This document shows, one piece after another, positions 1-64,000 of a stretch of DNA of 64,000 nucleotides. This stretch comes from Orbicella franksi (Eukaryota), in NCBI GenBank assembly GCA_964199315.1, contig OZ116709.1, positions 2,294,001-2,358,000 of the forward strand, in the 5' to 3' direction. The notes beneath the pieces were generated by a model, which saw only the letters and a list, made by a program, of their open reading frames with translations, had not been told where the DNA came from and did no database searches. Each line of letters begins with the position of its first letter. The first letter of the stretch is position 1. The translations under genes and the position numbers were made by a program.

Positions 1-240
1 CCCCAAATTCTCAGGGACTGTATTGTTTTAAAACCAGGTACAACAATAGGACAACTCTTTGACATCATGCTTTATCCACCAGTTTCTCTTCTTGCTGGAG
101 AGTATGTGAGGGCAGAAGGGGTAAATTCAAAAGGTGTGAAAAATGTGTTACATAAACAAGATGCTGTGAATGAGTCGAACCAGATTGTCAAAATTATGAG
201 TACCAAGAAAGCTTCATCTTCAACAAAGACAAGAAATTAA
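1..240 (+). CDS. 3' end (partial) of a probable Obg-family Ygr210/archaeal YchF-like GTPase, C-terminal TGS domain
   Basis: Frame 1 is open from base 1 to TAA at 238-240: PQILRDCIVLKPGTTIGQLFDIMLYPPVSLLAGEYVRAEGVNSKGVKNVLHKQDAVNESNQIVKIMSTKK. The pattern (L.D...L..G.T ... A ... I.KI.S) recalls the TGS tail of Ygr210-like GTPases. The 5' part lies outside the window. Confidence 0.55.
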   Translation, partial: PQILRDCIVLKPGTTIGQLFDIMLYPPVSLLAGEYVRAEGVNSKGVKNVLHKQDAVNESNQIVKIMSTKKASSSTKTRN

Positions 241-579
241 AAATATTATATATTTATCCACTGGATTAATTTTTTTTTCACAACTGATGTGGATTAAAAG
301 AAAATAGTGTTGAAAAACTCATTAACTGTAAGCAGTATTTTTAATGGGTAATAAATTTCAAACATTGATAACAATAGATGGCAAGACAGACATGTAAAAG
401 AAAATTGAACAACTGGCTTTCCTAGGTAAATAGATAATAGGGGAAATATAATAAAGATTATTTTTTGTAGGTTAAATAGTTAATATGAATTGTTTTTTTT
501 GTGCAAAGTGTGAAGTAAAATGACTATTTTTAAATGATAATCACTAAAGATTATTAATGTGTGACTTAAAATCTAGAGC

Positions 580-3500
580 TCATTTCTTTTCTTTGCTTCC
601 TAATAATTCTTTCAAGAAGAATTCTTCTTCTGTGTAAAATGTCAGTCCACAATTTGCCGCAAATTCCTTATCACTTTTGCCATGATCTTTTCCCCTTCCA
701 GCTGCATCACCAACAAAGAAACTTTTCTTTTTATCAACTTTCACATCACCATTACAGCTTTGGCAAAAGAACTCCCACATTCCTGTGCTGGGCTTACGAT
801 AGGCATCCTTTGATGTGGCCACAAGTATTTGGAATGGGAGATCCACCTGGAAAAAAAGCGTAATGGACCAGGTTCCAGATACGTTTTCAAGGCAGTGTGT
901 CGATAAGAAATTCCAGTGGGTCAATTCCCATTGCTCCCACCTAATCATTATAAATTTCCTCTATTAATTTGTTGTGTCATGTAGCTGACCTTGATGAGTG
1001 TTTGACCCCAGACCCCTCACTTATCTGGAACACTGAATGAAACATCTAAATTATTAAGAGATTAAGAATAATTTGTTCTCCTTGCTATTATTTTATACAA
1101 TGTCAGCCATCATTTGTCACTGGGTATTAATCACTCAGGCATGCAAATACATGGAGAGGGCTATGTATCAGAAGCCCTTTGCATGAACTGTCAGCCTCTG
1201 ATACTGGGTAATAACTATCAGTACTTCAACAACATTGTAAGTGGGTAATGAGCTGCTTAGCTGTTGCCATTGGTACTTGGTATTGGCAAGTACCATAGGT
1301 GTACTGTGCATCATATTTTTTCCTTGTGATTGGAAATGTGGTAGAGCATACTCTCCTACTAATGTTTAACAAAATAATATATTACATCTTGTATATGAAT
1401 CTCACCATTCTGAACTGAACACTGTTTCTTCAACCACAACCCTCTAATAAACTGAGAAAAAAAAAACTGAGAATTTTTTAGCTACCTTTTTGACAAAGCC
1501 TGTGAGTCTTCCTTTCTTTTCATCTATAACCTTTTGTTTTGATGCCTTAGCTTTACGTATTGCAGCTTGATTGGTGAAGATAACAAGTTTATATCCATCC
1601 TTGTGAAGACATGTTAGCTTCTCTATACAGTTTGGGTAAAGTATGGACCATGCATCAGGTCCATGTTTGAATAAAGATGTCTTCGCTAATGTGCCATCAA
1701 AATCAAAACTTGCAATTTTCTCTGAATGCTGGATTTCCTGTGATTCATAGTAGAGTAAGGTTCCTTTCCACTTCCAAGAGGCCAGTGAATTGCCTGTTTT
1801 ATTGGACTTGGAAATTTCATGGCCCTTCATTTCCATTTCTAGAAAAAGTGCAAGTTATTATTAAAATAAATATCTAATTTAATTATGCCAAATCATACAT
1901 GCAGTTAAACAATGACTCTTTTCAGATCTGTGACAAATATAGACTACCCAAACTAATCCACTCAGACACCTTTTTTTCAAATCTATGAAATACCTTGTAT
2001 CTACAACCCTCTGCCCACCAAAACATATCACCCAAAAAATTTATGACCCTGAAGTAACCATCAAACTTCCACACTTCATGTTAGATATATATTTTATGCT
2101 CTCTGCCCTCAAGGGCACCACAGACTGCTATCATGCACTGCTGTACATAACATACTTCCCATGCAGCAAGCACACAGCTAGCAACCAGACAGTGGTGAGC
2201 TGGAATTATGCAGCAACTCCACTACCATCCCCACAAAAAGGAATTTTACTCAGAAATCTGAGCCCCAGGTTAGGAATGGTCCAATTTTTGCAAGGTGAGC
2301 TGGAACTTTATCCCATGTTGCCCTAAGTGTATTTCAGCCAAAGCCTTCCTTTGAAAAGTCAGACACCGCATAAAATTATACCCACCCTCTTTCCCCTCCC
2401 TCGATCGCACTAAACACCTGGTAGGGGACTCCCATATGAAAAGGATGAGTGTGCTCATCAGAAACTTTGAAAAGAACCCCTAACAGGTACAAGATCCTGT
2501 TTTGTGGGCATGGCTTGAAATGTTTTTCATCCCTAAGAGCTACCAATTCTAAAACAAATTATCTGCTGCCATATTTTTTCAGCTCATACCCTAAAAGGTA
2601 CAGCCAAAACTCCTGCTATAGAACTTTTGAGGCTGAACACCCTAATTGCCAAAACCGCATTTTTAAACCCCAAAAGGCACAACGGGCACCCCCCCCCCCC
2701 CCTTGCCTCTGGCTAAACATTGATCACTGCATTAATCAGGCCACAGGTAAAGATGGGCAAAGGTTTTGTTTGGTTACTGAATAACCATAACAAAACGTAT
2801 GAAAGATTCAAAAGATGGCTGTCACCTGCCAAGTAAACAGCAGTTCAAGCTAAGCTCGAGTCTGAAATTTAAGGTCATTCTTCACATTTACATTGCACAT
2901 CCTTACTGTGCATAATTTATGGCGTCATTAGCGCGTGCTCGTGCACGCACATATTGAAAACATGACGGATTTGCCTTGATATTGAGCTCTGTCAGTTGAA
3001 AAATGGTTCTAGCTCACAAACGAGCACAGGCACCCCAATTTTTTTCTAGTCATTGTAATCAACTAATCATAAGCTTTGCGTGAGAAAAGACTAATCTAAT
3101 TTCTATTGCTGAAAATTGAATAAATAAGAAAAATAGCAGACACACTGTGGTCTTTTCTATTTTGCAGTCGGTAACCACGTCAAGAAATTTGGTTCAAATT
3201 TTTAATCAAGGATTTAGCTTTCTGCCTGAATCAAACTTAAAATGTTTATTTGTGTTCGACACAATGCATTAACTGTAGTTTAATGCGTATTCTTTTGAGT
3301 CTGGGTTCACAAAGATTTTACAATTACTGGGAATGCGTTCTTATAACAAGCATCAAATAATGCCAAAATGGGGCATTTTCAATGCCTCACTGCTCCTTAA
3401 TGAGCATGGGCACCCCCCTTTTTTATTTCAAAATTGAAGTTATAATATGACAAATATTCGGTGGACAGAGTTTGAACAAAACCCTATTGTAACTTTTATT

Positions 3501-3729
3501 TCAGAGGAATTACCTTAATAAAGCCTAAGGACCGGAACAGGTAAAAGAATACCTACAATAGTATAGTAAAGCTAAAGAAAGCCAAGGCAATGCATCTCAA
3601 CAGTCTCTTACCTTGGTTAGGTGCTCTAAAGAATCTTTTGATGCTATGTTGTTTGCCGTCGTTTGCATCCTCCTCGATTTCCTCTATTTTTCTTTTCACT
3701 GATTTTGAACTACCCCCTATTTTCGCCAT
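580..3729 (-). CDS. Stand-alone polynucleotide (DNA) 3'-phosphatase, ZDP/Tpp1/PNKP-phosphatase-like HAD enzyme, 245 aa
   Basis: Exons 3729-3612, 1838-1486, 846-580. GT-AG sites, phases 1/0, total 738 nt. HAD motifs DFDGT, IFTNQ, RKP.TGMW and FVGDAAGR..DH..SD are intact. The stop follows EEEFF directly, with no kinase domain. Confidence 0.9.
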
Positions 3730-3868
3730 CTTGATTTGCGGGCTCAATATTATTGATTTCAGCGGTTGCCATCATGACCACCCGTGATGTAAAACACATG
3801 CAAAATGGAGGAATCGTGAACCAAACACACGTGTGGTAGTCAATGGAGAAAATCCAGAGATTGGGATC
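3730..3868. promoter_or_regulatory. Compact bidirectional promoter region between the 3'-phosphatase gene and RBM19
   Basis: Divergent ATGs at 3729 (-) and 3869 (+) are only 139 bp apart. Confidence 0.7.
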
Positions 3869-6800
3869 ATGTCCAGGCTTATTATCAGGAACCTTCCTAA
3901 CAGTATAAAAGAAGAAAGGATCCGTTCTATTTTTGCGGCTAAAGGAGAATTAACAGATGTTAAGTTGTGCCGCACAAAAGATGGAAAGTTCAGAAGATTT
4001 GGCTTCATTGGATACAAAACAGAAGATCAGGCGAAAGCTGCCTTACAGCATTTTAACAGTTCGTTTATTGATACCTCTAAGATAACCGTAGACTTTGCTA
4101 AAAGTCTTGGAGATGAGTCACTACCGCGGCCTTGGAGCAGGTATTCGGAGGGAAGTTCTGCGAACGACAGATTGAAAAAGAAAAAAGAAAGGAAAGCTGA
4201 GGACCTGAAAGATCGAGTTTCAAAACCTACAGAGGCGAAAGATCCAACTGAAACACATAGCATAAACAAACAGAAATCAAGTACTGTAAATGAGAAAAAC
4301 AAGAAAAAGCGGACAAAAGCTTTAGATGACCTAGAAAAGGATACTGAATTTCAGGAATTTTTAAGTGTACATAAACACCGTGGCTCAAAACAAACATGGA
4401 GTAATGATAATGTAGATAGTGGCCAGCCAGAACCAAAGGAAAGTCAGACAAGGCAAAGGAAACAGGAAATAGTCACAGCAAATAAGGTACCGGTATGTAC
4501 AGGACTGCTTGAAATGAAAAGCTATATATACCAGTTCTGCTATCCTAGTTCTGCAATGGGTATGCACAAAGTGCAAGTCAGTGAGTCATGTGACTGGCCC
4601 ATTCCAGTTAGCCTAAATAGCTGTCTAGTTAGCGTGAATAGCCCTCTGAGGAGAGGAAAGGATTGGTTATGAAACCCCTCTACTAACTATGCTCAAGTAA
4701 CCTAAATAACCCTCTAGTTAGTTTGATTTAGCTTAGATAGCTAGTGGCTAGCCATTTTGTTGAAGCCAGTAGGGACTTCTGGCTCAAATGGTTTGTTTAC
4801 AGGTTAGCTGATTGAGAAATAATGCTTTGGTTAGCTTTAATAATACTGGCTAAACTAAATAACCTTCTGGTTAGTCTAAATAGCAGTCTGGCTATCCTAA
4901 GTTAGCTAAGTCAGCTTACATGTTAGTCTAATAATTTATGGGGGTCAGGGATCACAGATCACATGGCTCACTGGCTTGCTCTTTGTACACACACTCCGAT
5001 CCTGTGATGGACTAGCATTAGGAGAGAATACAGTGCAGTACTAGCCAAAATTATTGAAACAGGAAGTACTTTCAACTGAACTGGAATGTTCAGAATGGCA
5101 ATTAAAAGTTAGGTTACTTTTGGCTGGTATTATACCCTTACATTATCAATCAATCTCAATCAATCCTTCTTTATTTGTACTCACTCGGTGTTCAATGAAA
5201 TACATTGCAGTTGTATGTCTCGGAGACCATTGACACATTTAACGTCCTCTGATCTATTGCATTGGAACAGATTTGTACCTTTTGTAAATGCATACCTAGT
5301 TAACTGAACTAAATTGGACACTAGGAATTAGGAAGGCTTTTGGCAGTTTTAAATATTGATAAGAAAGGTGCAGGTCACAGTAAAATAATACTTACTGGTA
5401 GAAAGGCCTCTTGGAGTGAGTTTATAGTACCATTTCATAGGTCAGCATTGTGGTGCCTGTTGGAAAATATTTGTAAACTCATGACATATGTTACAGGGAT
5501 CCATATTAGCAGTCATCCAGTTTCAGAGACAACTAAAAAATTGAAAGGATGACCAAAACAATGCGAAAACTTGTCTGCTGGACAAGTTTAGTTTGACTCA
5601 TTTCAGTTTGAAAGCATTTCTTATATTTTTTATGAGTCCTGTGCATTCTGACCTCTTGTCATTCATTTGGAACTTTCAGAAAGAGAGAGAGTAAAATTTT
5701 GCCATGGCAAGTATGTCATCTGGCCTACTTGCCAAGCTGATGACTTTGAGAAAAAACCACTATGGATCCCTAATGTTAGGAATTCTTACCAGTGTTGTTA
5801 ATAATTTTTTAAGCCATGTTGATCTGTTGGGTTTTCCCTTCTCAGTAAAGACTCTGTTAATGGAATATTCATTTCAAGGTTAAGATCTGTGTTGTTTAAT
5901 TCTTTAATTCACTTCTGTTTCTTCCTTGTTAATTTTATTAGTCATCCAAGAGCCCATTAAAATATGATGACTCTGATGACAGTGGTAATGAAGATGAAGT
6001 TTATGATGCATCAGGTACACTTTAATCATCCACAAGAAAATGCAGTGATGGAAAGACCATTTATATGATAAGGACTATCGATATTGATTCAGGATGCTGA
6101 CTCACTTGAAGATCCGCATCAGAAGTTTTAAAAATGTTTAATGTTTAAAAATATGCCACTCATAAAATTCTTACAAAAGTACATCTGGGACCGCTGTAGC
6201 ACATTTTCCGTATCTGTTTTGATGATGTCATTTCCCACTTTTTCACAGTTGTTTGTGCAAACAGCCAGTTTGTCTACGTTATGAAATTAAAAAATATGTG
6301 TTGGCTTTAACATGTTAAAAACAATTTTTTAACTCACTTACTGCCCTCATATGTAAAATATTGTTTTTACTGCCTTCCACCATTTTATGAAAATCGATCA
6401 GATTTTTCGGAACAACTTAGAAACCCATGAAAGTGGATTTTGGGGAGTTAAAATCCAAAACGTTTCCTAGGGGAGCATTGTCTTAGACCCATCTCAGAAA
6501 TAAGTCACCATTTACCCTAGATTCGCCCCTAATCATAGACCTATCGCTGCCGTGTACTAACCTCTTATATAGTTTACATGAAACCTACAGTGTTCCTTTA
6601 ACCAAATATTGGGCACAAATGTCACTTCTTAAATGAAAATAAAAATTTGAAAGATTTGAATATTACAAAACTTGGCTGGCTCTTTTTACTTCCACTTTCG
6701 CTTTGCTTTGTCTTAAAGGCTTGTGGAGAAAGTGTTTTATTTTTTTGCTGGCAGTCAATGCACCAGTAGACAAGAACAAGTGGAACCCGTGGAGCACAAG

Positions 6801-9800
6801 TTTAATTTGTCATACCTGAATACAGTTGAACCTGTACTATTGGACATCTCTCAATAGCAGCCCCTGGGTTAGTTGTTGTCTGCTGCAGTGAGAGTCAACT
6901 GTAGACAACTTATTATACAGCCCTAGTTTCAATTTCCAGTTGTAGTATGCATTCCCTACAACACCTTTACAAGTGATTCTCATTACTGTACTAATATATA
7001 GAATTTTGTTGCAGGAGCCACAGAAGCATGGACTGAAGATACAAAAAATGGTGAGGAAATTGATGAGGAAGAGACCAAAATAGCCAAGGATTCCAAATTG
7101 TCAGATATGGATTATTTAAAATCAAAGGTTGTTTCAAGCAAACAGAAGACTGTAAAGACCAAGAAAAGTAAAGGATCCCAAAATAATAAAATTGATGATT
7201 CAGAAAATGAAGAGGAGAGGAATAGAGAAAGTTTGGATGATGAACCTATGGATACTAGTGCAAGAGAAAGTGACCAGGACAGTGGTGATAGTGATGATAA
7301 TGATGAGGACGACATTGAGGAGGGTTATGATAATGGAGACGATGCTGATGAAGATGATGATAGTGATAATAACACAGACGACAGTCCCAAAGAATCTTCT
7401 GTATTTGGAACAATTAAAATGAGGGGATTGCCTTTCAAGGCAAAGGAACAACACATCAAAGACTTCTTTGCACCTCTGAGAATAGTAGATATTAGAATAA
7501 TAAAAAATGCCAAGGGAAAGCCAGCTGGCTGTGCATTTGTTGATTTTGGAAATGAGAAAGATATTAAGGAGGCACTGAAGAGAGATAGAGATTGTATTGA
7601 GGGTCGATATATTGAGCTGTTCAGAGACAAAGGAGAACAATCACTAAATCAGGAGATTGACAAAGACAAACCCTGGATGAAGAAACTTGCTGCACAAGGA
7701 GGTGAAGAAGAGTTTGAAAGCATTGCAGAGGTAAGGGAAAATGTAGTGTCAGGCATGTGGTGCGTGCAACAGCTACATCCAGGATAAACTTGATTTCTGC
7801 CACTCTTTCCGGTCTGGCTGCGTTCCTCCGTAGTGAGTGCAGGCTAATGTCCTGAAACAGTGGCTGGTAATTGACCCTAGATCCAGCAAGGTACAGAAAT
7901 GGCTACAGCTTCATAGGCCTTTGCATGCATTGTAGCCTGTAATGCTGGATAATGATCCCTGCCTAAAATGCGAAATTGCAGTACTTAAATCATTAAACAA
8001 TACATTTCTGCCCTGACACTGCCCCAGTGCTTTTATTTGTGACAATAATAGTAATAGTAATAATATTATTATAATACTACTTTACAGGGAGTGGTTGCCC
8101 CTTCTCCCAAGCCAGGGTCTGGTCTACACAGCAGGGCTGCAATTAAAAAGAGCATCCTTATTAAGACCAAACAATGGAGGAGGGAGGGAGGTGCAGTGGC
8201 CTCATGGTTAGTGCACTTGTCTCCGGATCAAGTGGTCCGGGTTGGAACCCTGGCTAGGGTCATTGCATTGTTTTCTTGGGCAAGACACTTTACTCTCACA
8301 GTGCCTCTCTCCACCCAGGTGTATAAATGGGTACCGGCGAACTTAATGCTGGGAGGTAACCTTGCGATGAACTAGCATCCCATCTAGGGGGAAGTGAAAT
8401 ACTCTTAGTTGCTTCATGCCACAAGAAATGGGATAAGCTCCGGCCTGATGGGCTACTCGGCTTGTATGTAGACTTAACCTTAGGGCAAAACAAGTACATG
8501 TAAATTACCAGTATTACCTAAAATAATATTTGAGTCTTTGTTTAAAACACGATGTAGTCTGGTCGACTCTTTCTTCGTAACTTGGCCTATGCATGCTCAG
8601 AGGAAGACTTGCAAAACCTGTTTGACAAGTTTGGTCCCCTGACTGAGACATACCTGCCGTTGGACAAGACAACTAACAGGCCCATTGGAATAGGATTTGT
8701 CACTTTTGTCATGCCTGAACATGCAGTGAAAGCTTTTAATGAGCTGGATGGGAAAATATTTCAAGGAAGACTGCTCCACATTTTACCATCAAAGGCAAAG
8801 GAGACTAAGGATGAAGACACAGGTTTGTAGTGGAATTGTTGTTGTTTTTTCTTTTCAAAAAACCTTTCATGTAGTGTTCTTTTCAGAAGTATTAGTTGGG
8901 TCAAAATATTTAAGATGATCTTTAAAAATTCAAGCTACTAATGTCTACAATCTTTTCAGTTAACACTGCAAACAAAATTAACAATAATCTAACTACCTAT
9001 AGATGGAACAAATCTAGCAACAAATGACCCATTACTCTTTACATGACCCTTTCAGCTGTGTTTGGAGCGCTTTTGTTGTATGTGTGAGGACTAACAACTT
9101 GTAGATAAAGCCGTACCTTCTACCTAAATGTGTCGTGTGCCCTATCTGTGATTGCAGGTGATCTGTGAATGCTTATTGCAAATAACAAAGTCTTCTTGCC
9201 TATACAGATACAGTGACGTCTTTCAAGTCAAAACGTGACGCCAAGAAGAAAAGTCTCAGCAGCCACGATCATAACTGGAACACACTGTTTCTGGGAATGA
9301 ACTCTGTGGCTGATGTCATGGCTGATCAGTATAACACCACTAAAGGCAGCATTTTAGATGACGCCTCATCAAGAAGTCTGGCTGTACGCATGGCTCTCGG
9401 AGAAACACAAGTTGTTACAGAAACAAGGAAGTTTCTTGTGTCTGAAGGAGTTAAGCTTGATGTTTTTGGGCAGGTGTGTTATGCATATAACTCGCTTAGC
9501 TTGTTACTTGTTCTTTTAACTGTCAAATCAAGTATTAAGTATTCTTGATGTCAGGTGTGAAATTACACTAAGTAAACGTAGTGAGTTTAGTTTACAACAT
9601 TTTACATAAGGAATTATTGATATCATGAACAAACTAATTGTGACTTCCTTATCTTAGCCGTCAGCTAAGAGGAGTAAAACTGTCATACTTGTGAAAAACC
9701 TTCCCTTTAACACACCATGTGAGGAGCTCAGGAATATCTTTGCACCATTTGGAAAAGTTGCCAGGCTTGTGCTGCCTCCTTCAGGAATCACGGCTCTTGT

Positions 9801-11782
9801 GGAGTTCTTTGAACCAAGTCAAGCAAAGAAAGCTTTCCAAAAGTTGGCATATAGCAAGGTAAATTTTGAAATATTTGCTTAAGATTAAATATGTTACAAT
9901 TCCCGGAGAGTCTTAACCAGTAGAAAAGCATGGGAAGCACTTCGTTGAGAGCAATTGAATGCAAGGACATCTGGAGTCGTTCTAACATTTTGCACAGATT
10001 GCTGAAACACACTGATACTGCTCGACATCCTACTGAAACACTTTTGTTGATCTTTGAAAATACTGTGGACAAGACTGAAAGTGTTCTAGAGAATTGGAGA
10101 TTGAAGATTTCTGACGGGGCTGAAGCAAACATTGCATATCTCACTCACTTGAGGAAAAGCGCTTTGACTAACCAGTTGGTAAACATTGCTTTGTATTTAC
10201 AGTTTAAACACGTCCCTCTGTACTTAGAGTGGGCTCCTCTTGGAGTATTTTCTGGGAAACCTGAAGAGAAACTTGCAGAAGAAACATCAGAAACGACAAA
10301 GGAGAATAAGGTATACAATGTTACAGCATTTGCGTGGGTCTGAACCTCTATCATGCAATGTATGCTACCAATCAGTATTGATCTATAATACAACAGGCGG
10401 AACAGGCTGTTTTTCTTCCAAATTGGTAGTGAAATATAACACTCTCTTGTTTTAAAAGTCCTGGCACGCAAGAAGAATTCTTAAAGAGGAGTAATTACTA
10501 CTAGAAAGACAAACAAGATTATATGAGAAATTGCTACTACAGCTACTTTAATTTCTGGCTGTAACTACTACAAACACCTCTTTGAAGGAATTTTGGTCGT
10601 TTATAAATAAAGCTATCAACTCAACTCACTCAACTGTCATGGCGAGGGGGCGGGGAAGGGGGGGCAGGGGTGGCTCAGTTGTTGAAAACGAAATGTCACT
10701 TAAAATTTTGACCAAGTAGTCAGAAATTTGTTTGATGCTAAGAAGTGGGTTGTTGCCTTTCCAAGCGACTTTCGAGGTTTGTTTCTGTTCAACGTTCAGC
10801 CTTACGTTTGTATATAGGTGGTCCTTTCGCTTTATATAAAGGGTTTACCTCGACGCGGCCATTGCCCGTAAGAGGCTGGAAAAAGGGATTATGACTGATT
10901 ACTCAAAAAAGGACAAGGGTGATTTCGACTGGTTACGATTGAGAAGTATTTACGAACGTCGAATTTGAAAACACTCAAGACAGTTACCAAATACAAAATG
11001 TGTTTTTGCTCGCTATCTTTTACATATAATTGGAGATAAGTACCTGAATGTTTACATTGTGATTTTGTTTTGTTTCTTTAGGGCAAGGAAACTCCTGGAG
11101 ATAAAGAATCTGATGTTCAAGACGATGAAGGTGGTGATTCAGAAAATACTGAAGGCACGAGTGTCTTTGTAAAGAACTTGAATTTCGATACAACAGAAGA
11201 TAGCCTGAAAGAGGTAAACATGTTGACAATGTGTATTCATTGAATGTTATCAAGAGAACAACAAGGTAAGTACCTTGATCTTCTCTTGATGTTGCAAGTT
11301 ATGTTATATACTCCTGCGTTGGTATCTTCTGGTACAGATAAAGCCACTTTAGAAGCGCTCAATAAACCCATTGAATATTATTTCAAGTCGTACATAGTTG
11401 ACGTTCGGCATAGAGGCCATAGATTGGCGTCCATAGCTGGTGGGATTATGCCCGCGAGTGCTTCGTTACAGCCGCGGAGCCTGTAACGAAAGTGGCGAGG
11501 TTGCCTGGAGACCTGTGGTCACAATGGCCAATTCCCTCCAGGAGACATCTTGGAGTGGATGTTTTGATAAATACAACTACCATGATTCTCTGCAGGCGCG
11601 TCTCATAAAGGCAATTAACCATTCCCTCGCGGCTTCGCCCTTAGCATCCGCGCCTCCGTACTTGGGCGGGAAATCCCGCCAGCTAAACAGGCTAGCTAAG
11701 GCTTTATGACCGATTATTCCCTCAGGGCGCCGTTAGCCAATCGGAATGGCCATTTTTCCGACGCCTACCTCAAACGCTTGCC

Positions 11783-11837
<55 letters not shown>

Positions 11838-22639: not shown

Positions 22640-25600
22640 TCACCAAACCTCGGCGGAAGGAGGTATTGTGTTTGGTGGCCTCCCGGCTGCCGTGTCATAG
22701 GTTAGTCCGCCATTCTGGCTCTGCCCAACAACACAGTGGCTAATTTGTAATCCCGAGCTGTTATCGTTAACGGAATTCACAGCCATGATTCCTTGGTTGT
22801 TAAATCCCGTATTTTGAAGCATTTGAGAATTGTCCATAGCAGTGTTCACTTCGCTCGGCAAACCAGCATCAGTCTTCATGTAAAAGTCATCAAAAGCCGT
22901 CGCGGGGAAGTGTGAATTTTGTGGAGCTAAACGTGTGAAATAAGTAGATAAAAACAGTGAGAAAAAAACGGCTTATGCAATAAAGCCTAGTTTTCCAGCA
23001 CGTCAACGCCTAATCTTTAGATTAAAATGTTGGACTGTCTCGCAAGCCCTCGGTGCTTTTACGAATTATATTTTATAAACAGAGTCATTGTGGTTTCAAA
23101 GAGATAGTGACAAACACAGTAAGCCCATAAGAATGATGTGATGCCATTAGACGGAAAGAAAAGGCATTTTATCGGATCACCTACAATATTGTACCTTCTT
23201 TAATGTAAGAGCTACTTTAATATTTGCAGAGATGTTTCGAATCATCGCGAATCGGCACTTAGCACACCCCTGCAGAAAATCTAGAACTAAATATATTCAG
23301 ATCTTATAAATACAAACAGAGATAGCAAGTGACTTTTGCCGGCCTAAAGGCAAGCTTTACATCGTAACGCAACTATTTAATGTTCTTAGTTACACCTATG
23401 TATTGGCCACACAATGTGAAATAATGTAACTCTATATGCCACACCGATAAGTAACTCACGAAACACAGCTCATAGAAACATCGTCTACTCTTGATGTAAA
23501 TTACTCTCCCTTGAATTTAACGCCCTTTAAATTTTCCAGTTTTAAACTGATGAAACGTTTCAGTAAGGTAATTTTAAAAATCCCCCTACGATTAAAATAT
23601 TGAGCTCTTTAAGCTTAGGTAAGCTTTGCCGTTTTTGTAATACGTTACGATTTGAGACAAAAATTTTCGTTTTCATTTTATTATTATTATTTTTTAAAAA
23701 ATTTAATAGCCTGGTCTTCCCTTAGGTCAAACTGAAAGAAACAAACTTCATCTCTCTGCCGTCTAAACTACTGTATTTTAAGCAAAAGATTTTAATTTGT
23801 AAAGGCATTTGTCCAAAATCAAGAGAAACCTATGAAAGATCCGGTGAAGCAAAACGAATTAAAATTGTCTCCCAAAGGTCTAGTTTGATTGGGACCACGG
23901 GGAATATTTCACTGCTAGCAGTTTTTGACTTCGAAAAGCTAAACGCCAAACCTGTTGAATTATTAAAGAATAGAAGGTTTTAAACAGTAGGCAGTTTGTT
24001 TTTTGAAGTAGCACGAAATCTGTATGCAATTTATCGCCCATAGCAAAAATCACGAAATGTAAAAGATCCATTTCCTTATTCAAATACAGCAGTAAGTCTT
24101 GCGAAAGTTTTCTGATTTAACCGAGTTGGCTTAGACGATATATCTCGAGGAAGTAAGGACGAATGAATTTCTCCCCGGTAAATCCCTTATCACTAAACAA
24201 AACTCGTGATAAGTAGCATTTCCATTTGCCATTTCCTGCCAGCTCGTATTAGATGTCTTTCGATATTGCATGCCTTACTCTGTGGCCGTCTATTTTTAGC
24301 TGAACACTTTTTGTCAAAATTCGACTGTTTCTGCACGAAAACTGTTTCCACAGCTGTCTGTTCTCATAAATGTGCTAAAAATGTAAGGCAGGCAAAATGG
24401 TTGAATAATGCCTTTATAACACAATAGGAGGTTGATACGCGGCCCTCGAATTATTCAAATTCGTGATTTTTAGTATCTTCTGGTAACTTGCCAGTTTTGA
24501 TAGAGCAGAAAAATTTCGTTGTTCATACCCACTTAGCGGTGGGTTCTCACCGGAGTACTCTGTAGCTATGTCGTCAGGAAGTTTTGGGACTGTCTCACGG
24601 GTGTGTTTAAACGTTCTTTCTAAATTTCCCCCATCTCCAAGGGCAACTGAGCAAGATTTTACAGCTTTATTCAAGACGGAACATGTCATATGAGCTGTTG
24701 TGACTATCAAGTTGAAGAGCTTTTGAGTGCTCTCCAAATACACTCTCAAGTACTATCCATTAGAAATTGACTGCTATATTCTCTCATGGTGCAGAGTGCT
24801 CTTGCGCGGTTTCCAAGAGGCGGTTGACCTCGCGCTGTAAAGCAGGTCTTACTGAAAGAGTTTTTCTCGAATAAATTTGAATGCGGAAGAAAAGTAAACA
24901 GACTGTGTTCGTAGCCTACCTGTGTAATTTATATGTGATGTGTTGATTGACTGTTCGGCGGGGTTAGTAGATCCGTTTCCAAGGTTTTCAGCCTTTGCTC
25001 TCCTTGACCGTCTTCCTGATCTCACAGCGCGGCTTGCACTCGGCTGGGAGACTCCTTGCTGCTTCAGCCTTCTCTCTTTCGATCTTCGGTTTTGAAACCA
25101 TACTTGAATCACTCGCATGTTTAAGCCGGTTTCTTGCGCTAATTTTTCGCGGATATTTCTGGAAGGTTTAGGAGTAGCTGCAAAGGTAGCCTTGAGGGCC
25201 TCTAACTGCTTAGCTTTTATGGTAGTCCGAGGTCCGCGGCGTTTCGTTCCGAGTGCTACGTCTAAATCCTCGTCTAAACCATAGCTTAGATCTTTCTCTT
25301 CGGAATCAGAGTCTGTAGAAGGATGTAACACACACACACATAGGCAAGAATTAGATCTATTAACATTAAATAACCGTTTGTGTATTAATAAACAAACCAA
25401 TTCCCCTTCCACTCACCAGAATGCTTGGATGGCAAGCGTGATTGGTAGTAGTCCTCTTTACAAACGAATTTGCTTTCTCCGACGTAATACAATTCATCAC
25501 CGGTCAAAATTTGCCGGTTACAGCTGGAACAATTGAAACATTTGACGTGAAACACCAAGTGTTTGGCTCTTCGGACCATGTCATTCGGCGAGATCCCTAA

Positions 25601-25940
25601 GCAGCAACCAGCACACTTTGTTCCATAGCGCCTGAAAATTTTAAAATAAGAAAGCAACTTAGATTGTGTAATGCACTGCCATCGAATTCACTTAGTCTGG
25701 AGAAAGCTTGGCAGTTATTTAGATAAGCAGGCGTTTTTTTTGATTCGGCCGATTGTGCGTTACGTACCTGTAAAAGTCATTCTTGCAAAACAGCTTTCCC
25801 TCTCGAGAAAAACATTTGTTGGTGAGTGCGCATTTGCAGTCGTAGCAATGGACGCATTTGACGTGCCAAACGCGGTCCAGAACTTTCAACAGGAATTTAT
25901 CCGAGATGGGGAGCTCGCATCCCGCGCACTGTTGAACCAT
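22640..25940 (-). CDS. LHX1/5: LIM-homeobox transcription factor Lhx1/5 (Lim1), about 355 aa
   Basis: Exons 25940-25768 (LIM1 [36 protein letters not shown]), 25631-25417 (LIM2), 25312-24920 (homeodomain [34 protein letters not shown]), 22926-22640 (ends AEVW*, matching the terminal W of the family). 1068 nt in frame. Confidence 0.93.
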
Positions 25941-26344
25941 GTTACAAATCTGGCCCTTCATCCAGCCGATCGTACGCGCTCTTCAGTTCAGTTTCCTCGT
26001 CCGCTTGCGACTGTATGTACGTTTATGTAAAGTACAGTGCTTTGCGCGTGAAATTTATGCGAGTAACTCTTCAACGTGCCCAGTGGGAGGTACCTCGCAC
26101 TATGCCAGCTGCTGAACGGGACGGTAAAATGCGATTCAAGAGGAGGGATTGTGGATTTTCTAAAAACCGACGCTCGAGTTTATTCCGCGGTCAAAATTTG
26201 CATACAGTTTGGCGCACGGAATGCAAAGTGAAAGGATGAAAGCGCGCGGCATAGAAAGCACTTAGTCGGCCATGCTATACGTCAATTAGCTTGTTGAAAG
26301 ACAACACATTTACGCGCTCCTCTTTTGATATAATTTGACTCCGC

Positions 26345-26402
26345 CTGTCATAAGGAATTGACAGTTCAAATTTGACAGCACTCTGACAAAAGCCAATGAC
26401 AT
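26345..26402. promoter_or_regulatory. Cluster of five TGACA (TALE-homeodomain-type) cores plus a CCAAT box upstream of Lhx1/5
   Basis: CTGTCA 26345, TGACAG 26359, TGACAG 26373, TGACAA 26384, TGACAT 26397, about 400-460 bp upstream of the ATG. Confidence 0.45.
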
Positions 26403-29400
26403 TGAGAGCCTTTGTGGGCGCGAGCCAAACTTTCAACACGCCATTGTTTGACCGGGATTATGTAAACTCGAAAAAATCGCGCAATTTGAACATCTTTTGT
26501 CTAGCTATTGTTCGCTTTGACTGCCATCATAAGGCTAAGAGCGCCTGTTTGTCTCGCAAGGCTTCAACCACGAATGCGTCTTCACCGAACTGCGGAACCC
26601 GCGATCGATGAAAAGGAAAGACCGGCATCGCGTAAAAGCCATCTCGCTTGTGTTGTGCGAATATTGGGTTACTGATATTTCCGACTGGTGAGAACATTTT
26701 TACGCAAAAAGTCGATCCATATCAGTAAGCGGGGCGGCTGGAAGGCTCGCCGATCGGAACGGAAAAGCTTTTGTGCCGAGATTTACTTTATCTCGTGATA
26801 AACCTTATGTTGTTGTCACTAAAACATGTCAAAACACTCCCATTTGCAAGTGTTTATTTACATACAGATTTTCAAAACAATGGACAACAGTTAGCGCATT
26901 TTAATGAACCGGGGGTATTCTCTCTGGCTTCGCGGCGTATTCGCGAGCGCCGAACCTGAACGTTTAGTCTTGATCGCAGCAAAACTGACGCAAAGCAAAT
27001 TTCCTTGAAACTGCCCATCTGCTGTCAGGGGCCTCTTCAAGTGAGAAAATGGCCAACCACAGATTTTCATCAGTAGAATCTGGTAGCATTGGCTCCCGGG
27101 AGTCGCGCGAAAACCCGCATGGCACGGCGCTTTTACACAAAGTGTCGGATTCAGATTTTGGGCAAAAGACCCTTTCCGCAGCAATTTAATTTTTCAAAGT
27201 GAATTATTCAACAATACCGACGGCGTTTTCATTTCATGTCTGATATTTTGATGACAAACCATGATTTTTAATAAAAGCGCGTCTGGAGCCCTTCCTTCGC
27301 AAAAAGACGCGAAATGCTAAAATTTTGTTAACAAGCTTTAAGATAATCGCTCGATTTCTGCATCTGGGACACAGTTTTCGCCAGCTTAAATTCGTACGTC
27401 GATTAAATGAACAGCAAAACTACTATCAATAACATCGCTATCGTTGTGAACACATTTTTAAGAAACGAGACCAAGTTTCCGTACAATATCCTCCTTGTTT
27501 TCGTGGCAGTTTGTATGTGGCGTTAAACCTCCCTGTCGCTGGTTCATGCAAATGCTAATTGGTCAAAACACCTGCTACTACACATCACCTGCCTTTTCTG
27601 ATATAACCGCTGTCAGGGGAAAATGCGGGCGATGTAGTTTATCGCACATTACAGTCTGGACTCTGGAGACGGTTCTTCAACGCACACTTCAACGAACAGT
27701 CTATTTTAGTTTTTTTTTTCTTTCTTTTTTAAAAAAAAAACTCTCAGTGATGTTTCCTGTGTAAATTTTCTGACCTTTTGTTTTAAAGGGGTTACGTCAC
27801 ACTTTGTGCATCTTGAAAAGTTTAGCCGAAAATTTTCAAGTTCACGGTTTGTAATCCGTGTTAATTCTCTCCATTCTTAACCGTCCTTGTTCTTTTATGG
27901 TTTATTATTATGCCTTCTAATTCCAGTTGGTGTTTTTCTATCTTAGTAAACTACTATTTTCAGGTACGTGGTCAAAATGAGCTCACTTTGCTGGATCAAG
28001 GTCACCATCACATAAAACATTCACTTAAGAACACTTTTATACAAGATCAATTACATAAAACCCTTTGTAACTTTGATCCCTAGATTAGCCTTAATCGGCT
28101 TTCCAACGACTGGGTCCAAGCCAACACTGTTTAATCAAATCAGCTCCATTCTCTGAGGGGAGGACACTGATACTTTGGGAACTGATGCCAGGGCCAGGAG
28201 CCCATGATATATAGTCTAAGGCTCCTGGTAGGGCTGATACTCAAGAAAGGGACCCGGAGGTGCCTCAGTGTTTCTTAGAGTTCTAGAGGTAGCTTTTACA
28301 TGAATTCTGGTCTCTCCAGCAACAAGTCAACTCAGTGTCCGTAATAATCGGCGAACAGGAGCGTATGACCCATGGGTCATGGACTCCTGTCGGCAAAATG
28401 ATCGATATCTGAATACCGCAAAAAAATTCGGCAAATACCGCAGTATTGCAAAAAAAAAAAAAAAAATCGCCAAATACTGCAACACTATCAGTGTCATACC
28501 GCAACTACCACCCTGTATGTTAAGTTTGGAGTATTAATAACACGGAAATAACAATTAGGAATTTGTTAAGTCAGGTAATATTTGATTTAGACAAAGTAAA
28601 AAAAATAAGTAACATCCATTGACGTGTCGGCTAATAATTAACAAAAAATAACTTACCATTTTAAAGTCCGATTGGAAACTGGAAAAGGCTCGGAAAACGT
28701 TGGAAGACTTGGAGGATAATTTTTAATACCGTCCAAAATGCTACAAAAAAAGGCATCCCGCAGGTTTGGAGAATTCTGCAATACCGCAAGAAAAATTGTC
28801 CAAAAACGAAATGTCCTGTCAGTCTTTAAGGGCAAAACGTAACTAAAAGTGCCCGCACAAAGCTTAAGTACAAATTTCTAAAAGTTTTGAGATGTTTTCT
28901 TACTTCTTATATATAGCTTCCCATGAGAAGATAATACCGTTATAGTATGTCGGCGCCTCTTGAAAAGTTTGGGCGACATTTTTCAATTTCGCTGTTCATA
29001 ACCATCTTTATCCTTCAAAAACCGCTTGGGTCCTGCCTCAGTAAACTATATCTTGAGATTTAATCCCTGAGGTTAATTTGAAATTAATTTTCTGTATCAC
29101 AGAAAGTGACTTTATACTGTTAACCTTTACCCTGCGTTGATGGATTACAAAGCACGAGGCTGCGTACGAGGCCCAGCAGTCTACACTAACTTGCAAGAGT
29201 TTCCTGTCACTCGATTTAGTACTTATTATCAATAGACTCAGCCTGTTCCATTTCCGAAACTTACCAGCCGAGACGAGATAACGATAACACTGGCGTTGTT
29301 AGACATTCCATTAGGTTGACGCGAGATGGGAGTCATGAGCCGGAGGTTATGACACTCGATATGATGACGAAGAAAGCGATAGTAAATGTAGTTTAGATTA

Positions 29401-29571
29401 CTTGTTGAAATGTGTGGCAAAAACAGGAAATAGTGCTAGCTCATTATCTTCTTGTATTACTGACCACCAAGCCTTTGTGATCACTTTGTAACTTGCCCTG
29501 CAAAACATAGGAGGCACCAACTTTGGACCAACTATAATAAGAAAAGAAAAGGGGCCCCTGAGAAAGGTATT

Positions 29572-29851
29572 CAGTCGAACCTCTATTAAGCGACCAACTC
29601 TTAGGGTCGAGACAATTGGCCGCTTAATTAATCACCGGAAAACAACGTTGCGCTTGGTCCAGTTTTCAGTTTATCAAATACAGTCGATCCTCTATTAAGC
29701 GGCCACCCCTTATCCCGCCCCTTATTAATAGAGGTGGCCTTTGAGGTTTTTATTACAGTGTGTAGCTGACGATTTTCCCGGGACTTTGGCCGCTGGCCGC
29801 CAAATAAAGGTTGGCCGCTTAATAGGGGGCCGCTTAATAGAGGTTCGACTG
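29572..29851. mobile_element. Tc1/mariner-pogo-type MITE with a duplicated left end
   Basis: TIR CAGTCGAACCTCTATTAAGCG(G/A)CC at 29572, a second left end at 29681 (preceded by TA), and the right end GGCCGCTTAATAGAGGTTCGACTG followed by TA. Confidence 0.75.
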
Positions 29852-30218
29852 TATTATAGTTCCCAGAACTCCTAAGCATGCTGCTCCTACTTCTTAATTT
29901 AGGGATTTTGTTTGTTTGCGTATTTCAAAGACTTAAATGTTAAAGTTGTATAAAACAAATTTAAGAGCTCTGTGAGATAGTTAACAAATATAGTCTAAAT
30001 GCCCTTGTAGAAAAACAAATCTGGTCCGTGATAAAAAGGACCTGATTGGTTTACTGATTGGCCTGAATTTTGCGGCAATACGGGCAGTTAAAGGCTGCTC
30101 GCCAATTAGTCCCGATAATTCTTTTTCTTTAACGTTATACAAACGTCAACGGTGTGAGAAAGTTGTTCCGCCGCGTGCGTGTTGAGGTTGGCTGAAAAGA
30201 ACCAACGATTAAACACCC

Positions 30219-30453
30219 AATAGACCATTTTACAGTTGTCTGCTCAGTGACCTGGCCTTTGTATGGCAGCGAGGCTAGCGTTGACCTTGTTTTGATACAG
30301 ACCTCACTGCTTTTGTCATGTGAATGCACCTAGTTAGCATCAGAACTTGTTTTACACAAAAGCAGTGAGGTCTTTATCAAAACAAGGTCAACTCTAGCCT
30401 CGCTGCCATACAAAGGCCAGGTCACTGAGTAGACAACTGTTAAATGGTCTATT
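30219..30453. mobile_element. Long palindromic fold-back MITE
   Basis: Arms of about 96-98 bp (30219-30316 / 30356-30453) are reverse complements with 4 mismatches; loop about 39 bp. Confidence 0.85.
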
Positions 30454-30787
30454 TGGTCAAGACCGTCAGTTGAGTCAAGAGAACTCAGGGACTGAACTAG
30501 AGAACACACCATGGGAAAACTGAGACAATTATCAAAAAGATCTTTACTTCAAATGAATCACATTATACCACTGCTTCCACTCTTTACACATCGTCTTTCA
30601 CCTGTGGAGAGGCACTTTTTTGAACAAATGACGGTGATAGCACTAGTAAGGGGGAGGGGATCAGAAATTCAGCTGTAAAGAACTCGATCAAGTCTTATAA
30701 AATATTTAGGATAGTACGCGCGCTGTCACTGGTCGATAGGTGTGTTAAGATGAGAGTATGTACACCCTAGCTTTTTGAAAAAAATTA

Positions 30788-30949
30788 TAGCTGATCGTAC
30801 CTTTTTAGTACGCTTCGGCGACCTATCACGTCGAGTCTGGTCGAGTCATGGTTCGTATTTTGGCGAGACCTAGTCGAGCCAAAACACCCATGGCGAGACC
30901 AAACGAGTCTGATATGTCGCTGAAGTGTACCAAAAGGTACGATTAGGTA
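30788..30949. mobile_element. Small TIR element nested in a dispersed repeat
   Basis: Imperfect inverted ends of about 35 bp: tagctgatcgtacctttttagtacgcttcggcgac / gtcgctgaagtgtaccaaaaggtacgattaggta. Confidence 0.6.
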
Positions 30950-33092
30950 TTTACCCTACCACTCTCGAAAGTTATGCAAACCCTCGACTGGGTCTCGGGT
31001 TTGAATTCTCCCAAGCCCCTTTAACTGGTTAACTGGGTAACTGGGTGTTCTAATCGACAAGACGCGAACGAGTTTTGGAAAGTCTAGGTGGAATGTTTCT
31101 AGGGCTCCACCCAAGTTGCCGTATCAAAAAGGGCCTTGGTGAAATTGTCGAGTTGAATGCTGTAGTCGGCTGCTATGGAAGCCACAGTCTGTTGATCTTG
31201 GGTTTCTGTCACATCCTGAGCTTGGGTTACCATTTGTGCGCCGTAATAAATGGCTAAGGATAAGCATTGCATGTTTTTATTATCACGCTTCCTTTAGTTA
31301 CAATTCTGTTGACTATCACCAAGAGTAAGCAGTGCTTACCCTTATCTCAATTGTTACTGATTTTCGCACGATTTTCACCTCTGGGAGCTGATACTCAGTG
31401 GTGAATTTCTATGAGAACTCGGCAAAAACGACGCGTGTTGTCTTTTTTTTTAAAAAGAATACAGTACCTTAACTTCAGTTCAGAAGGAGTGAAGTAAATG
31501 TTTTGGACTGGTATAACTTTTCGTCACCGATCAACCATGTGAGCGTATAATGGACACATATATAAGAGATACAACGTATCAGAACTTTACGTGATACTTT
31601 TTTGGAAACGCGAATTATCGTTAACTACCTGATGCAAGTCAATCTCTTTGTACTTCATCTCTTTGTATAATAATCTTTTTCTCCGTTTTAAATAACTGCA
31701 TGCTATCTAGGTACTGCAGGTCTAAAGCAAGTTGGCTGCTTGTTAAGTAAAGAACAGAAACAAGTCGTTAGAATTATGAACAACGTTGGTTTGTAAATGC
31801 AGCGTAATGCATCAACTGTAGAAAAACTATTTCAATTGAAGTTTTTTTCTTTTTCGTTCGAGGCGCCTGACTAATAAGTATTACGAACAAAGCAGTACGC
31901 TACAGGCAAAAAAAAAAGCCTCAAATGACAAGCCATCAACAACTATCTGCAACATCCTCAATGGCGCACGAGGCAGATTTCCTGTGTAAGTCGCAGTCGA
32001 GAAAGACGTGTACGCGCGGCGTGTACGCGCGGAATTAGGAATGTCCCGTTTGTGTAGCTACTGACAATCAACTAAACTTCCATTTTGTTCCACAACTTCA
32101 ACTCTCGTGTAGTTACCGCCAGTTTTTTTTCTTTTTTTGCCTTTATTTATTTATTTCCACAATTACAACAATTACAATTCTTTTTTCAACAAGCATGAAT
32201 AAAGTTTGGTTTACTGAAGTTAACAATGACACCATATTGAATTAATAAAGAAAATAGATATTGTCAATTCTTTCTACGTAATTATTCAACTTAACGATTT
32301 TCCTTAATAATAGCGTTGTCCGACTTTAATTATTAGTTAAAATTGTTTCCTAAAAAAGCTTCCATTTTTCTTTAAAACAAATTCTTTTTATTCGATTTGA
32401 AATATATGTGTTTTTCACTTGATATTTAATTAGCAAAAGTTGAACATACCCGTCATGTTGGTACGACTTGCGTTTTTGCCCGTTCAGGGATTCCCACAGC
32501 ACATCTGTTCGGACCCGCCGGCTTCAAGTTACCAACGGGGGCCTTGACATACGCACCAGTATTTCTTTCCTTAACTTGATCTGTGCCCTGAAGACGAAGG
32601 TGTCACCTGTCATGCCTTCTAAGTTGTGCTCGCCGTATTGAGTGGATTTGCAGGACTGTGGAATTGGATCTTCGCACGTTCATATCCATGCTGACCATCT
32701 GGTAAGTGACATCAACCACAATGCGCAATTAGTCCGTTGTTGTAAAACTACGTAATGTAACGCTTCTTTGAGTGTCTTGCCGTAGGAGTATAATTTGCCT
32801 CTCAGTTCTCATTGTAACACGAATTTTTTAAAACACATGTTATGTGGTATTGTGTTGACCGAGGCTGGGTTCCTGCTGAGTCATTGCAAGCACTTACAAC
32901 ACCTTCCAGGTGAACGTTCTTATTGTAGTTGTAAGCTGCCAGCCACGCATGTCAATCATAGGTTGCCCTGAGTATGTCATCAGGTCGGTCCTGCCCCAGA
33001 TAACAACACAAAGACCACGGCCCTGGATTGAACCAGGCCAAGGATACCAACCCCGAAACCAGTACTTAAACTTTTTTTTTTTTTTTTCACAT

Positions 33093-36000
33093 TTACAACT
33101 CTATGCTGTCATATGGCACGCTGAGCTTTATGTTATAGTTGTAACCGCTTGTATCGTCATAATTGGAGGAGCAAATATCCGGAATGCCCTCAGTCGCATT
33201 ATTCACTGAGAAATCAAACATACGTATGATTCCTCGATGTCTTCGGTGAAGAATCAAATCGTCTGCATACCAAAGATTCTCGCGCGGGCTTTTATCTACT
33301 GGAATGTTCGCCGTAATCATCCGGGAGCCTTGTAATTTGCAGAGCCTTACTGGATGCCGCGCATGCGTCATCCACAAAGCTGACGTCATCCGCTGATCCC
33401 AGACTAGTAATGTTCCGTCCTCTGCACCGCTGACCACTTTCCAGTCGTCCATTTGTACGGCGGTGACTGCTCGTTTGTGTCCCAAGTGAAATGAAAGAGC
33501 TATCTTTTCAGTGCGCAGGTCAAAAACCCGCACCCTACAGTCATAGCTGCCTGTCACGAGGCGATGCGGAGGACAACTGGCAAGATCAAGACACGTGATC
33601 TCGCGGTAGTGGGCTCCTAATATGGAAATCATTTTTGTGGTTTCCAGGCAGTATAAACGCACCTAATGGTTGGAAAAGAAAAGATAAAGAAATCTTTTGA
33701 TCTATTAAAAGGGAAACCTTATTAGAGTTAAGAGCTTTGTTTCAACTACAGTGGTCAAGAACTACACAGTGGGAACAAAAGAAATACATAAATTAAATTT
33801 AGAAGAGACCCACAAAGAAGACACGTTAACTGAAGGGTTTTTACACAAACAAGTCACATCATCGCAAAATCTTAAAATACCTTATGATACATTTTGCTTA
33901 AATAGGGTGGCACAAAACAATCTTGCGACTGATGCGAAATGGAATTCAGAAATGCTGGTTAATGTTGTTAAATAATGAGCCTTGTGAAGTGAATTTTCTT
34001 CCTTGGGTTTCTAAACTGAACTGTACTCCTTCGGAAAAAACAACTGCATATCTCTGGTCAATTATCTCCTTTGGCCATTAAATTACAAAATCAAAACGCA
34101 ATCGTCGCTAACGTACATTTCTCAAGCTTTGACGCTGGTCTCACCAGCACTCATTTTCATTGTGTGCTTGATTGGGTTGCCAACCTGATGTCTGCTCACA
34201 AATATTGCGCAGTGCTCATACGAAATAGAGAACCGTGCTTATTTTCAACTAATCAGTAATAAAACCCAGACCAATTTTCCACTTTCGGCACTTTTTTGTT
34301 TCGAATTCCGATTCGCTCAATGCGTAATCTGTTTTTTCAAAGCCACCAGAAAACTACTCTATGTTGTCAAATTGGTTGATTCTGTTTGTTTTGTTACTAC
34401 AATGTTGCGTTTTATTTTATATACATGTATTACTTTGTTTCCAAGTGTTCCATATCCATATGAGCCCACTCCAAGAGCAAGGCGGTCAGCAGTACAGTCC
34501 ATAGAGCTTAATTTTCCACCAATCACATGATCCAATGTTGATAGAAAACCTCTGCCAGGTGCCAAGACTGACACGGTATCTTGGGTTGCTATAGCAACAT
34601 GTTCAGTCGATGAACCAGAACTACTTTTTGGAATAAACATGGCCCGTCCAATCTGTAGATCAAGGAAGGTTTTATCAAAGGCTAAGGTTGTTCTAATACT
34701 TCAGGGATCATCAGAGGCTCAGCTAACTACAACCTTGGTAACAAGGGTTGGAAAAAATCATTCTATACACATTTTGCCCCTCCCCACCCCTGTGCAGTGT
34801 TGACAAAACACTTTCATCTGGCAGAAGTATGCATTTTACCATTTTCCAACATTGAAAGGGGGAATGGGGGTGTTGACACTTATTCTGTAGGTATTACGAT
34901 TATGATTTCATGTTTTTGGCATTTTCCAACACAATTTGTCCATGATTGTAGCTTACTAGCTTATTACTAGTAATGCTTATCACAACAAGTGATTAAGGGT
35001 AAGTGTATTATTTGCCTCCCCTACCTCCTGGATGAGATGGACAGGGCACAAAAATGGCTAGACATGGGCAGTGTGGGTCTGCAGTTCCTCCTACCATTCG
35101 ATTTTCAAAATAGCAGCCAGGCATGCACACTGACTGCCACATTACCATTTTACATCCCACTCTGTCGACCAATCAGTCATTTTTGCGCCCTGTCAATGAA
35201 ATGCCAGCCATTACAGATTTACACTCTGCAGCATTTTGTCAGCTTGTTCGTGTCAATACCCATAATACTCTTCAGCAGAGAGAAGCACTGTTAGAGTAAC
35301 ATATCCAGCCAAAAAAATACAATACAATGACTCTGGCCAAATTTGGTCAACCCAGACTTCTCAATTCAGATTCTGATGCTTTAAACATTCAGCAAGGTTG
35401 CCATACCTCTGACGTTAACAACAGCCAATCATTCAAGGCTGAGAATGTACTTATGTTGTTTGCAGGGTAACAACTAGTGACATAATCTAGTGTCCAGACT
35501 TCCCGTGATCATGTAGTCTCAAATACATCAGGGTCTGGGTGTGAGATTGGTGGAAAAACTTAACCTTGGGAAATATTTTGGCACAGTCAGATTACTTGCC
35601 TACCTTGTCCTCAAAATTCCTGGAATCAAGACATGACCACTGGTCATTGGAGTCACTCAACAGTACCTTGAGTTCATGATTTGACATGGCTGCAAATGTG
35701 GGTGGGCCAGTTGCTGCTAAAGAAACACTTTTTACAGACCCTTCACAACAACAGTGACACAGTGGGGATGACCCTAAGCTTGTGTGCCAAACATACACAT
35801 CGCCTGCAAGTATCACAATAATTCTAAGCTGCTAATATAGGCAATAACGCATGCAGAGAGAGTAATGTATGTGAAAGGCTAAGTGACTGTAGTAGCCCTT
35901 TATTTGCATTGGAAGCATGTGGTTATAGCATGACTAAAAATCAGTCTGTAAGCTGGTGGTTGGATATTTGTCTGGGTGTTCAGTGTCTTTCTACCTGAGG

Positions 36001-49553: not shown

Positions 49554-49862
49554 CAACTTTGTGTTAAAAATGGAAGAAGGCTGTTTGTAAAGAAAACAAT
49601 GCTCAGTAAAGTCTTGGCTGTAATGTGTGATTTTCACAGTGAACTTGGTTTTAATCAAAGTGAGGCAAGCGTTTATTTTAAAGATAATAAAAAATATATT
49701 TCAACTTTGATTCGTGTAGTGCTGGAAGGATGAGGGTAAAACAGTCCTTGCAGTAGCGGATTTACTAAAGGGATCATGGGGGTTTGTAGAGACTAAGTAT
49801 TCCCTCTCAGTGTTCAGCCCCTGCCTACTCCACCTTCCAGGATATCAGGATCTGCAATTTTT

Positions 49863-50409
49863 TTTTTTAATTTGCTTGGTGGAATCGACACGAGATCGTG
49901 GTATGGAAATCGAAAACAACGACAAAAAAACAAGAACAAATTGATATCGTTTTTTCACCGCGTTTTAGCCATCTGAAAACGAGAAATACTTTTTTTCCGG
50001 TTGGGTCAAAAACCTCGAGGGGGGTGGCGGTTGAGGACTCGGGATGACGTCAAAACAAGAACGCAGATCTACAAATCTTTCGAAAATGTTCACAATTTTG
50101 AACCAAAATTGGAATTACACTTGATCGCGATATTCCTATTACATTTCACGTATTTTTTTCGTTTCTATTTGTTTGGTTTGAAAAATATGTCGATCTACGT
50201 TCTTCAGACGTCAGCATGACTAGTTCCTGGTCCGAACAGCAGGCGGTTTCTGACCCATCCGGAAGTCAAATTTAGCGTTTCCAGATGGTTAAAACGCGAT
50301 GAAAAAAAAACGATATCCGTGTTTGTTTGTTTGTTTGTTTCTTCTTTTTTTTTTTTTTCGATTTCCACATCAAGATCTCGTGTAGATTCCATAAAGCAAA
50401 TAAAAAAAT
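49863..50409. mobile_element. Fold-back/MULE-like element with long (about 115-125 bp) imperfect TIRs
   Basis: The left arm tttgcttggtggaatcgacacgagatc..gatatcgtttttt..cgcgttttagccatctg matches the reverse complement of 50277-50400. Confidence 0.7.
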
Positions 50410-50688
50410 ATCACTTTTTAAAATTGTACTGTCCAACCCGCCTTGTGAATACCTAATCAATACCGGCATTTTCCGTCAGTATGGGCCCTGCGGTGTGAAA
50501 CGGGATTTGACGGTACCCGAGCTACAAACATAGCGAATGATCCGGACATTGTACAATTTCTCCTACTGAGCCAGTTATGCAAGAGTTGTGCTAACCTCGG
50601 AACCCTAACCTACAATCATACCCTCCTTCGCTACATTTGAAAAAACGCCTGATCGCAGGTTGCGGAGACTCCATCTAAACCCTCCATC

Positions 50689-50786
50689 TAGCCTGCAGAA
50701 CAGGCGGATTAGCGGGACAGAGAGCAAAACGCGATACACGAACGCTCATGTATAACGTTTCACTCTCCCGCCTGTTCTGCAGGCTA
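50689..50786. mobile_element. 98-bp MITE
   Basis: Perfect 19-bp inverted ends TAGCCTGCAGAACAGGCGG / CCGCCTGTTCTGCAGGCTA. Confidence 0.75.
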
Positions 50787-51306
50787 CGAGAATGCGAGGA
50801 CCCAGGAGCAGTTAGTGAGAGCGAGGAAAAGTCAAAACAACGACTGCTAGGAAACTTGAAACGTCCTACAGCCGAAACTGAAAATTTTTTTCACCTATTC
50901 TACAGATACAACCGCGTGTCCGCTTTTCCAATTTACTGGCTTTGCTATCTTCATTTTCGACTGGAGTATTCGAAAGCCGGGAAAAAGAAATTGTCTGCTC
51001 TAGTTTACACCATATACCTGAAACGACTGAGCAGACTTTCACAACGGTTAAAACAGCAACAAAGGATGAAGAATTCCTGAAGCTAGAAAAGCAACAAACG
51101 CCGGAAGTTGATTTTCGTTCATTAAAAAAAGTGCAAATAAGAAAGACGTTTTAAAGTAAAAATACTACTTAATACTACTTAAATGCGTTTCTTCCTTGCG
51201 ATTTCAACAAAATATTGAAAACTTTAAGTCCGTTCAGTCTAACCAAGTCGTCTGTAAACACAAACTTTATTTAAATAATTTAATTTCGCCCTTTAAATCG
51301 GTAGAT

Positions 51307-51388
51307 GGTAGCGTGGCCGAGTGGTCTAAGGCGCTGGTTTTAGGCACCAGTCATTTCGATGGCGTGGGTTCGAATCCCACCGCTGCCA
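51307..51388 (+). tRNA. tRNA-Leu(TAG)
   Basis: GGTAGCG..CTGGT-TTTAGGC-ACCAG, long variable arm, GTGGG-TTCGAAT-CCCAC, CGCTGCCA; T8 terminator 4 nt downstream. Confidence 0.97.
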
Positions 51389-51785
51389 CTAATTTTTTTT
51401 CCCCTCCTTTTTTTCCAGTTAGTTCTCATGTCTTTTATATCCTATTTTATTTTACTTTATTTTGCTTTATATTGAATTCGCAAATCTCTTTTGATGAGTT
51501 CCACTGTGCGTGATTACTAAGCCCAATTGAAGTCAATTCGAACCGAAGGTAACGGGGGTTTAATACAATCACATGACAATTTCGAACAGCTTCAGTTTCC
51601 ACAAGAGTATTGTTGGGATTGTTCATTTCCTACCGCTCCCCCCCCCCCCCCCCCCCTTTTCAATAAAAACCAAATCATCGCCATAAATTAGTTTAAAACA
51701 AAAACCGAAATTTGGGGAGTACATTTTAATATCTTCGTCGTGATCGATTGGAGTGTTACAGAACTCTTGAGTCCATTTTGTCTGT

Positions 51786-54359
51786 CTACGACGCCATTTC
51801 TTCTTCGTCTTCTTGCTTTTCTTCAGACACTGTTTCTTCATGAATGTCAGGAAGTTTCGTAGCAATCACATTCAAAAGTTCTTCGATTTCTTGGTCGGTT
51901 TTCAGACGCTCCTCGCTGTCTTCGATGATCTAATTACAAAATTGAAAAAAAAAACAACAACGATAAGACAAACAAATTATACAGGTAATTTAACGGCTGA
52001 GTACTTTCACAAAAAAAATAAAACAAAGGATCATTGTGATATAAACAAGACTAAAATCAAGTTGTTGATCTAATTGCTTGCCATAACCTATAGGATTGGA
52101 AAAATAATGACTGTACAAGGTATAACCGAACAGCCAAAAAATAGTGCAAAGGAATCAGAAGGACTATAAAGAATCAGTTGGGTAAAACTTACCAGTTGAA
52201 TTTCAACTGGTGTTGTTGGTCTCAGGTTCAAAAGTTGAAGCTTCTCCGCTCTGTTAAAAAAATTGATAATAATATAAACCTCAAAACAGAATTATAACAA
52301 GGATGCATGAACACAAATTGACAATTCTTTCATTTTATAAACTGGTAGATGCAAACCTTGTCAAGTTAAATGGTTGTATAGCTTTGAGGAATTCTTCAAT
52401 TATCTCAGGACTCTGACAAAGAATATCAACAGGTCACAAACTACATTTAAACAATAATGCAGAAAAAAATATATTTCTTTCTATTACAAGGCCTTAAATA
52501 GTAACACTACTTCAACATCTATTTTATTATTTATTTTTATTTCAGTCAAATAATGATGCTGAAACTTCCCAAAATACAACTCAAGACAATAGAAATCCCA
52601 ATCTCCACAAGAAACATTATTAATATAAATTAGATGAAGGTATGCATTCTGGACCTATTATGAGGTCAACATTATCTAATCAATCAATCAATCAATCAAT
52701 CATTTTTATTTCTCAAGTTACATTTTACAGTTGGACTGGCCTGCAGATAGCTAGTGCTAGTCTAGGCAGGCCAGTCTATCAAGATAAAGCTCATAACAAA
52801 ATTATTCAAGAACCTGATGTCTTACATGTTATTTTCTTTTCAGTGAGACCCACTGAATAAGCACTTTGTTCCTAATTAGTGACCCCCTATGAATGTGTGT
52901 TTATAAGCTCCCCAATTCAAAAAATAGACCGTACGCCAACATGCACTCCTGCCATGGATACACTCCTAAACCAAAAGCCACTCTATTCTGTTTCCAGTAT
53001 AGTGATGGTTCTCTGTTGGCCAAACTGACAGCTTAATAGGGTTCCACTGTGCTTTGTCTCACCTGGCTTTTACAAGGAGTTTTCTCTAGATGTTTTTGAG
53101 CCTATGAAAGGAACATAATACCTCAATCAGAACTTAAAGAACATAAGTTAGTCTGAGTCAAATTTAAAGAGGCCCTATTCAAAATGTTTTTGTGCTAGCC
53201 TCATAACAAATTGTTGACAGGTTGACAAGGTGTTTCTGTCGTTTCTTTGACTTGTCTCCTTTATTTTGGTTGACTGTCTCTTGGAGCAACTGAAACACCT
53301 GCAAAATTTTAAAAACAAAACATTAATGAGCAGGCTTAGTGGTAGGGCATTCTAACACATTGCATTAAGTCTCTGGTACACAAGGTAATCTATTTCAAAA
53401 GGTAATTAAATAAAAGTTGTGGAACAATTTTTTGAAACTTTCCCTGAATATCCCCTACCAAGCACTGTTCCAAAAAACACAAAAAAGATAGGTCACCATG
53501 CTTGAAAAAAGAGATATGAAGGGCCTATCGTACCCAATTTATGCCTAATCACGTGTGTCCTTTTGTTGGTTTACATTACATTTTGCGGTTGCTGGAAGCA
53601 AAGTTTTTGAAAGAAATACTCATTTAAGAGAAAATGAGCCTTAATTTTGCTGTCAAGCTTGGCTTGTCAATGAAAGCTCTTGATTTTGTGTATCATATCT
53701 TATGTACATGCCAGTGAGCACACTGTAATCCAGGGTGCATTCCGTAAGACTTCCTAAATTTTTAGGCCACGCCAAAGATCTTCAGCATAACCAACACTGA
53801 GTTCACCCTGGGTTCTAATTACACAAAAATTGTGCACAGCTTGAATGTACAATACAATTTCAAGGAATCGCCTTAATTTTACCCATGCCAATTTTACCTC
53901 ATAATTACTCAGCATGGCAGCCTTCTCATTGATACTGTAAATTAAAATAAAAAAAATATTTGTATAAGTTTCAATCTGTAAGCCCAGCATCATTAATTTC
54001 CACGACATTTCGAGCAATCTTACATGGGTAATATTTTTAAACACTGAGTAGATTGTTTGAAAGATGCGACATGACGGACGGACAACATCAATCTACTTCA
54101 TAAGGGGTCGTCAGGAGGTTTAGGTACCCTCACGAAAAATTGGCAGTCCCGCAGATTTCGATTGTTTTTGTTTTATTTTTTTGGTTGGCAATTCTGCAGT
54201 TAGCCTAAGTAACACTACCTCGACAGTGGTTAGTTCTCAATAATAGTAAGGGATATAAGCTTACTATATGTAAAGACTGGTTGCGTACATATCGCTCATA
54301 GTTACGCCGGTTATGTCACTGGATCATACAATAAAAATTTTTTATACTTACACTTCCAT
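51786..54359 (-). CDS. CRCP: RNA polymerase III subunit RPC9 / CGRP-receptor component protein, 146 aa
   Basis: Exons 54359-54352 (ATGGAAGT), 53934-53898, 53298-53200, 53101-53063, 52412-52357, 52250-52193, 51929-51786 (441 nt). Product [78 protein letters not shown] matches CRCP as I recall it. Intron 3 needs a GC donor. Confidence 0.9.
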
Positions 54360-55236
54360 TTTCTCGACGCTTTGTTACTGAGTCTTCAGTCTCATTTTTA
54401 GGTCGCTTCGAACAAGCACAAATTCTCCATTCAACATCTCTGGAAGATTCCACTTAGGCCGCCATTTTGAAGTGATGTATTGTGGGAGAACTCACTCCAG
54501 TCCTTGCGCGACTCCTTGCGCGGAGTTCACGGACGTTATGGACGATAAAGATGCCGAATAAATCTCCCAGTTGATCTTTGTAATCGATCGCTTTACGTGT
54601 CTATGTCTGGCTTGCCCGGCTTGGCTTGCTCTCCACAGCCCCTATTACTCCAGCGGCATTATAACTTGTCTTCAGACCCACCTCTGATCGAGCAGATCAA
54701 CTGGAGACTTTTTTACTTCAAACCAGCATTGAATATGAAGTAAATGAAATCTTAGCCCATGAATCTGACCAATCAAATCAGCAGTTCTACAACATCATTC
54801 TTAGGGCTCTTTCTGACTGCTTTTTATCTGAAAAAACTGTCATTGCAAGAGTTTTCCAGACATCGAAGCTGGAAGATGAATGATACTGTTCACGCTAAGA
54901 TGTGAACGCCCTCGTCGAGTTCGTTACGTGTTTATCACTCCTTGTATAGAGATAGCCAACCAGACTGATCTCAAATGCCAAAGACATATGTATTGTACTG
55001 GCCACGCTAGATGCAGTTTCTGGCATGTTGCGACTCGATGAAACAGTTGATCATTGAAGTATCAGCTAAGTATTATTTTACAATCAAGCTATATTAGTTG
55101 GAATTCAAAGTTCGGAAGGAATCAGTATGTGAGATGACAGAATTCTGTGTAAATTCATGGCCGACTGAGAGTGGGTGCATTGTCAGCCAAGTTAACATGG
55201 GCTAGATTCAGGCAAATAGCTATTTCGATAGATCGA

Positions 55237-55634
55237 CAACTTCACTAAGATTTTGCTGGGCTCTTGCACAAGCTTCGCAAGGTATGAATGCTGTGTCATA
55301 TGTCTGTGTTGATGATTCCTGACAAGTCTTGGCATTAGCAACATCTTCAACAGCAAGAGTAAGATCTTGCGCAGGAGTTGAGCTTTCTAGGGATAATTCC
55401 TCTGATGGTGAAAGAATAAACTTGACGGAAGATCTATTTGCACTCTGACTTTGAACTTTCCCTTTAACAACAGATGATTTGCCTGATCTTTTATCCAAAG
55501 CTTGTTTGAAAAGTTTCACCTCATCTCGCAGCTCTGTAATAGTGTCCCCCATTTTGGACATTGTCTTGTTCTTGGTTTTACTATAAAGAAGACAAAATTA
55601 CCTGCTGCTTTACCATTTGTTTCTCAGGATTGAT
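55237..55634 (-). pseudogene. Duplicated partial CCDC157 exon (copy of 60091-60488)
   Basis: 14 substitutions over 398 bp, no indels. The copy includes intron flank; the original acceptor AG is mutated to AT. Confidence 0.92.
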
Positions 55635-56123
55635 CTAAGATTGAGCTTGGCAAGTCAGGCTAGACTACATGTACTGAAGAGAATTGAAATCCGGCGTTGT
55701 TTTGTTTTGTTTTGTTTTGTTTTTTGTTTTTTTTGCTGCCGTTAGAAGTTTTGATGTCTTGCAAACAACACATTCCACATGTGATGGACGTCACTGTTCA
55801 TCAAAACAGTTTGATCTAAAGATTGCACTGTCAGCTCTTCAAGCTTGTTGGCAAAAAATTGCCGATTTCAGGGCTATAGAGAATGTAGATTCTAGATTAG
55901 GACTGGGAATGTTCCTTAGCCAGTGAATTCAGTTAGTGACGAACTGGCTTGGTTTGAGCAGGTTAGCATCCTCGTCAGTGGGCTTCTGTTCCTTGAATTG
56001 CATGGCAATCGCCGATATTCAGCCGATATTCAGCAAACAGAGGCAGCGTGGCGGAGTAGAAAGAAATACTCATTTAAGAGAAAACGAGCGGACTAATGCA
56101 AATCCTGCATTTTAATTGGCTAC

Positions 56124-56160
56124 GCTACTAGAGGACTATTAGTAATAGTCCTCGAGTAGC
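56124..56160. repeat. 18-bp-arm hairpin in a repeat-like segment
   Basis: gctactagaggactatta-g-taatagtcctcgagtagc, one mismatch. Confidence 0.7.
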
Positions 56161-56565
56161 GAAATTCGCGCAATCGAGCGTGACGCTTTCTTTCGTTTTA
56201 TTCCCAAATAGATATTTCTTCACCTTGTATTTGCTAACTTTCTTATTGCCTTTTCTGTCCGACTAGTTGGGTGATACTAAAACAATTAGCCATTAGGTCA
56301 CGGTGCGCATGCCTCTTTTAATATGTAAGCTGACCCTCCTAGTATCAGGGACAACTTTTCTCCGTATAAACAGGTTTCTGCACTCCTCAGCAACCCACTT
56401 ACGCTACCGCCGTGCCTGTACGACGCACTCGTTAGTAACAAAATAAAGTGTTACGTGACAAAGATCATAAGCATTTAATGCATCATACCAATCTAAATTT
56501 GTGTAAATTCTCAATGCTCTTCGCAAACTCATAACAGTTTAATCGAAGCTTTAAGCGCTATTTGG

Positions 56566-59500
56566 TCACGTGTAATTTTCACTGACCGAGCCATAACAAA
56601 ATGATTTATGAATGTCCAAGTCTTTTTGTGTGTTGTACATCTTATCACAACTTGTACAAACAAACACGTTCACAGGGGTGTACCGTGTTGAAGTAGGACT
56701 TACACCCCCAAAGTCACGCCCACCCCTCCCGTCACGGGCAGTCACATCCCAGGTGGGGGCGGGGGAATGCTCCCATTCGTGTTTCTGAGGTTCTCCTTCC
56801 GCTAGTCTTCCTAAGATACTCGTGGCGTGTTTTCCACTGGCGGCAAGTTTTGCACTCAGCGAGGCACTCTGTCGTTTCTCCGTCAATCTCGAGGTTGTTG
56901 CCTTTGTTCTTGTCTTAGCGGACTGGGCTCTAGGTTTCTCTGGTGGGCGGGGTTGTAATTGATTCGACATGTAATTGTCTGAGTAGGACCGCTGTCCTTC
57001 CCTTATTGCAGACGCAGGCCTTTTCTGTGTCACGTTGGGGTTTTCTTCGTAGACAGCAAGTGCGGGGGATCTGCAAGTTAGATACCTACATTCAGTATCT
57101 AGAAATATCACAATAAATGGGAATGTATTTAACTTCACTTCAAAGAACCGCCCACACGCAAATTGAAATGCTTGCCGTTAATTAACGTGATCAAGGAGCT
57201 ACTTGCAGACACTAGACACTGTGAAGTCCATATCTAGTACATCTACGAAGGTGTGCACAATGGACAATGCTGAACAACTCATTACAAGGGTTCGCCACGT
57301 AATTCTATATTCAGAGCCATTCAATCAAGGCGAAGAGAAGAGCAGTTGTGAGTCCTGAGACTAGAACGACAAATTCCACACTATACATTTTTAAAAGAAA
57401 ATTTCCATAAGTCAATAACGTGTTGTTTGAAGTGCCTTGGTCTCCAACACCACAAAAGGACAAATTAATAAAAATTGATACCTTCGGAGTGAATCTTCTT
57501 GTTCGTCGATTAGCCGTTCTTCACTAGAAGACTTCCACAAGGCAACAGGTTCCTGTACCTAGAAAATTAAAAAAAGTGGGGAAACCAATAACGCTTTTTA
57601 GTCTATTGCCAAGAATGCTTTTGTTATTTGAGACACGGAATCATCAGTTTGTTTTGTTTTTCCCAGTTTCAGAAAACAGAAGACGGAAGTAATCCAGTTA
57701 GTCAGCTTCACGTAGAAATGTTACCTGTAGGGGATTGTATGTAAACGCATGCGTCGTGCAGAACATTCATTCGCTTACCTTTTTCTTAGAAATGCTGTCA
57801 CGGGCATTCATCAGAAAAGTGATAGAGGTCCTCAGCTTTTCATTTTGTTCCTCTAGCGTCATAATTCTTATGTTGTTGGCCATGACTTGGCGCTCCATGT
57901 CTTTAGCGACATCTGCTTCTGACGGCACGTCGCCATTAAACATGACTTCTTTGTCGGATTGGGAAGTCTTCTGTTGTTTGGCCGCGTCAATAGACGGAAA
58001 CTCAACCACAAGTTGAAGCTTTTCTTCGCTTTCCTTTAGCTGTTGCTCAAGTTCTCCCGTCTTTGCTTCAAACTCCTCCACTTCTCGCAGTAGCTTTTCC
58101 TTCTCGCTTCTAAGTTCTTCAAGAAGATTCTATGGAAAAAATTATGAGAGAGGCGGAAGTTGGCGACTTTTCTAAGCTTTCAGTTTGTAGGGAACGAAGT
58201 TTGATTTTGTAATCATGTAATTACATGTTAACATTGCATCTCACGGAAGTACAAAACACAGCCAAACACAATCAAGGCCCATTTACCTGTTTAGAATCAA
58301 GTTCTTCAGAAAGCTTGTCCTTTTCAGAATGAAGATTTTCCACCACACCTTGAAGCTCGTCTCTCTCTCCTTCTGTTTCTAGAACCCTGTCCCTTAACTC
58401 TTCACATTCACTGTCCAACTCATCAACCCTCTTAAGAAGTGCGTCATGTTTGCTTTGCAAAGCCTGAAATAAAAAAAAAAAACCTTGAGTTAAGGCCGGG
58501 TTAGTATGGGGGAATAGTCCCTTATATGGGCTATATAGGTATGTGCAGCACAAAGGGGATGGTTTTGGAGCCGTTTTGATCTGAGATAGCGTGTACTCTG
58601 GTCTTGCACTGCGTATGTCTCTTTTTTTTATTACAATTAAGACCATCAACATCGTATATTGTACTGACAGTTTCACAGCTTTCTTAAACATTGATCTGAA
58701 CTAGGAACCTGAGTGAAAGGCAGGCCTGAAATAATAGGGTATTGATGTAAGGATCAGGTCTGAAACAGGGCATTGAATTTTGGGTTGGTTCTGAAATAGG
58801 GTAGAGGAAATCACAAATCTCTAAAAAGAACAATTTTAGCTGTGAATAGGGTGTTTGATTCTATCTGCGGAAGCTAGCCTTCAGGAAATAGTGTTGTAAA
58901 AACACTAACCCTGTCTTGCAAATATATGGTGCAAGTTTCTGGTAAGAGTTTAGAAGCATCTTCCTCTACCTAACACACCCAGTACCTCCCAATGCCCACT
59001 TCCAAGGCTGCACGCCATTTAGTACAGTTCTTTACACAACACAAAAGGACTGATAACCTTCTAAGCATTATGCTGGCAATAAGGTATGATATCAGAAAAT
59101 TACAGTAATGTTACTTGTTCATGTTTTTCCATTGTCTTATTCCTGGCTTGTGTTTTGCCCAGTTCAATGGAAGTATTCTTCAGTTTAAAATGCAAATCAT
59201 CTAGTTCCACTTTCAACTGTTGAACTTCAGATTCTACGACAGTTAGCCTTGCCACTTCCTTGGACTCCTTATCTAATTCTGTTAACAGTTTGGAGTTCTC
59301 TTCCCCTAAAGCAAAGCAAAGAAATCTAATTTTCAAAAAACGATTACAGCAAATCCCACATTTATAAAAACATAAAATCATAATAATAGCACACATTGTT
59401 TGTGTACATCTGCGAAAAAAGGCTGCATGCAAAGTGCCTCTGACTTCAATACTCTACCTTTCAGAAACTTGTGAACTTAGAAGTTTAAAAGCCAACTGAA

Positions 59501-62297
59501 AATAATGATTGATTAATTACACTGATATTAATCATAATTAATCATAATCTTGCATAATTGCATATTGCATAATTGTGAATTTAAACTCCCTAAACTTCAG
59601 TGATCAATTATTGAGTTGTTGACTTTACCAAGAGTTTTAACAGTCTCTTTATACTTCTTTTTCTTTTCTTCCAATTTAACTACCATGTCATGAAGCACAT
59701 CTTTTCCTTTCACAAGGTCATTGTTCATTTTTTCTGCATCAGATAACAGTTGATCTTTCTCTGCAACAACTTTGTTGAGCTGCTGTTTAAACTCTTCCTC
59801 CTTTTGCTGGACTTTACTGTGTTCATCTGACAGTTGCTTTTCTAAGTCTTTAATTTGCTTCTCAAGATTAGTGCAAGCCTGTTTTGATCTGCTAAGTTTC
59901 TCTTCTAGTGGATTAATCTGAGCATACAAGTTGTCTAAGTGATCATTTATTCTTCCAAGATCCTGGTTTTGTTCAGATGTCCACCTTGACACATCAGCAG
60001 CAGCCATAAGTGACTGCCGCAAGAGTTTCTTCTGCTTTGCTAATGAAGAAGGAAGGCCTTGAGATTCACAAACTTTAATGACCATACTACCAACTTCAAT
60101 AAGATTTTGCTGGGTTCTTGCACAAGCTTCGCAAGGTATGAATGCTGTGTCATATGTCTGTGTTGATGATTCCTGACAAGTCTTGGCATTAGCAACATCT
60201 TCAACAGCAAGAGTAAGATCTTGTGCAGGAGTTGAGCTTTCTAGGGATAATTCCTCTGATGGTGAAAGAATAAACTTGACAGAAGATCTATTTGCACTCT
60301 GACTTTGAACTTTCCCTTTAACGACGGATGATTTGCCTGATCTTTTATCCAAAGCTTGTTTAAAAAGTTTCACCTCATCTCGCAGCTCTGTAATAGTGCC
60401 CTCCATTTTGGACATTGTCTTGTTCTTGGTTTTACTCTAAAGAAGACACAATTACCTGCTGTTTTACCCTTTGTTTCTCAAGATTGATGAAAATCTTAGT
60501 ACAATATGGTATAAACTTATTATCAAGTCAACAAGAACAGGCAACAATAATAAATGAAATAATCAACAACTTGGAAACCATATTATGATAATGCAACACC
60601 AAACTCTTAGAGCTAACTTGATTTCTAAGCTCTGGATATCACTATCCAGTGGATAAATAACTATGATCTGTGCAGTGGATAGCATAAAATGTTTTGACAA
60701 AACAGTTGAACCCCTCTATTTTGAATCCTCAGGGGAAATGGAAAATAGTTCAAAAAAAGTGGAGGTTTGAAATAACTGATAGTAAATGGCTGAAGGGTAA
60801 ATCCACGAGAAATTATTTTGAGTTCAAAATAACGGGGAATTTGAAATAACCAAGTTCGAATTGCTGGGGTCCAACTATACATACCAGATAGCGATTAATC
60901 TGGCCCCAGTTGTTCGAAAAGTGGATAACGCTATCCAGTGGATAAGTGTTGGCAAAACAAACCAATCTATCCACTGGATAGCGATTTATCCAGTGGATGG
61001 CCTGGTGGATAGCGTTATCCACAACAAAATGGCACTACATGTAAGAGTCAATGTGGGATACAGAGTGTCTGTAAGGGTTAACCCTTATGGAAACTTAACC
61101 ACTGCCGAGTCAGTGATATCAATTATAGGCTAACCTGTTCTCTATTTGTGCTAACTGGAGCACTACATTTAGGCTAACCATAGAACCATTTTGTCATTTC
61201 ATCTTTTAACCATGCCTGCACCAGACGAATCAAAAATGTTTTGGATGAGAACTGTTACCAAAACAAAATGTACTGGGAGTAGATGATCTGTTTTTGAGGA
61301 ACTGGAATAAGAAATGCAAATTTAACAAAGAGAATGCCATTGCACCCTTTACCTCAAACTGAAGCTGCTGTGTTGTCTGTTGAGCATGAACCAATTTGCT
61401 CCAGAACTTTTTAGCCACCAATCCAACAGACATGGCAGAACCAAGAATTTTACCACTACCAGGCCTGCCATCGCACGTGGTCAGCAGCTGATCACTATAC
61501 TGAGCCATACCTTGAAGCAGTAGCACAAGCCTGATTCAAGAAATTTTAAAATTGTGTTTATTATGACTGCACAACAAATGGTATCTTCAGCTATCTGTGG
61601 GTGAACCTTGAACTTTTTTCTCCACACCAAGATTCCAAGCTCTTTAAAAGTTAATATCCTAACTCAAGGCAAAGTAACAAACTGAGGAATTTTATGTTGT
61701 CTAATAGGGATTCAAGTCTACCCCAGAACATTGAGTCCACCAATTTTCTCAAATTTGCCTCTAAAATACCTTCACCTGCCCGTCAGGCTAGGGTACGTGG
61801 AGGATAGAATCAGCTAGCCCAAATGCAAAATCCAATAGCTCTGTGCTACCAGACAAAACTTTCTTTGCTCTCTTGTTGTCATTTTGAGTTTTTGAAACAC
61901 TTATTTTCATCAGTTTTTTTCTGAATAATCAAATTATCAAAATCTGTAGCAATAAAAAAGAACCCATTTAACTGGTTTGTAAAAGTTCAAACCAGATAAA
62001 GATTTAAAACCACTACATGAGCATTTAAATACAACATGTTGATTGTATTTACCTGTCGATCAAAAGTTCAAAGAGAATGATGTGTGACAGTTTGCAGTGG
62101 TCGTCATCACTGGAATATGAATATCTTTCCAGTAGATCGTCAATATCAAGTTCACATGATATTTTATCCGGATATTTCCATGAAGGACTTCTGACAGGTC
62201 CCACTCTGGACAACAAATCCATTACTGTTGTTTGAACATCACTGATGTCCTGCCTTAAGCTGTCCAAACAAGCTTGACTTCCAAGAAGATGAGCCAT
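56566..62297 (-). CDS. CCDC157: Coiled-coil domain-containing protein 157, about 843 aa, with a C-terminal C2HC finger
   Basis: Exons 62297-62053 (MAHLLGSQACLDSLRQD..GPVRSPSWKYPD..ELLIDR), 61530-61353, 60436-59629, 59305-59115, 58463-58287, 58129-57779, 57558-57482, 57070-56566 (2532 nt, in frame). Confidence 0.9.
60702..60879. mobile_element. Degenerate Tigger-like MITE
   Basis: Ends acagttgaacccc / ggggtccaactat are imperfect inverted repeats. Confidence 0.5.
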
Positions 62298-62779
62298 TGT
62301 AGCAAGTGTTTTACTGAGAAACAATCCACAAAACCACAAAATTCATCCACTTTATACACTCTGGTATGACTATGAGAGGACAAAATTCGAGGTTTATGGA
62401 TGTAGCTTAAGATCAAAGGTCTGATTTCCACAAAGAAGCTTGAATCACTCAGCAACAACTTAACAACAATGCTTCTTTTCCATCAGGAAGCTGAGATATG
62501 CTTACATGCAAGTGAAAAGTCATCGTCAAAATGCTGAAAAAGTCAAAGAGATTTTTAACTCTTACGGCATCGACTTCCCTCAAAATTTACATATAATTTC
62601 ACGACAGAATGAACTAAACTATAATCTTGGATGATTCAAAACATTCAAATTGCTATTTTAAAAAAAATTCCTCGTCGACAGACGCCATGTTTGCTTTGGT
62701 TACTGAAAATGTACCATGATGCAACACTTTCTTTCAAAAAGGACTGGGTAACCAGGCTTGTCCAGTTCTCAGGACCAAA
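62298..62779. promoter_or_regulatory. Bidirectional promoter and 5' UTR region between CCDC157 and OGFOD2
   Basis: Divergent starts. An acceptor at 62314-5 implies a non-coding first exon for CCDC157. Motifs CGCCATGTTT (62683) and CAAAATGGCG (62776) face opposite ways. Confidence 0.6.
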
Positions 62780-63948
62780 ATGGCGGACGCGGAAGAGTAT
62801 TTCGTTTGCCAATGTTTTTTCACTCATAACATTTTTCTTAAGGAATATGAAGCCCACGTTGTGTTCGAAAGTGAACAGCAATTTCAAAACGACTATCGGA
62901 AGGTATGTACAAATTTTGCCAATTCAAAGTTAATATCATATTCTGAACTTAGCATCGATTATCTGGTCATGAATTGAAAAGAAAAGTAGTACATTTAAGC
63001 TTATCGTTACATGAGAAGTAAGTGTAAATGTATTTATCTTACAGGAACTTTATAACAGAGGCTGCAAGACAGATGGACAATGGGTGAAGGTGCTTGAACA
63101 GGTAATCAAAATGCTCAAGCTTTATAATTTAACCTTATTTATCATATGTTGACTTTATTTAATCTTAGGTGAAGTTTCTCTGTGCACATGCTTCGCCAAT
63201 CTCTTTGTTCTGACCGTATTTACTCTTTGCAAACCTGATAGATTCAGTTACAATATTTAGGTTCAGGGTGAAGTAGAAAGGAGAAGAATGATGCGAAGAG
63301 ATGCACAGAAACGGAAAAAGATTATTGCTGCTATTTATAAACCACTACATCCTCATTTATACACTCTGCAGGTAAACTTTAAGCATTTTTGAACTCTAAA
63401 CCTTTTGAAATATAGTCTTTTGTGTATGTTAGCATTTCCACATCAGTGATGTAAATACGATCATATTGCAGAATTTCCTACCAGTCAACCTTTTAGTGAT
63501 TTTTGTGACTCTTCATTAATGCAGCCAGTTATTAAGCACTTGTCAACAGCCATCACCCTAATAAAGAACTAAGTGGAAGTTTAATGCATGTATTATACTT
63601 CATGTATTTTGAATTATGTAATACTTACCAGGGCTGTCAATATGGGCCATAACCCATAGCACCTGTTTACAGCTGAGCATGCTTGATGGGCCCTTGATGG
63701 TATGGGTGAACTTGCCCGTAGTTGGTACAATTCACCCATAAGCAACAATTTTGATACAGATGTGAAGATCAAGGCTACAGATTAAAAAAAAAAAACCTTA
63801 ATGACATCCCTGCTAAGTGTCATATCTTTTGTAAAAACATTTCAGGAATCATTCCTTGCTGACAGCTTTCTTTCCATGGTACAGTATGCAAGAGATAATG
63901 AGGAGGCTACAGCTGCTGGCTTACTTTCTATGGTAAAACAATGTGATG
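62780..63948 (+). CDS. OGFOD2: 2-oxoglutarate/Fe(II)-dependent oxygenase domain protein 2, 5' part (runs off the window)
   Basis: Exons 62780-62902 (FVCQCFFTHNIFLKEY..HV.F.SEQQF..DY), 63045-63101, 63261-63371 (EVERR..Y.PLHP..Y), and 63846 to about 63948. The last donor is uncertain. Confidence 0.85.
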
Positions 63949-64000
63949 GCAAGTGGGAGATTCTGTATCAAATCCCATTAGGGAGCAACGCCCTAGCAGA

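Follow-up and report, generated by a model that had tools for sequence, protein, structure and literature searches.

Orbicella franksi carries a phosphatase-only, ZDP-like gene with a PIP-box match in its N-terminal tail

DNA ends that carry a 3'-phosphate block polymerases and ligases, and how the enzymes that remove such phosphates reach a break defines the repair pathway. Two recruitment modules are known for these enzymes, namely the FHA domain, which brings PNKP to XRCC1/XRCC4, and the PARP-type zinc fingers of plant ZDP. A gene of the coral Orbicella franksi, located in a 64,000-nucleotide stretch of contig OZ116709.1 (positions 2,294,001 to 2,358,000, hereafter the window), raises the question of whether a 3'-phosphatase can stand alone and be directed to DNA by a PCNA-interacting (PIP) box. 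The first-pass annotation had described there a 245-aa phosphatase-only product with HAD motifs, whose first exon encodes KRK and an exact PIP consensus. Both descriptions held: the three-exon translation is covered by PF08645 and its stop codon lies just past the domain, and KRK and the consensus were found at aa 12-14 and aa 27-34.

The gene comprises three exons on the minus strand (3729-3612, 1838-1486 and 846-580) with GT-AG introns, and its product is 245 aa long. The features of the locus are as follows.

1 to 237, plus strand: last exon of a convergent YGR210-like Obg-type GTPase gene (tblastn of P0516/P0501), which limits the phosphatase gene in the 3' direction
420 to 579, minus strand: 3' UTR, its end approximate and taken from stranded polyA read depth
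462, minus strand: AATAAT, a possible poly(A) signal from a hexamer scan
580 to 846, minus strand: coding part of exon 3, which encodes the PNK3P domain's second half and ends in the stop codon at 582-580
847 to 1485, minus strand: intron 2 (GT..AG), seen as a 639-base skip in the RNA data of 3 raw-read runs as well as one contig run
1486 to 1838, minus strand: exon 2, encoding a variable linker and then the first half of the PNK3P domain
1839 to 3611, minus strand: intron 1 (GT..AG), with the joint 1838>3612 in RNA reads
3612 to 3729, minus strand: exon 1, with the CDS starting at the ATG at 3729, 39 codons plus 1 nt (phase 1), encoding the disordered N-terminal tail
3730 to 3868, no strand assigned: divergent intergenic region of 139 bp between two start codons, presumed to be a bidirectional promoter shared with an RBM19-like RRM gene

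The phosphatase gene is a real, expressed coral gene. Both of its introns were present as joints in polyA RNA reads (3 runs) and in one contig run, at the weak expression (depth about 2-16) seen in the RNA runs examined. Stranded polyA reads kept a depth of 13-16 across 424-671 and dropped below 424, and no joint leaving exon 3 was observed among the RNA reads examined. The RNA-seq check of the 3' end that had been proposed earlier thus came out in favor of a terminal exon, with a 3' UTR reaching about 420 and no onward splicing to a kinase exon. A transcript-derived orthologue of 247 aa (P0163) has the same start, motif and stop as the window gene, and is 95% identical to it across the catalytic domain. 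Intron 1 contains expressed high-copy repeats, at about 2408-3523, as judged from repeat depth and loose ends in the RNA data.

The product begins with a disordered tail of 58 aa, continues with a complete PNK3P/HAD domain and ends just past this domain. No Pfam match was found in exon 1. PF08645 (PNK3P) matched exon 2 over profile positions 1-71 (53.9 bits, E 2.3e-14) and exon 3 over positions 79-161 of 161 (98.4 bits, E 4.7e-28), both above the Pfam cut-off of 22. The HAD catalytic motifs, searched as DxDGT, T/S, K and GDxxxD for motifs I-IV, were located as follows.

1704 to 1690, minus strand: motif I, DFDGT, aa 85-89, exon 2
1578 to 1567, minus strand: motif II, FTNQ, aa 127-130, exon 2
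801 to 790, minus strand: motif III, RKP, aa 174-176, exon 3
711 to 694, minus strand: motif IV, GDAAGR, aa 203-208, exon 3

These motifs are invariant in alignment A1 (D87, D89, K177 and D206 of A1) and align with those of the mouse PNKP phosphatase domain, to which the coral protein is 40% identical (PDB search, E 3e-34). In the AF2 model of an orthologue, pLDDT exceeds 80 in most 10-residue blocks of residues 61-240, and the model superposes on 3U7H/3ZVL with an rmsd of 1.6-2.4 A over about 190 columns. Residues 1-59 of the same model have pLDDT below 50, which places the PIP motif in an accessible disordered region.

Could this gene be the PNKP of the genome, cut short by an assembly or annotation error? 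Several observations refute this explanation. Not only do the RNA reads end in the 3' UTR, but the convergent YGR210-like gene follows the phosphatase gene at a distance of 340 bp on its downstream side, here and in five other lineages, and is the same neighbor at all orthologous loci. On the other side, residues 1-195 of P0513, an RBM19-like RRM protein, align at 3869-4471 on the plus strand (tblastn), and the head-to-head order of the phosphatase and RRM genes is also found in L009, L010-12, L015 and L017, the last of which has a neighbor gene 53-59% identical to the coral copies. The conserved neighbors flanking the locus therefore leave no room for a kinase exon; there was no kinase match within window positions 1-6000, and a genome-wide search for the AAA_33 family yielded none near the gene. 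Moreover, the search for a separate full-length PNKP that had been suggested was successful, as a canonical FHA-phosphatase-kinase gene is present on another contig of the same genome (G000:C10:3963506-3992099), with phosphatase exons, kinase exons carrying AGKTTF and DTLGSWQKC, and the only FHA_2 match in the genome, at C10:3963515. A symbiont or contaminant origin of the phosphatase gene was ruled out by its spliceosomal introns and by the conserved flanking animal genes in six lineages.

To place the gene within its family, we built a tree, with no sequence named Tpp1 or Pnk1 in it, by a quick search with SH-aLRT support alone. A branch with support of 99 separated a kinase-bearing clade, which included the genome's own C10 gene, from a clade of phosphatase-only and ZDP proteins. 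The coral sequences formed a clade with support of 100 that fell on the ZDP/phosphatase-only side among protist sequences, with a sister group (support 81) left as an open polytomy. Accordingly, the coral phosphatase is a paralogue of canonical PNKP and not a fragment of it. The first-pass annotation had judged the core closer to plant ZDP than to vertebrate PNKP; the tree bears this out as to the side on which the coral protein falls, but its nearest relatives are protist phosphatase-only proteins (55-64% identity) and not the zinc-finger ZDPs of plants (40-46%). No non-coral animal orthologue was found among the best 120 matches listed. In the ESM Atlas, a cluster of 237-aa PNK3P-only proteins was commonest in Nematoda.

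Two short motifs were located in the tail.

3688 to 3696, minus strand: KRK, aa 12-14, within a conserved block KRKIEE(V/I)E that resembles a nuclear localization signal
3628 to 3651, minus strand: QHSIKRFF, aa 27-34, fitting the canonical PIP consensus Q-x-x-I-x-x-F-F and the broader Q-x-x-[ILM]-x-x-[FY]-[FY]

The KRK block, a probable nuclear import signal, is kept in all coral orthologues and reads KRKFEESE in L017, a distant syntenic orthologue. Conservation of the PIP motif, which the first-pass annotation had wanted checked, proved to be broad and incomplete. The full consensus Q-x-x-[IL]-x-x-F-F is kept in 8 of the 11 lineages compared: QxxIKRFF is common to the window gene, P0163, Desmophyllum, L009, Montipora, Acropora and Porites, and L017 has QSSLDCFF, in which the consensus positions alone are kept. 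In the other three the motif is degenerate, with the Q replaced by P in Oculina (PNSIKRFF) and by T in L015 (TTDIKRFF), and with neither the Q nor the second aromatic residue in a Tara Pacific coral (SLGIKRFL), which suggests that strict PCNA affinity is not maintained everywhere. The linker that follows the motif is not conserved among orthologues. Across 148 family tails the strict PIP pattern, with a chance of about 0.0016 per N-terminal tail, occurred four times, always in corals, as compared with 0.23 expected from shuffled tails; relaxed PIP-like motifs showed no overall enrichment in these tails (11 seen, 6.85 expected). A PIP degron of the CRL4-Cdt2 type was ruled out by inspection, as the motif lacks T-D at positions 5-6 and a basic residue at +4. 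Desmophyllum pertusum is an azooxanthellate cold-water coral, and it retains both the gene and an intact motif (QKSIKRFF). The earlier rationale that such an enzyme would suit an animal exposed to reactive oxygen species from photosymbionts is thereby weakened, not supported.

When the 39-aa peptide encoded by exon 1 was modeled together with coral PCNA (P0465), a check that had also been proposed, docking in the PIP pocket was predicted. The complex model scored 0.74, against 0.02 for the best of 3 controls. The threshold applied is passed by 51 of 78 solved complexes and by 2 of 108 mismatched pairs, and it is not calibrated on peptides; the score may also reflect the model's memory of the many solved PIP-PCNA structures. 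Runs agreed in at least 73% of contacts, with a partner pLDDT of at least 49. The predicted contacts join PCNA residues 40, 43-47, 124-129, 233-234 and 250-255 with peptide residues 25-37, and I30, F33 and F34 are seated in the canonical pocket. Human PNKP is reported to bind PCNA directly, at replication forks (PMC11650725), and to act at Okazaki-fragment gaps (PMC11650725, PMC11949490). No PIP box is defined in human PNKP in that literature (PMC11650725), and the literature searches turned up no account of a PIP box in ZDP, Tpp1 or PNKP.

Taken together, the gene probably encodes a stand-alone DNA 3'-phosphatase of the ZDP/Tpp1 type whose tail recruits it to PCNA, with both activity and binding being predictions. 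The catalytic domain would strip 3'-phosphates from nicked or gapped DNA ends and so let a polymerase or ligase act, an activity that we infer from homology to mouse PNKP and from the intact catalytic motifs. The PIP box would insert into the hydrophobic pocket of PCNA and beneath its interdomain connector loop, as predicted from the motif match, its conservation and the modeled complex. The sliding clamp could in this way recruit the phosphatase to replication-coupled or long-patch repair synthesis, whereas canonical PNKP is recruited to XRCC1/XRCC4 via its FHA domain; such a division of labor is suggested by what is established about that domain.

Other explanations of the same protein differ mainly in what the tail does. 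It is unlikely that the protein acts, like yeast Tpp1, as a free nuclear 3'-phosphatase, with a tail that serves nuclear import or stability and a PIP-like match that has no PCNA function. KRK and further basic residues around the motif would fit this, as would the degeneration of the motif in three lineages and the fact that protist phosphatase-only relatives work without one. However, the intervening residues have changed in L017, yet Q, L and FF are kept, a signature of selection on the PIP consensus and not on a basic import signal, and in the modeled complex I30, F33 and F34 occupy the canonical pocket, with controls scoring only 0.02. PIP-like motifs may also serve Rev1 or Mlh1, since the three motif types PIP, RIR and MIP overlap at a shared FF core, so the main partner might be the C-terminal domain of Rev1 (RIR-type) or Mlh1 (MIP-type), and the enzyme would then be linked to translesion synthesis or mismatch repair. 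That IKRFF, rather than the Q, is invariant in most corals agrees with such a partner, but the retention of the complete Q-x-x-[IL]-x-x-F-F pattern by 8 of the 11 lineages and the lack of the MIP serine before the basic residue speak against it, and we regard it as improbable. Another explanation concerns the substrate. Lower-scoring matches to the HAD-IIIA fold of the coral model include HisB-N and heptose bisphosphate phosphatases, which might hint at a diverged enzyme acting on RNA 3'-phosphate ends or a small phospho-metabolite. This is very improbable, as the 40% identity and the close superposition to the mouse PNKP domain are far above those of other HAD enzymes, and the coral protein shares a clade with the zf-PARP ZDPs of plants; the ZDP of Arabidopsis is a characterized DNA 3'-phosphatase.

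If the coral enzyme is indeed a PCNA-recruited phosphatase, a wider evolutionary scenario can tentatively be drawn. Stony corals and at least one distant syntenic lineage may have kept a second, protist/plant-type 3'-end cleaner that is wired to the clamp by a PIP box, so that 3'-phosphate removal would be split between a PCNA-coupled enzyme, for replication and long-patch repair, and PNKP, recruited through its FHA domain to XRCC1/XRCC4. The gene might be an ancient eukaryotic paralogue that most animals have lost, or it might have come from a protist by transfer and gained the PIP-bearing exon 1 later. The PIP-box version, if true, would be a third, clamp-based recruitment solution, and it would offer a simple, naturally occurring model of the tie between PNKP and PCNA that was recently reported at human Okazaki-fragment gaps and whose mechanism is undefined. 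The case also adds a coral-lineage DNA-repair gene that is apparently absent, in such a form, from bilaterian model animals.

Comparisons with known systems illustrate how one catalytic core can be re-targeted by swapping short N-terminal modules. The coral protein resembles plant ZDP in lacking a kinase and in the clade to which its PNK3P phosphatase domain belongs, and in both a short active-site loop, GDAAGR-x-KDH-x-SD, replaces the PNKP insertion; the Acropora orthologue is already labeled 'ZDP-like' by the NCBI pipeline. Unlike ZDP, it lacks PARP-type zinc fingers (PF00645 is absent, whereas the plant matches carry it), and the 58-aa disordered tail with the PIP box stands where these would be. 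With animal PNKP it shares a homologous phosphatase fold and catalytic motifs, but it has neither the FHA domain nor the C-terminal P-loop 5'-kinase domain, and the two fall on opposite sides of the well-supported branch. Yeast Tpp1, compared in architecture alone, is likewise a stand-alone PNK3P phosphatase without a kinase. DNA ligase 1, UNG2 and MSH6 carry an N-terminal PIP box in a disordered tail, adjoining a basic NLS-like stretch and preceding the catalytic domain, and the coral Q-x-x-[ILM]-x-x-F-F is placed likewise; the coral enzyme differs from them in catalytic function and in having KR at motif positions 5-6, basic residues that are unusual for high-affinity PIP boxes. Across the family one phosphatase core occurs with varied recruitment modules: plant members have zf-PARP fingers, protist members have SAP or K/E-rich tails, PNKP has FHA, and the coral protein has the predicted PIP box.

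The phosphatase gene on the reverse strand of the window is real and was read correctly in the first-pass annotation. It is a paralogue of PNKP that belongs to the ZDP type, is phosphatase-only and has a PIP box conserved at its N-terminus; its locus contains the following features.

1-237, forward strand: last exon of a YGR210-like Obg GTPase gene, convergent with the phosphatase gene
846-580, reverse strand: exon 3, PNK3P (PF08645) match above cut-off
1838-1486, reverse strand: exon 2, PNK3P (PF08645) match above cut-off
3729-3612, reverse strand: exon 1, no family match in Pfam
3651-3628, reverse strand: QHSIKRFF, residues 27-34, exactly where it had been placed
Within exon 1, reverse strand: KRK, residues 12-14 of the translation
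3869-4471, forward strand: segment with the start (3869) of an RBM19-like multi-RRM gene, head-to-head with the phosphatase gene

The joined exons form a 738-nt reading frame for a 245-aa product, in which exons 2 and 3 between them match positions 1-71 and 79-161 of the 161-position PF08645 profile, and the full set of HAD motifs is present (DFDGT 85-89, FTNQ 127-130, RKP 174-176, GDAAGR 203-208). Raw polyA RNA-seq reads of three runs that carry the species label of the window, together with contigs of a fourth RNA run, contained exactly two splice joints, 846>1486 (skipping 639) and 1838>3612 (skipping 1773), both CT..AC on the forward strand and hence GT..AG on the coding strand. Expression was low in the RNA runs examined. 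Exon 3 had no outgoing splice joint in the RNA-seq reads examined, and depth in two stranded runs stayed at 13-16 across 424-671, past the stop codon into the 3' UTR, before falling. In another sample, a Logan transcript contig of 1173 nt codes for an orthologue of 247 aa (P0163) that is 95% identical to the window product over the catalytic domain, shares its start and C-terminus, and carries QNSIKRFF. The product is truly phosphatase-only, because the RNA ends in the 3' UTR, and because of the C-terminus of P0163, the flanking genes and the lack of any kinase-like sequence found within window positions 1-6000. Translation, Pfam and the RNA joints thus bear out the product with complete HAD motifs that had been described, and transcripts splicing on to a kinase exon were not found. 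The assembly differed from all reads of the RNA runs examined by fixed single letters at 418, 433, 625 (T>A, exon 3), 1557 (G>C), 1657 (A>G) and 1684 (C>A) (the last three in exon 2), which look like strain or allele variation rather than editing.

Only 139 bp (3730-3868) separate the phosphatase start codon from the RBM19-like gene start, and the same three-gene order was found in five further lineages. The divergent RBM19-like pair and the convergent YGR210-like GTPase, with an RWD gene beyond, were kept in all six lineages examined. Intron 1 contains expressed high-copy repeats (2408-3523; RNA word depth up to ~4000 in one run) with many variant letters, many loose read ends at 2490/2521, 3039, 3247 and 3519, and a poly-G tract near 2690-2703; they are probably transposon- or SINE/MITE-derived.

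Against the PDB, P0163 matched the catalytic fragment of mouse PNKP (E 3e-34). An AlphaFold2 model, for which 34 sequences were aligned, exceeded pLDDT 80 across residues 61-240 in most 10-residue blocks and superposed on the mouse PNKP phosphatase with an rmsd of 1.6-2.4 A over ~190 columns at 40% identity, and other HAD-IIIA enzymes gave far lower structural match scores. We placed 121 phosphatase domains in a maximum-likelihood tree (LG+C20, quick search, support by SH-aLRT). A split supported at 99 separated a kinase-bearing clade from a phosphatase-only/zinc-finger clade, and the six coral sequences formed a clade supported at 100 within the latter, placed among protist phosphatase-only sequences and apart from plant zf-PARP ZDPs, with the exact sister group left undecided by the tree. 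Identities agree with this placement: 55-64% to protist proteins from metatranscriptomes and EukProt, a few of them with a SAP domain, and 40-46% to plant ZDPs. The suggested closeness to ZDP rather than PNKP therefore holds at the level of the clade, but protist proteins are nearer than plant ZDPs. Among the phosphatase-only relatives, P0055 and P0040 (a pair supported at 100) have CFGWNKCLV at HAD motif I in place of FDFDGxL, with both catalytic aspartates lost, and are possible pseudo-enzymes; the P0055 N-terminus resembles an organelle presequence.

The kinase-bearing clade includes a PNKP of the same genome. In the 497-Mb assembly, PNK3P matches outside the window gene occurred only on contig C10, where tblastn with FHA-bearing PNKP queries recovered, across loci L005, L007, L006 and L014, an ordered gene of many short exons (C10:3963506-3992099, forward strand, ~29 kb). 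It comprises a PNKP-type FHA domain (PF17913, C10:3963515-3963634, E 1.4e-11), phosphatase exons bearing DAAGRAAGWGPGKKKDFSCSDR, an insertion of the PNKP type, and kinase exons with the Walker A motif AGKTTF, DTLGSWQKC and a C-terminal NFIPRF block. The separate full-length FHA-phosphatase-kinase that the first-pass annotation proposed to look for is thus present, and its FHA-phosphatase linker contains no PIP-like motif. At HAD motif I this PNKP has FDLDRTL, where R replaces the G usual in most PNKPs.

Exon 1 of the orthologues was taken from annotated proteins and genomic loci, and the tail motifs are as follows.

Window: QHSIKRFF
P0163: QNSIKRFF
Desmophyllum pertusum: QKSIKRFF
Locus L009: QENIKRFF
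Montipora capricornis: QNGIKRFF
Acropora millepora: QSGIKRFF
Porites (three species): QSNIKRFF
Oculina patagonica: PNSIKRFF
Locus L015: TTDIKRFF
Tara Pacific coral lineage (L010-L012): SLGIKRFL
Locus L017: QSSLDCFF

The consensus is kept in most lineages; Q is gone in three, one of which also lacks the second aromatic residue. These losses, the basic residues at motif positions 5-6 and the low expression weaken the case for a PCNA tether. Conservation is high in the tail block KRKIEE(V/I)E ... K-Q-x-x-I-K-R-F-F-x-A-P, in contrast to the poorly kept linker leading to the W-K-W that opens the phosphatase domain, and residues 1-59 are predicted to be disordered (pLDDT <50). The most informative orthologue is L017, where the neighbouring YGR210-like gene shares just 53-59% identity with coral copies, yet synteny is unchanged; its exon 1 (2624-2780; GTAAGT donor, phase 1 as in corals) encodes KRKFEESE and then QSSLDCFF, retaining Q, the aliphatic residue and FF with the residues in between altered. 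The strict PIP pattern occurred in four of 148 N-terminal tails drawn from the wider family, corals only, against 0.23 expected from shuffles; relaxed PIP-like motifs overall were not enriched (11 observed, 6.85 expected). The L010-L012 lineage, an abundant coral lineage represented by Tara Pacific coral metagenome scaffolds (cluster of 135 members; exon 1 at ~7280-7390), combines the decayed SLGIKRFL with an intact KRKIEEVD and catalytic domain, and offers a natural test case of whether PCNA tethering is dispensable.

A further weakness is that a PIP-like FF motif can serve a partner other than PCNA. We predicted the complex of the 39-aa exon 1 peptide with full-length coral PCNA (P0465, 266 aa, a transcript-derived cluster member), whose residues 1-105 are identical to genome PCNA exon 1 (C10:30421564-30421905, reverse strand, locus L013). 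L013 is the genome's single PCNA gene, and P0465 clusters with Orbicella faveolata 'PCNA-like'. The complex scored 0.74 against 0.02 for the best of three controls. In the calibration of the score, which did not extend to peptides, 51 of 78 solved complexes attained the mark, as did 2 of 108 mismatched pairs. Runs shared at least 73% of contacts, with partner pLDDT of at least 49. Confident modelled contacts joined PCNA 40, 43-47, 124-129, 233-234 and 250-255 to peptide 25-37, with I30 against 40/44-47/234/250-252, F33 and F34 against 126-129/233-234/250-252, and Q27 against 252-255; in PCNA, these residues belong to the canonical PIP pocket, interdomain connector loop and C-terminal tail. The high score may reflect PIP-PCNA structures that the predictor had already learned, and the model supports a likeness to PIP-PCNA binding, short of proof.

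Beside the established expressed gene, intact PNK3P core, disordered tail with a conserved PIP consensus and separate PNKP, we propose that the core would clear 3'-phosphates off DNA nicks and gaps, that KRK would import the protein, and that the tail would tether it to PCNA, so that it would act in repair synthesis of the replication-coupled or long-patch kind, and XRCC1/XRCC4-dependent repair would fall to the FHA-PNKP. The rationale of reactive oxygen from photosymbionts is unsupported, because the azooxanthellate Desmophyllum pertusum keeps gene and motif intact. The gene may be an ancient paralogue that most animals have lost, or it may have been transferred from a protist. The best 120 matches to the coral protein included no animal other than corals; in the ESM Atlas, however, PNK3P-only proteins form a cluster that is commonest in nematodes.

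Databases already hold the gene under automatic names (NCBI has 'polynucleotide 3'-phosphatase ZDP-like' for the orthologue of Acropora millepora; other coral copies are called 'uncharacterized'), and the putative PIP-box tether appears to be unreported. Our literature search found no paper discussing the coral gene and none on a PIP box in ZDP, Tpp1 or PNKP. K-x-x-[IL]-x-D-[FY]-F occurs in the FHA-phosphatase linker of some canonical FHA-kinase PNKPs (KGDITDFF, KRNIQDFF and KRDLNDYF in P0054, P0101 and P0134, at aa ~129, ~138 and ~122), and TGILIDFF near the N-terminus (aa ~27) of a Tachypleus tridentatus (horseshoe crab) PNKP-like protein (P0076/P0558); they are candidate non-canonical PIP-like motifs that could bear on the PNKP-PCNA interaction reported in the literature. 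Plant ZDPs share a clade with the coral protein, but carry zf-PARP and are only 40-46% identical to it. A precedent for the PCNA binding predicted of the coral enzyme comes from human PNKP, which was found enriched at forks, bound directly to purified PCNA and acted at Okazaki-fragment gaps, but in which no PIP box has been defined (PMC11650725, PMC11949490).

Follow-up and report, generated by a model that had tools for sequence, protein, structure and literature searches.

In the stony coral Orbicella franksi, a gene for the RNA-binding protein RBM19 lies next to a gene for a transcription factor of the Lhx1/5 class, raising the question of whether the two are held together or are merely neighbours. 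We analysed a window of 64,000 nucleotides (contig OZ116709.1, positions 2,294,001 to 2,358,000, forward strand; coordinates below are those of the window). An Orbicella faveolata scaffold matches the window at about 99-100% identity. The initial annotation of this DNA saw in the pair a candidate microsynteny from cnidarians to humans, with RBM19 as a bystander kept beside Lhx1/5 by enhancers in or near it. The vertebrate half of this proposal is documented, since RBM19 and LHX5 share a neighbourhood in non-teleost jawed vertebrates (PMC4492605). Our preferred reading, to which we give a probability of roughly 55%, is that RBM19 and Lhx1/5 are ordinary neighbours under separate control, and that their adjacency comes from an ancient linkage group in which gene order has been scrambled.

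The RBM19 coding region (3869-16934, + strand) has 15 exons and encodes a protein of 999 aa with six RRMs. The model begins with an ATG at 3869, its stop codon ends at 16934, and every exon border is GT-AG. The exons lie at 3869-4492, 5942-6014, 7015-7730, 8558-8822, 9208-9473, 9658-9858, 10203-10310, 11082-11213, 11993-12059, 12575-12654, 14455-14510, 15010-15123, 15936-16041, 16637-16760 and 16867-16934, and are separated by 14 introns that total 10.1 kb, the longest being 1.8 kb. RRM1, 2, 3, 4 and 6 were matched by Pfam RRM_1 in the exons; RRM5 is split across exons 8-10 and was recognised by alignment. Six RRMs in a fixed order and a length of 999 aa correspond to the layout of the RBM19/Mrd1 family (about 800-1000 aa), whose members are the nearest relatives of the coral protein and align along its whole length. 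The matches of exon 1 included Desmophyllum and walrus proteins annotated as RNA-binding protein 19, and RRM2 matched human RBM19 (PDB 2dgw, E 1.4e-21). Collinear alignments were obtained with fish RBM19 (sturgeon, 53% identity across 287 aa) and with multi-RRM proteins of fungi, presumably Mrd1 orthologues, which share 43-44% identity with the coral protein across about 515 aa and the N-terminus. This family has a nucleolar role in 18S pre-rRNA processing, which the coral protein would share by family membership only. RNA-seq depth placed the 3'UTR at 16935-17330 (+ strand). Poly-A depth was 35-43 at 17.0-17.2 kb and 10-15 at 17.2-17.4 kb, then zero. The end of the transcript falls at about 17.24-17.33 kb, with read ends clustered at 17236 and 17266. 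Intron 10 contains two tRNA-Glu(TTC) genes found by Rfam and ARAGORN that face opposite ways (13468-13541, - strand; 14187-14261, + strand).

The Lhx1/5 coding region lies on the - strand at 22640-25940, or extends to 25961 from an upstream in-frame ATG. Its four exons (25961/25940-25768, 25631-25417, 25312-24920 and 22926-22640) encode 362 or 355 aa, depending on the start codon, with a C-terminus of ...AEVW. Its translation agrees at every position with residues 8-362 of the NCBI entry 'LIM/homeobox protein Lhx1-like [Orbicella faveolata]', and RNA reads confirmed the exon 3/4 splice. Pfam identified two LIM domains (E 6e-15 and 9e-15) followed by a Homeodomain (E 5e-21). The best full-length matches were named Lhx1/5 (Priapulus, Phoronopsis), Lhx1, Lhx5, Lim1 or lin-11. 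Many Lhx1/5 matches also end in ...AVW, ...EVW or ...LVW, and Nematostella Lhx1 ends in ...DDVW. Judged by its nearest named matches, the coral gene is assigned to the Lhx1/5 (Lim1) class and not to Lhx3/4, Lmx, Islet, Lhx2/9 or Lhx6/8. The 3'UTR is about 745 nt long (21894-22639, - strand), as defined by an RNA contig at 21894-22928 and poly-A reads that begin at about 21.8 kb. Domains, named matches and full gene models thus bear out the identities first given to both genes.

RBM19 (+) and Lhx1/5 (-) point towards each other, and 5,705 bp separate the two stop codons, in agreement with the spacing of about 5.7 kb in the initial annotation. They had also been described as immediate neighbours, which is true among protein-coding genes only, because a nuclear RNase P RNA gene lies between them (17559-17866, - strand; Rfam RF00009, 139.7 bits, E 3e-41). 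This gene is full length, covering model positions 1-301 of 301 with a score far above the gathering score of 28, and it is expressed, as a 301-nt RNA-seq contig covers the locus at a depth of about 5000. It is also present in an older Orbicella scaffold and is absent from the RBM19-Lhx1/5 spacer of Acropora. A second copy, 82% identical, is at position 6,938,274 of the 27-Mb coral contig (C12) considered below. The rest of the RBM19 side of the spacer (17867-20300) has no conservation with Acropora. Poly-A reads left traces at 17.9-18.2 kb, and depth was zero from 18.2 to 21.8 kb in three libraries (X22-X24). Convergent orientation would suit a coupling of the two genes by overlapping or colliding transcription or by a shared 3' element, but the transcripts do not overlap, their ends (about 17.3 and 21.9 kb) lying some 4.6 kb from each other on either side of this stretch without poly-A reads, and we consider such coupling very improbable.

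Conservation was determined by blastn against Acropora digitifera (L004), and a second coral contig (L010) was also compared. Conserved non-coding DNA between Orbicella and Acropora was confined to 20.3-27.6 kb, around Lhx1/5. Four blocks lie past the Lhx1/5 poly-A site within 20301-21502 (20301-20386, 88% identity; 20634-20660, 96%; 20992-21107, 77%; 21212-21502, 77%). They are non-coding: every frame is interrupted by stops in Orbicella and Acropora alike, none of the frames is preferred, and no poly-A reads covered the blocks. Two short blocks are in the 3'UTR (22094-22131 and 22320-22342) and one is in intron 3 (24174-24498, 75% identity). In the promoter and upstream region (25962-27613), 938 of the 1,652 non-coding bp aligned, with identities of about 80% at 25962-26899 and 70% at 27497-27613; no conservation was found from 27,614 to 33,000. 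Together with 558 of 2,339 bp at 20.3-22.6 kb and 460 of 2,233 bp in the Lhx1/5 introns, this puts the aligned share of non-coding sequence near Lhx1/5 at 21-57%. Such conservation suggests that these blocks are regulatory.

On the RBM19 side, none of the 3,301 bp at 17,000-20,300 aligned to Acropora, and introns 4-14 contributed 82 of 6,790 bp, mostly beside exons. Against L010, 215 of 3,276 intronic bp aligned, mostly a repeat: in introns 1-3 the sole shared sequence was a multi-copy repeat (8196-8419), and introns 4-7 had next to nothing in common. Within RBM19, conservation with both corals is therefore essentially limited to exons. Enhancers can act without alignable conservation, so the lack of conserved blocks does not in itself mean that RBM19 contains none. 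Nevertheless, whichever way the adjacency arose, we saw no sign in these alignments of Lhx1/5 enhancers inside RBM19. The conserved elements that the initial annotation had suggested looking for in RBM19 introns and the spacer appeared at 20301-21502 and in the Lhx1/5 3'UTR, and not in the introns or at 17.0-20.3 kb.

These observations bear on the proposal that RBM19 is locked beside Lhx1/5 by enhancers in or next to it as part of an ancient genomic regulatory block. In two lineages that are very far apart, a developmental transcription factor does adjoin a housekeeping gene unrelated to it, and the spacer does hold conserved non-coding blocks at 20.3-21.5 kb. However, these blocks are closer to Lhx1/5 (at most 2.4 kb from its stop codon) than to the end of the RBM19 transcript (3 kb or more), the RBM19 introns and 17.0-20.3 kb are essentially without conservation beyond a repeat, and Orbicella, but not Acropora, has acquired a pol III-type RNA gene in the spacer. 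Unlike those of the bystanders described by Irimia et al. 2012, the RBM19 introns are also short, none exceeding 1.8 kb and all together amounting to 10 kb. Moreover, the linkage is broken in an octocoral, in amphioxus (within the 10 kb reached) and in teleosts, which retain lhx5 enhancers. Because conserved non-coding DNA is found only around Lhx1/5 and no such pairing was seen in the other animal groups reached, a shared ancient control block is unsupported, and we regard this part of the earlier proposal as unlikely.

Under our preferred reading, the two genes would be functionally unrelated, tail to tail, and each governed by compact sequences around it. For Lhx1/5, the extent of non-coding conservation would place the control region at about 20.3-27.6 kb, made up of the promoter and upstream sequence (about 1.6 kb), intron 3, the 3'UTR and a further 1.6 kb past the poly-A site. 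Some 3 kb would separate this region from the end of the RBM19 transcript, and the RNase P RNA gene lies in that gap.

In stony corals the pair is part of a larger collinear block consisting of an OLA1-like gene, a ZDP phosphatase gene, RBM19, Lhx1/5 and FBXW8. The same five genes are collinear in Acropora digitifera and on one further coral contig, and the RBM19-Lhx1/5 adjacency is kept across two stony-coral clades (Orbicella and Acropora). The neighbour of Acropora Lhx1/5 is a multi-RRM protein of 952 aa. The upstream neighbour of RBM19 is the ZDP-type DNA 3'-phosphatase gene; on L010, a PNK3P-domain gene lies just upstream on the opposite strand. The upstream neighbour of Lhx1/5 (33096-40004, - strand) is an FBXW8 orthologue: its C-terminal and F-box exons matched human FBXW8 (PDB 7z8b_F) with E 5.9e-42 and 7.2e-27, respectively, and the matches to FBXW7 and FBXW1A were far poorer. 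Acropora FBXW8 has the matching position. An intron of this gene contains a reverse-transcriptase fragment (37242-38018). The adjacency would thus persist in stony corals because the whole neighbourhood is collinear and not because the pair is special.

Outside stony corals, we searched seven loci to a reach of 6.6-10 kb beyond Lhx1/5. In the octocoral Dendronephthya, RBM19 is not beside Lhx1/5, and the downstream neighbour is an ACAD10-like gene whose HAD, APH and acyl-CoA dehydrogenase domains are the ACAD10 architecture. In Branchiostoma belcheri, no RBM19 was found within 10 kb of Lhx1/5, and another gene starts 400 bp downstream. Neither FBXW8 nor RBM19 was found within 9.4 or 6.6 kb, respectively, of Nematostella Lhx1, the coral gaps being 4.4-7 kb, and RBM19 was likewise not found within 6.6-10 kb of Lhx1/5 in the oyster Saccostrea, the sea urchin S. 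purpuratus or two ENA contigs. These last five loci are weak evidence because of the short reach, and since developmental genes often lie in larger deserts they are uninformative rather than negative. The initial annotation had named absence from most intermediate lineages as evidence against its proposal, and the loci reached go part of the way there. Among vertebrates, tetrapods, coelacanth, elephant shark and gar have the rbm19-lhx5-sdsl arrangement; teleosts lost the rbm19-lhx5 adjacency and retained lhx5 enhancers (PMC4492605).

Further evidence came from the 27-Mb coral contig that carries the pair. It has an ACAD10-like exon at 3.52 Mb, a Tbx2/3-like gene at 8.666 Mb and a Tbx4/5-like gene at 8.693 Mb; the two T-box genes are 27 kb apart and about 6.3 Mb from RBM19. 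ACAD10-like, Lhx1/5, RBM19, Tbx4/5-like, Tbx2/3-like and FBXW8 are all within about 6.4 Mb. We take human FBXW8 and ACAD10 to lie in the 12q24 neighbourhood and ACAD10, LHX5, RBM19, TBX5, TBX3 and FBXW8 to fall within about 5 Mb there, in an order that differs from that of the coral. This supports an ancient chromosomal relationship of the coral region with human 12q24, which we read as conserved chromosome-scale linkage with scrambled order. Support for the proposed cnidarian-to-human microsynteny comes from the adjacency in two stony-coral clades and in non-teleost jawed vertebrates and from the 12q24 linkage; the pair is not adjacent in the octocoral or, within 10 kb, in B. belcheri.

The adjacency could also have been inherited unbroken from the cnidarian-bilaterian ancestor without being enforced by enhancers in RBM19. 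It would then be a neutral or weakly constrained relic still present in stony corals and jawed vertebrates; octocorals, amphioxus, teleosts and perhaps sea anemones would have lost it, and one gene would have been inverted. This possibility is in keeping with the protein-coding pair in Orbicella, Acropora and non-teleost jawed vertebrates, with the slow rearrangement of anthozoan genomes, as illustrated by five genes collinear between coral clades, and with the further 12q24 members on the same coral contig, which point to a region of common origin. Against it are the octocoral and B. belcheri (within 10 kb), the lack of RBM19 and FBXW8 within 6.6 or 9.4 kb of Nematostella Lhx1, and an orientation that differs from that of human RBM19 and LHX5, which we take to be in tandem. 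RBM19, LHX5 and LHX1 were also absent from the supplements of synteny-related papers, which may not use gene names. Independent re-juxtaposition within the linkage group has its own difficulties: the chance that a given pair becomes adjacent in two lineages is low, roughly 2/N where the group numbers a few hundred genes, and most gene pairs common to cnidarians and vertebrates are regarded as ancestral. On balance, we lean towards re-juxtaposition; descent of the adjacency from a common ancestor is, to us, the less probable though a serious alternative. The likeness to the vertebrate pair would then reflect shared membership of one ancient linkage group, and it is in this sense that we infer how the adjacency arose.

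The coral genes meet 3' to 3', 5.7 kb apart, unlike the presumed human tandem. As in the vertebrate rbm19-lhx5-sdsl arrangement, two orthologous protein-coding genes are direct neighbours; the other neighbour of coral Lhx1/5 is FBXW8 and not SDSL, the described lhx5 conserved non-coding sequences of vertebrates are upstream of lhx5, and the vertebrate linkage was itself already lost in teleosts (PMC4492605). Genomic regulatory blocks and ancestral microsyntenic pairs, such as Islet and Otx with their bystanders, involve bystanders with extensive, long introns that contain conserved non-coding elements, and with enhancers that act on the promoter of the neighbouring regulator (Irimia et al. 2012, PMC3514665). 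The coral locus resembles them in placing a developmental transcription factor beside an unrelated housekeeping gene, and differs in that RBM19 has no long introns, that these introns are essentially free of conserved non-coding elements and that the linkage was not seen across the intermediate lineages examined. Cnidarian-bilaterian ancestral linkage groups show macrosynteny with scrambled order (Zimmermann et al. 2023, PMC10719294). Like them, the six coral genes share one contig and have human counterparts clustered at 12q24.12-q24.22, with different order and spacing; macrosynteny does not predict exact adjacency, and in stony corals and jawed vertebrates the RBM19-Lhx1/5 pairing exceeds it. 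Human RBM19, TBX5 and TBX3 are contiguous at 12q24.21 (PMC5031565), in a region divided into separate chromatin domains (PMC9928424). The coral has a Tbx2/3-Tbx4/5 pair as well, though about 6.3 Mb from RBM19 and not adjacent to it, and in both coral and human RBM19 lies among developmental transcription-factor genes.

The RBM19 gene (3869-16934, plus strand) was modeled here with 15 exons, GT-AG at every border and a product of 999 aa. Its exons encode RRM domains. Exon 1 matches proteins named RNA-binding protein 19 from Desmophyllum and walrus, and the RRM2 exon matches PDB 2dgw, from human RBM19 (E 1.4e-21). Fish RBM19 aligns collinearly with the model, as do fungal multi-RRM proteins (43-44% identity over ~515 aa, plus the N-terminus), which we took to be Mrd1 orthologues. 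With the RRM2 exon as query, Protein Atlas was uninformative for identity, returning just generic nucleolin-like RRM clusters (under 0.9), and the RBM19-specific linker exon had no match in PDB. Searches with lengthening queries returned coral fragments, fish and fungi only, with no full-length proteins from other phyla; acidic and basic low-complexity stretches of RBM19 saturate the word index in long-query protein searches. The window is ~99-100% identical to the Orbicella faveolata scaffold MZGG01000664.1 in all reading frames. About 5 kb of the window (~11240-16260) is absent from this older scaffold, at ~19630, and carries RBM19 exons 9-13 and two tRNA-Glu(TTC) genes lying in opposite orientation in intron 10 (13468-13541, minus; 14187-14261, plus). 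The protein is 999 residues long here, 952 in Acropora and 624 as called on the O. faveolata scaffold, the last probably because of this missing stretch.

Lhx1/5 is encoded on the minus strand by four exons (25961/25940-25768, 25631-25417, 25312-24920 and 22926-22640) with a LIM-LIM-homeodomain architecture. The model is identical to residues 8-362 of the NCBI entry 'LIM/homeobox protein Lhx1-like [Orbicella faveolata]', its best full-length relatives carry the names Lhx1/5, Lhx1, Lhx5, Lim1 and lin-11, and it ends in the ...VW tail typical for the class. Poly-A RNA-seq reads confirmed the exon 3/4 junction. The initial annotation described RBM19 and Lhx1/5 as immediate convergent neighbors, and the gene models bear this out with stops 5,705 bp apart. 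This applies to protein-coding genes only, because an RNase P RNA gene sits between them. It came to light through an unexpected 301-nt RNA contig with a depth of ~5000 at 17564-17864, which coincides with a full-length nuclear RNase P RNA at 17559-17866 on the minus strand (Rfam 139.7 bits, E 3e-41). The gene lies ~250-300 bp past the RBM19 poly-A site; it is present in the older Orbicella scaffold, and no RNase P RNA gene was found in the Acropora spacer. The window's contig carries another copy with 82% identity, at a distance of 4.6 Mb (G000:C12:6938274-6938572). In poly-A RNA-seq the RBM19 transcript ends at ~17.24-17.33 kb and the Lhx1/5 3'UTR extends to ~21,894. Read depth is zero at 18.2-21.8 kb and therefore the two transcripts do not meet.

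The initial annotation had also proposed that RBM19 is a bystander gene with enhancers of Lhx1/5 in or near it. We measured non-coding conservation as aligned bp per stretch between Orbicella and Acropora, whose exons are ~77-86% identical in nucleotides. The RBM19 side did not bear out this proposal: 82 of 6,790 bp aligned in introns 4-14, mostly adjacent to exons, and 0 of 3,301 bp at 17.0-20.3 kb. Conserved non-coding sequence is present in the spacer on its Lhx1/5 side (558/2,339 bp at 20.3-22.6 kb). Conservation continues in the Lhx1/5 introns (460/2,233 bp) and upstream of the gene at 25,962-27,613 (938/1,652 bp), and is nil at 27.6-33.0 kb (0/5,387 bp). Introns 4-7 of RBM19 have almost nothing in common with those on a further coral contig, L010. 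The sole element common to introns 1-3, at 8196-8419 in intron 3, was rejected as a conserved element; it is a short interspersed repeat, since four separate places in the RBM19 introns of L010 match it (14120-14266, 14887-15016, 16404-16447 and 18853-18922). In both species all frames of the spacer blocks at 20301-20386, 20634-20660, 20992-21107 and 21212-21502 contain stops and none is preferred, so an unannotated coding exon was rejected; the blocks are also devoid of poly-A reads. Judged by alignment and reading frame, they are conserved non-coding elements just past the Lhx1/5 poly-A site. Thus, the stretch at 20.3-27.6 kb is conserved and compact and makes a candidate control region of coral Lhx1/5 that is suitable for reporter tests.

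A true regulatory block, with enhancers of Lhx1/5 held in RBM19, would account for the juxtaposition. Given how little of the RBM19 introns aligns, we consider it improbable. We give an equally small chance to the idea of an ancestral eumetazoan pair, more than 600 million years together, in which control of Lhx1/5 depends partly on the RBM19 side. If there were a true deep block, Lhx1/5 would join the few cnidarian-to-vertebrate blocks and would offer testable enhancers for an organizer and neural patterning gene.

Adjacency was found in Acropora digitifera, from the other stony-coral clade, where the order is an FBXW8-like gene, Lhx1/5 and, 4.4 kb off, a convergent 952-aa multi-RRM gene that is RBM19 by tblastn. 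On L010, an OLA1-like gene, a ZDP phosphatase and RBM19 follow the same order as in the window. These gene orders therefore make RBM19-Lhx1/5 part of a larger block of five or more collinear genes. Elsewhere in the window there is a DHHC-type palmitoyltransferase gene (~40100-45700, plus; DHHC motif exon 43483-43707). Two coiled-coil N-terminal exons on the minus strand (55220-55561 and 59597-60415) lie 4 kb apart with the first ~110 aa almost the same, so the 5' part of a coiled-coil gene may have been duplicated locally in tandem.

Outside stony corals the comparison gave a different picture. In the octocoral Dendronephthya, the downstream neighbor convergent with Lhx1/5 (L003 20358-26400) has the HAD, APH and acyl-CoA dehydrogenase domains of the ACAD10 architecture, and a 680-aa uninterrupted ORF with no family assigned lies within its span (23943-25985, minus). 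The locus gave no RBM19 signal. In Branchiostoma belcheri a different gene is called 400 bp downstream of Lhx1/5 and 10 kb searched had no RBM19 similarity; the Branchiostoma Lhx5-like P0266 has a gene range of >100 kb. Nematostella Lhx1 (NV2.15429, chr4:1,291,443-1,297,457; Zimmermann 2023 supplement, PMC10719294) ends at L001:14221, with neither RBM19 nor FBXW8 within 6.6 kb on its downstream side or 9.4 kb on its upstream side, and the identifiers of the genes next to it are unmentioned in the texts and supplements searched. Long tandem repeats with open frames in several phases lie upstream of it (L001 3421-4474 and 6658-7832), and the sole called gene in that region, of 158 aa, is probably a repeat ORF. 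Two ENA contigs with Lhx1/5 exons had no RBM19 within 10 kb. The Saccostrea and S. purpuratus loci, with no RBM19 in the 10-kb flanks, are uninformative because no gene is called within that distance. These negatives are partial, since they reach at most 10 kb.

When an adjacency is shared by a cnidarian and human, the prior expectation favors inheritance over coincidence. Truly inherited pairs usually persist in sea anemones, octocorals and amphioxus with their orientation kept; as far as we have seen, RBM19-Lhx1/5 does so in none of these respects. Unbroken descent, with RBM19 free of Lhx1/5 enhancers, is thus a possible reading that we hold to be rather doubtful.

The wider linkage bears on both readings. 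The gene upstream of Lhx1/5 (33096-40004, minus) is an FBXW8 orthologue (PDB 7z8b_F, E 5.9e-42 and 7.2e-27); one of its introns holds a 258-aa reverse-transcriptase-like ORF (37242-38018). The window lies at 2.294-2.358 Mb of a 27.3-Mb contig, C12. The only match of the octocoral ACAD10-like exon in the Orbicella genome is on this contig, 1.2 Mb from Lhx1/5 (C12:3517471-3517563). A Tbx2/3-like gene at 8.666 Mb (best PDB match TBX3) and a Tbx4/5-like gene at 8.693 Mb (TBX5) form a tandem pair 27 kb apart (C12 8.666-8.696 Mb), mirroring the TBX3-TBX5 linkage of vertebrates. Two divergent Tbx1-like genes ~23 kb apart lie at 7.256-7.283 Mb. The human counterparts ACAD10 and FBXW8 map to 12q24.12 and 12q24.22, and LHX5, like ACAD10, lies in 12q24.1. 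Human RBM19, TBX5 and TBX3 are contiguous at 12q24.21 (PMC5031565), with LHX5 on the other flank of RBM19 (PMC4492605). One coral contig thus retains six or more genes of the human 12q24 neighborhood, which is expected from known macrosynteny and unsurprising to a specialist. Linkage is conserved and order is scrambled, which raises the chance of a coincidental re-juxtaposition of RBM19 and Lhx1/5; a relic adjacency would fit this pattern as well. A deep block of stony corals and jawed vertebrates whose 12q24-like neighborhood also included FBXW8, ACAD10 and the Tbx2/3-Tbx4/5 pair seems unlikely to us. We favor, with a probability of roughly 0.55, a history in which RBM19 and Lhx1/5 would have come together independently within a conserved linkage group with no regulatory lock between them.

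In vertebrates the linkage is already published: rbm19-lhx5-sdsl is kept in tetrapods, coelacanth and elephant shark, partly in gar, and is broken in teleosts (PMC4492605). We found no paper on an RBM19-Lhx link outside vertebrates in the literature searched, and neither the Robert 2022 nor the Gaiti 2017 supplements contain RBM19, LHX1 or LHX5. Public annotation shows the coral adjacency, and we found no discussion of it in the literature searched. The concept is well known and the coral pair is an ordinary case. Bare juxtaposition aside, it shows no testable hallmark of a genomic regulatory block. According to Irimia et al. 2012 (PMC3514665), bystander genes in such blocks have long introns with many conserved elements, whereas the introns of coral RBM19 are short, the longest at most 1.8 kb. 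As it stands, the pair is a worked example of a shared adjacency better explained by conserved chromosome-scale linkage.
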